Translations under genes and position numbers: made by a program
The notes under the pieces: model-generated
Database searches by the model: none
What the model saw: the letters and a program-made list of their open reading frames with translations, nothing else
What the model was told of the DNA's origin: nothing
Part shown: positions 1 through 44,729 of the stretch, piece after piece
Layout of the letters: each line of letters opens with the position of its first letter
How positions within the stretch are numbered: the stretch's first letter is position 1
Virus record (IMG/VR): IMGVR_UViG_2049941001_000006
Span: 1 to 44,729 of that record
Length of the DNA stretch: 44,729 bases
DNA from: a virus
Direction: 5' to 3' (one strand)

Positions 1-457
1 GAGGTGAACGGCGTGTTCTTGCTCGATTTCTACGACGAATCAGTGTGGCCGACGACATGAGCGAACTGGACGACACCATCGCCGCAGCGGTGCTGGCGCA
101 GGACATGGCAGATGTCCCGCTGGCGCGCGTGCGATTCAACCTGCCCGACAGCCAGGTGCTGCGCTACGTCAACAGCGCGCAGGCCTGCGAGACGGCCGCC
201 GGCACCTACCTGCCGGCACCCTTCGAGCTGGTGCTGCCGGCGGATGACGAGGGCGGCGACACCGGCGCCAGCCTGCGCATCGACCGCATCGACAACGACA
301 GCGTGGATCTGCTGCGCACCATCGAGGGCATACCCACCAGCGAGATCGAGGTCTACATGGCCTCCGATCCGGAGACGCCCTTCTTCGGCCCGGTGCAGCT
401 GCAGGTGCAGCAGGCCACCACCAGCGAGCCCAGCATCGAGCTGTCGCTCGGGCTGGA
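1..457. repeat. Terminal direct repeat, left copy (identical to 44273..44729)
   Basis: The window start gaggtgaacggcgtgttcttgctcgatttctacgacg... recurs from 44273 and runs to the last base. Unique genome length is 44272 bp. Confidence 0.95.
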
Positions 458-536
458 GGAGGACCTGATCAATCAGTCGATCCCGGCTCAGTCGGTGACG
501 CCGAGCAACTCGCCCGGCTACTGGGGGGCGGCATGA
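57..536 (+). CDS. Minor tail protein, DUF1833-like
   Basis: ATG 57 overlaps the stop of the upstream gene (ATGA, seen intact at 44329); an alternative GTG lies at 45. LARVRFNLPDSQVLRYVN..YLPAPFELVLPADDE..LRIDRIDNDSVDLL resembles the DUF1833 tail family. The gene sits just after the tape measure. Confidence 0.7.
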   Translation: MSELDDTIAAAVLAQDMADVPLARVRFNLPDSQVLRYVNSAQACETAAGTYLPAPFELVLPADDEGGDTGASLRIDRIDNDSVDLLRTIEGIPTSEIEVYMASDPETPFFGPVQLQVQQATTSEPSIELSLGLEEDLINQSIPAQSVTPSNSPGYWGAA

Positions 537-880
537 GCCTGGTCGACCACGTGGGCATCCCCTACGCCGGCCCGGGCTTCTGCGCGGTGCTGGCCGCGCG
601 CGTGCTGGCCGAGGCGGGCATCCCGTGGCCGCGCGTTCGGCGCCCGGAAGATGCAGACCAGTGGCAGCGCATCGCAGGCCCCGCGCGCCGCTACGACGTG
701 GTGGTGATGCGGGCCACCGACGGCTACCACGTCGGCGTGTGCCTTGGCGATGGGCGCTTCCTCCACGCAGAGGAGGGGAGCCGCAGCGGCTGCGATGACC
801 TGGCCTCGCCGCTGTTCGCCCCGCGCGTCGTGGGCATCTACCGCTACATCGGAGAGAGGAGGGCACCGTGCAACACCTGA
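533..880 (+). CDS. Tail-associated NlpC/P60-type peptidase (lambda gpK C-terminal-like)
   Basis: A Cys in GPGFCAVL and His motifs in GYHVGVCLGDGRFLHAEE match the papain-like NlpC/P60 pattern. There is an ATGA overlap with the upstream gene. Confidence 0.7.
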   Translation: MSLVDHVGIPYAGPGFCAVLAARVLAEAGIPWPRVRRPEDADQWQRIAGPARRYDVVVMRATDGYHVGVCLGDGRFLHAEEGSRSGCDDLASPLFAPRVVGIYRYIGERRAPCNT

Positions 881-3510
881 GCGTTCGGCCGCATCCGCTG
901 GCCCCGCCCGTCGTGGTCGAATTGCCGCCCGGACTGAGCATCCGCGGCATGCTGCAGCACGCCGCCGGCAACCGCCCGCTGCGCGAGGGCCTGCATGTGC
1001 AGGTGGACGGCCGCGATGTGCCCGAGGCCTACTGGGACCGCCTGCACCCGCGCACCGGCGCCCGCATCGTCGTTTCGGCACCGACGGCAACCAACGGCGG
1101 CAATACCAAACAGGTATTGGCCGCGGCGGTGATGATCGTGGTGTCGATCTATGCGCCTGGGTGGGGCTCGGCGATGGCCAAGGCCGCCGGCTGGTCGGCC
1201 ACCGCCGGAAAGTTCATCGCCGCCGGCATCATGCTCGGCGCCTCGCTGGCCGTCAGCGCCCTGGTGGCCCCGCACAGCAGCACCGACAGCAGCAGCGGCA
1301 ACAGCTGGCGCCAGCTCACCGGCACCGCCAACGGCTACAACCAGTGGGGGCGCATCCCCTGCGTGATCGGGCAGATGCGCTGGTATCCGCCCCATGCCGC
1401 GCTGCCCTACAGCGAGCAGCTCGGCGAGAAGAGTTACCACTATTACCTGTTCGAGCTAGGCTACGGTGACATCGAGGTCAGCGACATCCGCATCGGCGAG
1501 ACCAGCATCGACGAGTACGACGAGGTGGAATACCACGTCACCACGTCGCCCACGCTGTACAAGAACGACGTGGATGAACAGACGCTCGGTCTGACCATGG
1601 ACGACGAGGGTGACGTCAATGTCCGCACCACCTCGCCGAACACCGAGCGCATCACCGTCGTGCTGCTGTACGCGAACGGGCTGTATGGCGTCGGCACATC
1701 CGGAAAATCGTTCGAGCTGAACACGATCTGGGACATCCAGTACCGTGAGACCGGCAGCAGCGAATGGAAGCCGCTGCCATCGCCCACGCTATCTGGGCTG
1801 GCGCCGTTCGCCACTCGCTACAACGCCAGCGCACTGAACAAGAACGGGTTCAGTGTCGCCGTGTCATGGGACGTGCCTGCCGGCCAGTACGACGTGCGCG
1901 TCGAGCGCGCCTACAACCCCCGCGGCAGCAGCAAAAACACCTACGTGGATACGGCGCAGTGGGCCATCCTGCGCTCGCTGAAATACGTGGATGCCACTAC
2001 CACAGGCACCAACAAATTGGAGATGCGCATCCTTGCCACCGACCAGCTCAACAGCTCGTTGGACTCGCTGAGCCTGCTGCAGGGCCAGAAGATCAAGGCC
2101 TGGGATGACGAGGCCGAGGGCTGGGCCGATGCCGCCATCGTGACCAACGCCGCCTGGGTGGTGTATTGGCTGCTGACCGAGTGCCCCGCGCTTGCAAAGC
2201 ACGTCCCGGAAAGCCGCATGCTGCTGGACAACTGGCGCGCCTATGCCCGGTTCTGCGATGCACATGGGCTGGAAGCGCGTGACGTACTCGACAGCGCGAC
2301 GACCGTGCGCGACTACGCCGACAAGCTGCTGGCCAGCGCCCTCGGCGCGCTCGGACACACCGGCATGCACTACCACGTGGTGTACGACGACTTCGACGAC
2401 GACAGCGTGCCGTCGTGGACGTTCCTGCCGCTCGAAGTGACCAATTTCCAGTCCGTTCGCACCTTCACCGAGCTTCCGCACGCGCTGCGCGTGCAGTTCG
2501 TCAATGCCGAGAACGACTACATCGACGACGAGGTGATCGTCCTCGCCGATGGGTACAGCTACCGGGGCGTGGATGCCCGCGGGAATCCGAGTTCAGGCCC
2601 TGAGCCGACGAAATACGAAACCCTGAAAATGGAAACCGCCTGCACACCACAGCAGGCGTGGCGCTACGGCCGGTTCCACCTCGCCCAGGGCAAATACCGG
2701 CCGGAGACGCTCACCTGGGACAGCGACATTGCCGGATTCGGCGCTCGCCGCGGCAACCTTGTCAACGTCGGCACCCATGTCGTCAACTGGGGCGTGGGAT
2801 TCGGCACAATCGAGCGATTCGCCTTCTGCGCCTGGTCCTCGCTGTCCGGCATGACGGCCCCGGTGGGCCAGCGCGTGCCGGTGATGATCGATACCGGCAC
2901 CCACACCGACCCCGTCACCGGCGACACCGTGCCCAATGCCGGCGTGTACCAGCGCACCTCGGCCGGCTGGCGCTGGCTGCGCGCCTTGCAGGCGGGCGAG
3001 GGGCTGGACACTGTGCCGGACGGGACGCTGGCCGTGGTCTGGCTCGATCATGAGCTGCGCACCGACCCCGCCGAGACCTACCGCCTGCAGATCCGCAATG
3101 GTCGGGGCCAGCTGGATACCTGTGCCTGCCTGCCGCATGCCGGCACCGGCGCGGTGTTCTACCTGACCCAGCTGCCGACGGGCGTGGGCGTCGGCCATTA
3201 CTGTGCGCTCGGCACCAGCACTGAGGCCACCGTGCGCGTGCTGCTGACCGGCCGCACGCATAGCGCGCCGCTGGCCACATCATTCAGCGGCGTGCGCTAC
3301 GACAGCCGCGTCAAACCCTATTGGCAGGACCCGCCCGCGACCATCATCAGCGAAGTCACCGGCGAGGGCTACGGCACCCCGGCCACGCCCACAGTGGTGT
3401 CCGTGGTGTCAACCGCGGCCTCCGACGGCACCGACGATGCCGGCATCCGCACGGCCACAGTGCGCATCACGCCCAGCACCAGCAGCTGGTCCGCCCTGGA
3501 GGCCGCATGA
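868..3510 (+). CDS. Tail tip / host-specificity protein (gpI-like N-terminus fused to gpJ-like body)
   Basis: GTG start behind GGAGAGAGGAGG. The N-terminus RPHPLAPPVVVELPPGLSI plus the Gly/Ala hydrophobic stretch VLAAAVMIVVSIYAPGWGSAMAKAAGW is gpI-like. GRIPCVIGQMRWYPPHAALPYSEQLGEKSYHYYLFELGYGDIEV is typical of gpJ/COG4733 proteins. Confidence 0.8.
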   Translation: MQHLSVRPHPLAPPVVVELPPGLSIRGMLQHAAGNRPLREGLHVQVDGRDVPEAYWDRLHPRTGARIVVSAPTATNGGNTKQVLAAAVMIVVSIYAPGWGSAMAKAAGWSATAGKFIAAGIMLGASLAVSALVAPHSSTDSSSGNSWRQLTGTANGYNQWGRIPCVIGQMRWYPPHAALPYSEQLGEKSYHYYLFELGYGDIEVSDIRIGETSIDEYDEVEYHVTTSPTLYKNDVDEQTLGLTMDDEGDVNVRTTSPNTERITVVLLYANGLYGVGTSGKSFELNTIWDIQYRETGSSEWKPLPSPTLSGLAPFATRYNASALNKNGFSVAVSWDVPAGQYDVRVERAYNPRGSSKNTYVDTAQWAILRSLKYVDATTTGTNKLEMRILATDQLNSSLDSLSLLQGQKIKAWDDEAEGWADAAIVTNAAWVVYWLLTECPALAKHVPESRMLLDNWRAYARFCDAHGLEARDVLDSATTVRDYADKLLASALGALGHTGMHYHVVYDDFDDDSVPSWTFLPLEVTNFQSVRTFTELPHALRVQFVNAENDYIDDEVIVLADGYSYRGVDARGNPSSGPEPTKYETLKMETACTPQQAWRYGRFHLAQGKYRPETLTWDSDIAGFGARRGNLVNVGTHVVNWGVGFGTIERFAFCAWSSLSGMTAPVGQRVPVMIDTGTHTDPVTGDTVPNAGVYQRTSAGWRWLRALQAGEGLDTVPDGTLAVVWLDHELRTDPAETYRLQIRNGRGQLDTCACLPHAGTGAVFYLTQLPTGVGVGHYCALGTSTEATVRVLLTGRTHSAPLATSFSGVRYDSRVKPYWQDPPATIISEVTGEGYGTPATPTVVSVVSTAASDGTDDAGIRTATVRITPSTSSWSALEAA

Positions 3511-4553
3511 GCCGGGTAGCGACCACCACCGCGTGGGATCTGCGCTGGCGCCCGGCCAGCGGCGGCGCGTGGAGCACGATGCGCGTGCCCTACGGCAGCG
3601 AGATCACCCTCACCAGCCTGCCGCGCGGAGAAGCATTCCAGGCGCAGATACGCGCCGTCGCCGCCAGCGGCAAATCATCGCCCTGGGTGGACTGCGATTT
3701 CACCGTCGGCACCACCAACCGCACCGGCGCCGCCGCGCTGCCCAACGTGGCCAACCAGCAGGCCATGTGGGACGTGGACACCAGCGTCACCTTCGCCGCC
3801 AGCAGCGACAGCGCCGGCGCATCGGTGGCCACCATCAGTGTGTCCGCCGGCACCCTGGTGATCGGCGATGTAACGGTCGAGTACGGCGCCAGCAGCGCCA
3901 CGCTCACCGGCACCGCCGGCGACAGCGTCACCGTCTACCTGTACTACGACGACCCTGACCTGGCCGGTGGGACATTGCCGCTGGGCGTGACCACCAACAT
4001 CGTGGACAGCGCCAACGCTGCCGGCCGCGTCGCCATCAGCACGCTGACGTTCACCTACCCTGCCGCCGGCAGCAGTTCCAGCGGTGGCGGCGGCATCGGC
4101 GGCGGTGGCGGCAGCGGCGGCGCCTGCCCGAGTGTCGATGCCTGGGTGATCGAGCGCGAGCGCGGCGCCATCCGCGCTGGCGACGTGCGCGTGGGCGACT
4201 GGCTGCAGGGCGTGGACGGCGCATGGGTGCAGGTGACGTACAGCCAGCCCGAGCGCGTGCCCGGCGTGCAGTTGCTCAGCAGCAGCGGCGCCGCGCTGAC
4301 GTGCTCCACCAGCGCACCCATTCTCACCGCCGCCGGCGTGTTCGTCCTGGCCGAATGCCTGAGCGGCCAGCGCGTGCGCATCACCGGCCGCGGCGTCGAA
4401 CCCGTCACCGCCACCCCGCTCGGCTTGATCGACGTGCAGCACATCAGCTGCGCCGGCGAGTGGGCGCGCCGTGTGTTCCTCGTCGGCGACGCCCCGGGGG
4501 CCCTGTACCCGCATCACAACGTCAAGGCCATCATCGACGAACTGGAGGTCTGA
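3507..4553 (+). CDS. Tail fibre-like protein: FN3-like N-terminus, poly-Gly linker, C-terminal Hint (intein-like) domain
   Basis: ATG 3507 overlaps stop 3508-3510. An FN3-like segment reads WDLRWRPASGGAWSTMRVPYGSEITLTSLPRGEAFQAQIRAVAASGKSSPW. The linker is SSSSGGGGIGGGGGSGGA. The Hint-like part is CPSVDAWVIERERGAIRAGDVRVGDWLQGVDG ... LYPHHN. Confidence 0.65.
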   Translation: MSRVATTTAWDLRWRPASGGAWSTMRVPYGSEITLTSLPRGEAFQAQIRAVAASGKSSPWVDCDFTVGTTNRTGAAALPNVANQQAMWDVDTSVTFAASSDSAGASVATISVSAGTLVIGDVTVEYGASSATLTGTAGDSVTVYLYYDDPDLAGGTLPLGVTTNIVDSANAAGRVAISTLTFTYPAAGSSSSGGGGIGGGGGSGGACPSVDAWVIERERGAIRAGDVRVGDWLQGVDGAWVQVTYSQPERVPGVQLLSSSGAALTCSTSAPILTAAGVFVLAECLSGQRVRITGRGVEPVTATPLGLIDVQHISCAGEWARRVFLVGDAPGALYPHHNVKAIIDELEV

Positions 4554-4936
4554 TGAGCTACACCAAACGCACCGACATCCCCGTCGCCGCCGGCGAGGCC
4601 GCCGTCGAACTCGATACCGGCGAGCTGGTGGCAGTGGCGTGCACCCGCGAGGTGCGCGGCACGTCCCTGTATTTCCTCGCCACCGCCCGCGCGATCGATG
4701 CCAGCGGCAACGCCGTCACCGGCGCCGACGACCAGCCTGTGACCACCCAGCTGGCGATGACGCACACCGACATCGCCAGCGCCGACGACATGGCCCGCGA
4801 CTGCCTGCTCGCCGTGCTCGGTGAGAGCACCACCCTGATCCAGCCCACCCCGCCCGTGCAGGCCGCGAGCATCCGCCGCGCCCTGCAGCTGGCCCAAATC
4901 ACCACCGGCACCGTCGATGCCGGCGACATGCTCTGA
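4553..4936 (+). CDS. Hypothetical tail-module protein
   Basis: ATG 4553 overlaps the upstream TGA. Codon bias is high-GC3 and the product is 127 aa with no recognised motif. Confidence 0.5.
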   Translation: MSYTKRTDIPVAAGEAAVELDTGELVAVACTREVRGTSLYFLATARAIDASGNAVTGADDQPVTTQLAMTHTDIASADDMARDCLLAVLGESTTLIQPTPPVQAASIRRALQLAQITTGTVDAGDML

Positions 4937-4950
4937 GGAGACCTCGCACG

Positions 4951-6996
4951 ATGTCCACCATCCCCACGACCAGCTATCCCGCCGCTGACCTGCCGCTCAC
5001 CGCACCGGGCCAGACCGACAGCCTCATCGGCGTCGACGAGGCCACCCGCCGCCTGTGCCGGTTCCCGCTGTCCCAGCTGCCCGTTCCCGCCACGATGGAA
5101 GCGGCGCTGGATGGCATGCAGGATCAGGTGGACCAGCTCAATGCCGGTCGCAAGGGCTACCCCACTTGGGCTGATGCTGTGGCCGCCGCCGATGCCGTCG
5201 GCACCATCGTCGAGATCATCGGCGACGAAGGCACCCACACAGACCCGGTGAGTGGTGAAACCGTGTCGAACTCCGGGCGGTTTGTGATGACGTCGGGTGG
5301 GTTGGAGTGGAGGAGTGCGGATGCGCTGGCGTCGAAGGCCAACCAGTCCGACCTCGACGTAGTTTCGGAAAGTAAGGCGGACCAGTCGTACTTGGATGGG
5401 TTGTTGCGGCCAGCGGCGGCGGCACGACATGAAGCCGCGATCACGGACGACTACGGCAACGCCCTGATCGTGTTTTCCGATGCCGAAATCGAGCATCCGG
5501 TAATTCAGCAACTGCAAGAGGATGCCCCGACTGCTGCGGGGAAATTGATACATGTTGGTGGAGCGTCTCGACTTGCCGTAACGGATGAGGCGGGCAATGC
5601 ATGCGCTGTGTTCGACACTGAAAACCCCGGAAACGGTGGTACTGGCAGTACGCCGGAGTCGGATTACGTAATAGCGCCAGAAACGTGGTCGTATGGCGAC
5701 AGTGACGCTTGGAGCCGGGAAGATGATCTGGCGCAAACCGCCTATATTTTCGTGAGTTTCGGTCAGTCGAATGCAATCGGCACTAACAACGATACTGACA
5801 GCGTGATTTCATCAGAGGCAACCTACCCGGAAAACGCGCTGATGCCGGGGGCAGTGCGTGTAACGAGCGGCGGTCAATCGCTGGTTCCGCTGGTCGAAAG
5901 CGGCACCGGCAGCGTTAAGGAAACCGTGGTTTCTGCGGCGGTCAATCATTTCATTCGTGAGCACGATACGACGTTCGGTGTGCGCCCGACGATTGTCGGT
6001 TTTGCTGCCGGTGTCGGCGGTGCTCCGATGATGGCTCTGAAGCGCGGCAGCGAGGGATACGGCTATTTTCTGGCTGGCCTCACCGATGCGCTGGCTGGCC
6101 TGAAAGAACTGGGTTTCCGGAAGTTCATCACGGTCGTGAACTGGATTGGCAGCGAAGGTGATGCCGACAAGTTTTGGGGCATGACGGCGAGCCGGTATTG
6201 CAAGCAAGCCAAGGCATTCTTCCGTCAATTGCAGCAGGACGTGATGGAGCGCACTGGCGAGACTGTTCCGCCGCTGATCGTCTTACAGCCCATCGCGTAC
6301 AACCCTGACAGTCTGCACGGATCAGTGCCGTTGCCTGCGGGCGGCGTGCAGGCGCTGAACCTGTGGGATGCGCCCGTGTTGCGCGGGATGGCGTTGCTCG
6401 ATGGCGTGGACAACATCCGCGTTGCGCCGCCCGCATACGCATACCCGCATTCGACGGCGAGCGGCGACGGCTTGCATCGCAACTGCGCCGGGCATTATCA
6501 GTGCGGGGTCAATTTGGCTAAGGTAGCGTGGGCCGAACTCATCGGCACCGGCTGGCGTGGTTGCCGCCCGTCAATCACCGAAAAGCCCTACTGGTCCAGC
6601 GCCACGGAATTGATCGTGCCGTTCGACACGCAGGGCGGTGGCCCGGCAACATCAGGCGGGGATGACGGAACGGTGCTGGTGCTGGATACCAGCGGGGATC
6701 ATGTGACCCCGCTGACCAATCACGGCCTCGAATTCGATGACGGCAGCGGTTCCCCGCCGTCGATTACGAGCGTGAGCGTGTCCGGCAAAAACCTGGTTGT
6801 CACGCTCGCCAGCGCGCCAACTGGCCCACGCAAGCGGTTGTTCGGTGGACTCACGCCGAGTACCGCTGGTGGCGTCGGGCCTGTTACTGGCCCTCGTACA
6901 ACTATCAGAGATGCCTACGGCTGGTCGCCCATCCATGCATCTGCTAGCGCAACTCCCATCTACGATTTTTCGCTCCCATTCGCATTGGAGGTTTGA
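4951..6996 (+). CDS. Tail fibre/spike with SASA/SGNH-type carbohydrate O-acetylesterase domain
   Basis: GAGGAG RBS. The fibre-anchor motif GTHTDPVSGETVSNSG is shared with the gpJ-like protein. YIFVSFGQSNAIGTNN (GQSN block) and the distal SGDGLHRN (D..H) fit sialate-O-acetylesterase-like esterases. Confidence 0.7.
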   Translation: MSTIPTTSYPAADLPLTAPGQTDSLIGVDEATRRLCRFPLSQLPVPATMEAALDGMQDQVDQLNAGRKGYPTWADAVAAADAVGTIVEIIGDEGTHTDPVSGETVSNSGRFVMTSGGLEWRSADALASKANQSDLDVVSESKADQSYLDGLLRPAAAARHEAAITDDYGNALIVFSDAEIEHPVIQQLQEDAPTAAGKLIHVGGASRLAVTDEAGNACAVFDTENPGNGGTGSTPESDYVIAPETWSYGDSDAWSREDDLAQTAYIFVSFGQSNAIGTNNDTDSVISSEATYPENALMPGAVRVTSGGQSLVPLVESGTGSVKETVVSAAVNHFIREHDTTFGVRPTIVGFAAGVGGAPMMALKRGSEGYGYFLAGLTDALAGLKELGFRKFITVVNWIGSEGDADKFWGMTASRYCKQAKAFFRQLQQDVMERTGETVPPLIVLQPIAYNPDSLHGSVPLPAGGVQALNLWDAPVLRGMALLDGVDNIRVAPPAYAYPHSTASGDGLHRNCAGHYQCGVNLAKVAWAELIGTGWRGCRPSITEKPYWSSATELIVPFDTQGGGPATSGGDDGTVLVLDTSGDHVTPLTNHGLEFDDGSGSPPSITSVSVSGKNLVVTLASAPTGPRKRLFGGLTPSTAGGVGPVTGPRTTIRDAYGWSPIHASASATPIYDFSLPFALEV

Positions 6997-6999
6997 CCC

Positions 7000-7863
7000 A
7001 TGACCACGCTACGCATCATCATTCCTGGCAGCGGAAATGCATTTGAGAATCTCGGCCTCGGCAACTACGCTACGCCGTTCAAGGTCAAGCCGTACGCGCT
7101 GTATCCGCTCGCCAGCAGCCTGCTGATGACGGGTCAAACCGCTGGTCAGGATTTGCTGGGTGGCTCGCCACTGGTCGCGGTCGGCTCGCCGGTCGCGTCG
7201 GCGCAGTATTCCAGTTTATCGCAGAATAATTACTGGAAGACGCCCTGGACGGGTGCGTCGGCGCAATCGGCTGGCGATGGCTCCGGTCTCACGATGGCCG
7301 TTGTTTACAAAGCCCCCGCCAATTCCGACCCGACACAAGCCCCGACAACCGTTGGGCATCTGATCGGAAACTATGATTCTGTGGCAACTATTGAGGAAGG
7401 CATTAGCCTGATTTCTCGCAACGGAACCGGGACGGGGAATCTGCAAGCGATCCAGTCAGTTTCAGGCGGCGGCACCGGGCAAAACGGGTCTAACGTCAAT
7501 GGTGCCAACGCAGACCCGTATCGGGCCGATCACTGGACGTTCGCGCTGATGACCGCGCCAGCGTCCGGCCTCGCGCATGTGTGGGCGGGGTGGAGCGCGT
7601 ATACGCCCGGAGCTGTCAGCGGCGATACCGGCGCGGCTAAGGCGCTGGTACGCAGCGGAACGAACGGCACAGCAACCGCAACTCGCACTGGCGGCCCGCA
7701 GGCCCTCGGCATTGGCGGCGCGCCGTGGAGCGGCAATTATCCGAGCGGCGTTGCGCATGTTGCATTCGCGGGCATCTGGAATCGCGTAGTGAGCGATTCG
7801 GAGGTCGGTCAGATTTATTCCGATGCGCGAGCATGGCTGGCTGATGCCGGGATTGATCTGTAA
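7000..7863 (+). CDS. LamG / concanavalin-like lectin-fold protein (fibre accessory or receptor-binding)
   Basis: The C-terminal HVAFAGIWNRVVSDSEVGQIYSDA is the typical closing strand motif of LamG-type jelly-roll domains. The gene follows the fibre gene and shares its lower GC. Confidence 0.55.
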   Translation: MTTLRIIIPGSGNAFENLGLGNYATPFKVKPYALYPLASSLLMTGQTAGQDLLGGSPLVAVGSPVASAQYSSLSQNNYWKTPWTGASAQSAGDGSGLTMAVVYKAPANSDPTQAPTTVGHLIGNYDSVATIEEGISLISRNGTGTGNLQAIQSVSGGGTGQNGSNVNGANADPYRADHWTFALMTAPASGLAHVWAGWSAYTPGAVSGDTGAAKALVRSGTNGTATATRTGGPQALGIGGAPWSGNYPSGVAHVAFAGIWNRVVSDSEVGQIYSDARAWLADAGIDL

Positions 7864-7872
7864 CGATGCGTC

Positions 7873-7916
7873 GGCCCTGCTGTGCCGCGCGGGTGTTTGT
7901 AGGGGGGAGGCAGCAC
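7873..7916. repeat. Direct repeat A (remnant of the 3' end of the 10876..11238 lipoprotein gene plus a GTAG-type hairpin)
   Basis: The 18-nt core GCGCGGGTGTTTGTAGGG at 7887..7904 is identical to 11223..11240. Flanks GGCC.TGCTG and CAGCAC are also shared. In frame it spells ..PRGCL-stop, compared with ..LRGCL-stop for the real gene. Confidence 0.8.
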
Positions 7917-8019
7917 AGCGCTGCCGGCAGCTCGCCCCACGCGGGAGAGCGCGGTCTGTCCGTAAATGAGCTTGGTATTGCGGCGAGCAGGGCGCGCAGA
8001 CCCGCCGGTCTCGTCCGGC

Positions 8020-8220
8020 TCAGATGCTCGGCAGCGGGCCGGGCAGGACTAGCTCCTCGCCGGCTTGCCAGTCGCCGGTCCGGCGGTCGATGTGCAGGAT
8101 AGTAAACGGGGTCAGGTTCAGTTCCGAGCGCTGATGCGGGGTTGTCTGACTGCGTGATGTTGCGAGGTGGCTATCCAGCGGCTGGGGTTCCGGGTTGATG
8201 CCCCGGTCAGCAGAAGGCAT
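8020..8220 (-). CDS. Small hypothetical ORF downstream of umuC (66 aa)
   Basis: ATG 8220 overlaps the last 14 nt of umuC. GC3 is moderately high, the product (..NLTPFTILHIDRRTGDWQAGEELVLPGPLPSI) has no recognised motif, and no clear RBS is present. Confidence 0.25.
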   Translation of the reverse strand: MPSADRGINPEPQPLDSHLATSRSQTTPHQRSELNLTPFTILHIDRRTGDWQAGEELVLPGPLPSI

Positions 8221-9493
8221 GCGGCAGATCAGCAATCGACGTCGTGAACCGCCGCGACAGCGATTCCTGCCGCATGCCCCATGCCGGCCTTGCCCGCCAG
8301 CCTGTCGCTGCTGGCCCGATGACACGCCCACCGAAGCGGCGGTTGATGCCGTCCATTACCGCCATCAGCGCATCGTCGCCAGCAGTGGCCGGAGCAAACA
8401 GATCGGCCTGCAGTGCGGTCGGGCGTGCAAGGTCCAGCAGCACCACGCCGGCCTTTTTGTATGCAATGCCGGTGCGGAACATGCCATCGGCCAGCCGGCG
8501 CACGGCAGCCAGCAGCAGGGTGGTGTCGGATGTGGGGCGGGGCAGGGTGAGGGTACGGCTGGGGTGGTGCTGGGGCAGCTCCGGGCGGAACACGTCGCTG
8601 CGGGCGAACACGCCGATGCCGGCGGCCACCAGCCCGCGTGCACGCAGCTTTTCGGCGGCGCGGCTGGCGAAGCTGGCCAGTGCTTCGCCCAAGGCATCGG
8701 CATCGTCAACCCGCTGCCCGAAGGAACGGCTGACGACAATCTGCTGTCTGTCCGGCTCGACATCTTCCATCGCGATGCAGGGTTTGCCCTGCAACTCGCG
8801 CTGTGTGCGCGCCAGCACCACGCCAAATTCACCCAAGATGGTGTCTGGCGTGGCGTCGCGCAGATCCAGCGCAGTGACGATGCCACGTTCGGCCAGCCGT
8901 GGTGCCAAACGCCGACCGACGCCCCACAGTTCGGCCGCCGGGGTGGCTCGCAGCAGGTCGGCCCGTGCAGCGGGCGACAGCGCCGACAAATCGCACACGC
9001 CGCCCAGTTCAGCCGGGTAGCTGCCGGGCTTGCGGATGGCATCCTTGGCCACGTGGTTGGCCAGCTTGGCCAGCGTCTTTGTCGGGGCAATGCCGATGCA
9101 GTTGGGGATGCCCGTCCAGCGGTGCACGCGCTCGCGCAGCTCACGGGCGAATGCCAGCCGGTCGCGCACCGGCGACAGGTCGAGGAACGATTCGTCGATG
9201 CTGTACGGTTCCACCCGCGGAATGGCATCGCGCAGGATGCTCAGCACGCGGGCGCTGATGTCGCCGTAGAGCGTGAAATTGGCCGAACGCACGGCAATCT
9301 GCCGGCGGATGCGCGGCTCGATTTCGTGCAGCGGGTGGCCCATGCGGATGCCGAGCGCCTTGGCTTCGTCGCTGCGGGCGATGGCGCAGCCGTCGTTGTT
9401 GCTCAGCACCACCAGCGGCTTGCCGCGTAGTTCGGGCTGGAACACGCGTTCGCAACTGGCGTAGAAGTTGTTGCCGTCGATCAGGGCGAACAC
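8207..9493 (-). CDS. umuC: DNA polymerase V catalytic subunit UmuC (Y-family)
   Basis: GTG start. MFALIDGNNFYASCERVFQPELRGKPLVVLSNNDGCAIARSDEAKALGIRMG is the canonical UmuC N-terminus, and the 428-aa length fits. Confidence 0.95.
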   Translation of the reverse strand: MFALIDGNNFYASCERVFQPELRGKPLVVLSNNDGCAIARSDEAKALGIRMGHPLHEIEPRIRRQIAVRSANFTLYGDISARVLSILRDAIPRVEPYSIDESFLDLSPVRDRLAFARELRERVHRWTGIPNCIGIAPTKTLAKLANHVAKDAIRKPGSYPAELGGVCDLSALSPAARADLLRATPAAELWGVGRRLAPRLAERGIVTALDLRDATPDTILGEFGVVLARTQRELQGKPCIAMEDVEPDRQQIVVSRSFGQRVDDADALGEALASFASRAAEKLRARGLVAAGIGVFARSDVFRPELPQHHPSRTLTLPRPTSDTTLLLAAVRRLADGMFRTGIAYKKAGVVLLDLARPTALQADLFAPATAGDDALMAVMDGINRRFGGRVIGPAATGWRARPAWGMRQESLSRRFTTSIADLPHAFC

Positions 9494-10320
9494 AGCGGGA
9501 TGACCTCATGCCGTCCGGCCAGCAGCGGGCCGGCGAGGATGTGGTAACCGTCGCGGTCGAACCCGGGGGCCGGCGTTTGCAGCTTGCGGGCGGCCCGCAG
9601 GGTGTCCGCGCTGCCCAGATAGTGCCAGTTGTCCACGACGTGCAGTTGCCGCATGTCTTCGCCGCGCTCGACGATGGCTACCGGGCCGTCATAGGGCCAG
9701 ATGGCCAGCCGCAGGCGATTGAGGGCATGGCGCAGGCGTTCGTCGTGGGCCGGCACCGGCTCACGGTGGCAGCAGATGCCACGGCATTTGCCCAGTTGGG
9801 CGCGGAAACAGGGCTGGCCCGCCGCAACCGGCTCTATGCCCAGTCGCCCGTAGCACAGGCCGGCCTCGTCGGCGATGGCGCGCAAGGCCTCGACGGCGGC
9901 GTGGCGGCTGCCATACACGCCGTACAGCGTGCCATCCGGCGCGCGTTGATGTGATTCCACAATCTCCGGCCGGCCATCGCCTCCCAGCCGGATGGAGCAC
10001 AACCGACGCTGGCGGCGCAGGCGCTTGTTGTGCAGCGGTTGGAGCTGTTTGATCAGCCGCGCTTCCAGCAACTGGGCACCGAGGTCGCCGGCGGTGCGGA
10101 TGCAGTCGATGCGGCGCGCCTGACGCAGCAGGCGGGCTTCGGCGGCGGTGCGCAGGTGAGCCATCACACGGCTGCGAATGTCCACGCTCTTGCCGATGTA
10201 CAGCGGCATGTCGTGCGCGTCGTCGCGGAACAGGTAGACGCCGGGTGCATGCGGCAGATCGGCCAGCGCGGGGCGCAGGTGCTCCGGGTATTCGTAGGGC
10301 GTGGGGTCAGGCGCGCGCAT
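9481..10320 (-). CDS. cho: Cho-like GIY-YIG excinuclease (UvrC homologue)
   Basis: YEYPEHLRPALADLPHAPGVYLFRDDAHDMPLYIGKSVDIRSRVMAHLRT...LLEARLIKQLQPLHNKRLRR...GFDRDGYHIL matches E. coli Cho (YdjQ) block for block, from memory. The gene overlaps umuD by 14 nt and umuC by 13 nt. Confidence 0.85.
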   Translation of the reverse strand: MRAPDPTPYEYPEHLRPALADLPHAPGVYLFRDDAHDMPLYIGKSVDIRSRVMAHLRTAAEARLLRQARRIDCIRTAGDLGAQLLEARLIKQLQPLHNKRLRRQRRLCSIRLGGDGRPEIVESHQRAPDGTLYGVYGSRHAAVEALRAIADEAGLCYGRLGIEPVAAGQPCFRAQLGKCRGICCHREPVPAHDERLRHALNRLRLAIWPYDGPVAIVERGEDMRQLHVVDNWHYLGSADTLRAARKLQTPAPGFDRDGYHILAGPLLAGRHEVIPLCSP

Positions 10321-10801
10321 GGTGGCGTTCGCGGGTGGTGCGGCGGCTCATCTGCCGGGCAACGCCGACCACGGCGAAGATTTCCGGCTCGGCCTCTGCG
10401 GGCAGCACGATGGGCTTGTGGTGCGGGTTGCGGCTGTGCAGCTCGATGCCGGTCGTGCCGACCACAAGCACTTTGCACACCGGCTGGTTGCCGTCCCAAG
10501 TGGCCACAACGATGTCTCCGTTGAGCGGCGTGACCGAGCGATCGACGATCAGGATGTCGCCATCGCAGATGCCGGCCAGCAACATCGAATTGCCCTCGGC
10601 CCGGTACAGGTACGTCGCAGCCGGGTTGCGGATGAGGTGGGCGTTGAGGTCCAGCCAGTCGTCGAGAAAGTCCTCGGCGGGCGACGGAAACCCGGCCCGG
10701 ATGCGCACTCCGCCCAGCGGCAGCGCAAGCGGCGGCGGCTCGATGGCCACCGCGCCGAGCGGGCGGGCGAGGGTTTCGGGTTGGGGGAGGGGTTGAGGCA
10801 T
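10307..10801 (-). CDS. umuD: UmuD (LexA-like S24 self-cleaving peptidase)
   Basis: ATG 10801; an alternative GTG lies at 10813. RAGFPSPAEDF gives the Ala-Gly cleavage site, GNSM the Ser nucleophile, and VCKVL the Lys. Confidence 0.9.
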   Translation of the reverse strand: MPQPLPQPETLARPLGAVAIEPPPLALPLGGVRIRAGFPSPAEDFLDDWLDLNAHLIRNPAATYLYRAEGNSMLLAGICDGDILIVDRSVTPLNGDIVVATWDGNQPVCKVLVVGTTGIELHSRNPHHKPIVLPAEAEPEIFAVVGVARQMSRRTTRERHHARA

Positions 10802-10832
10802 GATGACGTCCACATCGGCAGACGGCCGGATG

Positions 10833-10848
10833 TTAGTATGAATACTAA
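10833..10848. promoter_or_regulatory. SOS (LexA) box of the Xanthomonadales type, TTAG-N6-TACTA
   Basis: TTAGTATGAATACTAA has 7-bp perfect inverted arms (TTAGTAT/ATACTAA). It lies 32 nt upstream of the umuD ATG, in the divergent umuD/lipoprotein intergenic region. It is the only such site in the window. Confidence 0.75.
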
Positions 10849-10875
10849 AACCGAATGTGAACAGAGGGGTGTCTC

Positions 10876-11238
10876 ATGGGGCGAGATTTGCGGGTGGAGC
10901 GGGCAGTGGGATTCGGGCTGGCGCTGGTGCTGGCCGGTTGCACCAGCTACGGGGAATTGCAGTCGCAGCCGGCCAAGGCCGTGCTGCATTCGGCCAAGTC
11001 TCCGGCGGCGTTCGCCGGGTGTGCACTGCCGAAGCTGCGCGAGCTGTGGCCCACGGTGGAAACGCTGCCCGATGGCGATGCCACGGTGTACGTGTCGCCC
11101 ATCGAACGTTCCACCACCGTTGGCGCCACGCTGCGGGTGGCCCCGGCCGCCGACGGCGGAACCGACATCGAGTTCCGGGACATCAGCATCCGCAAACGCG
11201 AGAGCCGCGAGGTGGCCGTGCTGCGCGGGTGTTTGTAG
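10876..11238 (+). CDS. Lipoprotein (moron), function unknown
   Basis: AGAGGGG RBS. The signal peptide has the lipobox VGFGLALVLAG-C. The gene is divergent from umuD. Confidence 0.7.
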   Translation: MGRDLRVERAVGFGLALVLAGCTSYGELQSQPAKAVLHSAKSPAAFAGCALPKLRELWPTVETLPDGDATVYVSPIERSTTVGATLRVAPAADGGTDIEFRDISIRKRESREVAVLRGCL

Positions 11239-11255
11239 GGCGGGGGTTTCAGCAC
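11214..11255. repeat. Direct repeat B (partner of 7873..7916)
   Basis: It shares GGCC.TGCTG..GCGCGGGTGTTTGTAGGG..CAGCAC with repeat A. Here it forms the genuine 3' end of the lipoprotein gene. Confidence 0.8.
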
Positions 11256-11335
11256 GGCGCCGACGGTGCCGCGGCCGATGCGACGGTTCCGCCGCCGCCT
11301 CGTCGATCCGGCGGCCTAACCCCGGCCCCGGCAAC

Positions 11336-11364
11336 TGCCCGCCTGTACAGTTGACAGGCGGGCA
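11336..11364 (+). promoter_or_regulatory. Strong hairpin (11-bp stem) between the lipoprotein gene and the lysis cassette
   Basis: TGCCCGCCTGT-acagttg-ACAGGCGGGCA. No T-tract follows. A second 8-bp hairpin, GGCGCCTG..CAGGCGCC (11374..11400), abuts the endolysin start. Confidence 0.35.
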
Positions 11365-11402
11365 TTGCGTCATGGCGCCTGGTCAGCAACGACAGGCGCC
11401 GC

Positions 11403-11939
11403 ATGACGATCGACACCACCTCTCTGGCCTGGGGTGATCTGGTTTCCCGGGCGTTCCGCGAGCGCGTGTTCGCGCTGTGCCGGCGCCGGCAGATGGTGCC
11501 GGACTACCTGATGGCCTGCATGGCGTTCGAGAGCGCGGAGACGTTCAGCCCCAGCATTCGCAATGCCGCCGGCAGCGGCGCCGTGGGGCTGATCCAGTTC
11601 ATGCCGGCCACGGCGCGGGCGCTGGGCACCAGCGTGGAGGCGCTGGCGGCGATGAGTGCCGAAGCGCAGCTGGATTACGTCGAGCGCTACTTCCGGCCCT
11701 ACAGCGGTCGGCTGATGAGCCTGTCCGACACCTATATGGCCATCCTGTGGCCGGCGGCCATCGGGCAGCCGGAGGATGCGCCGCTGTGGACCCGCACCAG
11801 CCGGCCCACCACCTACCGGCAGAACGCCGGGCTGGACGACGACAAGAATGGCGCCATCACCAAGGCAGAGGCCGCGGCCAAGGTGCGGCGCATGCTGGAG
11901 CGCGGGCTGGCGCCGAGCCGGCGGTGGTTGGCGTCATGA
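11403..11939 (+). CDS. Endolysin, SLT-domain lytic transglycosylase
   Basis: CMAFESAETF provides the catalytic Glu-Ser, and GAVGLIQFMPATARALG is the characteristic goose-type/SLT motif. Confidence 0.85.
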   Translation: MTIDTTSLAWGDLVSRAFRERVFALCRRRQMVPDYLMACMAFESAETFSPSIRNAAGSGAVGLIQFMPATARALGTSVEALAAMSAEAQLDYVERYFRPYSGRLMSLSDTYMAILWPAAIGQPEDAPLWTRTSRPTTYRQNAGLDDDKNGAITKAEAAAKVRRMLERGLAPSRRWLAS

Positions 11940-12391
11940 ACGAGCCCGTGACCGCGTTCAAGCTGTCGCTGCTGACGATGGCGGCGCTGGCCGTCCCGGC
12001 CGCGGCCGATACCGCGGCGGAGGCCGAGCGCATCATCCTCGGCGCCCGTGAATCCGTGCTGCTGGTGGCGCTGGCCGGCAGTTTCATCGGCGCCTGCATT
12101 CTGCCGCGCTCCGACATCGCGCGCCTGTTGCCGGACCCCGGTGTGAGCTGGCCGCGAGCCGTCTGGCAGGTGCTGGTGCGCGGGGCCGGATTTGCGTTCG
12201 GCGTGCTGGCCTATGCCCAGGTGGCTGCCTGGGCCGTCGATCTGCTGCCGGCGATCTGGGACAGGCTGGCCGGGGCGCCGGCGTTGCCACTGGCCGGGCT
12301 GGCCGGCGTGGGGGCGCGGCCGCTGCTGCCGCGCTATCTGCAATTCCTGGGCAATCGCGGTGCCCGGCCGCGTGATGGAGGTGCGCAATGA
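11936..12391 (+). CDS. Holin-like multi-pass membrane protein
   Basis: ATGA overlap with the endolysin. There are 3-4 hydrophobic segments (FKLSLLTMAALAV, VLLVALAGSFIGACIL, GAGFAFGVLAYAQVAAWAV). It lies between the endolysin and the spanins. Confidence 0.55.
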   Translation: MNEPVTAFKLSLLTMAALAVPAAADTAAEAERIILGARESVLLVALAGSFIGACILPRSDIARLLPDPGVSWPRAVWQVLVRGAGFAFGVLAYAQVAAWAVDLLPAIWDRLAGAPALPLAGLAGVGARPLLPRYLQFLGNRGARPRDGGAQ

Positions 12392-12876
12392 CGCTGACCG
12401 CCGTATTGGATGCACTGATGTCTGCCTGGCTGTGGTTCTGGGAGCTGCTGCGGCGCGGGTTCGATTGGCTGCGTGAGCCGGGCAACGGGCTGAAGGCGGT
12501 GTGCGGAATGCTCGCGTTCGCCTGCGCCACCGCCTCGCTGGTGGCGTTCGAGCGCGAACAGCGGGTGCTGGCACTGCGACAGGAACTGGCCGAGCAGGTG
12601 GAGGAATGCGATCTGTCGATCGCCGAGCTGCAGGCAGCGGTGGCCGAGCGCGATCGGCAGCTGGACACCGTGGCCCGGGCACTGGAGGCCGAGGCCGAGC
12701 GGCTGCGCCAGGCCAAGGCCGAGAATGCAGCGGCCCTGGCCGCGCTGGGTGACCGGCTGGCGCAGGCCGAACAGCGTGCCCGGCTGTGGCAGCAACGCTA
12801 TGACGGTCGCCCCGCAGGCTGCACGGCGGCCATCGCCGCCCTCGATGCAGCCTGCCCGACGCTCAAGGGGTACTGA
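12388..12876 (+). CDS. i-spanin (Rz-like)
   Basis: An N-terminal TM (LKAVCGMLAFACATASLVAF) is followed by a long Ala/Glu/Arg coiled-coil. ATGA overlap with the upstream gene. Confidence 0.7.
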   Translation: MTLTAVLDALMSAWLWFWELLRRGFDWLREPGNGLKAVCGMLAFACATASLVAFEREQRVLALRQELAEQVEECDLSIAELQAAVAERDRQLDTVARALEAEAERLRQAKAENAAALAALGDRLAQAEQRARLWQQRYDGRPAGCTAAIAALDAACPTLKGY

Positions 12877-12878
12877 TC

Positions 12879-13145
12879 ATGCGCATGTGGATGTTGCTGG
12901 GGTGCGGGTTGCTGTCCGGGTGCGCCGCCACCGCCGTCAAGCCGGGCGCGCCCGCCGCGGTGCTGGAGGTGCCGGTGGCCACCTATGTGCCCATCGATGC
13001 TGCGCTGACCGCCCGCTGCGACTGGCCCCGCGATGCCGCGCCCTCGCGGGTGTTCACCGTGGCGGCGGCGCGACGGCGCTGCCTGGAGCGCTACGAGGCC
13101 CAGTTCGAGGCGATCGAGCAGGTCCAGGGCCGGCCGGTGCCCTGA
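12879..13145 (+). CDS. o-spanin (Rz1-like outer-membrane lipoprotein), separate architecture
   Basis: Lipobox MLLGCGLLSG-C, 88 aa, immediately after the i-spanin. Confidence 0.75.
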   Translation: MRMWMLLGCGLLSGCAATAVKPGAPAAVLEVPVATYVPIDAALTARCDWPRDAAPSRVFTVAAARRRCLERYEAQFEAIEQVQGRPVP

Positions 13146-13724
13146 TCATTCCATCACGGCAAGGATGGTGCAGCGGCAAAAGTGCCCGTCGCAATGCTCG
13201 TACGACGGCAATTCGCCCACGGCCTCGATGGGGTGCGGTCCGGCGGCGGCGGCACGGGCGCAGGACGGGCAGCAATCCGGGGCCGACACTACCCGGAACG
13301 CCCGGTACCCGCATTCCAGGTAGTTGACGCGCCGGGCGTGTACCTGGGCCAGCGCGACTTCCTGCGTAACCGTTTGCTGCAGCACATTGCGAGGAGTGTC
13401 CGGGAACCGGCAATGCAGCTTGCGGGCGATATTGGCCGGGTTCATGCCGTCGAATTGACGCTCCTGCAGGGCCTGGCACACGGCATGCCGCAATGGTTCT
13501 GCGGCGGGGTCCAGCTCGGCGCAGCGTGCCGCGTACTGCGTACGAACGCGGTCCTGCGCCCTGGCAATAGTGGTCTGCACCGGGTCAGGTGCCCGCACGG
13601 GCATCGCCCGGGCGCGGCCGGTGATGCCCAAGAACACCCCCTGCAAGAATGCCCCGACGTGGCTCATTGTCTGTTCCCCGGCCAGATGGGCGAGGCCGCG
13701 GGTATCCCCGCGGCCCGCAATCAT
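13146..13724 (-). CDS. Stand-alone MuF / SPP1-gp7-like C-terminal domain protein (paralogue of the portal-fused MuF domain)
   Basis: TQEVALAQVHARRVNYLECGYRAFRVVSAPDCCPSC..GPHPIEAVGELPSYEHCDGHFCRCTILAV aligns with portal-fusion residues SEIAAAQVRGKRDMYRANGYDQYGWVAAPDACPIC..GPYRLDDPEAPLPMTDSHPNCRCSIRAV. ATGA overlap with the upstream lipoprotein gene. Confidence 0.65.
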   Translation of the reverse strand: MIAGRGDTRGLAHLAGEQTMSHVGAFLQGVFLGITGRARAMPVRAPDPVQTTIARAQDRVRTQYAARCAELDPAAEPLRHAVCQALQERQFDGMNPANIARKLHCRFPDTPRNVLQQTVTQEVALAQVHARRVNYLECGYRAFRVVSAPDCCPSCARAAAAGPHPIEAVGELPSYEHCDGHFCRCTILAVME

Positions 13725-14296
13725 TCTCCCGACAGGAATCTCAGCAGTCCAACGTCGTTGAGAATCTTCCTCAGCAGGTCGGCTAGCCCGGAGTTGATGT
13801 CGTCCGAATTCTTCCCGGCCGTCGGGACCACGACCACACGGCGCTCATTCTCCGTTCGGTACATCTGCTCGAAGTTGTCACCAGGCCGACGAGCAACGGC
13901 CTTGATCGCGCCGTTGACATGAATACCGCCTGTCCAGAACCCCGTGGACGTCGAATACTCAAAATCACGGAGTTCGAGCTTCAGCTCCGTTGGCTCATCC
14001 CTTGAATCTGATACTGCGAACCCCTTCGCCTTCAGCCCGGCAGCCACCTTGTCGTGAACGACCACGGCCAGATCCCTATCGGACTTGATTTCCGCCGCGC
14101 GGGCGATGGCCGCCGTCCCCCGGCGGCCAAGGCTGTTGCTGGCGCGCTCATCCACCACGATCAGCCCCACGGCTTTCCCCGCCCCCATGTCCGACGGGAC
14201 AACCTCTACATGAGGATCTAATTGCACGGTCTGGGAGTTGAATGCACACCCCGACAGCCCTGCGACGATGATCACCGTAAAGATGGGACCTTTCAT
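13721..14296 (-). CDS. YajG-family lipoprotein (moron in the repressor operon)
   Basis: ATG 14296 lies behind GGAGGAGG. Lipobox IIVAGLSG-C. ..LDPHVEVVPSDMGAGKAVGLIVVDER..LKLELRDFEYS..GGIHVNGAIKAV resembles the E. coli YajG family. GC is visibly lower than in the neighbouring genes. Confidence 0.7.
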   Translation of the reverse strand: MKGPIFTVIIVAGLSGCAFNSQTVQLDPHVEVVPSDMGAGKAVGLIVVDERASNSLGRRGTAAIARAAEIKSDRDLAVVVHDKVAAGLKAKGFAVSDSRDEPTELKLELRDFEYSTSTGFWTGGIHVNGAIKAVARRPGDNFEQMYRTENERRVVVVPTAGKNSDDINSGLADLLRKILNDVGLLRFLSGE

Positions 14297-14377
14297 GCCT
14301 CCTCCTGATTGGTTGATTGATTGCGTTGCACGGTCAGGCCCCACCAGCGTGGCCCCGGCCGTCCAATGCATGACGTT

Positions 14378-14710
14378 TCATTGCAGCCCCAAGAACTGTA
14401 TCAACCCCCGGCGCTGTTGGTCGTCCAGCCCGCGCAGCCATCCCTGCAATTTCGCCAGGTCGGCCGACTCATACGGCGGTGCAGTGTCGCACACACATGC
14501 CCCCGCCGCCGGGACGGGGAAAAGCAGCGCGTCTGCCGACGCAAGGTACAGCTGGCACAAGCGCCTGAACGTCTCGAGCTGTGGAAGGTACTTGTCATTC
14601 TCCCATGCTGAGAGAGCGCCCTTCGTGACTTCCAGCTCGGCCGCGGCCTGCAGTTGCGACAACCCTGCCTTTTCGCGGGCAGCGCGCATCCGAGCGCCCA
14701 ATGAATCCAT
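14378..14710 (-). CDS. CI-like repressor (XRE-family HTH, no S24 peptidase domain)
   Basis: MDSLGARMRAAREKAGLSQLQAAAELEVTKGALSAWENDKYLP is an XRE HTH. The gene is divergent from the cro-like gene. The first ATG is at 14710; the longer track ORF starts at a TTG. Confidence 0.8.
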   Translation of the reverse strand: MDSLGARMRAAREKAGLSQLQAAAELEVTKGALSAWENDKYLPQLETFRRLCQLYLASADALLFPVPAAGACVCDTAPPYESADLAKLQGWLRGLDDQQRRGLIQFLGLQ

Positions 14711-14754
14711 GGCGGGAGTATAGGCAGGCTCAACCCGCCGGGGGTTAGCTAGTG

Positions 14755-14783
14755 TTGACAACGCGGTTTAGCTCATCTAACCT
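14755..14783 (+). promoter_or_regulatory. Candidate early rightward promoter (TTGACA-17 nt-TAACCT) in the cI/cro switch region
   Basis: TTGACA at 14755-60 and TAACCT at 14778-83, with the cro ATG only 10 nt downstream. GTTAG/CTAAC half-sites (GGTTAGCTAG, GTTTAGCTCATCTAAC) are candidate operators. Confidence 0.35.
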
Positions 14784-14792
14784 GCGGTCAAC

Positions 14793-15026
14793 ATGAAAAC
14801 GACCTCCTCCAGCACCCCCCATCCGCTGCGCCGCCTGCGCATCAAGCACAACCTCTCGCAGGCAGCCCTTGGGAAGAAGCTGCGCCCCGCCGCAACCAAG
14901 GGGGCTATCTCGCAGTGGGAGAACGGCATCACCGCCCCCAAGCCGGGCACTGCCATCCAGTTGGTCGAATTGTTCAAGGGCGAGCTGTCCATGGACGATC
15001 TCTACCGACATGGGAGGGCCCGCTGA
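14793..15026 (+). CDS. Cro-like XRE HTH regulator
   Basis: LRRLRIKHNLSQAALGKKL..KGAISQWENG is an HTH motif. 77 aa, and the first gene of the rightward operon. Confidence 0.8.
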   Translation: MKTTSSSTPHPLRRLRIKHNLSQAALGKKLRPAATKGAISQWENGITAPKPGTAIQLVELFKGELSMDDLYRHGRAR

Positions 15027-15787
15027 TGCGCGCCCTCGGCTACATCCGCGTCAGCACCCGCGGGCAGGCCCAGGACGGGCACAGCCTGGAGGTGCAGCAG
15101 GCCCGGCTGCAGGCCTGGTGCATTGCCCGCCAACTGGAGCTGGTCGGCACCGTGGTGGACGCCGGGGTCAGCGCCAGCAAGCCGCTGGCAAGGAGGCCAG
15201 GCGGCGCGCGGCTGCTGGCGCGCATGGCCGCCGGAGAGGCCGACACAGTGGTGGTGGTGACCATCGACCGGCTGTTCCGCGATGCCCGCGACGGCCTCAA
15301 CACGTTGCTGGGCAGTGACGGGCGGCCCGGTCTGCCCGTGCAGTCGGTCGCAGAGCCGCTGGACACCTCCAGCGCGATGGGGCGCTTCATCACCCATGTC
15401 TGGCTGGCCAAGGCCGAGCTGGAGCGCGCCCAGACCTGCGAGCGCACACGAGCGGTGGTGCAGCGCCGGCGGGAGGCCGGGCTGGTGGTCGGCACCACGC
15501 CCTACGGCACCCAGGTCATCGGTGGCCGCCTGTACCGCGATCCGGCCACCTGGCCGCAACGCGAGCTGATCATCCAGCTGCGCGGGCAGGGCGCCGCGGC
15601 GCGCCCGTACAGCGAGATCGCCGCCGAGCTGCGGCGGCGCGGCATCGCCTCGCCGAGCGGGAAGCCCGGCTGGGGCAAGACAGCAATCGCGCGCGTGGTG
15701 AGGACTCATGGCGCGCTCAAGGATCTGCCGGCGGCGCCGGCCGGTCACGAAACCCCCGTTTCTGCTGCCGAGGAGGCAAACCAATGA
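15026..15787 (+). CDS. Serine recombinase (resolvase/invertase family, 253 aa)
   Basis: MRALGYIRVSTRGQAQDGHSLEVQ carries the catalytic Ser motif, followed by ..VVVVTIDRLFRDARD..MGRFITHVWLAKAELERAQTCERT. ATGA overlap with cro. Confidence 0.85.
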   Translation: MRALGYIRVSTRGQAQDGHSLEVQQARLQAWCIARQLELVGTVVDAGVSASKPLARRPGGARLLARMAAGEADTVVVVTIDRLFRDARDGLNTLLGSDGRPGLPVQSVAEPLDTSSAMGRFITHVWLAKAELERAQTCERTRAVVQRRREAGLVVGTTPYGTQVIGGRLYRDPATWPQRELIIQLRGQGAAARPYSEIAAELRRRGIASPSGKPGWGKTAIARVVRTHGALKDLPAAPAGHETPVSAAEEANQ

Positions 15788-15987
15788 CGACTCCGCTGGA
15801 GGCCGGCGCGGCTCGCGCACGGCTGGATACCCCCGAGAAGATTGTGCTGGCGGCCCAGGTGGAGGCGCTGCGACGCGCCCGCGATGCCGTGGCCGGCGAC
15901 GTGGTCGGCAGTTACGGCCGCATCGATGGCCTGCTGCTGGAATGCCAGGACCGGCTGGCCCGGCTGTGCGCGCCGGCAGCGCATTGA
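15784..15987 (+). CDS. Hypothetical early protein (67 aa)
   Basis: ATGA overlap with the recombinase gene, with high GC3. Confidence 0.45.
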   Translation: MTTPLEAGAARARLDTPEKIVLAAQVEALRRARDAVAGDVVGSYGRIDGLLLECQDRLARLCAPAAH

Positions 15988-16001
15988 GGGGAGGGCAGGG
16001 C

Positions 16002-16613
16002 ATGCAGACGATCTGCGCAACCCGCAGCCAGCATCTGGGGCTGCTGATCACCCAGGCGGTACTGGCCCATCGCCTGCAGTGGGGCGAATACGCCGCTGCC
16101 GTGGTGGACCACTACCTGGGCAGTGTGCCGGCGACCGAGCGCGGCGTGCGCTTCCACGTCGCCACCTGCGCCGACGACCACGAGCGCGCCAGTCGAAACA
16201 ACACCCAGACGGTCCGCCGACTGCTGACCGGCGAAATCGCGATGTCGACGGACATCGAGGAATCGCTGATCGCCGCCCTGCCGGAGGCAGCGCGGCCGGA
16301 CGTGATGGCGGCCCTGCTGGCGCGCAGTGGGCTGATGTACGCCCGGCTGCCGGCGGCGCCGGGGGATGTGGCCGGGCAAGTGGGAGGGCCCTGCGAGCTG
16401 ATGCGGGCCACCGCCGATGCGGTGCAGGCGATCCTGCCGATGCTGGCCGATCGCCGGGGCATCGGCCCCGAGGATGCCCCGTATTTCCGGGCCGCGCTGC
16501 GCGAGCTGGGCGAGCTGCAGGGCGAAGTGGCCACGCTGGTCGCCCAGATCGCTCAGGCCATGCCGGAGTCGGAGCGCCGGGCCGTCCTGCGCAGCGTAGG
16601 GGGTGGCCGATGA
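16002..16613 (+). CDS. Hypothetical early protein (possibly CII/CP76-like regulator)
   Basis: ATG 16002 lies behind GAGGGGAGGG. The segment ..NNTQTVRRLLTGEIAMSTDIEESLIAALPE.. is reminiscent of CP76-type CII proteins. This assignment is weak. Confidence 0.45.
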   Translation: MQTICATRSQHLGLLITQAVLAHRLQWGEYAAAVVDHYLGSVPATERGVRFHVATCADDHERASRNNTQTVRRLLTGEIAMSTDIEESLIAALPEAARPDVMAALLARSGLMYARLPAAPGDVAGQVGGPCELMRATADAVQAILPMLADRRGIGPEDAPYFRAALRELGELQGEVATLVAQIAQAMPESERRAVLRSVGGGR

Positions 16614-16825
16614 CCTCGTCCTGGCAGCGCTGGTTCCCCGGGCCGACCGCCGTCGGCCGGCGGCAGGGGTGGCGGCTGATCCGCTTCGCCGAGGTCGATG
16701 CCGAGGGCAAGCCCGTCGGGCGGCCGATCGAGGCGATCGCGCCGGGCGGGCACCCGCGCTTCTTCCTGACCGAGGCCGCCGCCGAGAGCGCGGCCAGGTG
16801 GCTCAACGCCGAGGACGGCCTGTGA
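16610..16825 (+). CDS. Hypothetical early protein (71 aa)
   Basis: ATGA overlap with the upstream gene and a coding-like composition. Confidence 0.4.
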   Translation: MTSSWQRWFPGPTAVGRRQGWRLIRFAEVDAEGKPVGRPIEAIAPGGHPRFFLTEAAAESAARWLNAEDGL

Positions 16826-16913
16826 CCGGCCTCGGGTTCCCGGGGGCGGATCGCCCCATGCAGATGGGCCGCCGGCACGGACATGCCGACGGCCCGGTGA
16901 TCAATCGAAGGAG

Positions 16914-17156
16914 ATGATCGTGAGCAATCTCACCACAACACCCGCCTCGGAGCAACCTCCCGCCTGGCCGAAGGTCAGCCTGCGGTTGATGGTCCGCAGT
17001 CGCGCCCGGATCGATGCGATCAGGCACGGCGTGGACCCGGCGCCGGCCGTTGCGGCCGCCGAGGCCGCATGGCGCCAGCATCGCACCGTCCGTGCCGCCC
17101 TGCATGCCGCCTGGGCCGCCACCGACGCCATGGCCGGGCAAGGGGGGGCGCAATGA
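16914..17156 (+). CDS. Hypothetical early protein (80 aa)
   Basis: ATG lies behind GAAGGAGA. Confidence 0.5.
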   Translation: MIVSNLTTTPASEQPPAWPKVSLRLMVRSRARIDAIRHGVDPAPAVAAAEAAWRQHRTVRAALHAAWAATDAMAGQGGAQ

Positions 17157-17443
17157 CCCACGAGGCCGAGCCGCGCTGGTCCTTCTGCGGAATCCCGGGC
17201 CCGCACGTTGTGTTTGCCGGCCCGCGCACGAGGGCCGAGTTCGAACGGCTGCCGCTGGAGCCCGTCGTCCACGACTGGGTTCCCGACCAGGACCCGGTCG
17301 TGGCGCCGAGGGGCGACCAGCGTGCCTGGGAGCGGCGCTGCACGGTCAAGGTCCTGGCCGACGCAGAAACCGGCATCGACGTGATTTTCCAATGGTTCGA
17401 CTACCGCCTGGCCGAGCGCCAGGGTGGCGACGGGGAGGGCTGA
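17153..17443 (+). CDS. Hypothetical early protein (96 aa)
   Basis: ATGA overlap with the upstream gene. Confidence 0.45.
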   Translation: MTHEAEPRWSFCGIPGPHVVFAGPRTRAEFERLPLEPVVHDWVPDQDPVVAPRGDQRAWERRCTVKVLADAETGIDVIFQWFDYRLAERQGGDGEG

Positions 17444-17445
17444 CC

Positions 17446-18387
17446 ATGGATGAGCTGCCCATCCCCGGCGACATCTCCACCCTGCAGTACCAGTTCATCG
17501 AACATCGGAGGCTGCGCGGCGCGTGCCTCAACACGCTGCTGGCCTATCAGTCCGACCTGACGCGGCTGGCCGCGTTTCTGCAGCGCTGGGACATCACGCT
17601 GGTCCAGTTGATCAGCGAGCGTTTGATCAATCAGTGGCTCGACGAGGGCCTGGCACACCTGGGCTGGTCGCGGCGGACGGCGGCGCGGAGGCTGTCATCA
17701 GTGCGGGCGTGGCTGACCTGGTGCCGGGGGCAGGGGTTGTTGCGCCACGACCCCACCGCAGGCGTGCGCATCCGGTTCCATGCGCGGCGCGTGGTGGCAC
17801 CGGAGATGTCGGCGCTCAAGGCGATGATCGCCGGGATCGGGGAATCCGACCCGGTGGACCTGCGGGATCGCGCGATCCTGCTGCTGTTGCTGGATGCGGC
17901 GCTGCGCGCCAACGAGGTTGTGCTGCTCGACGCGGCGGCTGACAGCCCCAGCGGCTATGTCGTCGACGAGGGCCGGCTGCGCGTCTGCGTGCGCCCCAAG
18001 GGGGGCGACGCAGGCGAGGCCGACGTGGTTGGCATCGAGCCGGTCACCGCCGCTGCGGTGCGCGCCTGGCGGGAGTGCCGGGGGACGTTGGCACGGGCGG
18101 ACGAGCCGGCGCTGTTCGTCAGTCGCCGCGGGCGGCGCATGAGCCGCCAGACCCTGCACCTGATGGTCAAGGCGCGAGGCACCGAGGCGGGCATGCCCGG
18201 GCTGCACGCCCACCTGTTGCGACATCGCCGCCTCGGCGAGGTGGTCGAAAAGGCCGGGCTGGACGCCGGGGCCGCCCATGCGCGCCACCGGCAGAAATCC
18301 ACCACCGTCAACGTCTACGGCGCGCATGCCGCGGAGGTCCAGCGTCGGGCCATCCGCACGCTGGCGCCATTGGGAGAGCTGCCATGA
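17446..18387 (+). CDS. Tyrosine recombinase, XerC/D-like (no. 1)
   Basis: An N-terminal SAM-like domain (LNTLLAYQSDLTRLAAFL) is present. Catalytic pattern: ALRANE (Arg), VRPKGG (Lys), HAHLLRHRR (H-x-x-R), ARHRQKSTTVNVY (His..Tyr). Confidence 0.85.
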   Translation: MDELPIPGDISTLQYQFIEHRRLRGACLNTLLAYQSDLTRLAAFLQRWDITLVQLISERLINQWLDEGLAHLGWSRRTAARRLSSVRAWLTWCRGQGLLRHDPTAGVRIRFHARRVVAPEMSALKAMIAGIGESDPVDLRDRAILLLLLDAALRANEVVLLDAAADSPSGYVVDEGRLRVCVRPKGGDAGEADVVGIEPVTAAAVRAWRECRGTLARADEPALFVSRRGRRMSRQTLHLMVKARGTEAGMPGLHAHLLRHRRLGEVVEKAGLDAGAAHARHRQKSTTVNVYGAHAAEVQRRAIRTLAPLGELP

Positions 18388-18845
18388 CCACGAGCATGAC
18401 CCCGTTGCAACGGGAGGCGATGCGGCGCGCCATCGACGGAGACTGGGAACTGGCCGATGCCATGGAACTGGTCGAACGGGGGCGGGGCGCGCTGTCGCGC
18501 CACGGGCAGGACTACACGCTGCTGTTCGGCCTGTGGGTTGGCGGACGGCTGCGCCAGTTTGTCTGGGGTGACGTGCTGGACGAGGACGATGAGGACTACG
18601 AGGACGACGAGGACGACGAGGACGAGCTCGTCGCGGCCCTGAGCGCAGACCACGACATTTCCCTCGTCACCGATCTGAACGACAACGTCCTGTTCGACTG
18701 CCGCCGGGGCGATCCCCTGCCCCTGTACGTCAGGACCTATCCATCAAGAACCCCCCTGTGGGCGCACGGCGTACTGGCGGTTCAGCGCCGGGCGCAGCAC
18801 ACGGGGACGCAACTGCATACCAAGGAGATTTCGTCATGCGCGTGA
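18384..18845 (+). CDS. Hypothetical acidic protein
   Basis: ATGA overlap with the upstream gene. It contains the run DEDDEDYEDDEDDEDE. Confidence 0.45.
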   Translation: MTTSMTPLQREAMRRAIDGDWELADAMELVERGRGALSRHGQDYTLLFGLWVGGRLRQFVWGDVLDEDDEDYEDDEDDEDELVAALSADHDISLVTDLNDNVLFDCRRGDPLPLYVRTYPSRTPLWAHGVLAVQRRAQHTGTQLHTKEISSCA

Positions 18846-19948
18846 CCGTTGAATCGGCCGACCTGGCCAGGGCGATGAAGCAGTCCGTCGCCTGCAAGTC
18901 CTCCACCATGGGGGTTCTGGAATGCGCGGCGCTGCGCGCCGATGGTGGACATCTGCACATCGACACCACCGACAGCGAGTGCTACCTGCGCTGCAGCATC
19001 CCCGCGGCATGCGCTCAGCCCGGGGGGGTGCTGCTGCCGGCCGATCGGTTGACCACCATTGCCAGCGGCAGCGGCAGCATCATCATCGATGAGAAGGGCA
19101 AGCTCTCACGCGGGCGCAGCCATTACAGCGTGGTGGCCAATCCAGACCTGAGCCTGGTTCCCAGCTTCGAGCATTGCCTGTGGGAACCAGTCTCGTGTGC
19201 CGCCGGCGACCTGCAGCGGGCCATCGCCAGCACCCACCACTGCGCCAACGAGCACGACCTGCGCCAGCTGTGCAAGGGCGTGATCCTGCAGCCAGGCCGC
19301 GTCTGGGCCAGCGACGGTTACCGCATGGCGCGGGCACGCCTGGATGCCTACCAGGGCCGCGAGTTCCAGATCCCGCAGCGTCAGGTCCGGCGCGTGCTCG
19401 ATGCGCTGGCGCTCGATGATGCCAGCGTGCAGATCGGGCGCACCGAGGGGAATGCGCACCCCTGCGCGCTGCGCGTCGTCGCCCCGAACACGGAATTGAC
19501 CGTGCGGCTGACCGGCGACATGCAGTTCCCAAACCCGGAGTCGCTGATGCCCGACCCGGACGCCGCGGTCTGTGTCATCCGCCTGCAGCGCAAGGGCGTG
19601 ATGGATGCGATGCGGCGGGCCATGCCGCTGTGCGAGCGCGGGTCCAAGCACATCACCTACCCGGCGGCCTGGTCCGTGGACAAATCGGGCGTGTGCCTGA
19701 CCGATACAGGCGAGGGCGAGAGCTGCTGCGAGCACCTGAGCGACCAGGGCCTGGTGCTGGACGCCGCCGGGACGATCCGGACAGGAATGGATCTGAAACT
19801 CGCGCTCGGCCTGCTGGCCGCGATGAGCTGCGACGAGGTGGTCATTCGATTCACCAGCGCCACCACCGCCGCGCTGTTCACCGAGGGTGGGGAAGGGGCG
19901 GCCGATGCCGCCACGTTCGCCCAGGTGTTGATGCCCGTCCGACTCTGA
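18836..19948 (+). CDS. dnaN: DNA polymerase III beta sliding-clamp homologue (divergent DnaN)
   Basis: AAGGAGA RBS. ASDGYRMARARL corresponds to TDGHRLA, RLTGDMQFPNPESLMPD to the G.FPdY..viP block, and the C-terminal VLMPVRL to the DnaN MPMRL end. The 370-aa length fits. Confidence 0.8.
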   Translation: MRVTVESADLARAMKQSVACKSSTMGVLECAALRADGGHLHIDTTDSECYLRCSIPAACAQPGGVLLPADRLTTIASGSGSIIIDEKGKLSRGRSHYSVVANPDLSLVPSFEHCLWEPVSCAAGDLQRAIASTHHCANEHDLRQLCKGVILQPGRVWASDGYRMARARLDAYQGREFQIPQRQVRRVLDALALDDASVQIGRTEGNAHPCALRVVAPNTELTVRLTGDMQFPNPESLMPDPDAAVCVIRLQRKGVMDAMRRAMPLCERGSKHITYPAAWSVDKSGVCLTDTGEGESCCEHLSDQGLVLDAAGTIRTGMDLKLALGLLAAMSCDEVVIRFTSATTAALFTEGGEGAADAATFAQVLMPVRL

Positions 19949-19958
19949 GGAGACCGCC

Positions 19959-20225
19959 ATGCTCTGCGACGATCAGAACCGCCGCCTGCTCGATGCCCTC
20001 CGCCACGGCCCGATCACCAGCCTGCAGGCGCTGGACCAGCTCGGGATTGCCCGCGCCAGCGCCCGTGTGTTCGACCTGCGAGAGCGCGGCTACGACATCC
20101 GCAGCCGCGCCGTGGTGGTGCGCAACCGATTCGGTCAGACATGCCGCGTGGCCGAATATCAGCTCGCCACCCCGTCCCCCCAGCTGTTCCAGATCAAGCC
20201 TGGCAGGGGAGTGATGCACGCATGA
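19959..20225 (+). CDS. Winged-helix DNA-binding protein (HTH_39-like)
   Basis: LLDALRHGPITSLQALDQLGIARASARVFDLRERGYDI..RVAEYQL fits the pattern. GAGGAG RBS. Confidence 0.6.
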   Translation: MLCDDQNRRLLDALRHGPITSLQALDQLGIARASARVFDLRERGYDIRSRAVVVRNRFGQTCRVAEYQLATPSPQLFQIKPGRGVMHA

Positions 20226-20659
20226 ACACCATCCCCGATGAGGTGAGCGCCATCACCCGCCAGCTGATCCACCAGTTGATCGAGCGCGACCGCAAGGGCC
20301 GGGCCAAGTACGGCACCAGCCTGGACCGCTCCGATCTGGCACCGGACGACTGGGCGCAGCACATGGCCGAGGAGCTGATGGACGCCGCAGGCTATGCGCT
20401 GGCTCTGCGGCGGGAAGCCGAGACGATCGCAAACCCCAACCGCCTCGGCTACACCCCGGGCGAGCTGGACCGCAGCGCGCCCGCACGGATATGGCTGCAG
20501 GTCGACCCCGAGGACATCACCGGCGACCGCAGCGACCCGCTGGCCGACTGGTCGCCGGCCACCTGGTGCGCCCAGCCCGTCGGCGGTCTGGAGGTGGCCT
20601 ACGTCCGCGCCGACCTGGTGCGGGGATGGGTCGGCATGGAGGGGGCCGGCAATGGCTGA
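20222..20659 (+). CDS. dATP/dGTP pyrophosphohydrolase-like (MazG-related) protein
   Basis: ERDRKGRAKYGTSLDR..WAQHMAEELMDAAGYA is the helical N-terminal pattern seen in phage nucleotide pyrophosphohydrolases. Confidence 0.5.
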   Translation: MNTIPDEVSAITRQLIHQLIERDRKGRAKYGTSLDRSDLAPDDWAQHMAEELMDAAGYALALRREAETIANPNRLGYTPGELDRSAPARIWLQVDPEDITGDRSDPLADWSPATWCAQPVGGLEVAYVRADLVRGWVGMEGAGNG

Positions 20660-21158
20660 CCTCGCGCTAGATCCCTGTTGCGGCGCGAGGGCGATGTATT
20701 TCGACCCTGCCGACCAGCGCGTGCTGTTCGGGGATTTGCGGGACGAAACCCGCATCGTCACCGACAACAGCCTGCGGAATCGATCCGGCGTCCGCGCGCT
20801 GGAAATCCATCCGGATGTCCGCATGGATTTCCGCGCACTGCCGTTCGCCGATGAGACGTTCACGCTCGTCGTGTTCGACCCGCCCCACCTGATTCAGGCC
20901 GGGCCGCGATCGTGGCTGGCGGCGCGATACGGAAAGCTCGGCAACGACTGGCGCGAGGATCTGCGCCGCGGATTTTCCGAATGCTGGCGCGTGCTGCGCC
21001 CGTCCGGCACGCTGATTTTCAAGTGGAACCAGACCCAGATCCCGACGCGCGAAGTGATCAAGCTGGCGCCGCAGGCCCCGCTGTTCGGACACCGCAGCGG
21101 CAAGCGCTCCGGCACGCACTGGTTCACCTTCCTCAAGCTGGAGGCAACCCATGGCTGA
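20652..21158 (+). CDS. Small SAM-dependent DNA methyltransferase (N6-A / N4-C type, DPPH motif)
   Basis: LDPCCGARAM is motif I-like, and LVVFDPPH is motif IV (D-P-P-H). Confidence 0.7.
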   Translation: MADLALDPCCGARAMYFDPADQRVLFGDLRDETRIVTDNSLRNRSGVRALEIHPDVRMDFRALPFADETFTLVVFDPPHLIQAGPRSWLAARYGKLGNDWREDLRRGFSECWRVLRPSGTLIFKWNQTQIPTREVIKLAPQAPLFGHRSGKRSGTHWFTFLKLEATHG

Positions 21159-23220
21159 CGGCTCTTGCTCTCCCAAGCTCGAGCAGCACGCCTTCCACTT
21201 CCCGCAGCTGTCGGCGGCGTGCCGCCTGCGCCCGGGTGAAATCGTGGTGGACCTCTTCGCTGGCGGGGGCGGCGCGTCCACGGCGATCGAGCATGCGCTC
21301 GGCAGGCCGGTGGACATCGCCGTCAACCACAACCCGTGGGCCGTGAGCCTGCATGCGGCCAACCACCCCTACACGCGGCACTTGTGCCAGGACGTGTGGG
21401 AGGCCGACCCGCGCATCGAGTGCGATGGCCGTGCCGTGGGCCACCTGCATGCCAGCCCGGACTGCACGCATTTCAGCCAGGCCAAGGGCGGACAGCCGCG
21501 GAGCCGCGCCACGCGCTCGCTGAGCTGGGTAGTGCTGCGCTGGGCCGGCAGCGTGCGCCCGCGCCTCATCACGCTGGAGAACGTGCGGCAGATCCTGCAA
21601 TGGGGGCCGCTGATCGCCAAGCGCGACCGCGCCACCGGCCGCGTGGTGAAGCTGGACGGCCGCATCGCCGCGCCCGGCGAGCGCGTGTCGATCGACCAGC
21701 AGTTCCTCATCCCCGACAAGCGCCACGCCGGCCGCACCTGGCGCCGCTTCATCGCCGCGCTGCGCGGGCTGGGCTACACCGTGGAATGGCGCGTGCTGCG
21801 CGCCTGCGACTACGAGGCCGCCGGCCTGCTGGCAGGCACCAGCCGGGAACGCCTGTTCCTTGTGGCGCGGTGCGATGGGCAGCCCATCCGCTGGCCCGAG
21901 CCCACCCGTGGCCCGGGGCGCGCCAAGCCCTACATGACCGCCGCCGATGCCATCGACTTCACTGACACCGGCCGCAGCATCTTCGACCGCCCGCGCCCGC
22001 TGGCCGACGCCACCCTGCGCCGCATCGCCCGCGGCGTGAAGCGCTACGTGCTGGATGCGGAGGAGCCGTTCATCGTCCCCGTAACGCATGCAGGAGAGCG
22101 TCGAGTCCATCCCGCAAGCGAGCCATTGCCAACCATCACGGCGGCAAACCGCGGCGAGCTGATGGCCTGCACCCCGCTACTGGTGCAATGCGCCAACGCC
22201 TCCGCCGATGGCACCGCCCGCGCCGATGCGCCGCTGGGCACTATCACCGCACAGCCCAAGGGCGGCTCGCATGCCGTCGTCGCCCCGGTGCTGGTGCAGG
22301 CCGCACACGGCGAAGGCCAGCCCAACGGCGTGAAGCGATGGGGCGATGGCGCCCGAAGCGTGCGCGAACCGCTCGGCACCATCACGGCCTCCGGCAGCGG
22401 CGGGCAGGCAGTGGCGGCGGCCACGCTCATCAAGTTCCGCGGCAGCAGCAACGGCGCGGAGATCGACGAACCGATGCCCACCATAACCAGCGGGGCCGGT
22501 GCTGCGCGCCCGGCCGGCGCGGCCCACGCGATGGGCGTCATCACCGCCTTCATCGAACAGGCCAACGGCGGGTTCGCCGCCGACGGCGCCGGGCATGACG
22601 CACGCGAACCGCTCTCCACCATCACCGCCACCGGCAGCCAGCAGCGGCTGGTGACGGTGCACATGGCAACTCTGCGGGGCACAAACACCGGGCAGCCCGT
22701 TACCGATCCGCTGCGAACCATCACGGCGGGCGGCGAACACCACGCTGTCGTTGAGTGCAGCCTCAGTTCAGAGCACGAAGCCGGCGCGCTGCGCATGGCC
22801 GCCTTCCTCATGCGCTACTACGGTGATGGCGGCCAATGGGGCGATCTGCGCGAGCCGATGGCCACGATCACCACGAAAGACCGCCTCGCCCTGGTCACCG
22901 TCCACGTGCGCGGCGTGCCCTACGTCATCGTGGACATCCACCTGCGCATGCTGCGCCCGGCCGAACTGTTCCGCGCCCAAGGCTTCCCGGCCAGCTACAT
23001 CATCGACCGCACCGCCGACGGCCGCACCGTCAGCACCAGCCGCGCCGTGGCCATGGTGGGCAACTCCGTCAGCCCACCGCCGCTGGCCGCCATCCTCGAA
23101 GCCAACCTCGACCCGCACAGGAGGCACTGTAGGTGGCCACCACGAAGGAGAGAAAGATGTTCCGTGGAATCCACAAATGGCTGGTCAAGCTGTTCCAACG
23201 CACCCCGCGCGGCGGAATAG
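21151..23220 (+). CDS. DNA cytosine-5 methyltransferase with seven tandem TRD-like repeats
   Basis: Motifs present: I (DLFAGGGG), IV (SPDCTHFS), VI (ENV), VIII-like (TSRERLFL), and the C-terminal QGFPASY and GNSVSPP. Between them are seven repeats of (E/D)P(L/M)xTIT(A/S/T). Confidence 0.9.
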   Translation: MADGSCSPKLEQHAFHFPQLSAACRLRPGEIVVDLFAGGGGASTAIEHALGRPVDIAVNHNPWAVSLHAANHPYTRHLCQDVWEADPRIECDGRAVGHLHASPDCTHFSQAKGGQPRSRATRSLSWVVLRWAGSVRPRLITLENVRQILQWGPLIAKRDRATGRVVKLDGRIAAPGERVSIDQQFLIPDKRHAGRTWRRFIAALRGLGYTVEWRVLRACDYEAAGLLAGTSRERLFLVARCDGQPIRWPEPTRGPGRAKPYMTAADAIDFTDTGRSIFDRPRPLADATLRRIARGVKRYVLDAEEPFIVPVTHAGERRVHPASEPLPTITAANRGELMACTPLLVQCANASADGTARADAPLGTITAQPKGGSHAVVAPVLVQAAHGEGQPNGVKRWGDGARSVREPLGTITASGSGGQAVAAATLIKFRGSSNGAEIDEPMPTITSGAGAARPAGAAHAMGVITAFIEQANGGFAADGAGHDAREPLSTITATGSQQRLVTVHMATLRGTNTGQPVTDPLRTITAGGEHHAVVECSLSSEHEAGALRMAAFLMRYYGDGGQWGDLREPMATITTKDRLALVTVHVRGVPYVIVDIHLRMLRPAELFRAQGFPASYIIDRTADGRTVSTSRAVAMVGNSVSPPPLAAILEANLDPHRRHCRWPPRRRERCSVESTNGWSSCSNAPRAAE

Positions 23221-23381
23221 TGCCCAGCTCGTGGTCAGTAGAAACCTGCGTAGGGTGCCAGGCGATGCTGCTTCGGGGCGCTCACGGTGAATGCCATATA
23301 TGTGGTTGCTACTGGCTGAAGAACGAGCCATTGCCACCTAACACCGCCGGTAAGCCGGCGAGCGAAGCGAGATCGGCTTGA
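23157..23381 (+). CDS. Small Cys-rich (zinc-ribbon-like) protein
   Basis: AAGGAG RBS with ATG 23157. ETCVGCQ..HGECHICGC gives a CxxC..CxC pattern. The gene overlaps the methylase 3' end by 64 nt, and its last 14 codons run into repeat c1. Confidence 0.45.
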   Translation: MFRGIHKWLVKLFQRTPRGGIVPSSWSVETCVGCQAMLLRGAHGECHICGCYWLKNEPLPPNTAGKPASEARSA

Positions 23382-23395
23382 CCGGCTTGTTAGGC
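23336..23395. repeat. attC-like 60-bp element c1
   Basis: ACCTAACACCGCCGGTAAGCCGGCGAGCGAAGCGAGATCGGCTTGACCGGCTTGTTAGGC. The outer stem AAGCCG/CGGCTT and an extra stem GCCGGT/ACCGGC pair, while the inner stem is decayed. Confidence 0.6.
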
Positions 23396-23418
23396 CGCAA
23401 CCCACAAGGAGCAAGAGA

Positions 23419-23595
23419 ATGTTCGACATCACGAAGCAAGATGAGAAGGCCGCGTACTGCACCGGTCGAGATTGCGCTCTGAATGGCGCGAACACCATGA
23501 ACTGCCATTTCTCCTACTTTGCGCGCCCTGAGCTCACGCGCGCATGGGAAGAAGGCAAGAAGCAGGGCGAAAGCGAGTTGCGGTTTAACGCCTGA
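23419..23595 (+). CDS. Small protein (58 aa), possibly Rmf/CrpP-fold-like
   Basis: This ORF is not in the supplied track because it is under 60 aa. AAGGAG lies 8 nt upstream of the ATG. The product is MFDITKQDEKAAYCTGRDCALNGANTMNCHFSYFARPELTRAWEEGKKQGESELRFNA, and its stop lies inside repeat c2. Confidence 0.45.
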   Translation: MFDITKQDEKAAYCTGRDCALNGANTMNCHFSYFARPELTRAWEEGKKQGESELRFNA

Positions 23596-23642
23596 ATTAA
23601 GCCGCGCCGCGATGCGGCGTCGGCTTGAATGAATTGTTGGGC
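23583..23642. repeat. attC-like 60-bp element c2
   Basis: GTTTAACGCCTGAATTAAGCCGCGCCGCGATGCGGCGTCGGCTTGAATGAATTGTTGGGC. The stem AAGCCGCGCCGC/GCGGCG(T)CGGCTT has one unpaired T. Confidence 0.7.
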
Positions 23643-23663
23643 CGCAGCCCACGGAGAATAGAC

Positions 23664-23945
23664 ATGAGCATAGCGAAGCGTATTTTTGACGAGGCATTTG
23701 GAAAGCCGCGCGACCCAAGAAGCAACGCATATAAAGACGGGGTTTTGAGAACGCTTCAGATGCGCTTGAGGGAGTTTGACGGGATGTCGATTGCTCAATA
23801 CACCCTCGGCACTGCTGAATGCGATGCGTATTTTGCCGGGACTGATGAAGGGCACCGCCTCGCCAGCGAGTGGCTCGCGGAAGAATCCGAACGCGAGCGC
23901 GAATTTGCACATGCCGATCGCGAAATCCAAACGAGCGGCTTCTGA
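23664..23945 (+). CDS. Small hypothetical protein (93 aa)
   Basis: GGAG RBS. The product begins MSIAKRIFDEAFGKPRDPRSNAYKDGVL.. and has an acidic C-terminus. Confidence 0.55.
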   Translation: MSIAKRIFDEAFGKPRDPRSNAYKDGVLRTLQMRLREFDGMSIAQYTLGTAECDAYFAGTDEGHRLASEWLAEESEREREFAHADREIQTSGF

Positions 23946-23949
23946 TGCG

Positions 23950-24009
23950 GCCTAACACCTGAGTTAAGCCGAGCCGCGAAGCGGCTTCGGCTTGGACGAA
24001 TTGTTAGCC
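23950..24009. repeat. attC-like 60-bp element c3
   Basis: GCCTAACACCTGAGTTAAGCCGAGCCGCGAAGCGGCTTCGGCTTGGACGAATTGTTAGCC. The stem is AAGCCGAGCCGC/GCGGCT(T)CGGCTT. Confidence 0.7.
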
Positions 24010-24035
24010 ATCATTGAACGGTACGGAGAACATAG

Positions 24036-24245
24036 ATGGACATGAGCAAAGAAGAGATCGAGGAACTCGCAATTGAAGCCGCCGGTGCAGAAATCAATGG
24101 CTACAGGTTTGGGGAGAACGGACGCGAACCGCTATACGGGATACCCACGGAAACGGACGATGGCGACGTGTACTACACGAAACTCGAATTGCCCGATTGG
24201 CTGACCCGGTTTGCTGAATTGCTGATTGAGCGACATGACGGCTAA
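24036..24245 (+). CDS. Small acidic hypothetical protein (69 aa)
   Basis: GGAG RBS. The stop TAA lies inside the GGCTAAC of repeat c4. Confidence 0.55.
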   Translation: MDMSKEEIEELAIEAAGAEINGYRFGENGREPLYGIPTETDDGDVYYTKLELPDWLTRFAELLIERHDG

Positions 24246-24299
24246 CACCCGAGCTAACCCGAACCGCGAAGCGGTTTCGGGTTGAGCGAGTTGTTAGTT
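24240..24299. repeat. attC-like 60-bp element c4
   Basis: GGCTAACACCCGAGCTAACCCGAACCGCGAAGCGGTTTCGGGTTGAGCGAGTTGTTAGTT. The stem AACCCGAACCGC/GCGGTT(T)CGGGTT carries compensatory changes relative to c2 and c3. Confidence 0.7.
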
Positions 24300-24318
24300 C
24301 GCAAACCACAAAAAGGAA

Positions 24319-24525
24319 ATGACCATGTGCAAATGCGCAGATGAAATGGACGCGAAGTTGAAAGACTACGGCGGAAAGCTAGTGCGAGCAATTGCCCTGC
24401 GCGGCAACACGATGATCGCACGGCTGCTGGTCAGCACTGAAAAGACCGACCCGAAAAAGCGCAAGCCGTTGCCGGTTGTTGCTGCCAGCTTTTGCCCTTT
24501 CTGCGGCGAGCGAGTTGCGGACTAA
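24319..24525 (+). CDS. Small zinc-ribbon-like protein (68 aa)
   Basis: CKC at the N-terminus and CPFCGERV at the C-terminus. AAGGAA RBS; an alternative ATG lies at 24325. The stop TAA lies inside GACTAAC of the truncated element. Confidence 0.55.
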   Translation: MTMCKCADEMDAKLKDYGGKLVRAIALRGNTMIARLLVSTEKTDPKKRKPLPVVAASFCPFCGERVAD

Positions 24526-24556
24526 CAATCGATACACCGCCGAAAAACGGCGTATC
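24520..24556. repeat. Truncated / atypical fifth element (GACTAACAA + short hairpin)
   Basis: GACTAACAATC followed by GATACACCGCCG-AAAAA-CGGCGTATC. It has the AAC-containing end only and no GTTRRRY partner on the + strand. Confidence 0.4.
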
Positions 24557-24609
24557 CGGCCAGGTCGGGGCCATTCAAATACCCATTCAGAATAAGTGGA
24601 GCGAACACC

Positions 24610-24753
24610 ATGCTGATGACCACGTTCGTATTCGGAATCGTCCTGGGCGCCGGGCTGTTCACCGGGGCATCGGCGATGCTGGCGGTGTCGATGGCGGCCG
24701 AGGTCGCATTCCGGGCTTGGCGCCACCGGCGAGGAGGGGCCGATGCAGCCTGA
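24610..24753 (+). CDS. Small membrane protein (47 aa)
   Basis: This ORF is not in the track because it is under 60 aa. GGAG RBS. The product is MLMTTFVFGIVLGAGLFTGASAMLAVSMAAEVAFRAWRHRRGGADAA, with one or two TM segments. Confidence 0.4.
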   Translation: MLMTTFVFGIVLGAGLFTGASAMLAVSMAAEVAFRAWRHRRGGADAA

Positions 24754-24970
24754 TTGCTTTGTGATGTCCAAGGCCCTCATCAGGGCGGTCCGACGCTATG
24801 CGCACGGGGCCAAGGGGCTGGATCAGGAAACCTACCGGCTGCACCTGTCGGCCGTGGGGGCTCGCCATACGAACGAGCTGACGCGGCATCAGCACCAGGC
24901 TCTGATGGAACGGCTGCGCAGCCTGCCGGATCGCCCGCGGCCGGCCAGTCGGGGAGGGCGGGGCGCATGA
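24743..24970 (+). CDS. GemA / Mu gp16-like (DUF1018) regulatory protein
   Basis: GAGGAGG RBS. KALIRAVRRYAHGAKGLDQETYRLHLSAVGARHTNELTRHQHQALMERL fits the DUF1018 pattern (li..ih.a...lGLdd.tYR..l...g). Confidence 0.5.
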   Translation: MQPDCFVMSKALIRAVRRYAHGAKGLDQETYRLHLSAVGARHTNELTRHQHQALMERLRSLPDRPRPASRGGRGA

Positions 24971-25203
24971 ATCACGCTCCGACCGTGCGCGATCTTCTCG
25001 CCATCGCGCCGCAGCCGCACCGCTTCAGCGATCACGCGTTGGCGCGTGCGCTGCGCACCTCGCCGCCGGTGGTGCGCGAGCTGAAGGCGCAGGCCGCGCA
25101 TTTGACACACCCCAGTCGGGACGAGGCGCGGTTGATGGCCGAGCTGGGGATCAATCTGGCCGAGGCCCGGACGTGGCTGGCCATGCAGGGAGTGACACGA
25201 TGA
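24967..25203 (+). CDS. Hypothetical protein (78 aa)
   Basis: ATGA overlaps on both sides. Confidence 0.45.
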   Translation: MNHAPTVRDLLAIAPQPHRFSDHALARALRTSPPVVRELKAQAAHLTHPSRDEARLMAELGINLAEARTWLAMQGVTR

Positions 25204-25655
25204 GCAGAGGGCAGCAGGTGGTGGTGGTGACCGGGCGGCTGTCCGCTGATCCGGTGGTCGAGGCGCCAGCGGCGGGCGGGCTGATTGCCAGGCTGTCCAT
25301 CCCGGTGGACGAGCGCTACACGAGCCGCAGCGGCGAGGTGGTCGAGCATACGGAATGGCTGGAGGTCAAGCTGTTCGGGCGCCAGGCCGAGGTCGCGCAG
25401 CAATACCTGGCCAAAGGTCACCTGGTCACGGTGACCGGCCGGCAGCACACGGAGAAGTGGCAGGCGCAGGACGGGTCGCCACGATCGCGGACGTACATCT
25501 ACGCGGCCGCCCGGGGCGGGCTGACGCTGCTGGGCGGAAATGAGCACACCCGCACGCGGGACGAGCATCGAGGGCGGCACGGTGCCGGTGGTGCGGCTGT
25601 CGCTGCCCAGGCGGTCACCAGCACGACGGAGGTGGACGATGACATCCCGTTCTGA
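25200..25655 (+). CDS. ssb: Single-stranded DNA-binding protein
   Basis: OB-fold pattern VVVVTGRLSADP..TEWLEVKLFGRQAEVAQQYLAKGHLVTVTGRQ, plus the acidic tail DDDIPF. Confidence 0.9.
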   Translation: MSRGQQVVVVTGRLSADPVVEAPAAGGLIARLSIPVDERYTSRSGEVVEHTEWLEVKLFGRQAEVAQQYLAKGHLVTVTGRQHTEKWQAQDGSPRSRTYIYAAARGGLTLLGGNEHTRTRDEHRGRHGAGGAAVAAQAVTSTTEVDDDIPF

Positions 25656-25656
25656 C

Positions 25657-26703
25657 TCAATCCGGGCTGACGCGCCGGGCGCGGGGGTGATGGCTGATCG
25701 CGGTGCGCAGGTCGTCCAGATCCACGCCGAGATACAGCGCGGTCGTCACCACCGAGCTGTGCCCCAGCAGTTGCGCGATCGCCATGAGATCGCAGCCGTT
25801 GCGGCGCAATTCGCTCGCGAAGCTGGCGCGCAGCAGGTGCGGGTAGTGGCCCTGCCAGGGGCGGCTGGACAGATGCGATTCCAGCCGCTGGTAGCCGCAG
25901 CCCAGGCCGAGCGAACGACGCGCATGGCGGTTCACGATCACCCAGACCGAGCGGGCGTCCCGCAGCGGCCGACCTGTGCGGGTGACGAACAGCATGGCGT
26001 TCTTTCCGGGGCCTGTGGTGCGGCGCTGGCGCAGGTAGGTCTCGAACAGGCCATACCAGGCCTCTCCATAGGGCACGTATCGGTCCTTCGCGCCCTTGCC
26101 ATGAACCAGCAGCAGCCCGCCATCGAGGACGGAGCCGAGCTGCAGGCCGGCCAGCTCGCCGGCGCGCAGGCCGCATTGATACAGCGTGGCCATGGCGAAA
26201 TGGTCGCGAACCCCGGTGAAGGTGCTCAGGTCGGGCGAGGCCAGCAGGCGGCCGACCTCTGCATCACTGAGGGCGCGCACGATGCGCTCGGGACGGCGGC
26301 GCATTTTCGGGAAGTCCGTTGGCACCCACGCGCCCGGCTGCACCAGCGGCAGCCAGTCGAACCAGGCGCGAAGCGCGCTGATCTCGAGGTTGAGCCGCGC
26401 AGGACCAACCGTTTCCTGACGCATGCGGAAGTAGCGCAGCAGCGGATCGTGCGAAGCCCCTGGCGGCAAGGTTCCGCCCACGTCAAGCCCAGCATGGGCC
26501 AGGAACCGCCGCACGGCGCCCGTGTATTCGCGCACCGTGCCATCCGCAGCGCCCACCGACGACAGGTAGACGCCGAAGCGCTCCGGCAACGTCATGGACA
26601 GCAGCGCGGCAGCCCGCCGACCTAAGACATATCCACGTTTTTTCGACATAACCAGCCAACCCATAGCACGTAGATGCCGCCGAAACGCACACCGGAAAGC
26701 CAT
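25657..26703 (-). CDS. int: Tyrosine recombinase / phage integrase (no. 2), adjacent to the AT-rich attP-like region
   Basis: GLRAGEL (Arg), HGKGAKDRYVP (Lys), HLLRASFAS (H-x-x-R), LLGHSSVVTTALYL (His..Tyr). Alternative starts lie at 26664 and 26649. It lacks the IntI-specific extra domain. Confidence 0.9.
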   Translation of the reverse strand: MAFRCAFRRHLRAMGWLVMSKKRGYVLGRRAAALLSMTLPERFGVYLSSVGAADGTVREYTGAVRRFLAHAGLDVGGTLPPGASHDPLLRYFRMRQETVGPARLNLEISALRAWFDWLPLVQPGAWVPTDFPKMRRRPERIVRALSDAEVGRLLASPDLSTFTGVRDHFAMATLYQCGLRAGELAGLQLGSVLDGGLLLVHGKGAKDRYVPYGEAWYGLFETYLRQRRTTGPGKNAMLFVTRTGRPLRDARSVWVIVNRHARRSLGLGCGYQRLESHLSSRPWQGHYPHLLRASFASELRRNGCDLMAIAQLLGHSSVVTTALYLGVDLDDLRTAISHHPRARRVSPD

Positions 26704-26775
26704 TCAACCCATTGATTTCAAAGTGATATGCATGGCGACCCCACCGGGCCACACCGCCCGTGATGACATAATATG

Positions 26776-26798
26776 TACTTGGTTACATGGACCAAGTA
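26776..26798. promoter_or_regulatory. Candidate recombination core site (8-bp inverted arms, 7-bp spacer)
   Basis: TACTTGGT-TACATGG-ACCAAGTA lies in the only strongly AT-rich intergenic region, next to the integrase gene. Confidence 0.4.
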
Positions 26799-26965
26799 AT
26801 TGATTATTAAGGGGTTTCATTCCGATTGAGTTTATCGGCGGCGAGGGATGCAGCAATGCTCATGCCACGCCTAATAACAGACGCAACAGCTCCATCGGAG
26901 CACATTCACAACGCTACCGGCACGGGCCAGCAACGGCACGTCACAGGCGTTACACGGGGGCGCTC

Positions 26966-28078
26966 ATGAGTTCCTCCGCACATCTCCCTGACCCGCCGGT
27001 GCCGGCCAACGTGGTTCTGAGGGATTTCCACTACATGCCACTCGACGTGGCCAGGCTGCGGGACAGTGGCCTGGCCAGCCAGGCCACAGGTGAGGAGTTC
27101 CGCGCCGCGGTGCTCCTTTGGTGCGCGTCCTGGCATCAAACGCCGGCCGGAAGTCTCCCGTCGGATGAAAAAATTCTTGCGAACCTCGCGGGATTTGGTC
27201 GATCAGTTCGTGATTGGCGGAAGGTTTCCGCCATGGCGCTGCACGGCTGGACGCAGTGTAGCGATGGCCGCCTGTACCACCGAGTCGTCGCCGAGAAGGC
27301 GCTGGAAGCCTGGCGCGAGCGCCTGCGGAACCGCTGGCGCACTGAGTGCGGGCGCATCAAGAAGAGCGCACAACGTACTGATTCGCAACCAAAATATCCG
27401 GCGTTCGAGGAATGGATGGCGCGTTTCGAGGCCACGGGTGAGACCCAATGGCCTAGCGGCGATGTCCCCGTGTACGCCAAGCGCGTGTCCCCGGGGACAC
27501 GGCGGGGACGGCCCAGGGATGTCCCCGGGAAAATTCCTCTGAAGGGAAGGGAAGCGAAGCGAAGCGAAGCTAAGGGAAGAGAAGGGAAGGGAAAACCTAT
27601 CGATGACTCTACGAAGTTAAGTAATCCAGATAACGAGCGATCTGATGCATGGCTGGGCGCCATGGCCGGCCTGGCGCGCGTGCTGCGGGACATGGGGTGG
27701 GGCGACTGCGCAGACGGTCATCCAGAGCTGCGCCGGGCCGCTCAGGCGGGAGTCGACCCGCGGTTGCTGCAAGCGGCAGCCGCGGGCAGGGGCGGCAAAC
27801 CGGTGGCCTACGTGGTGCAGCGAGCGATCGGGATGCTCCAGGACGCAGCCGGCCCGCACAGCGCAGCGCCATCGCCACCACCTCCGCCGGCGCCTGAGCT
27901 GGTGGAGGCGCGAGCGGCACTGACCGAGTTGGACGACCGGCTCATCGCGCTGCGGCATGACCACCAGGTTCTGGGGCTCATCGATGAGCCCACATTCCGT
28001 GAGCGGGCCGCCGCGCTGGAGGCGGCGAGGCGCGAGCTGACGGCGCACCTGGAACAGCTGCAGGGAGGGCTCCATTGA
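26966..28078 (+). CDS. Replication initiation-type protein, DUF1376 (YdaU-like) N-terminal domain
   Basis: FHYMPLDVARLRDSGLASQATGEEFRAAVLLWCASWHQTPAGSLPSDEKILANLAG is the DUF1376 signature. A low-complexity Lys/Arg/Glu/Gly linker is encoded by the polypurine tract. Confidence 0.75.
   Translation: MSSSAHLPDPPVPANVVLRDFHYMPLDVARLRDSGLASQATGEEFRAAVLLWCASWHQTPAGSLPSDEKILANLAGFGRSVRDWRKVSAMALHGWTQCSDGRLYHRVVAEKALEAWRERLRNRWRTECGRIKKSAQRTDSQPKYPAFEEWMARFEATGETQWPSGDVPVYAKRVSPGTRRGRPRDVPGKIPLKGREAKRSEAKGREGKGKPIDDSTKLSNPDNERSDAWLGAMAGLARVLRDMGWGDCADGHPELRRAAQAGVDPRLLQAAAAGRGGKPVAYVVQRAIGMLQDAAGPHSAAPSPPPPPAPELVEARAALTELDDRLIALRHDHQVLGLIDEPTFRERAAALEAARRELTAHLEQLQGGLH
27462..27527. repeat. Iteron-like cluster: GTCCCC/GGGGAC x5, including (A/G)TGTCCCCG x3 and the palindrome GTCCCCGGGGAC
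   Basis: ATGTCCCCG occurs at 27462 and 27519, and GTGTCCCCG at 27485. GGGGAC occurs at 27493 and 27504. Confidence 0.5.
27541..27595 (+). repeat. 55-nt near-pure polypurine tract with 5-nt periodicity and mirror symmetry
   Basis: GAAGGGAAGGGAAGCGAAGCGAAGCGAAGCTAAGGGAAGAGAAGGGAAGGGAAAA. It lies in-frame inside the replication gene. Confidence 0.9.
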
Positions 28079-28412
28079 TGGCTAAGTGCCTGAAATTGCT
28101 GGCAAACGCGGTTGTGCAAGGGGCGCCACAAGGCGCGGTGGCGGCGCTGCGCTGCCCGCGGCTGTTGGGCGGTCGCTGGGGGGGCTCGGCGCATGCACCA
28201 CAATGGTGCAAAACCGAACCGGCCAACCGGGGGCTGCAACCCGTTGATTCTGCGGCGGTTCCCCGTGCCCTGCCGGTCGGGGCGGCACGGTGGCCTGTGC
28301 CAGTGAGCCCCCCCCCTTCCGATCCGGGCAGGCGGGCCCTGGGTCGCCGAGCTATTGCCCCCTCGAAAAATGGGAGGGGATTTGGGGGGCGCGTGCCGCC
28401 CCGGGGTGCGGT

Positions 28413-29573
28413 ATGAGCTCGCCGGGGCAGGCGCGAGAGTTGCCGGGGGCGCTGCCGTCGGCGGTGATGCAGGCCCTGCAGGGGCTGCCGAACGGGCCAC
28501 AGTTGCCGGCCTACCGGGCGATGCTGCTGGCCGAGCACGCCAGCTTCGCCACGGTCATGCGGCGCGTGGAGCGTCTCGGGATGGCGCCATCAGCCCTGGC
28601 CGAACTGTGGCTGTGGCTGGCGCACCTGGTCATCGACATGGGGTCGCGGCCGTCCACCACCGGGCAGAGCTATGCACGGACGGTCGGGCGGTTCCTGGGC
28701 TGGGCGTCATCGGCCGGGGTGGACTACGCCGCGGCGACCATCGGCGATTTCGATCGCTGGCAGCGCTGGCTGGCGATCGAGATGCGTTGCGGCCCGGCCT
28801 GGCGCCGGCAGCAGGTGCAGGCCCTGCGCAATTTCTACGATTGGCGGCGGAGTCGAGGCCTTGCACGAGAAAACCTTGCGGCCGACGTGCGCGGGCCGAG
28901 GGTGAAGCCGAGGCCCGCGCGGCGGTACACCGACGAACAGCTGCGCGCGCTGTTCAGGGTGGTGGATCAGGCGCGTGAGCCGGTACGCACCCGTGACCGC
29001 TGCGCGCTGCTGCTGCTGCTGGCTGCCGGCCTGCGTCGCGAGGAGTTGTCCAGCCTGCGCCTGTCGCAGCTGGAGCTGACCCGGCGCAAGGGCGTGGTGC
29101 ACGTGTTCGGCAAGGGGGCGAAGGAGCGCGACGTGCCGTTCGAGGGGCCGGTGGTCGAGGCGCTGCATGCCTGGCTGGCCGCTCGCGAGACGCTGCCGTT
29201 TCTGGTGGACCAGGAGGCGCTGTTCGTGGCGCTGACGTCGCCATCGCGCGGGCAGTCGCTGTCGCTGCGCAGCGTGGACTCGCTGGTCGTCCACTACGCC
29301 CGCATTGCCCGGCTGCGCGAGTGGGGGGTGCATCGATTCCGGGTCACGTTTGCCACGCAGCTCTACGACGACGGTGCGGACATCGAGACGATCCGCGCCC
29401 TGATGGGGCACGAGAGCATCGAGACCACCCGCCGCTACCTCGCGGTGTCCGAGCGCGCCCGGCGCACTCGGTTGAGCGCCGAGCGCCAGCACCGGGTGCT
29501 CGGGACGGCGTCCAGCGGGACGCCGCTGTGGTGGCGGCTCGCCACCGGGGAGTTGGGCCGTGACTACGATTGA
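28413..29573 (+). CDS. Tyrosine recombinase, XerC/D-like (no. 3)
   Basis: GLRREEL (Arg), FGKGAKERDVP (Lys), HRFRVTFAT (H-x-x-R), LMGHESIETTRRYL (His..Tyr). The first ATG with a sensible N-terminus is 28413. Confidence 0.85.
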   Translation: MSSPGQARELPGALPSAVMQALQGLPNGPQLPAYRAMLLAEHASFATVMRRVERLGMAPSALAELWLWLAHLVIDMGSRPSTTGQSYARTVGRFLGWASSAGVDYAAATIGDFDRWQRWLAIEMRCGPAWRRQQVQALRNFYDWRRSRGLARENLAADVRGPRVKPRPARRYTDEQLRALFRVVDQAREPVRTRDRCALLLLLAAGLRREELSSLRLSQLELTRRKGVVHVFGKGAKERDVPFEGPVVEALHAWLAARETLPFLVDQEALFVALTSPSRGQSLSLRSVDSLVVHYARIARLREWGVHRFRVTFATQLYDDGADIETIRALMGHESIETTRRYLAVSERARRTRLSAERQHRVLGTASSGTPLWWRLATGELGRDYD

Positions 29574-29970
29574 GGGCGTGGCATTCAGTGGCCGCGGCGA
29601 GCCGGTCACGGACTTCGAGGTGGCGCTGTTGGCCGGGTACCGCGGCGACCTGCCGCTGGCGCTGCTCGGGCAGCGGCTGATCGAGGCGCTCGGTGCTCGG
29701 ACGGGCTGCCAGGCATTGGCGATCACGCTGGACGAGCTGGGGGGCGATGCCTCGGAGACGCGCCTGCGCCGCCGCTATGTCCCGCCGCGGCGATCGTTTT
29801 TCCAGCAACTGTGGCGCCCGCAGCGCGATGCCTTGGTGCTGGCCCTGGTGCGTGCCGGCTACAGCTACAACGCCGTCGCCCAGCAGGCCGGGCTGACCCG
29901 CCAGGGGGTCGGCAGGATCGTCATGGACGCCCGTCGTGGGGGGGGGGCAACTGATGACATGGACAGTTGA
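29560..29970 (+). CDS. HTH protein upstream of the packaging genes (regulator or small-terminase partner)
   Basis: GTG start overlapping the integrase end. The C-terminal HTH is LVRAGYSYNAVAQQAGLTRQGVGRIV. A G10 tract lies near the 3' end. Confidence 0.45.
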   Translation: MTTIEGVAFSGRGEPVTDFEVALLAGYRGDLPLALLGQRLIEALGARTGCQALAITLDELGGDASETRLRRRYVPPRRSFFQQLWRPQRDALVLALVRAGYSYNAVAQQAGLTRQGVGRIVMDARRGGGATDDMDS

Positions 29971-29996
29971 CAGCCGGGCATCGGATAACCGCGCCC

Positions 29997-30713
29997 ATGA
30001 CCGTATCCCGCCACCGCCGCAAGCTGAGCCCGGCCGAACTGGCCCAGCGCCGCGCGGCCGCGAAGAAATCCACCGGCCCGCGGACGCTGGAGGGCAAGGC
30101 GCGCTCCAGCCGGAACGGTTTCAAGCACGGCCTGACCAGCAAGATGCACCTGGCCAGTTTCGACAACGGGCTGCAATCGCTGCTGGGCGCGGTGGCCCGC
30201 CCCTGCCTGTCGACCTGCCCGAAATACCCCTGCTCGCTGGTCGACGACGGCACCACGCGGCCGGGCGGGTCATGCCTCGACAAGCAGGTCTATGTCCAGG
30301 CGTTTGCCGCGATCGTCGATGCCGTCGAGCGGGGCGCGACCGAGGGCATCCACGGGGTGATGGCGGGCGAAATGGCCGCCTCGCTGCAGTTGATCCACGA
30401 CCTACGCACGCTGATGGCCAGCCAGGGCCTGGTGATCCCGGTGCCGATGATCAACGACGAGGGCAGCGTCATCACCCGCGCGGATGGCACCGAGGTCATC
30501 GGGAAGATGATCGCAAACCCGGCCTGGGAAATGCTGTTCAAGGCGATCGAGCGACTGGGCATCAACCTGCCCGAGCTGCTGGTCACGCCGAAATCCCAGG
30601 CTCAGGCGAAGGTCGATGGCGAGAAGGTCGACGCGATGCAGACCATCCTGGGTGGCATCTTCCAGCGCGGCGCCGCCGCCAGGCGCGGCGCTTTGACGGC
30701 GGGAGGGGACTGA
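29997..30713 (+). CDS. Putative small terminase subunit / packaging-associated protein
   Basis: The gene lies two genes upstream of TerL (separated by 30713..31042). It has a basic N-terminus, RRKLSPAELAQRRAAAKKSTGPRTLEGKARSSRNGFKHGLTS. An alternative TTG start lies at 29967. Confidence 0.4.
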   Translation: MTVSRHRRKLSPAELAQRRAAAKKSTGPRTLEGKARSSRNGFKHGLTSKMHLASFDNGLQSLLGAVARPCLSTCPKYPCSLVDDGTTRPGGSCLDKQVYVQAFAAIVDAVERGATEGIHGVMAGEMAASLQLIHDLRTLMASQGLVIPVPMINDEGSVITRADGTEVIGKMIANPAWEMLFKAIERLGINLPELLVTPKSQAQAKVDGEKVDAMQTILGGIFQRGAAARRGALTAGGD

Positions 30714-31042
30714 TGGTCGCCGCGGACATCCTGCCGATCCTGCGGCGCTGGCAGGCCGTCCTGGTCGGCCTGGACGATGCGCTGGAGCCGCTGCGCAGCG
30801 CCACCGGAATAGCGCCGGAATGCCCGATCAACGCGGCCATCTACGCCGCCATCGGGCTGTGCAACGAATGGGCAGCGCAGCGGATCGGCTGCGAGGTGTC
30901 CGCGCTGGAATGGTGGTGGCTGGAGAATGATTTCGGTGAGCGCGGCCATGAGGCCGGCAGCGCCGATGGCGCATCTTTCCCGCCGCGACCGATGCGCACG
31001 CTGGCGGACTACGCCGACCTGCTGGCCTGGGAGGTGGCCTGA
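30713..31042 (+). CDS. Hypothetical protein (109 aa)
   Basis: GGGAGGGG RBS, with ATGA overlaps on both sides. Confidence 0.5.
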   Translation: MVAADILPILRRWQAVLVGLDDALEPLRSATGIAPECPINAAIYAAIGLCNEWAAQRIGCEVSALEWWWLENDFGERGHEAGSADGASFPPRPMRTLADYADLLAWEVA

Positions 31043-32919
31043 TGCGCCAGCGGTCGCCCGTGGGTCTCGTGCAGGCGCAGATGCTCGATCGCGGGGTCTA
31101 CGACGCGGCCGAGTTCGATGCATGGATGGCGGCGCAGGGATGGGCGTGGAAATGCCTGGAGCGTGGGGATTACGGCATCACCCTGGACGAGGCGCTGGTG
31201 ATGTTCACGTTCGAGGACCCGCTGCGCTGGGCGGAAACCTACCTGTTCGAGCCAGACACCGGCGAACCGTATCGGTTCTGGGATTACCAGCGCCCGAGCG
31301 TGCGCGCCTGGCAACAGGACGTGATCCACCAGGACGGCGCCGAATGTGGCAAAACCCGCGAGATCATTGCCCTGGTGGCCTGGGCGGGGTGCACCGCCGT
31401 CGGCGGCCGCATCGCCAATCCGTGGTCGCTGATTGCCGCGCCCCAGCAGACGCACCTGGATGAAATCATCCTCGCACTGGAGGAGCAGTTCGGCGTGGCA
31501 GACGGTGCCGGGCAGAAGACGTTGATCCAGCATTTCTGGCTCAAGCCGAAAAAAACCCCGCACGTCATGCACCGATTCCTGGCCCCGAATCCGATCCGCC
31601 CGGATCGGCCAAGCATTGCCCGCGCCTACTACCGTCCGGGCGGCCATGACGGCGAGGCATTCCGCGGCGTGCACGTCAACGCTTTCGGTCTGTTCGACGA
31701 AGCGGCGAAGGTCAAGAACAAGGTGATTTTCAGCGAGTTCTGGCGCGCACTGAAGCCGGGCTGCCGTGCGCGGGTCTATTCGGTGCCGGATGGCGACCGC
31801 GGCAGCGAGTATTTTCGGTTGACGCAGACTGCGCAGGAGGGGTTGCCGCCCGGGAAGCGGGGTTACCGCCTGTTTCGCTGGCAGCAGACGATGAAGCCCG
31901 CGCCGTTCTGGTCGCCCGAGCGCGACGCCGAGATGGTGCGCCGGTTCGGTGGTCGCAACACCCCGGGCTATCAGCGCAACGTCCTCGGCGAGCACGGCCA
32001 GGCGGAAAATCCGGTCTGGCCCTGGGGGGTCCTGCTGCCGAACGTGGTGGATCGCCCGGATTACCGGGTGGTCAAACTGCATGCTGACAGCGAGGCCGAC
32101 CGGCTGGCGGTGGAGGTCCATGCGGTGGACCTGAGCATGCAGGACGGCCGCAAGATCGGCAGCTATCGCACCCTGTACGACGACGCCGAGCCGCTGCGCC
32201 CGCTGCTGCGGGGGCGCGACGATGACCGCCGCGAGGCCATGCGCGCAATTCTGCGTCCGTACATCCGCGGCGCGGCGATGGGGGTGTTCTGGGCGGGGGC
32301 CGACCTGGGCGAGCGCAACGACCCGACCGAGATCGTGCTGAGCGAGCAGGTCGGCGGCACCTTCGTGGACCTGGTGCGGATCAAGGCCATCGGGTTCCCG
32401 TACCACCTGCAGGAGGAGCTGATCGCCGCATTGGACGGGCTGTACGGGCATCTGCCGTACTGGGGGGCCGACCTGGGCAGCGCCGGCACCACGGTGGTCA
32501 AGGACCTGATCGGCGTGGATCGGTTCGCCGATTGTCGATTCGAGGACCGCCTGATCGGCTTCCACTTCCAGCAGTCCGTCGAATGCATCGGCGAGGACGG
32601 GCAGGTGCTGCAGGAGGAGGACAAGCGCAGCGGCGAACAGATCACACTGACGGCCCCGGCCAAGCACTGGGCGACCCAGTGCATCAGCGCCAGGCTGCAG
32701 TCCGGCGGCTATGCGCTGCCCTATGACCCCGATGTCCTCAATGCCATGGCCACACAGACCGCCCGCGAGGGGGCCAAGTGGCCGATCTACAGCAAACAGG
32801 ACGACCACATCCCCGATGCGCGCCGGCAGCAGATGCTGCGCCGGTTGCGCGCCCTGCAGGACGACGGCTACGGCACGGACGTGTTCGGCAGCAGCCTGGT
32901 CCGGAGGAATGCCGCATGA
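31042..32919 (+). CDS. terL: Terminase large subunit
   Basis: Walker A-like DGAECGKTRE. The 625-aa product lies immediately upstream of the portal and has a nuclease-half-like acidic C-terminus. Confidence 0.85.
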   Translation: MRQRSPVGLVQAQMLDRGVYDAAEFDAWMAAQGWAWKCLERGDYGITLDEALVMFTFEDPLRWAETYLFEPDTGEPYRFWDYQRPSVRAWQQDVIHQDGAECGKTREIIALVAWAGCTAVGGRIANPWSLIAAPQQTHLDEIILALEEQFGVADGAGQKTLIQHFWLKPKKTPHVMHRFLAPNPIRPDRPSIARAYYRPGGHDGEAFRGVHVNAFGLFDEAAKVKNKVIFSEFWRALKPGCRARVYSVPDGDRGSEYFRLTQTAQEGLPPGKRGYRLFRWQQTMKPAPFWSPERDAEMVRRFGGRNTPGYQRNVLGEHGQAENPVWPWGVLLPNVVDRPDYRVVKLHADSEADRLAVEVHAVDLSMQDGRKIGSYRTLYDDAEPLRPLLRGRDDDRREAMRAILRPYIRGAAMGVFWAGADLGERNDPTEIVLSEQVGGTFVDLVRIKAIGFPYHLQEELIAALDGLYGHLPYWGADLGSAGTTVVKDLIGVDRFADCRFEDRLIGFHFQQSVECIGEDGQVLQEEDKRSGEQITLTAPAKHWATQCISARLQSGGYALPYDPDVLNAMATQTAREGAKWPIYSKQDDHIPDARRQQMLRRLRALQDDGYGTDVFGSSLVRRNAA

Positions 32920-35069
32920 ACCTGAACCCCATCGATTGGCTGCGCGCCAAGCAGGCCCCCCCGCACGACCCCACGCGCAACCAGGGCGGAGCGGTGGCCA
33001 CCAGCATCCGCGATGTGCAGGCCCTGGGTATCTGGCACGACAGCATCGGCGCCTGGCAGCCGCGCACCGTCTCGCCCTGGCTGTACGAAGCGCTGAAAGA
33101 GGCGATCCCGATGCTGGATGCCGGCATCGGCCGCATGGTCACGCTGGACGGCATCCTGGAGGTCGAGGGTGGCAACGATGCGTTGGTCGCCGAGATCGAG
33201 GAATGGATGCGCAACATCCCGGTCAACGACGTCGAGAGCGGCTACCAGGCGTTCTATGCCAGCCAGGGCGAGGAGCTGTACGAGCAGGGGCATGGCATCG
33301 CCGAGATCATCTACGACGCGAAAGGGCGCGACGTGATCGGCCTGCGCGTCGCCGACAGCAAGGGCACCGCGTTCGTCCGGGAGGAGGACCGCATGCGCGT
33401 GTTCTATCGCGCGCCCTCGGTCTGCACTGACGGGCGTCCTGATGGGCTGGCGCAGGTGGAGGCCATCCTGCAGGGGCGCGTGCGCAGTGCCATCGGCGCC
33501 AGCCTGCTGCTTGAGGTTGGCTATGTCGAGCTGGACCCTCGACAGCTGGTGATCGCGGTCAACCGCCCGGAAGCGGACAACCCCTACGGCACCAGCCTGC
33601 TGCGCAGCGTCCCGTTCGTCTCGCAGATCCTGCTGCGCATGCAGAACGCCACCGGGCAGGTCTGGACTCGCTTCGGCGACCCGTCATTCCACATCCACTA
33701 CGGAACAAAATCCGCGCGCGTGACCAGCGCAGATGCCCAGAAGCGCGCCGAAACCATCGCCCGCGACCTGGCCCGTGCCATGGAGGACAAGGCCCGCGGC
33801 CACAGCGTCGATCTAGCCACCGGGGCCGGCATGAACGACACCATCACCATCGACGTGATCGGCGCGGTCAGCGAGGCGCTGCAGATCGAGATGCCGGCCA
33901 AACACATGATCGAGCAGTTGGTGGCCGCCTTCGGCCTGCCGGCGTGGATGCTGGGCGTGAGCTGGTCGCAGGCGGCCGGCATCGCCGAACCCCAGGCCGA
34001 GCTGGTGCTGCAGGATGCCAAGACGCGGTTCGCCCGGCGCCAGCCAGGGCTGGCCCGGCCCATCGCGGCCATGCTGCGAGCCCGGCGACGCACATGGAAA
34101 CCCGGCGACTGGGACGTGGTGCAGCGCCTGCCGTCGATCACCGACCGCGTGAAGGGCGCGCAGGCCGAGTTCCTGCTGGCGCAGGCGGCCCTGGTGCGGG
34201 GCAACGCCGCTGCCGGCAGTGTCGCGACCGACGAATCCCCGCAGGGGCTGGACAACATCATGCGCGCCGCTCGGCCCCGGACCGCGCATGCCCATGCGCA
34301 TGTGGCCAAGGCGAACGGCCGCGACGACGATGAGCCCGAACCATGGGCCGAGGACGACCCCGAGCTGCCGCGCATCGAGGCCGGCACCATCGCCGCGCTG
34401 CTGCGGCTATGGCGCGGCCTGCGCGATGACGTACTGCGCGCCCTGGGCCTGACCACACTGGCCGCGGCAGGCGATGATTTCGTGTTCGACCTGGCGGCCA
34501 TGGCCGACCTGCTGCTGCGCGGGCAGGGGGCCATCACCCGCATGGCCGAGCAGGTTCTGGCCGGCAGCATGCGCAGCTATGACCGCGGCAGTGCCAATGC
34601 CGCCATCGAGATTGCCGCCGGGTTCGATGACCCGGCCGTGCAGGCCGCCATCGCTGCCGGCCGCGAACGTGTCAATGCCGAGTTGCGGCACCAGGGCATG
34701 GCGCTGGTCCGCAATGGCATGGCGCGCGCCTACAGCACGCAGATCGTGGCGGCGCTCGCCAGCGGCGAGTTCGACGGCGTGAACCCTGTCATCGTCGCCG
34801 ATCGACTGCGTCAGCGATTCGGAGCGGGCGACTACAACTGGGAACGGCTGGCTCGCTCCGAGATCGCCGCCGCGCAGGTCCGCGGAAAACGCGACATGTA
34901 CCGCGCTAACGGCTATGACCAATACGGCTGGGTGGCCGCGCCGGATGCCTGCCCCATCTGTCATGGCCTGGCGGATGGCGGCCCCTACCGCCTGGATGAC
35001 CCTGAGGCCCCGCTGCCGATGACCGATAGCCACCCCAATTGCCGCTGCAGCATTCGTGCGGTGTCGTGA
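32916..35069 (+). CDS. Portal protein fused to MuF / SPP1-gp7-like head-morphogenesis domain
   Basis: GGAGGA RBS with an ATGA overlap with terL. The 717-aa product has the C-terminal MuF signature ARSEIAAAQVRGKRDMYRANGY..APDACPICHGL..DSHPNCRCSI. Confidence 0.8.
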   Translation: MNLNPIDWLRAKQAPPHDPTRNQGGAVATSIRDVQALGIWHDSIGAWQPRTVSPWLYEALKEAIPMLDAGIGRMVTLDGILEVEGGNDALVAEIEEWMRNIPVNDVESGYQAFYASQGEELYEQGHGIAEIIYDAKGRDVIGLRVADSKGTAFVREEDRMRVFYRAPSVCTDGRPDGLAQVEAILQGRVRSAIGASLLLEVGYVELDPRQLVIAVNRPEADNPYGTSLLRSVPFVSQILLRMQNATGQVWTRFGDPSFHIHYGTKSARVTSADAQKRAETIARDLARAMEDKARGHSVDLATGAGMNDTITIDVIGAVSEALQIEMPAKHMIEQLVAAFGLPAWMLGVSWSQAAGIAEPQAELVLQDAKTRFARRQPGLARPIAAMLRARRRTWKPGDWDVVQRLPSITDRVKGAQAEFLLAQAALVRGNAAAGSVATDESPQGLDNIMRAARPRTAHAHAHVAKANGRDDDEPEPWAEDDPELPRIEAGTIAALLRLWRGLRDDVLRALGLTTLAAAGDDFVFDLAAMADLLLRGQGAITRMAEQVLAGSMRSYDRGSANAAIEIAAGFDDPAVQAAIAAGRERVNAELRHQGMALVRNGMARAYSTQIVAALASGEFDGVNPVIVADRLRQRFGAGDYNWERLARSEIAAAQVRGKRDMYRANGYDQYGWVAAPDACPICHGLADGGPYRLDDPEAPLPMTDSHPNCRCSIRAVS

Positions 35070-35161
35070 GAGAGGGTTGACTGTTCGCCTAACTGGTAAT
35101 CTGCCCCCATGGTCGAGAACCGGCCGCACCGCGCCTCGGGGCTCAGGGGCAGGAGATCACG

Positions 35162-35296
35162 ATGGACTACGCCGATTTCGTCGCCGACATCATTGGCCTG
35201 CAAGAGGGTCTGATGTCCGCCGGATACGGCGACATGCCCACGGCGGTCATCGCCCGGGCGATGAACGAGGCGGCACGCCGTGAGCCACAGGCATAG
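35162..35296 (+). CDS. Small hypothetical ORF (44 aa)
   Basis: This ORF is not in the track. GGAG lies 7 nt upstream, and the product begins MDYADFVADIIGLQEGLMSAGYGDMPTAVIARAMNEAARREPQA. Confidence 0.3.
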   Translation: MDYADFVADIIGLQEGLMSAGYGDMPTAVIARAMNEAARREPQA

Positions 35297-35366
35297 CCGC
35301 CGAACTGTCAATTGCCATCATGTACGGTTGACGGCATGCCCGTGAATCCTGCCTGCATCGGGGCCA

Positions 35367-35765
35367 ATGGCCGATGCGGAGCGGGGCATGTCCGACAATC
35401 TCAAGCTGGCGGAAATCGCCAATCTGACGTTGGCCGAGCTGGTCGAGCGGCTGGGTGATCTGACCCCGGCCGAGCTGACCGAGCTGGGCCGGATCGAGGC
35501 CGCTGGCGCCAACCGCAAGGGTGCGCTGGCCGCGATCGCGGCGGCCCTGGAGACAACGGGCGCGGCCCCGGGCGCAGCGTCCGTGATCGCCACGGCGGCC
35601 AATGATGGCCCGGTGCCCGCACGCGACCCCGCCAGTGCCCCCTCGGCGGCCGTTACGGATGAGCCGGAAACCGCGCAAGCGCTGCCCTGGCAGGCGGAGG
35701 ATTGGGACGGACCGCTCAGCATCCCGCAAGCGGCGTGGCGCCGTGCGCACCTGAAGGGGGCGTGA
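35367..35765 (+). CDS. Hypothetical head-module protein
   Basis: The gene lies between the portal and the protease. It has a helical N-terminus, LKLAEIANLTLAELVERLGDLTPAELTELGRIE. An alternative ATG lies at 35388. Confidence 0.5.
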   Translation: MADAERGMSDNLKLAEIANLTLAELVERLGDLTPAELTELGRIEAAGANRKGALAAIAAALETTGAAPGAASVIATAANDGPVPARDPASAPSAAVTDEPETAQALPWQAEDWDGPLSIPQAAWRRAHLKGA

Positions 35766-35766
35766 C

Positions 35767-36849
35767 ATGCCGCCCGAGGTTCGCCGTCAGAAAACCCTGC
35801 ACGCGGTGGTCAAGTCGGCCGGCGACCCGTCGGCTGAGCAGTTGGCGCTGATCCGCCAGTACACCCTGGCGGACATCGCGCCGGCGCAGCTCTACGTGCG
35901 CACGTTTGCGGTGGCGCACAACGGCATCGATCGCGATCGGGAATGTTTCGACGAGGCGCTGCTGGCCGATTACGCCCGCACGCTGCCCGGGAAGGGGCTA
36001 TTCATTCGCCACCCGACGGGCTGGGACGGCGATTCCGGCCCGGGCAAGGGGCGCTGGTTTGCCGCCGGGCTGGAGCGCATGAGCCTTGACGAGGCGCGGG
36101 CGCTGCTGCGAGAGCCGGCCCTAACGTTCGCGCCCGGGGTGGAAACCGCCGTGGTGCTGATGGCGTCGGCCTATCTGGTGCGCACGCCGGGCAATGCCGA
36201 TCTGCTGGCGGAAATCGACGCAGGCGTGGTCGGCGATGTGTCGATCGGCGGAACGGTCAAGGACATCGCGCGGCTGCAGGACGCGCAGGGCAACGAACTC
36301 AATGCCTGGCGGTTGCTGGGCCCGGGCGAGGCGGTGGAGGCCTCGCTGGTCTGGCTGGGCGCGCAGCCCGGCGCCCGCGCCATCAAGAGCGCATCACAAC
36401 ACGAGCACGAGGACATCACCGTGGATACCGAACAGAAGCTCAAAGCCGCGCTGGACGACGTGGACAACCTGCGCACCGAACTGCATGCCGCGCAGCCCGC
36501 AGTCGCGACGCTGCAGGCCGTGCGCAAGGCGCTGGGCGATCACGCGCATCTGCTGGACGCCCCGGATGAGCTGGTCGCCATGGTGAAGGCGGCCGCGCAG
36601 CGCCGCGTCGATCTGGTGGACGAGATCGTCCAGGCCGAGCGCGAGCTCGGGTTGTGCGGCGACGACGCCGAATCGGTCGATCTGGCCAAAGCGGTCTATG
36701 CCGGCGCGCCGATGGCGCAGCTGGAGGCCCGCGCCAAGCGCGCCGTCGCAACGCTGGCCAAGGGCGGCCGGATGCCCCCGGCCGCCGGTGGCGCGCGTCT
36801 CCCCGCGGCCCAGGAACAGGCGGCAACCGATAACCCCGCGCTGGCATGA
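35767..36849 (+). CDS. Prohead protease (HK97/U35-like) fused to scaffold-like coiled coil
   Basis: The N-terminal FAVAHNGIDRDRECFDEALL.. is protease-like, and the C-terminal DTEQKLKAALDDVDNLRTELHAA.. is coiled-coil. The gene lies upstream of the capsid gene. Confidence 0.65.
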   Translation: MPPEVRRQKTLHAVVKSAGDPSAEQLALIRQYTLADIAPAQLYVRTFAVAHNGIDRDRECFDEALLADYARTLPGKGLFIRHPTGWDGDSGPGKGRWFAAGLERMSLDEARALLREPALTFAPGVETAVVLMASAYLVRTPGNADLLAEIDAGVVGDVSIGGTVKDIARLQDAQGNELNAWRLLGPGEAVEASLVWLGAQPGARAIKSASQHEHEDITVDTEQKLKAALDDVDNLRTELHAAQPAVATLQAVRKALGDHAHLLDAPDELVAMVKAAAQRRVDLVDEIVQAERELGLCGDDAESVDLAKAVYAGAPMAQLEARAKRAVATLAKGGRMPPAAGGARLPAAQEQAATDNPALA

Positions 36850-36874
36850 CCAGCGCATGACGAGGAACTGACCC

Positions 36875-37228
36875 ATGGCCTCCAGTCTCAATTTCGCCAG
36901 CCCGACCGAGCTGATCCTCAATACCGGATTCGCGCATTCGGCCGCGACGACCGCGCGCGTCCCGATCGTCATCAACGGCCGCGTGCTGATCCCCCTCAAC
37001 ACCGCGGCCGCGAACGAACGCAACGCGTTTGCCTATGCCTGCGAGATCGACAACGCGCCGGCCGAATCCAGTGTGGCCTGGAACGCGGGTGACGCCCTGT
37101 ACTGGGACGCCACCAATGCCCAGCTGACCAAGACCAGCACCGGCAACACGCTGTTCGGCCACGCGCTGCAGCCCAAGGCGACCACTGACACGCTCAGCCC
37201 GCTGGTCGCCTTCAACGCCTTCGCCTGA
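36875..37228 (+). CDS. Head decoration / DUF2190-like protein
   Basis: 117 aa. ..AWNAGDALYWDATNAQLTKTSTGNTLFGHAL.. fits the DUF2190 pattern. The gene lies directly upstream of the major capsid gene. Confidence 0.6.
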   Translation: MASSLNFASPTELILNTGFAHSAATTARVPIVINGRVLIPLNTAAANERNAFAYACEIDNAPAESSVAWNAGDALYWDATNAQLTKTSTGNTLFGHALQPKATTDTLSPLVAFNAFA

Positions 37229-37239
37229 GGAGCCACTAC

Positions 37240-38334
37240 ATGAATGCTGTTGCCAAGTTCCACAAGCTCGCCGCGCTGGGGGCGGGCACGTCCGCCCAGC
37301 TCAAGGCGCTGGCGCAGGCGGTCAATCTCGAATTCGCGCTGCCGTCGCTGTATCTGGACCTGCACGGAGGCAAGGCGGCCAACCAGCCGGGCGTGACCTT
37401 GCTGGGCCGCCAGAAGGCGGCCGAGCCCCGGGCGATCTGGTCGCCGGAGGCGATCAAGGCCGGCATGCGCGAGCTGCGTACCAAGTATGCCACGCCAGAC
37501 GACACATCGGTGTCATCCGACGTTGCGGCGCGCATCGACCAGTGGTTCCACACCGGCATGCAGGAGATCGACACCGGGTGGACCAACCTGTTCCGCCTGG
37601 TGGACATGCGCGGCGGCAACCAGGACACGTTCGAGATCGCCACCGGCCAGTTCGGCATCACGTTCAAGCAGCGTGCGCCGGGCGAGAAGACGGAAATCTG
37701 GCGCCTGCCGTCGGAGACCGAGTACCCGGTGAAGTACGTCACCTATTCGGCCGGGGCCGGCATCCTGGATGACTGGCTGCGCTACAACAAGTGGTGGAAG
37801 GTCGAGGAAATCATCACCGAGTTCCGCGCCAAGGCGTGGATGCACCAGGCCGAGCAGCACTACGGTCTGCTGACTGGGTTGTCGAGCGCGATCAACCACG
37901 CACACGTCAGCGGCGACGACCTCGGTACGGAGACCCTCAACACCGCGGCGGCGTGGATCTATCGCCAGCAGCTCACCAAGGGCACGGCCGTGAGCGCCAG
38001 CACGCCGCTGTGGATCGTCACCAGCCCGGAGAAGCGCGGCTACATCCTGCGCATGCTGGAGGCGACCCAGGGCAGCCTGATCGTGGCCTACCAGAATGGC
38101 CAGCCGGTGGCGGTGACGGTGGCGGGCGTGATCGCCACCACCTATGTGCCGGCATCGGATGCCGGTTATTACCTGGTGCTGCCGCAGCGCCGGCTGGCTC
38201 GCGGCGTGTGGATGGATCTGCAGCTGGAGGAGACCCGCGACATCTACAAGCGCGCTCGCGACTGGGTGGGCACCATGCAGTACAACGCCGCCATCGCGGA
38301 TACCTCCCAGGTCCGCCGCGTGCTGTTCAGCTGA
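37240..38334 (+). CDS. Major capsid protein
   Basis: GAGGAG RBS and 364 aa. The gene follows the protease/decoration genes and is followed by a strong hairpin. Confidence 0.75.
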   Translation: MNAVAKFHKLAALGAGTSAQLKALAQAVNLEFALPSLYLDLHGGKAANQPGVTLLGRQKAAEPRAIWSPEAIKAGMRELRTKYATPDDTSVSSDVAARIDQWFHTGMQEIDTGWTNLFRLVDMRGGNQDTFEIATGQFGITFKQRAPGEKTEIWRLPSETEYPVKYVTYSAGAGILDDWLRYNKWWKVEEIITEFRAKAWMHQAEQHYGLLTGLSSAINHAHVSGDDLGTETLNTAAAWIYRQQLTKGTAVSASTPLWIVTSPEKRGYILRMLEATQGSLIVAYQNGQPVAVTVAGVIATTYVPASDAGYYLVLPQRRLARGVWMDLQLEETRDIYKRARDWVGTMQYNAAIADTSQVRRVLFS

Positions 38335-38339
38335 GGAGG

Positions 38340-38363
38340 CGGGCGGCCCGTGAGGGCCGCCCG
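38340..38363 (+). terminator. 10-bp GC hairpin with GTGA tetraloop just after the capsid gene (attenuator/terminator-like)
   Basis: CGGGCGGCCC-GTGA-GGGCCGCCCG starts 6 nt after the capsid stop. No T-tract follows. Confidence 0.4.
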
Positions 38364-38369
38364 ACGGGC

Positions 38370-38843
38370 ATGGCGGCGAAGGTGAGCATCCAGGACATCC
38401 GCGACGCCGGCTTCCGGCCGGAGCAGTTCGGCTCGCCCCTCGGCAGCGAGGCCGATGGCTGGGACACGCCTGGCGGCTATCTGGAGCGGTTGATCACGCG
38501 GGCCGAGGCCTGGGCCCGTGGCCGCTATGGTGCCGGCTACGACGCGGTGCCCGCCGGATCGCCGACCGAGGAGCACCTGCGCGCGGCCGAACTGTGCTGG
38601 TCCAGCGCCCAGCTGTGGCGGCGCCGCGCCGCCTACATCGACTCCAATGCCGCCAGCGCGCTGGAGAACCTGATCTATCGCGATCGCCTCGCGTTCGAGG
38701 AGCAGGCGGCCAACGCCATGCAATGTGCCGATGAGGCGATGGCGCTGGCGATCGATCCCACGACGCCGGCCGGCACCGCCGCGGTGCTGGTGTCGGCCAT
38801 CAGCGGGCCGTGGGGCCGGGGGGGGCGCGCATGCGCGTCGTGA
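38370..38843 (+). CDS. Head-tail connector/adaptor protein (putative)
   Basis: The call rests on position after the capsid gene. The product is 157 aa and helical. Confidence 0.5.
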   Translation: MAAKVSIQDIRDAGFRPEQFGSPLGSEADGWDTPGGYLERLITRAEAWARGRYGAGYDAVPAGSPTEEHLRAAELCWSSAQLWRRRAAYIDSNAASALENLIYRDRLAFEEQAANAMQCADEAMALAIDPTTPAGTAAVLVSAISGPWGRGGRACAS

Positions 38844-39265
38844 TCAACAGCCGCGAGGTGGTCGATGCCATGGGGCGCTGTGCCACCGCGATCGAGCCCA
38901 GCCGCGACTGGCTGCTGCGCTGGCTGGCGGCCCAGGTGGAAACCCGCGCCACCGAGCTGGCGTCCGGGCCCGCCTCGGCCGAGCCGGGCAGCTACCCGAT
39001 CCCGGTGCGGACCGGCCGGTTCCGCCGCGATTTCGTCATCGACATCCGCCCGCCGCGCGCGGTCGTCGCCAACCAGGCGCAGTACGCCCGCGCGTTGCAC
39101 GAGGGGTTCCGCCCCTATGGCAACCCGTCGGCCACGCCGATTCCGGCGCGGCCCTATTTCAGCGATGCGCTGGACGGCCTTGACCTGGACGAGGCCCATC
39201 GGCGCTGGTCCGAGCGCCTGTTCGGTGCCGATGACTGGGCGGCCCGGCTGCGGGGTGACGCATGA
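38831..39265 (+). CDS. Head-tail joining protein (HK97 gp10-like, putative)
   Basis: ..NQAQYARALHEGF..IPARPYFSDAL.. resembles the gp10-family motif. The gene overlaps its neighbours. Confidence 0.55.
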   Translation: MRVVINSREVVDAMGRCATAIEPSRDWLLRWLAAQVETRATELASGPASAEPGSYPIPVRTGRFRRDFVIDIRPPRAVVANQAQYARALHEGFRPYGNPSATPIPARPYFSDALDGLDLDEAHRRWSERLFGADDWAARLRGDA

Positions 39266-39765
39266 TCGGTGCCGCCCGTGCCGCTCTGCATGCACTCCTT
39301 GTCGGGGATGCGCTGTTCGTGGCCGACCTGCAGGCGCTGGGGCTGGGCCGGGACGGCAGCGCGGCCATCCCGGAGGTGGTGAGCGGCAATCGCCGCTTCG
39401 ACCAGCTCGGGCAGGCGCATTACCCGTGCTGGACCGATGCCGCTGGCGATCAGCAGGGGGAGGCCGGCGGCAGCCAGGCGGATGCCTGGGCCGGTCTGGC
39501 CCTGGGCAGCGGGTGCCAGGGCTGGCGCGGCGACATCCTGCTGGCATTGATCTGGCACCAGCAGGACCCGGCCCGCGCCGTCAGCCAGACCGACGGCCTG
39601 CTGCCGGCCCTGGTGCGCCTGCTGCTGCGGCAGCCCTCACTGTCCGAGACCTGCACGCTGGCCTATGTGGCCAGCACGGACAACGACCGCGGGGTGCGCC
39701 ACCCCACCCACGTTGCCCAGTTCGTGGTGCGCGTGCACTACGACATCCGCCGCGAGGGGAGCTGA
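39262..39765 (+). CDS. Tail completion/terminator protein (putative)
   Basis: ATGA overlap with the upstream gene, and a position upstream of the major tail gene. Confidence 0.45.
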   Translation: MIGAARAALHALLVGDALFVADLQALGLGRDGSAAIPEVVSGNRRFDQLGQAHYPCWTDAAGDQQGEAGGSQADAWAGLALGSGCQGWRGDILLALIWHQQDPARAVSQTDGLLPALVRLLLRQPSLSETCTLAYVASTDNDRGVRHPTHVAQFVVRVHYDIRREGS

Positions 39766-39868
39766 TGCCCACCTCGTCCACCCTCATGCCGGCCCTGCGC
39801 CACGCTGCCCTGCCCGCCGCCCGTGCGGCCGGCGTGGGGCCGGCCCCCTTCGACATCGGGAGTAGACC

Positions 39869-40879
39869 ATGGGACAGCAAGCCACCGGCGTCCTGACCAC
39901 CCTCATCGGCCTGACGCAGACGGCCCTGCGGCAGCTGCCGTCCTCGCCCACGGGGGAGGTGCTGTATGTGCAGTCGCTGACGTACAACAACGCCGACAGC
40001 ATCGAGCAGGACGCCACCCTGGGCGGCGGTTTCCGAGGCGAGCTGGAGGGCGCCGAGGGGCGCGTTGACCCGTCGGGCTCGGCCGTGGTCACGCTCGGCA
40101 CCAGCATCGGGTTCTGGCTCAAACATCTGATCGGGGTGCCGACCACGACCGACCTGGGCGATACCGAGAACCCGGGGCCCTATCGCCACGTGTTCGCGGT
40201 CGGCAGTGCCACACCGCTGCCGACCGCGCTGGCCATCGAGCGCGATTTCAGCAGTCGCATCGCCGTGCCCGGGCGCTACATCCGCGACACCGACATCCGC
40301 GTCGAATCGGCTGCATTCGCCTTCGCCACGGGGTCGCCGTACCAGCAGGTCACGTTCAACCTGCGCGGCATGGCGCGGCGCACGCTGCCGACTGCCCCGA
40401 TGGTGAGCACCCCGGATGATCACGGTCACGCCGCGTTCGGGCTGTCCAGCATGAGCCTGCAGCTGGACGGCGGCTCCACGCAGGTTTGCGTGGCCTCGCT
40501 CAATCTCAACTGGTCCAACGACCTGGACACTGACCTGTATTGCCTCAACGACGGCGGTGTGCGCCATGACCTGCCGGAGGGGCAGGTGCAGATCACCGGC
40601 GATGGCGTGGCCCAGTTCGATACCCCGGCGCTGCTGACCAAGGCCGAGTCGGGGGCCTCGTTGGCGCTGCTGATCACCTTCATCCGCGGGACGGGAGCGG
40701 GCACTGCCGGCAACGAGAAAATGGAGATTGCCATCCCGCTGTCGATGTTCCGTGCGCCCACCCCAGGCATCACGGGCCCGCGCGGCATCACCCAGGATTT
40801 CTCGTTCCGCGCATACCGCGGGGCAGGGCAGGAGGTGGGCGTGACCGCGACCCTGACCTGCCCCCGGGCCACCATCTAA
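39869..40879 (+). CDS. Major tail tube protein (putative)
   Basis: 336 aa, lying immediately upstream of the G/GT chaperone pair. Confidence 0.6.
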   Translation: MGQQATGVLTTLIGLTQTALRQLPSSPTGEVLYVQSLTYNNADSIEQDATLGGGFRGELEGAEGRVDPSGSAVVTLGTSIGFWLKHLIGVPTTTDLGDTENPGPYRHVFAVGSATPLPTALAIERDFSSRIAVPGRYIRDTDIRVESAAFAFATGSPYQQVTFNLRGMARRTLPTAPMVSTPDDHGHAAFGLSSMSLQLDGGSTQVCVASLNLNWSNDLDTDLYCLNDGGVRHDLPEGQVQITGDGVAQFDTPALLTKAESGASLALLITFIRGTGAGTAGNEKMEIAIPLSMFRAPTPGITGPRGITQDFSFRAYRGAGQEVGVTATLTCPRATI

Positions 40880-40890
40880 GGAGCCAGGCC

Positions 40891-41337
40891 ATGTTCCGAT
40901 TCGCCGATCTGGGGCGCGTCTGGATGCCGGTGGAGCTGCCCGCGGGCGAGCACACCTCCACCGTGCATCTGCTGGTGGAGGTGATGACGCGGCGCGAGCT
41001 GCGCGCCCGCGAGCGCCGCATCACCGAAACGACGGGCCGCCGCCTGACCGACGCCCCCCCGCGCACGCCGGACGAGCTACTGCAGGCGTTCGACGCGGTG
41101 GTGCAGGCCGAAGATGACGACCTGCTGCTGCTACGCGAGCGCGTGCTCGACTGGCGCGGCATCGAGGACCCCGACGGCCAGCCGCTGGCGTTCAGCCGCG
41201 ACCGGCTGGACGCGGTGCTGGCGATCGACGCGTTGTTCCGCCCGATCCGCGAGGCCTATTTCCGCGCATCACGGGAGGGCGTGGGAAAAAACTCATCGCC
41301 TGGGCCCGCTGGAACGCCGGCGCGGGTCCAGGCCTGA
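40891..41337 (+). CDS. Tail assembly chaperone (gpG-like)
   Basis: The gene lies directly upstream of the tape measure. It contains the slippery heptamer G GGA AAA 48 nt before its stop. Confidence 0.75.
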   Translation: MFRFADLGRVWMPVELPAGEHTSTVHLLVEVMTRRELRARERRITETTGRRLTDAPPRTPDELLQAFDAVVQAEDDDLLLLRERVLDWRGIEDPDGQPLAFSRDRLDAVLAIDALFRPIREAYFRASREGVGKNSSPGPAGTPARVQA

Positions 41338-41705
41338 CAACGACGGGGGAGCGCCTGTGGGATTTCGAGAATCGATACGGCGACAGCTTCACCCATCGCG
41401 CCTGCGCCGCCTGTGCGTCGGTCTGTGGCGACTGTCCGCAGCCCCGGCTGTTGCCGGATGCCTGGCCTGCGGTCCGCGCCTACCTGGCCTGCCGTACCCA
41501 GTGGGCCTACGCCCCCAGTGGCCTGCCGACCGGCCTGCGCTATGCCGATTGCACGGCCCTGTTGCGCGCACGTTGGGACGAGCTGGGGATCGCCCGCGCT
41601 GGCTGGCCCGCATTGCTCGCGGATCTGCAGGTGATCGAGCGCGCCATCGTCGATGCCGTGGCCGAGCGTCATGAGCAGGAGAGGGTGAGCCATGGCCGCG
41701 CGTAG
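40891..41705 (+). CDS. Tail assembly chaperone frameshift product (gpGT-like), -1 shift at 41283..41289
   Basis: The -1 frame is open from the slip site to 41705. Its distal part (..WPAVRAYLACRTQWAYAPSGLPTGLRYADCTALL..) resembles DUF1799 tail chaperone extensions, and there is no ATG or RBS for that ORF. Confidence 0.65.
41283..41289 (+). promoter_or_regulatory. Programmed -1 ribosomal frameshift slippery site GGGAAAA
   Basis: The zero-frame reads gtG GGA AAA aac, giving the X XXY YYZ pattern. Lambda G/GT uses GGGAAAG. Confidence 0.65.
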
Positions 41706-43914
41706 CTCCCGATTCCAGATCGAGTTCATCGTCGATGGCACGGGCAAGGTCCGGGCCGAGCTCGCGCAGGTGGCCGCCTCGGCCAAGGACAGCGCGAAGA
41801 CGGCCAACGAGGCCGGCCGCGATTGGGAGCAGTTCGGCGAGCGCATCGGCAAATCGCTGAGAACGGTGGCCGGGATCGTCGGCGGCGGCCTGCTGGCCGG
41901 GCTGGCCCTGGTGGCCAAGAACACCATGGACGCCCAGCAGGAACTGGCCCAGCTCGATGCCGTGCTGAAATCCAGCGGCCAGTCGGCCAGCTATTCGCGC
42001 CAGCAGCTGGTGGACATGGCCGACGCCATTGCCGCCGCCAGCACATTCAGCGGCGGCGAGGTGGTCAAGGCGGAAACGCGCCTGCTGTCCTACAGCGGCG
42101 TGGCCCGGGAGAATTTCGCCGAGGCGCTGCAGGTGGCGATCGATCAGGCTGCGCGCCTGGGCATCAGCGTCGAGCAATCGGCCGAGATCGTCGGCCGGGC
42201 CCTGGAATCGCCGACCAAGGCGGCGGCTGCCCTGGCGCAGCAGGGCTTCGGCGCCGCATTCACCAAATCGGTGCGGGATTCGATCCAGGCGCTGGAAGAC
42301 GCCGGGCGAGAGGCCGATGCGCAGAAGATCATCATCGACATCCTCAACGAGTCCTACGAGGGCGCTGCCCAGGCAGCACGGGACACGTTCGGCGGCGCCC
42401 TGGCTGCGCTGAAAAACACACTGAACGATCTCACCACGGGGGCCGACGGCAGCCTCGATGGGGCCACTCAGGCGGTCAACGACCTGATCGACACGCTCAA
42501 TGACCCGGCGGTGAAGGACGGATTCCAGAATCTGGTCAGCGGGGCCACGAACGCGGTCGGCTGGCTCGCCAAGCTCATGGCCACGGCGGGCAGCCTGACC
42601 AAGTTCATGGCCGAGCAGGTCGCCAGCACTGCCGCTGGCCCGAGCCTGGACGATACCGTCAGGATGGAGGAGGAGGCCGCCCGCATCCGCAAGCGCCTCG
42701 GCCACCTCAGCCAGTACAAGTCGGACACGGTGATCCGGCCGATCACCACCGGCTCCCGCGACCTGGCGATCCAGCGCGACCCGCAGGCCAGCCGGAATGT
42801 GCGGACGGTCGGCGACGAAATGGCATGGCTGAGCAACTACCTCAAGCAGCGCGAGGCCGCCGCCGATTCCCTGCGCGAGCTGGCCGCCGCCGCCGAGGCG
42901 GCGAAAAAGGCGGCAGAGGATGCCGCCTCGGCCTCGCCAGCGGCGCAGCCCGCGTCCCCCTCGGCCACGTCCAAGACGACCCGCACCAGCCGGCGTGGGA
43001 GCTCACGCGCCAGCGAACTGACCGACGAGGAGAAACAGGCCCAGCAGTTGCAGCGCACCTACGACGGTCTGCTGGCGAGCTACGAGCGCGAGATCGCGCT
43101 GTTCGGACAGACCGGCCGGGCGGCCCAGGTCAACTACGAAATCCAGCAGGGCGGCCTGAAGGGGGTGGGCCAGGCCCAGGCGGACTATCTGACGAACCTG
43201 GCACAGACCCTAGATGCGATGTCGGATTACGCCGCCATCTACGAGAGCGATTTTCTGAACCCGATGGAGGAGGCCACCAGCACCACCACTGACCGACTGA
43301 GTGCGTACTGGGATGAGACCGCACGGAACATCAACAACGCGCTGGCGGACATGATCTACGAGCTGGATTTCTCACTGTCATCGCTGGTGGACAGCCTGTT
43401 GCGCACGTTCGCCAACCTGGCGGCCTCCTCGCTGCTGGATGCGCTGGGTTCGTGGGGCAGCAGCAATGCCGGCAGGGGGGGCTGGCTGGGCTCGCTGGCC
43501 AGCGGGGTTTCCCGCCTGTTCGGCAGCAGCACCAGCGGCCGGGCCACCGGCGGCGGCGTCAACCGCTCGCGCATCTATCAGGTCACCGAGGGCGGGCGGC
43601 CGGAACTGCTCGAATCCAACGGCAACTACTACCTGATGCCGGGCAATGATGGCGTGGTGATGCCGGCCACGGCCGCGGCGGCCAGTGGTGCATCCCCCAC
43701 CGCCGCCGCGCCGGTGGTGAACATCAATTTCAAGGACGGCACGGGAACCGGCCTGCGCGGCGAGGTCACGTCCAGCAGCTGGAACGGCAGCTCGCTGGAT
43801 CTGCAGTTGCTGGTCTCCCAGGCAATTGCCATCGATGCCAGTCGCAACGGGCTCGGCACGCGCACGCTGCAGCGCACGCTCGGGCTGAGCCGCAAGGGGG
43901 CAACCAATGGCTGA
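41692..43914 (+). CDS. Tape measure protein
   Basis: 740 aa. It has the lambda-family TMP N-terminal pattern (..QLVDMADAIAAASTFSGGEVVKAETRLLSYSG..QAARLGISVEQSAEIVGRALESP..) and is long and helical. Confidence 0.9.
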   Translation: MAARSSRFQIEFIVDGTGKVRAELAQVAASAKDSAKTANEAGRDWEQFGERIGKSLRTVAGIVGGGLLAGLALVAKNTMDAQQELAQLDAVLKSSGQSASYSRQQLVDMADAIAAASTFSGGEVVKAETRLLSYSGVARENFAEALQVAIDQAARLGISVEQSAEIVGRALESPTKAAAALAQQGFGAAFTKSVRDSIQALEDAGREADAQKIIIDILNESYEGAAQAARDTFGGALAALKNTLNDLTTGADGSLDGATQAVNDLIDTLNDPAVKDGFQNLVSGATNAVGWLAKLMATAGSLTKFMAEQVASTAAGPSLDDTVRMEEEAARIRKRLGHLSQYKSDTVIRPITTGSRDLAIQRDPQASRNVRTVGDEMAWLSNYLKQREAAADSLRELAAAAEAAKKAAEDAASASPAAQPASPSATSKTTRTSRRGSSRASELTDEEKQAQQLQRTYDGLLASYEREIALFGQTGRAAQVNYEIQQGGLKGVGQAQADYLTNLAQTLDAMSDYAAIYESDFLNPMEEATSTTTDRLSAYWDETARNINNALADMIYELDFSLSSLVDSLLRTFANLAASSLLDALGSWGSSNAGRGGWLGSLASGVSRLFGSSTSGRATGGGVNRSRIYQVTEGGRPELLESNGNYYLMPGNDGVVMPATAAAASGASPTAAAPVVNINFKDGTGTGLRGEVTSSSWNGSSLDLQLLVSQAIAIDASRNGLGTRTLQRTLGLSRKGATNG

Positions 43915-44332
43915 TGATCTGCCGTGGTTCCCGATCAGCCTGCCACCGCCGTTGGTGGATGGCTACGACGAGAGCGGCGATGACGGGGTGCTGCGCTCCG
44001 AGTTCGACGGTGGCACCAAGACCAGGAGCAAGGACGTCGCGCCGCCGCCGCTGGAGGTTTCCGCGACCCTGCATTGTCGGCAGGTACACAAGGCGGTGCT
44101 GCAGGATTTCTGGCGGATCACGCTGCGTCGGAATGGCCGATTCTACTGGCCGGATTACACGCAGCCGCTCAACGCCCAGAACGTCGCGGTGTACAGCTTC
44201 GCGGCCCGGCCATCGTTCACGGCGACCCACTGGGATCGATTCAGCGCATCCCTCAGCCTCTACCGCCACCGCGAGGTGAACGGCGTGTTCTTGCTCGATT
44301 TCTACGACGAATCAGTGTGGCCGACGACATGA
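43907..44332 (+). CDS. Minor/distal tail protein (hypothetical)
   Basis: The gene overlaps the TMP stop, and the DUF1833 gene follows it. Its last 60 nt lie in the terminal repeat. Confidence 0.55.
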   Translation: MADDLPWFPISLPPPLVDGYDESGDDGVLRSEFDGGTKTRSKDVAPPPLEVSATLHCRQVHKAVLQDFWRITLRRNGRFYWPDYTQPLNAQNVAVYSFAARPSFTATHWDRFSASLSLYRHREVNGVFLLDFYDESVWPTT

Positions 44333-44729
44333 GCGAACTGGACGACACCATCGCCGCAGCGGTGCTGGCGCAGGACATGGCAGATGTCCCGCTGGCGCGC
44401 GTGCGATTCAACCTGCCCGACAGCCAGGTGCTGCGCTACGTCAACAGCGCGCAGGCCTGCGAGACGGCCGCCGGCACCTACCTGCCGGCACCCTTCGAGC
44501 TGGTGCTGCCGGCGGATGACGAGGGCGGCGACACCGGCGCCAGCCTGCGCATCGACCGCATCGACAACGACAGCGTGGATCTGCTGCGCACCATCGAGGG
44601 CATACCCACCAGCGAGATCGAGGTCTACATGGCCTCCGATCCGGAGACGCCCTTCTTCGGCCCGGTGCAGCTGCAGGTGCAGCAGGCCACCACCAGCGAG
44701 CCCAGCATCGAGCTGTCGCTCGGGCTGGA
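44273..44729. repeat. Terminal direct repeat, right copy (identical to 1..457); contains a partial duplicate of the DUF1833 gene from 44329
   Basis: Base-for-base identity with the window start. Confidence 0.95.

What the first reader, a model, noticed from the sequence alone, without database searches (positions are those of the whole stretch)
13146..14710. Repressor-operon cargo: YajG-like lipoprotein translationally coupled to a stand-alone copy of the phage's own MuF domain
Downstream of the cI-like repressor, on the same strand (the position of rexAB/sieB-type exclusion genes), lie two genes.
- A lower-GC YajG-family lipoprotein.
- A 192-aa protein that overlaps it by ATGA.

The C-terminal 70 residues of the 192-aa protein align motif for motif with the MuF/gp7 domain fused to this phage's portal: E-[IV]-A-x-AQV, GY, APDxCPxC, GP, LP, H..CRC-x-I-x-AV. 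Its N-terminal part is unrelated.

A lysogen-expressed truncated paralogue of a head-morphogenesis domain could act as a dominant-negative decoy against superinfecting relatives. It could also act as a sensor of incoming phage assembly, with the envelope lipoprotein as partner. I know of no described exclusion or defence system with this composition.

The operon ends base to base against the convergent o-spanin gene (stops at 13143-45 and 13146-48) with no terminator between them.
Basis: partly seen in the sequence, partly recalled or inferred. Interest (0 to 1): 0.65.

Follow-up and report, generated by a model that had tools for sequence, protein, structure and literature searches.

The report
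Free MuF domain in repressor operon
Behind its repressor gene this temperate phage carries a small free-standing copy of a head-assembly (MuF) domain from a rare, undescribed family that always sits in that position, next to an unrelated lipoprotein gene acquired separately; it probably acts in competition between phages, but that is untested.

Summary
On the minus strand, 14710 to 13146, lie a cI-like XRE repressor, a YajG-family lipoprotein and a 192-aa ORF homologous to the MuF domain fused to this phage's portal (BLASTP E=1e-16; profile-profile 99.9%; same predicted fold).

Three corrections:
- The similarity covers about 145 residues, not 70.
- The used start is probably ATG 13667, not the ATGA overlap.
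- The protein is not a recent copy of the phage's own MuF. It belongs to a separate clade of free "mini-MuF" proteins (bootstrap 95-98).

The proposed YajG + MuF two-gene system is not supported.
- All 9 clade members with known context, plus a second free-MuF lineage, lie at the 3' end of a repressor operon in related phages. None of the others has YajG.
- The closest YajG relatives follow other prophage repressors without MuF.
- Two phage contigs, 95-98% identical on both flanks of the gene, differ by a clean swap of mini-MuF for an unrelated zinc-ribbon membrane protein.

Both genes are therefore independent, exchangeable accessory cassettes in the slot behind the repressor.

Function is inferred only. 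The likeliest role is a lysogen-made portal-binding decoy against other phages. I found no published description.

The parts
14378..14710 (-). cI-like XRE-HTH repressor, 110 aa from ATG 14710 (gene callers: 103 aa from 14689; longest ORF from TTG 14761). It has no S24 peptidase domain. Its C-terminal tail, ...LQGWLRGLDDQQRRGLIQFLGLQ, is shared with the repressors of all related loci.
   Evidence: Pfam HTH_31/HTH_3; PHROG transcriptional repressor; N-terminus and tail aligned with relatives.
14711..14792 (.). Divergent control region between the repressor and cro. It holds direct repeats CGGGGGTTAGCT / CGCGGTTTAGCT 23 nt apart and a GTTGTCAAC palindrome, which are candidate operators.
   Evidence: No sigma-70 consensus match was found.
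14793..15026 (+). cro-like HTH protein, 77 aa, followed by a serine recombinase (15023-15787). The same pair flanks the repressor in all relatives.
   Evidence: Pfam HTH_3 and Resolvase; relatives.
13721..14296 (-). YajG-family lipoprotein, 191 aa, with lipobox LSGC and lower GC. It is an independent accessory cassette inserted between the repressor and mini-MuF.
   Evidence: PF03923 E=1.4e-18; GC 0.60; 97 homologues, the closest ones behind other prophage repressors without MuF.
13146..13724 (-). Mini-MuF: a free-standing MuF (SPP1 gp7-like) domain. The ORF is 192 aa; the probable product is 173 aa from ATG 13667. Residues 47-190 form the MuF core with the motif C152-x2-C155 ... H177-C178 ... 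C183-R-C185.
   Evidence: BLASTP against own portal E=1e-16; hhalign against canonical MuF 99.9%, E=3e-32; AF2 pLDDT 81.9, best BFVD matches are MuF or minor capsid proteins; clade of free mini-MuFs.
34530..35069 (+). MuF domain fused to the C-terminus of the portal protein (whole gene 32778..35069). This is the canonical paralogue in the head module.
   Evidence: TIGR01641 56.6 bits against a cut-off of 39.65; PHROG portal plus minor head protein; AF2 gives the same order of secondary-structure elements as mini-MuF.
12879..13145 (+). o-spanin (lipobox LSGC), the last gene of the convergent lysis cassette. Its stop codon abuts the stop codon of mini-MuF.
   Evidence: A homologous o-spanin end is convergent to mini-MuF in L017.

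Best explanation
Shown:
- Bases 13146-14710 are the lysogenic maintenance operon of a temperate siphophage-type genome distantly related to 'Microcystis phage MACPNOA1'.
- It holds a cI-like XRE repressor followed by two unrelated accessory cassettes that recur separately elsewhere.
- The first is a YajG-family lipoprotein. The second, at the 3' end, is a mini-MuF.
- Mini-MuF belongs to a rare, old clade of free-standing MuF/gp7-like domains. Its members lie in repressor operons, not beside the portal gene where MuF genes normally are.
- Mini-MuF keeps the fold and the Cys/His cluster of MuF. It has lost the two arginines of the R-x-x-R-[ST]-E motif that are invariant in canonical MuF domains.
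- It can be swapped for an unrelated membrane protein without any change in the repressor.

Inferred:
- Both cassettes are made in the lysogen from the repressor promoter and act in conflicts between phages.
- The lipoprotein acts at the envelope, as a superinfection-exclusion or host-fitness gene.
- Mini-MuF acts as a mimic of the portal partner. The only demonstrated activity of a MuF protein is tight binding to the portal oligomer, which carries it into the procapsid.
- A free, functionally crippled MuF made in advance by the prophage would occupy that site on the portals of superinfecting phages and lower the yield or infectivity of their progeny.
- The resident phage would be buffered because its own MuF is tethered in cis to its portal, and because the operon is shut off on induction.

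The confidence given (0.5) is for the whole statement. The anatomical and evolutionary part alone I would put near 0.85, and the portal-decoy mechanism alone near 0.25-0.3.
For: Homology and fold; 3 of 8 clade members hit Pfam Phage_Mu_F weakly.

Family: exhaustive HMMER over 1.84 billion representatives gives only 30 hits, and the best are 118-172 aa proteins. The NJ tree puts the window protein with them (bootstrap 98 and 95), apart from its own portal's MuF.

Context:
- All 9 distinct clade members with context lie 3' of a repressor that carries the same C-terminal tail and is divergent from cro plus a serine recombinase.
- Five are directly adjacent to the repressor (4-nt and 8-nt overlaps; gaps of 0, 4 and 7 nt) and a sixth (L005) follows a 73-nt gap. 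Three follow one intervening envelope-protein gene, each of a different family (window; L017; L019/L023).
- A second lineage of free MuF (L027/L029, 48% identical to P0024) sits in the same slot behind a PDZ lipoprotein.
- Control: the canonical relative P0025 lies right after a portal gene, as the literature describes for MuF genes (PMC5576092, PMC5512222).

Exchangeability: L022 and L023 are 98.4% and 94.9% identical on the two flanks, but mini-MuF is replaced by a zinc-ribbon/TM protein. MACPNOA1 and about 11 IMG/VR relatives have the repressor family without MuF.

YajG independence.

Lost arginines: alignments.

Portal binding by gp7, and about 25% infectivity without it: PMC6316719, section 13.

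Precedent for a prophage protein that poisons an invader's packaging: TerI (bioRxiv 10.1101/2025.02.27.640495).
Against: - There are no expression data, and no promoter or terminator consensus was found. Operon membership is inferred from strand, spacing and synteny.
- The functional step rests on SPP1 gp7, a distant relative. Loss of gp7 costs SPP1 only about 4-fold in infectivity.
- All of the roughly 20 IMG/VR relatives whose portal match reaches the C-terminus also have MuF fused to the portal. The intended target of a decoy is therefore not obvious.
- Most contexts are short contigs from one phage lineage, so the conserved position is partly shared ancestry.
- PADLOC gives nothing meaningful.
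- The tree is a simple NJ tree on about 165 columns.
Confidence: 0.5

Rival explanations
1. Two-component system. The YajG lipoprotein and the MuF protein work together, as envelope partner plus cytoplasmic sensor or decoy, in the manner of RexB/RexA.
For: The two genes are adjacent on the same strand, with an ATGA overlap of the longest ORFs. In every mini-MuF locus with enough flank, some envelope-protein gene lies beside it.
Against: - Those envelope proteins are unrelated to each other and differ in topology: lipoprotein, secreted, TM, PDZ lipoprotein. They sit on either side of mini-MuF.
- None is YajG.
- Envelope proteins fill the same slot in most relatives that lack MuF.
- YajG relatives follow other repressors without MuF.
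- A lipoprotein anchored beyond the inner membrane cannot touch a cytoplasmic protein.
- The likely start at 13667 removes the overlap.
Confidence: 0.05
2. Regulatory partner of the repressor. Mini-MuF modulates the switch, for example as an ImmA-like inactivator or an anti-repressor held in check. It might sense portal protein or DNA damage and trigger induction, which this repressor cannot do alone because it lacks an S24 domain.
For: The gene lies immediately after, or overlaps, the repressor gene in 6 loci. The repressor lacks an autocleavage domain. All partner repressors share one C-terminal tail.
Against: - A repressor gene within a 98.4% identical flank works with the cassette replaced by an unrelated protein.
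- The same repressor family, with the same tail, occurs without MuF in MACPNOA1 and about 11 IMG/VR loci.
- The protein has no HExxH or other protease motif (read from the sequence) and matches no peptidase family.
Confidence: 0.12
3. Block to DNA entry. The protein uses the DNA-binding property reported for gp7 and an N-terminal amphipathic peptide to sit at the membrane. There it traps or misroutes incoming phage DNA, giving classical superinfection exclusion rather than poisoning of assembly.
For: - gp7 is cited as a DNA-binding protein (title of Stiege et al. 2003, listed in PMC5576092 and PMC6316719).
- The motif M-x5-FL(R/Q)G..G followed by a Pro/Ala-rich linker is conserved in 4 clade members.
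- The slot is otherwise filled with envelope proteins.
Against: The N-terminal peptide is absent from the 118-146 aa members and is modelled with low confidence. No DNA-binding motif was identified. The arginines that might contact DNA are the ones lost.
Confidence: 0.12
4. Role in the resident phage's own life cycle. A free MuF subunit is needed for the phage's own head assembly or for establishing lysogeny, and merely happens to be encoded at the end of the repressor transcript.
For: The protein is a paralogue of a virion domain. The second complete genome that has a mini-MuF also has a portal-MuF fusion.
Against: The gene is on the strand opposite to all late genes and convergent with them. 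It is absent from most close relatives with the same portal-MuF and is cleanly swapped out in L022. It is therefore dispensable for the virion.
Confidence: 0.08
5. Non-functional remnant of a duplication, or a spurious ORF in GC-rich DNA.
For: GC-rich DNA yields many long ORFs. No curated family model matches the protein.
Against: The ORFs are intact in more than 10 diverged loci at 30-40% identity, with 16 invariant columns including all the cysteines. GC3 is 0.80 in the coding frame against 0.71 and 0.52 in the other two. The AF2 model is confident.
Confidence: 0.03

Closest known systems
MuF minor head proteins (SPP1 gp7, Mu gpF; Pfam PF04233, TIGR01641)
   Same: Homologous core domain: hhalign 99.9%, the same order of secondary-structure elements (H-H-H-H-E-H-E), and the same D..C..C / GPY / CRC motifs.
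   Different: - Encoded in the repressor operon, not next to the portal gene.
- Only 118-192 aa.
- Both arginines of the R-x-x-R-[ST]-E motif are lost.
- An extra cysteine is present (PHC..CRC in place of SHP.CRC).
- Not detected by the curated models.
- Presumably made in the lysogen rather than late in infection.
MuF polymorphic toxins of temperate phages (Jamet et al. 2017, PMC5576092)
   Same: A MuF domain in temperate phages. A link between MuF proteins and lysogeny has been speculated.
   Different: There is no C-terminal toxin extension and no immunity gene, and the gene is not in the head module.
Repressor-operon exclusion genes: lambda rexA/rexB, P22 sieB (from established knowledge)
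   Same: Accessory genes lying 3' of the repressor on its transcript and expressed in the lysogen.
   Different: No sequence similarity (PADLOC). Here the cargo is not a fixed pair but a slot with exchangeable single cassettes.
TerI of the Listeria prophage system TERi (bioRxiv 10.1101/2025.02.27.640495)
   Same: A small protein encoded by a prophage that lets the invader's lytic cycle run but spoils its packaging or assembly, giving protection at the population level. This is the proposed logic for mini-MuF.
   Different: The target of TerI is the terminase, not the portal. TERi has dedicated self-immunity proteins. Relatedness was not tested. The mechanism for mini-MuF is inference only.
Lipoproteins of lysogeny modules that exclude superinfecting phages (Ltp of TP-J34, PMC3952083; Cor and Llp, from knowledge)
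   Same: The YajG-like gene is a lipoprotein gene in the lysogeny module directly behind the repressor. The same holds for its closest relatives.
   Different: It belongs to a different protein family (PF03923). No exclusion phenotype is known for any YajG protein. No phage in the INPHARED collection carries one.
ImmR/ImmA pairs of repressor and anti-repressor protease (from established knowledge)
   Same: A gene immediately after an XRE repressor that lacks an autocleavage domain.
   Different: No metalloprotease motif or family match. The gene is dispensable for the repressor (cassette swap).

Membership tests
MuF / SPP1 gp7 superfamily | Match to the curated family model (PF04233 or TIGR01641) above its cut-off | tested here: not met
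   The 192-aa protein has no hit even at E=10. 3 of 8 clade members hit PF04233 weakly, best E 7.3e-6. The portal's C-terminus passes TIGR01641.
MuF / SPP1 gp7 superfamily | Homology to bona fide MuF domains by sensitive comparison | tested here: met
   BLASTP E=1e-16 to its own portal's MuF. hhalign of the mini clade against canonical MuFs gives 99.9%, E=3.2e-32 over 142 columns.
MuF / SPP1 gp7 superfamily | MuF fold | tested here: met
   AF2 model with pLDDT 81.9. Nearly all top BFVD matches are MuF, minor capsid or portal-fusion proteins, probability 1.0, E from 5e-4. The order of secondary-structure elements matches that of the portal's C-terminus. No solved structure exists for comparison.
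MuF / SPP1 gp7 superfamily | Conserved R-x-x-R-[ST]-E motif | tested here: not met
   Both arginines are invariant in the canonical set (A6). They are replaced in every member of the mini clade (V-x-Q-E). The second arginine is also lost in the L027/P0024 lineage.
MuF / SPP1 gp7 superfamily | Gene in the head-morphogenesis module beside the portal gene | tested here: not met
   The gene is about 19 kb from the portal gene, on the opposite strand, in the repressor operon. The same holds in 10 of 10 relatives with context. The control P0025 does follow a portal gene.
MuF / SPP1 gp7 superfamily | Binds the portal and is carried into procapsids | not testable with these tools
   Needs biochemistry or virion proteomics.
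MuF polymorphic toxins | C-terminal toxin domain after the MuF domain, followed by a small immunity gene | tested here: not met
   The protein ends 7 residues after the CRC motif. The next gene is the convergent o-spanin.
YajG lipoprotein family (PF03923) | Pfam match above the gathering score, plus a lipobox | tested here: met
   67.6 bits against a cut-off of 25. Signal peptide with LSGC.
YajG lipoprotein family (PF03923) | Equivalog of E. coli YajG (NCBIfam PRK11627) | tested here: not met
   36.2 bits against a cut-off of 242. It is a family member, not an orthologue.
RexAB-type or other catalogued defence systems | Match to a PADLOC model | tested here: not met
   Only a chance-level ZorC hit (E=0.0025, 15 bits) for mini-MuF and none for YajG.
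ImmR/ImmA | Zn-metalloprotease (HExxH, COG2856-type) encoded after the repressor | tested here: not met
   No HExxH in the sequence. No peptidase family hit.
Type II toxin-antitoxin pair (XRE antitoxin plus toxin) | Obligate adjacent pair | tested here: not met
   In 4 loci another gene lies between the two. In L022 the partner is swapped while the repressor gene lies within a 98.4% identical flank.

The most novel reading that the evidence does not exclude
Mini-MuF is a new kind of weapon between phages. It is a crippled, free copy of the portal-docking MuF domain, made constitutively by the prophage. It loads onto the portals of superinfecting phages and yields defective progeny. The resident phage is immune because its own MuF is covalently fused to its portal. 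At least two MuF lineages have been recruited to the slot behind the repressor, and both have lost the second arginine of the conserved R-x-x-R-[ST]-E motif. That would point to repeated selection for this trick.
Probability: 0.25. Interest if true: 0.75.

Novelty: new variant of a known kind. Interest (0 to 1): 0.55.

Why it matters
MuF/gp7 is one of the most widespread phage domains, yet its function is still largely unknown (PMC5576092). A clade that has left the head module and settled in the lysogeny operon gives a handle on what the domain binds.

If the decoy idea is right, it adds mimicry of the portal partner to the few known defences encoded by prophages that act on assembly. It would also suggest one reason why portal-MuF fusions exist.

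The locus also shows the region behind the repressor in this phage group as a cassette-swapping hotspot. The cassettes include lipoproteins, membrane proteins, zinc-ribbon proteins and mini-MuF. This makes the slot a place to look for new exclusion genes, including a prophage-borne subgroup of YajG, a lipoprotein family of unknown function.

Tried and rejected
- Word-indexed protein search with the 192-aa protein found only itself. With the clade alignment it added only P0031.
- Scans for close relatives in viral contigs found none for either gene.
- The genome-contig scan gave one 54-residue match in a Verrucomicrobiota MAG (L012). The clade HMM does not detect it, so I took it as chance.
- Alignment A2 was too diverse for the search for related loci.
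- tblastn against 50,697 phage records found only the portal-MuF of MACPNOA1 for mini-MuF and nothing for YajG.
- The PDB fold and sequence searches found no relative. The best hit was an Hpy99I zinc-site segment at E=0.11.
- A degenerate DNA pattern for P-G-x-P-H-C-x-x-C-R-C gave 1 true locus in viral contigs.
- The promoter and terminator scan and a fold of the operon's 3' end gave nothing.
- Literature searches for MuF in lysogeny modules, for YajG in prophages and for the SRA runs SRR330069/70 found nothing relevant.

Rejected readings: a toxin-antitoxin pair, an ImmA-like protease and a decaying duplicate. The reasons are in the rival explanations and the membership test.
Full report
**The observation**

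The window is a complete temperate siphophage-type genome. It holds:
- tail genes at 0.9-7.9 kb and a tape-measure gene at 41.7 kb;
- a lysis cassette at 11.4-13.1 kb;
- early genes with a methyltransferase, a replication protein and recombinases;
- a portal gene at 32.8-35.1 kb.

Three genes read on the minus strand from 14710 to 13146.

- Repressor: an XRE-HTH protein without an S24 domain, divergent from a cro-like gene.
- YajG: a lipoprotein of family PF03923 (E=1.4e-18). Its real start is ATG 14296, preceded by aggagg and followed by an LSGC lipobox.
- The 192-aa ORF, whose stop codon abuts the stop of the convergent o-spanin gene.

No terminator-like structure lies there. YajG has lower GC than its surroundings: 0.60 against 0.68, GC3 0.72 against about 0.85. 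The 192-aa ORF has GC3 0.80 in frame, like the portal's MuF domain at 0.79.

**Is the 192-aa protein a MuF domain?**

Yes. The evidence is:
- BLASTP against the phage's own portal-MuF fusion gives 34% identity over 148 residues (47-190 against 618-762), E=1e-16.
- A profile of the protein and its short relatives aligns with a profile of canonical MuF domains at 99.9% probability, E=3e-32.
- An AlphaFold2 model is confident (pLDDT 81.9, above 86 for residues 41-170). Its best matches among predicted viral structures are nearly all MuF, minor capsid or portal-fusion proteins.
- A model of the portal's C-terminus has the same order of helices and strands.
- No solved structure resembles it.

The curated Pfam and NCBIfam models miss the protein, so it is a divergent member.

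**The start codon**

Four relatives begin with M-x5-F/L-L-R-x-hydrophobic-x-G, followed by a linker rich in Pro and Ala. The window protein matches this in register from M20. ATG 13667 has GGGGA 7 nt upstream. The ATG of the ATGA overlap has its purine run directly against it. The product is therefore probably 173 aa, and translational coupling to YajG is doubtful.

**What family is it?**

An exhaustive HMMER search of 1.84 billion representative proteins found only 30 hits. The best ones are 118-172 aa proteins, not portal fusions.

In NJ trees the window protein groups with nine such short proteins (bootstrap 98, and 95 after adding more sequences). Its own portal's MuF sits in a different clade with bootstrap 100. 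It is thus not a recent copy of the phage's own domain.

The clade has its own signature:
- P-G-x-P-H-C-x-x-C-R-C in place of D-S-H-P-x-C-R-C.
- V-x-Q-E in place of the R-x-x-R-[ST]-E motif, whose two arginines are invariant in the canonical set.

**Genomic context, the key result**

All nine distinct clade members whose context could be read lie at the 3' end of a repressor operon. These are the window, P0002, P0003, P0004, P0005, P0008, P0012, P0031 and an IMG/VR phage.

- The repressor is divergent from cro plus a serine recombinase, exactly as in the window.
- All these repressors share a C-terminal tail...Q-R-[RK]-G-L-[LI]-x-F-[LI]-G.
- In five loci mini-MuF directly follows or overlaps the repressor gene; in a sixth (L005) a 73-nt gap separates them.
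- In three loci one envelope-protein gene lies between them: YajG in the window, a 183-aa secreted protein in L017, and a 94-aa membrane protein in L019/L023.
- A second lineage of free MuF (L027/L029, 48% identical to P0024) is closer to canonical MuFs. It occupies the same slot behind a PDZ lipoprotein.
- As a control, the canonical relative P0025 lies right after a portal gene, as the literature describes for MuF genes in general (PMC5576092, PMC5512222).

**Are YajG and mini-MuF a pair?**

No.
- No other mini-MuF locus has YajG.
- The closest YajG relatives (75% and 58% identical) sit right behind other prophage repressors with no MuF. One is next to a BstA-type gene.

**Is mini-MuF a required partner of the repressor?**

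No.
- MACPNOA1 and about 11 of 13 IMG/VR relatives have the same repressor family without it. They carry lipoproteins, secreted proteins, membrane proteins or zinc-ribbon membrane proteins in that slot instead.
- Contigs L022 and L023 are 98.4% identical upstream (membrane-protein gene, repressor, cro, recombinase) and 94.9% identical downstream (lysis genes). Between those flanks the 380 bases holding mini-MuF in L023 are replaced in L022 by an unrelated 172-aa zinc-ribbon/TM gene.

The region behind the repressor is therefore a hotspot of exchangeable accessory cassettes. The window happens to hold two of them.

**Mechanism**

The following are shown: homology, a distinct clade, a fixed position, exchangeability, and loss of the conserved arginines.

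The following are inferred: expression in the lysogen and a role in competition between phages.

The only experimentally known property of a MuF protein is that SPP1 gp7 binds the portal tightly. That binding carries it into procapsids, and virions that lack it are only about 25% infectious (PMC6316719).

My best guess is a portal-docking decoy made in advance by the prophage. It would spoil the heads of superinfecting phages. This is analogous in logic to TerI, a prophage protein that blocks the packaging of invaders (bioRxiv 10.1101/2025.02.27.640495). The resident phage's MuF is fused to its portal, as in all of the roughly 20 relatives whose portal match reaches the C-terminus, including the other complete genome that has a mini-MuF. 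That fusion could shield the resident phage. It also leaves the natural target unclear.

The rivals are a regulator of the switch, a block to DNA entry, a role in the phage's own assembly, and a remnant. I weigh them in the rival explanations above.

**Novelty**

I found no description of MuF domains in lysogeny modules or of YajG genes in prophages. The domain and the idea of accessory genes on the repressor transcript are both known. The combination, and the clade itself, appear to be new. The family is rare, with about a dozen sequences in the collections searched, and it is confined to one phage lineage.

**Caveats**

- Most contexts are contigs of 1-3 kb.
- The alignments behind the models hold 11-14 sequences.
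- There are no expression data.
- The host is unknown. The spanin DNA is 66-68% identical to phages of Xanthomonas and Xylella.

Noticed in passing
window 8207-10813 (-): A cassette that resembles the SOS-mutagenesis genes lies inside the phage, between the tail-fibre genes and the lysis genes. It holds a UmuD-like S24 peptidase (10307-10813), a Cho/UvrC-like nuclease (9481-10320) and a Y-family polymerase with IMS, IMS_C and DUF4113 domains (8207-9493).
   Followed up: partly
window 14378-14470 (repressor C-terminus); L001 28636-29001; L004-L033: All repressors of this phage group share a C-terminal tail motif (L..[WF]...L...QR[RK]GL[LI].F[LI]G), whether or not a mini-MuF follows. It is probably an oligomerisation helix.
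   Followed up: partly
L022 3561-4078 versus L023 3699-4078: Two IMG/VR phage contigs, 95-98% identical on both flanks, differ by a clean replacement of mini-MuF with a zinc-ribbon/TM protein. Proteins with a similar C-terminal domain occur after mini-MuF in L010. MACPNOA1 has a zinc-ribbon/TM protein in the same slot.
   Followed up: yes
L027 662-2418 (= L029): A second, independent lineage of free MuF (185 aa, with the DSHPGCVC motif, 48% identical to P0024) lies behind a repressor and a 226-aa PDZ-domain lipoprotein.
   Followed up: partly
window 13587-13667; P0002, P0012, P0031 N-termini: A conserved N-terminal peptide, M-x5-FL(R/Q)G..G, followed by a Pro/Ala/Ser-rich linker, is present on some mini-MuFs and absent from the 118-146 aa members. 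It may be an amphipathic targeting or interaction peptide.
   Followed up: no
L014 1439-2960; L015 339-6148: The closest YajG relatives lie next to defence-type genes: a protein with a BstA_C domain in L014 and a Type ISP restriction enzyme in L015.
   Followed up: no
window 15023-15787, 17014-18387, 28290-29573: The genome carries three recombinases. A serine recombinase lies directly after cro, an arrangement conserved across the group. There are also two tyrosine recombinases. Which one integrates the phage is unclear.
   Followed up: no
window 14711-14792: The intergenic region between cro and the repressor holds direct repeats CGGGGGTTAGCT / CGCGGTTTAGCT 23 nt apart and a GTTGTCAAC palindrome. 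These are candidate operators.
   Followed up: no
L003 (SRR330070 contig, 3127 bp), window about 12.4-15.5 kb: In one public sequencing run the assembled contig covers only the repressor operon and its immediate flanks. If that run were RNA-seq, it would be evidence of expression in the lysogen. The type of run could not be checked.
   Followed up: no

Follow-up and report, generated by a model that had tools for sequence, protein, structure and literature searches.

The window analysed here, 44,729 nt of viral DNA (IMG/VR record IMGVR_UViG_2049941001_000006), very probably contains a CALIN, that is, a group of attC sites without an integron integrase (IntI), which is made up of five promoterless cassettes; the genome around it is that of a temperate tailed phage with a host in Lysobacterales (Xanthomonadales), and the array occupies part of its early operon. 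The coding (+) strand of the array is at the same time the bottom strand of its attC sites, the reverse of the arrangement in integron resistance cassettes. The features of the locus are collected in Table 1.

Table 1. Features of the attC array and its ends in the 44,729-nt window
Feature	Position	Strand	Description
R'' box remnant of truncated attC (attC0)	23128-23139	+	TGTAGGTGGCCA; left end of the array
ORF1, cassette 1	23157-23381	+	small Cys-rich protein; SD GAAGGAGAG; GC below backbone
attC c1	23336-23395	+ (bottom strand)	most degenerate copy; 2 inner-stem mismatches; fold z -4.5
ORF2, cassette 2	23419-23595	+	58 aa; SD and ATG; stop 10 nt inside c2
attC c2	23583-23642	+ (bottom strand)	3' box GTTGGGC; R1 81.5 bits on +
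ORF3, cassette 3	23664-23945	+	93 aa; SD and ATG; stop 5 nt before c3
attC c3	23950-24009	+ (bottom strand)	R1 87.0 bits on +, 22.0 on -
ORF4, cassette 4	24036-24245	+	69 aa, acidic; SD and ATG; stop is TAA of 5' heptamer
attC c4	24240-24299	+ (bottom strand)	compensated stem changes; R1 81.5 bits on +, 20.1 on -
ORF5, cassette 5	24319-24525	+	66-68 aa, zinc-ribbon-like; SD and ATG; stop is TAA of 5' heptamer
Terminal R' half-site	24515-24526	+	TTGCGGACTAA|C; crossover junction closing the array; no attC body after it
Low-GC spacer	24527-24609		contains hairpin 24531-24556; fold z about -2

A repeat search of the window detected a single family (D1) with four members of 63 nt, whose identity to c3 is 71-83%. 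The copies can be aligned without gaps, are spaced by 247, 367 and 290 nt, and the four complete attC sites span 964 bp. An attC-type structure, written by hand on the repeat alignment (A2), was paired in 95.7% of the cells with six pairs changed on both sides; none of 500 shuffles attained the observed value, and slid controls were paired in 20-41%. The R-box helix was paired in 93.8% of the cells and helix 2 (L'/L'') in 96.7%, the latter with five pairs changed on both sides. Covarying pairs occupy alignment columns 15:47, 19:42, 23:37 and 24:36 (c4 included). T38 and G45 are unpaired and invariant across the copies, and form the extrahelical bases on one arm; the two sides of the central spacer have 5 and 4 nt, and the terminal loop is GAA or GAT. 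When the 60-mers were folded as single-stranded DNA, as had been proposed for both strands, each fell below its shuffles on either strand (z -3.9 to -4.6 on +, -4.5 to -6.2 on -).

These results bear out the original prediction of four 60-bp attC hairpins with compensated stem differences: repeat search, folding, covariation and identity to plasmid attC sites (see below) agree. Two details had to be corrected. The predicted RYYYAAC and GTTRRRY ends hold for the AAC and GTT triplets, which are invariant in all four copies, whereas the degenerate heptamer positions are imperfect in c3 (GTTAGCC) and c4 (GGCTAAC, GTTAGTT). The attC-type fold said to be common to all copies is likewise present, but the inner stem of c1 is mismatched at two places and the loop of c2 is GAT, not GAA. 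The GC content falls from 0.70-0.74 to 0.52-0.59 across 23200-24600 and then returns to about 0.70, in keeping with the lower GC ascribed to the island.

Among plasmid records c2 and c3 each matched at least 5000 entries at the attC sites of the class 1 integron cassettes aadB, aadA1 and aadA2, with 88-94% identity, and the aadA-type likeness that had been suggested was thereby substantiated. The identity was 88.4% over 69 nt between c2 and the aadB attC, and 93.8% over 64 nt between c3 and the aadA2 and aadB attC sites. The comparison also distinguished the strands: c3 was identical to the bottom strand of the aadB attC at 54 of 56 positions, as against 43 of 55 in the reverse complement. The attC sites of aadB, aadA1, aadA2 and aadA7 share with those of the window the 60-nt length, the R', L', L'', R'' layout, the extrahelical G16 and T23 and the GAA loop. 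In the window sites the bulged G and T are positions 16 and 23 counted from the 3' end; the extrahelical bases of attCaadA7 are named G16 and T23, and its bottom strand is cut in the AAC of R' (PMC5027507). The benchmark of recombination assays, attCaadA7, is of the same attC type (PMC5027507, PMC9892861). By sequence and predicted structure the four 60-bp repeats are genuine attC sites of the Xanthomonadales / aadA-aadB sequence type.

A covariance model (R1), built from the four window copies plus the aadA1 and aadB sites and thus partly from the window itself, gave correct strand calls for a control integron (L069). For c1-c4 its scores were 71-87 bits on +, as against 15-22 bits on - (71.0 and 14.9 bits for c1). 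No further convincing match was found in the 44.7-kb window, the next best having 17.4 bits (E about 0.008). In other loci R1 gave 152 matches at E <= 0.1 across 80 loci, both strands counted. Because the + strand holds both extrahelical bases, T38 and G45, it is the strand predicted to be folded, bound and cleaved by an integron integrase. This recombinogenic bottom strand is also the coding strand, and therefore all genes of the array are reversed relative to resistance cassettes: there the top strand carries the gene, with attC 3' of it, whereas in the window the gene is on the bottom strand and attC lies 5' of the gene. The original prediction had listed the inverted ORFs as an oddity, and correctly so, since the + strand of the window aligns with the non-coding strand of the aadB/aadA resistance cassettes. 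The canonical polarity, which is absent from the window, is typical of cassettes and does not define them; it is in this respect that the array deviates from what is normal for the family.

It is most improbable that the hairpins only look like attC and serve the phage in regulation, as terminators, RNA-processing sites or mRNA stabilisers. They are intergenic, lie on the transcribed strand and would form stable RNA hairpins, and weak terminator activity has been ascribed to attC sites (PMC9892861). Yet this reading is at odds with the 54/56 identity to a functional attC, with the phage relatives that have no such elements, and with the occurrence of the same gene next to different neighbours and different attC sites (see below). 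No terminator-like site was scored on the + strand at any of the elements c1-c4, only four copies are present, all in the island, and an Rfam search of the elements returned nothing at E <= 1, Rfam having no attC family.

Read along the + strand, a cassette consists of C, the attC body, GTTRRRY, a short spacer with the SD sequence, the gene, and RYYYAA. Every ORF lies between two cognate half-boxes (9, 10, 10, 11 and 11 matches of 12), and the cognate box was the best match in four of five rows. At the left end the reverse complement of the attC0 remnant matches the 5' box after ORF1 (TTGCCACCTAAC) at 9 of 12 positions, including the exact 8-mer TAGGTGGC; the other 5' boxes reach only 5-6 of 12. 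The spacer adjoining the remnant resembles the post-attC spacer of locus L073. On account of this R'' remnant ORF1 counts as a cassette too, with a truncated attC, which brings the number of cassettes to five. The left end is fused to the 3' end of a C5-methylase gene and is a truncation, not a site-specific junction: homology of the methylase to its relatives stops at about 23106-23111, and its ORF continues to 23220, the native stop being lost. ORF1 had been described as ending at c1; its actual stop codon, 23379-23381, is 46 nt inside c1. No ORF1 homologues were found with a query that carried a hypothetical 23-residue C-terminus instead of the encoded end. A model with four cassettes inserted within ORF1, the frame resuming to a stop at 24595 (Model A), yielded a reconstructed protein without homologue. 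It was dropped for the five-cassette reading, in which the first attC is truncated, since the data are better accounted for by the cognate R'' remnant that precedes ORF1.

At the right end the terminal half-site matches the reverse complement of the c4 3' box at 11 of 12 positions, and the junction reads ...GATTG|TTAGTC on the - strand. A truncated fifth element had been proposed at 24520-24556. Its GACTAAC heptamer, with a 5' extension (24515-24526), does derive from attC, but 24531-24556 is an unrelated hairpin of modest fold score (Table 1) and R1 has no match downstream of the half-site. The fifth element is a crossover half-site rather than a truncated hairpin, and half-sites of the same kind close the arrays of L073 and L121. 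In the low-GC spacer that follows, a terminator-like score was obtained for the - strand alone. This spacer may derive from target DNA, from an attI site, or from neither of the two; attI sites are not recognisable from sequence.

The original prediction held that none of the three tyrosine recombinases of the window has the IntI-specific insertion, and profile scores agree. Against TIGR02249 (cut-off 265 bits) the recombinases at 25657-26703 and 28290-29573 scored 40 and 54 bits and the one at 17014-18387 had no match; the IntI1 control scored 506. A tblastn search of the window with IntI1 found the catalytic C-terminus of one tyrosine recombinase and nothing more. Since the window has no IntI, the array is a CALIN. 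Features of a complete integron are lacking: there is no intI gene, no promoter-like site was scored at the right flank of the array, and no promoter is evident in the array. Genes for tail, portal and tape-measure proteins are present in the window, as is a prophage-type integrase; together with at least two close attC sites and no IntI, they uphold the earlier assignment as a CALIN in a temperate phage. The integrase family is found in Lysobacterales prophages (Stenotrophomonas, Lysobacter, Pseudoxanthomonas, Luteimonas and Xanthomonas), and for this reason the genome is assigned, by homology, to a temperate tailed phage with a host in Lysobacterales (Xanthomonadales).

One of these enzymes, the Xer-like tyrosine recombinase encoded at 25657-26703, might itself recombine the attC sites, a proposal that seems scarcely credible to us. 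Members of its family share an insertion whose last residues, RPWQGHYPH, directly precede the HxxR motif, and a recombinase 42% identical to it is encoded directly beside the L073 array. Against this, the enzyme lacks the IntI-specific domain, as the TIGR02249 score indicates, and 19 Lysobacterales prophage loci carrying it have no attC array within 10 kb, apart from one weak match of 27 bits. L085 and L035 are also without arrays, the array of L047 adjoins a serine recombinase, and no relative was detected in the other array-bearing loci. The phage integrase was rejected as a dedicated attC recombinase on the ground that arrays are absent from the loci of its relatives.

Recurrence of the cassette genes was traced in other genomes. 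Homologues of ORF4 (64-90% identity) were present on four independent contigs (L088-L091), each flanked by coding-strand attC matches and each with different neighbours, which with the window makes five contexts. The homology stops at GGCTAA|C of the downstream attC. On the upstream side the attC (70-85%) and the spacer (44-81%) are similar to a degree typical of the family, and on the downstream side the attC is of another sequence and another length (51-70%). As ORF4 is always flanked by attC on the coding strand while its neighbours differ, these comparisons show it, on sequence evidence, to be a mobile cassette. An apparently conserved ORF3-ORF4 adjacency in L080 was discarded: the gene behind the ORF3 homologue had looked ORF4-like by eye but has no similarity to it (E = 7.9, no tblastn match).

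ORF3 has 15 homologues besides its own cluster (47-85% identity). Those looked up were located in phage or prophage early operons, mostly without attC; L121 and L122 have an ORF3 homologue with a c2-like attC upstream and a cognate half-site. The mobility of an individual cassette is thus seen for ORF4, and for ORF3 the attC and half-site of L121/L122 are on record. In deposited phages tblastn found nothing for ORF3 and one weak match was obtained for ORF5. The latter matches phrog_7033 and has 14 relatives in viral contigs (28-49% identity), almost all without attC. ORF3 and ORF5 can therefore be assigned by homology to phage gene families that are usually without attC. ORF2 gave only a weak match, to phrog_28181, and no relatives in viral contigs. 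The cargo of the array consists of small phage-type accessory genes.

We infer that the array owes its mobility to IntI. A host IntI would move the cassettes in trans by single-strand attC recombination, and insertion would take place at GTT-type secondary (attG-like) or attI-like sites. IntI1 recombines phage attC sites (PMC9892861), and IntI inserts cassettes at GWT attG sites (10.1101/2022.09.11.507474). In hosts with a LexA-controlled intI, IntI expression is SOS-induced (PMC3108266). Transcription started at the phage early promoter would read through the array, and each gene would be expressed from an SD sequence of its own. A point against the explanation by IntI and cassettes is that the integron platform would not select reversed gene polarity.

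Direct comparison of related loci was informative in two cases. In L073 a methylase gene is followed by three ORFs, each led by an attC, by a cognate half-site and then by a related integrase gene, and both ends of the array are precise at ...GCATAA|C. L121 and L122 have a common backbone and are set apart by three ORFs together with two attC sites. This pair, the only such polymorphism found, supplies the cassette-level presence/absence that the original prediction had expected among related phages, but the breakpoints do not coincide with the AA|C crossover junction: they map to 28 nt of identical sequence (GCGCAGGCGTCGGCTTGAATGAATTGTT) within attC, in its 3' half. Because of this position slippage or homologous recombination fits the difference better than IntI, and the pair shows that arrays are also reshuffled by recombination or slippage between repeated attC sites.

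It might accordingly be argued that attC sites in phages serve mainly as portable short homologies, and that homologous recombination of phage or host, or slippage, shuffles the genes without any IntI. The L121/L122 breakpoints are of the kind expected, attC arrays adjoin genes of the recombination proteins YqaJ, Erf, SSB and PD-(D/E)XK, and in the comparison of the window with L091 the region of high similarity round ORF4 has its left limit, judged by eye, inside the upstream attC. We regard this as unlikely to be the main explanation. Homology by itself would leave unaccounted for the conserved extrahelical bases, the compensatory stem changes, the cognate half-boxes round every ORF and the terminal half-sites, all of them signatures of site-specific exchange at R boxes.

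No relative with the same flanks and an empty site was found among the methylase relatives L003-L041, L085 and the 19 Lysobacterales prophages. The methylase relatives are mosaic downstream of the gene and without attC, L085 is syntenic and has neither methylases nor array, and in the 19 prophages the gene order differs from that of the window. A nucleotide search of the array region against deposited phages gave no match, and attC alone matched, among deposited phage genomes, only phage or phage-like records with class 1 integron resistance cassettes. As no empty-site relative was found, the array may have been acquired as a pre-formed block.

The source of such a block could have been an integron or CALIN in the host chromosome, copied whole through illegitimate or homologous recombination; the array would now be an inert passenger. 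We hold this course of events to be possible, if on balance rather doubtful. The truncated attC fused to a methylase without its native stop is what it would leave at the left end, the low-GC stretch extends 83 nt past the half-site, and relatives show ordinary mosaic variation here, with no attC. The right end, however, is exactly at the AA|C crossover and cognate to the c4 3' box, and L073 has both ends precise. Furthermore, ORF3 and ORF5 are phage-type genes, and all five genes, each with an SD sequence, run in the direction of the phage operon. This would hardly be expected of a fragment taken at random from a bacterial array, because the genes there are on the other strand.

Recombination by a host IntI, the reading preferred here, can be set beside known systems. 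In attG (GWT) insertions, SALINs and small CALINs (10.1101/2022.09.11.507474) a small array is likewise located far from an integron. The window resembles insertions of the attG type in its right junction, precise at the GTT/AAC triplet, as do both junctions of L073, and differs from them in its truncated left junction and in that no empty target site was recovered. Insertion of the window array at an attG site is plausible. In sedentary chromosomal integrons the inverted cassettes, for the most part of the toxin-antitoxin kind, have promoters of their own and form a minority dispersed among cassettes of canonical direction. They share with the window genes the direction against that of the canonical array; the window array differs in being wholly inverted, promoterless as far as is evident, and co-directional with the phage operon.

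CALINs in phages were already published in 2023 (PMC9892861), and the basic finding is known. Like the phage CALINs of Qi et al. 2023 (PMC9892861), the window has an IntI-less attC cluster in a phage and small genes of unknown function. Methyltransferases are named there as common cargo, and in the window a methylase adjoins the array. The passages on their examples describe a structure typical of bacterial arrays, and in these passages gene polarity relative to the bottom strand is not discussed (PMC9892861). The recurrence of reversed polarity in phage arrays appears to be new. Among viral contigs with the attC type of the window, reversed arrays outnumbered canonical ones by 25:6 when IntI was absent, whereas IntI-linked arrays were canonical in all cases (9:0).

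Several causes of the reversed polarity can be imagined. It might be selected, the foldable strand then being the non-template strand or the template for the leading strand. Alternatively, it might record the birth of cassettes, one conceivable route being the excision of DNA bounded by an inserted attC and by a secondary AAC site that lies downstream of a neighbouring phage gene. Cassette genesis would be directly testable here, since ORF3 and ORF5 exist with and without attC. If the reversed polarity holds in a larger survey, it points to a constraint on the place of the foldable strand in a phage, or else to a way of forming cassettes that is peculiar to phages; if it fails, the locus is one more phage CALIN.

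Integron cassettes are a main route of adaptive-gene trade among bacteria. Integrons have recently been shown to store anti-phage defence genes, and phages with attC arrays of their own represent the other side of this exchange; the window provides a clean phage array of the clinically important aadA/aadB attC type. We tentatively suggest, as a conjecture with somewhat less than even chances, that temperate phages, at least those of Xanthomonadales-type hosts, draw on a pool of 'mirror' cassettes with attC at the 5' end. In a bacterial integron such cassettes would be silent, and in a phage early operon they would be expressed when co-directional with it. Host IntI would exchange them between phages, plausibly during the SOS response that also induces the prophage. 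Their cargo may be DNA methyltransferases and small Zn-ribbon or acidic proteins countering host defences; methyltransferase genes were found as cassettes in L047, L052, L062 and L072.

The four repeats of the original prediction (c1-c4) are present as described. Their ends, ..YTAAC and GTTRG..., pair in an outer helix, and the inner helix AAGCCG-N-GCCGC / GCGGC-N-T-CGGCTT is capped by a 3-base loop. When an attC-type structure was written on the alignment, 95.7% of the cells paired, as against only 20-41% in slid controls, and six pairs varied on both sides, a value reached by no shuffle; the predicted stem compensation was thus borne out. Two bases in the 3' arm of the + strand, T38 and G45, stay unpaired and are invariant. 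Folding of both DNA strands, a proposed check, gave single-stranded structures beyond the shuffles for each strand (z -3.9 to -6.2). The repeats are interleaved with five small + strand ORFs (ORF1-ORF5), each with an SD sequence, and the expected dip in GC content, from ~0.72 to 0.52-0.59, extends over 23200-24600. In many attC sites of this type the 3' box is followed by a motif, CCGCA(A/G)CCCAC or a variant, whose pairing with a TTGCGG ahead of the 5' box lengthens the R helix to ~12 bp.

Features of the array, its surroundings and compared loci (window coordinates unless a locus is named)
Feature	Position	Strand	Remark
attC repeat c1	23336-23395	+	60 bp, gap-free alignment
attC repeat c2	23583-23642	+	60 bp, gap-free alignment
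attC repeat c3	23950-24009	+	60 bp, gap-free alignment
attC repeat c4	24240-24299	+	60 bp, gap-free alignment
CCGCA(A/G)CCCAC-type motif	23396-23406, 23643-23653, 24300-24310		also in L047, L089
TGTAGGTGGCCA, upstream of ORF1	23128-23139	+	cognate of TTGCCACCTAAC after ORF1, exact 8-mer included
Terminal half-site TTGCGGACTAA|C	24515-24526	+	11/12 vs 3' box of c4
Tyrosine recombinase	17014-18387	+	
Tyrosine recombinase	25657-26703	-	Xer-like
Tyrosine recombinase	28290-29573	+	Xer-like
Polymorphic segment	L121 2818-2868 vs L122 1925-2942		

The attC identity, first proposed from the repeat architecture and a likeness to the aadA-type element, was supported by plasmid matches: c2 and c3 each hit at least 5000 records, the matched stretch being the attC of an aadB, aadA1 or aadA2 cassette in class 1 integrons (88-94% identity, 63-71 nt). 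Annotation of two of them puts the resistance gene on the strand opposite to the match of the window's + strand. Explicit alignment of c3 with the aadB attC gave 54/56 as oriented and 43/55 for the reverse complement, and all four copies showed this preference. Since aadA and aadB are coded on what is defined as the attC top strand, the window's + strand is the bottom strand, and the predicted oddity, inverted ORFs, holds. The bottom strand is cut within AAC of the R' box; extrahelical bases lie near L'', and attCaadA7 has two, G16 and T23 (Nivina et al., PMC5027507). G45 and T38 are positions 16 and 23 from the 3' end, which fits if the attCaadA7 numbering runs from that end. A covariance model (R1) built from c1-c4 and the aadA1 and aadB bottom strands gave c1-c4 71-87 bits in the + and 15-22 bits in the - orientation, with no other convincing match in the window; a weak match at 30737-30787 (+; 17.4 bits, E ~0.008), in a region of 73% GC, is probably due to chance. 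Rfam gave no match for the repeats. PMC9892861 classes aadA-type attC sites as Xanthomonadales-type.

With the + strand as bottom strand, exchange would occur at RYYYAA|C of the 5' box, and a cassette would read, on the + strand, C, attC body, GTTRRRY, SD-bearing spacer, gene, RYYYAA. The half-box after a gene is therefore expected to be complementary to that before it. Cognate half-boxes around the ORFs matched at 9, 10, 10, 11 and 11 of 12 positions, the cognate box being the best match in four of the five rows of the comparison. The match of the terminal half-site to the 3' box of c4 makes ORF5 a complete cassette and places the end of the array at a precise crossover. From the truncated fifth element predicted at 24520-24556 the heptamer GACTAAC stood, with a 5' extension, while the hairpin at 24531-24556 proved unrelated. 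This 11-bp hairpin, terminator-like in score on the - strand only, lies in an 83-nt low-GC spacer (24527-24609) between the half-site and the next gene, which could be original target DNA, a remnant of the attI of a donor integron, or neither. At the other end, the cognate boxes flanking ORF1 mark it as a fifth cassette whose own attC is truncated. Homology of the C5 cytosine methyltransferase to its relatives ends at ~23106-23111, the point of this truncation (~residue 653-665), and ~35 more codons run to 23220, across the ORF1 start in a different frame. At the junction, other sequence seems to have taken the place of the methylase's native C-terminus and stop codon. A first model, with the insertion within ORF1, was dropped.

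The window is from a tailed phage with tail fibre, portal, tape-measure and minor tail genes. In its early region the array follows genes for a clamp-like protein and two DNA methyltransferases and precedes those for SSB, a convergent tyrosine recombinase and a replication protein. Against the integron integrase profile TIGR02249 two of the three tyrosine recombinases reached 40 and 54 bits (cut-off 265; IntI1 control 506) and the third had no match, and tblastn of the window with IntI1 found only a catalytic C-terminus. As predicted, none of the three is an integron integrase by these scores. With attC repeats, phage genes and no IntI, the array is thus a CALIN (an attC cluster without intI nearby) in a temperate phage, as had been proposed. 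Relatives of the convergent recombinase occur in Stenotrophomonas, Lysobacter, Pseudoxanthomonas, Luteimonas, Xanthomonas, Dyella and Rhodanobacter genomes, which places the host in the Lysobacterales (Xanthomonadales). This family, found mainly in Lysobacterales prophages, has a conserved insertion ending RPWQGHYPH just N-terminal to the HxxR motif. Of the three tyrosine recombinases in this one phage, the two that are Xer-like flank the replication gene. In the related Lysobacterales prophages L092, L094 and L097 the order is g24743, g24967 (L092 and L097), methylase, SSB, whereas in the window (21151-25655) the methylase precedes both genes; the early region is therefore also rearranged, besides carrying the array.

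The phage's convergent recombinase is unlikely to act on the attC sites: 19 related prophage loci, as well as L085 and L035, have no array. A host IntI is the parsimonious candidate, because 93% of Xanthomonas genomes contain integrons (10.1101/2025.06.18.660453), phage attC sites are substrates of IntI1 (PMC9892861) and IntI inserts cassettes at GWT sites, with imprecise excision possible (10.1101/2022.09.11.507474). One natural polymorphism separates two metagenomic phage contigs: L121 and L122 share a backbone, but three ORFs and two attC sites set them apart. The breakpoints fall within 28 identical nt in the 3' half of attC, not at AA|C, the IntI crossover point. The polymorphism fits slippage or homologous recombination, so processes other than IntI would also act. 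The left site common to both contigs is an attC without its 5' arm.

ORF4 homologues (64-90% identity) were found on four independent contigs, in each case with attC matches on the gene's own strand at both sides and with different neighbouring genes. Over the five contexts similarity starts within the upstream attC (70-85% identity; spacer 44-81%) and stops at GGCTAA|C, the downstream attC varying in sequence and length (51-70%). This is the pattern that 5'-box crossover would predict, although unrelated attC sites of the family are already 71-83% alike, and ORF4 qualifies as a mobile cassette. Outside its own cluster ORF3 has 15 homologues; those in L077-L084 are ordinary, tightly packed early genes of phages or prophages without attC, and that in L121 and L122 has a c2-like attC (also GTTGGGC) upstream and the cognate half-site CCGCCCAA|C downstream. 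Of the 14 viral contigs that carry a member of the ORF5 family, almost none has attC with it. Phage-type genes thus make up the cargo, and some of them exist both with and without attC. In L131 (1736-1791) a weak attC-like match (22.5 bits), directly 3' of a homologue of ORF5 and on its strand, may be a further case of this family as a cassette.

All defining features of attC sites that could be tested are present in the repeats, and those of a CALIN likewise in the array. A 2023 paper described phage CALINs, with methyltransferases as frequent cargo (PMC9892861), and these resemble the window in having an attC array without IntI; the basic finding is therefore of a known kind. The departure is in polarity, every gene of the array lying on the recombinogenic strand, and further in cargo from families otherwise seen as ordinary genes of phages. 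Reversed polarity in phage arrays was not discussed in the literature searched.

The attC core pattern occurred in 33 stretches of 32 IMG/VR contigs, and R1 detected arrays in many. Each inter-attC interval was assigned by its dominant ORF. IntI-linked arrays were canonical (9:0), whereas most IntI-less viral arrays of the same attC type were also reversed (25:6; 31 intervals unclear; Fisher's exact test p = 2e-5; per locus 12:3, p = 0.035), the survey resting on crude ORF calls, loci that were not dereplicated, one attC type and IMG/VR calls that can be wrong. By Pfam, DNA methyltransferase cassettes adjoining YqaJ, helicase and PD-(D/E)XK genes lie on the bottom strand in viral loci L047, L052 (two), L062 and L072, and in the control integron L069 hexapeptide transferase, AAA, RraB and APH cassettes occupy the top strand, which confirms that the genes on both strands are real. 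Reversed polarity may result from strand exposure in transcription or replication, or from how such cassettes form. On viral contig L073, whose recombinase is 42% identical to the convergent one of the window, every ORF is on the bottom strand, in the order methyltransferase (stop in GCATAA|C), attC, ORF, attC, ORF, long attC, ORF, half-site TGCATAA|C and convergent recombinase. A methyltransferase gene lies directly upstream of the array both here and in the window, and DNA methyltransferase cassettes (N6_N4, C5, Dam-like) recur in L052, L062, L072, L047 and L088. The L047 array (2540-6985, - strand) comprises nine or more attC sites, its genes are all on the bottom strand and include a C5 DNA methyltransferase cassette, and it is bordered by a large serine recombinase on one side and by further genes of the same strand on the other.
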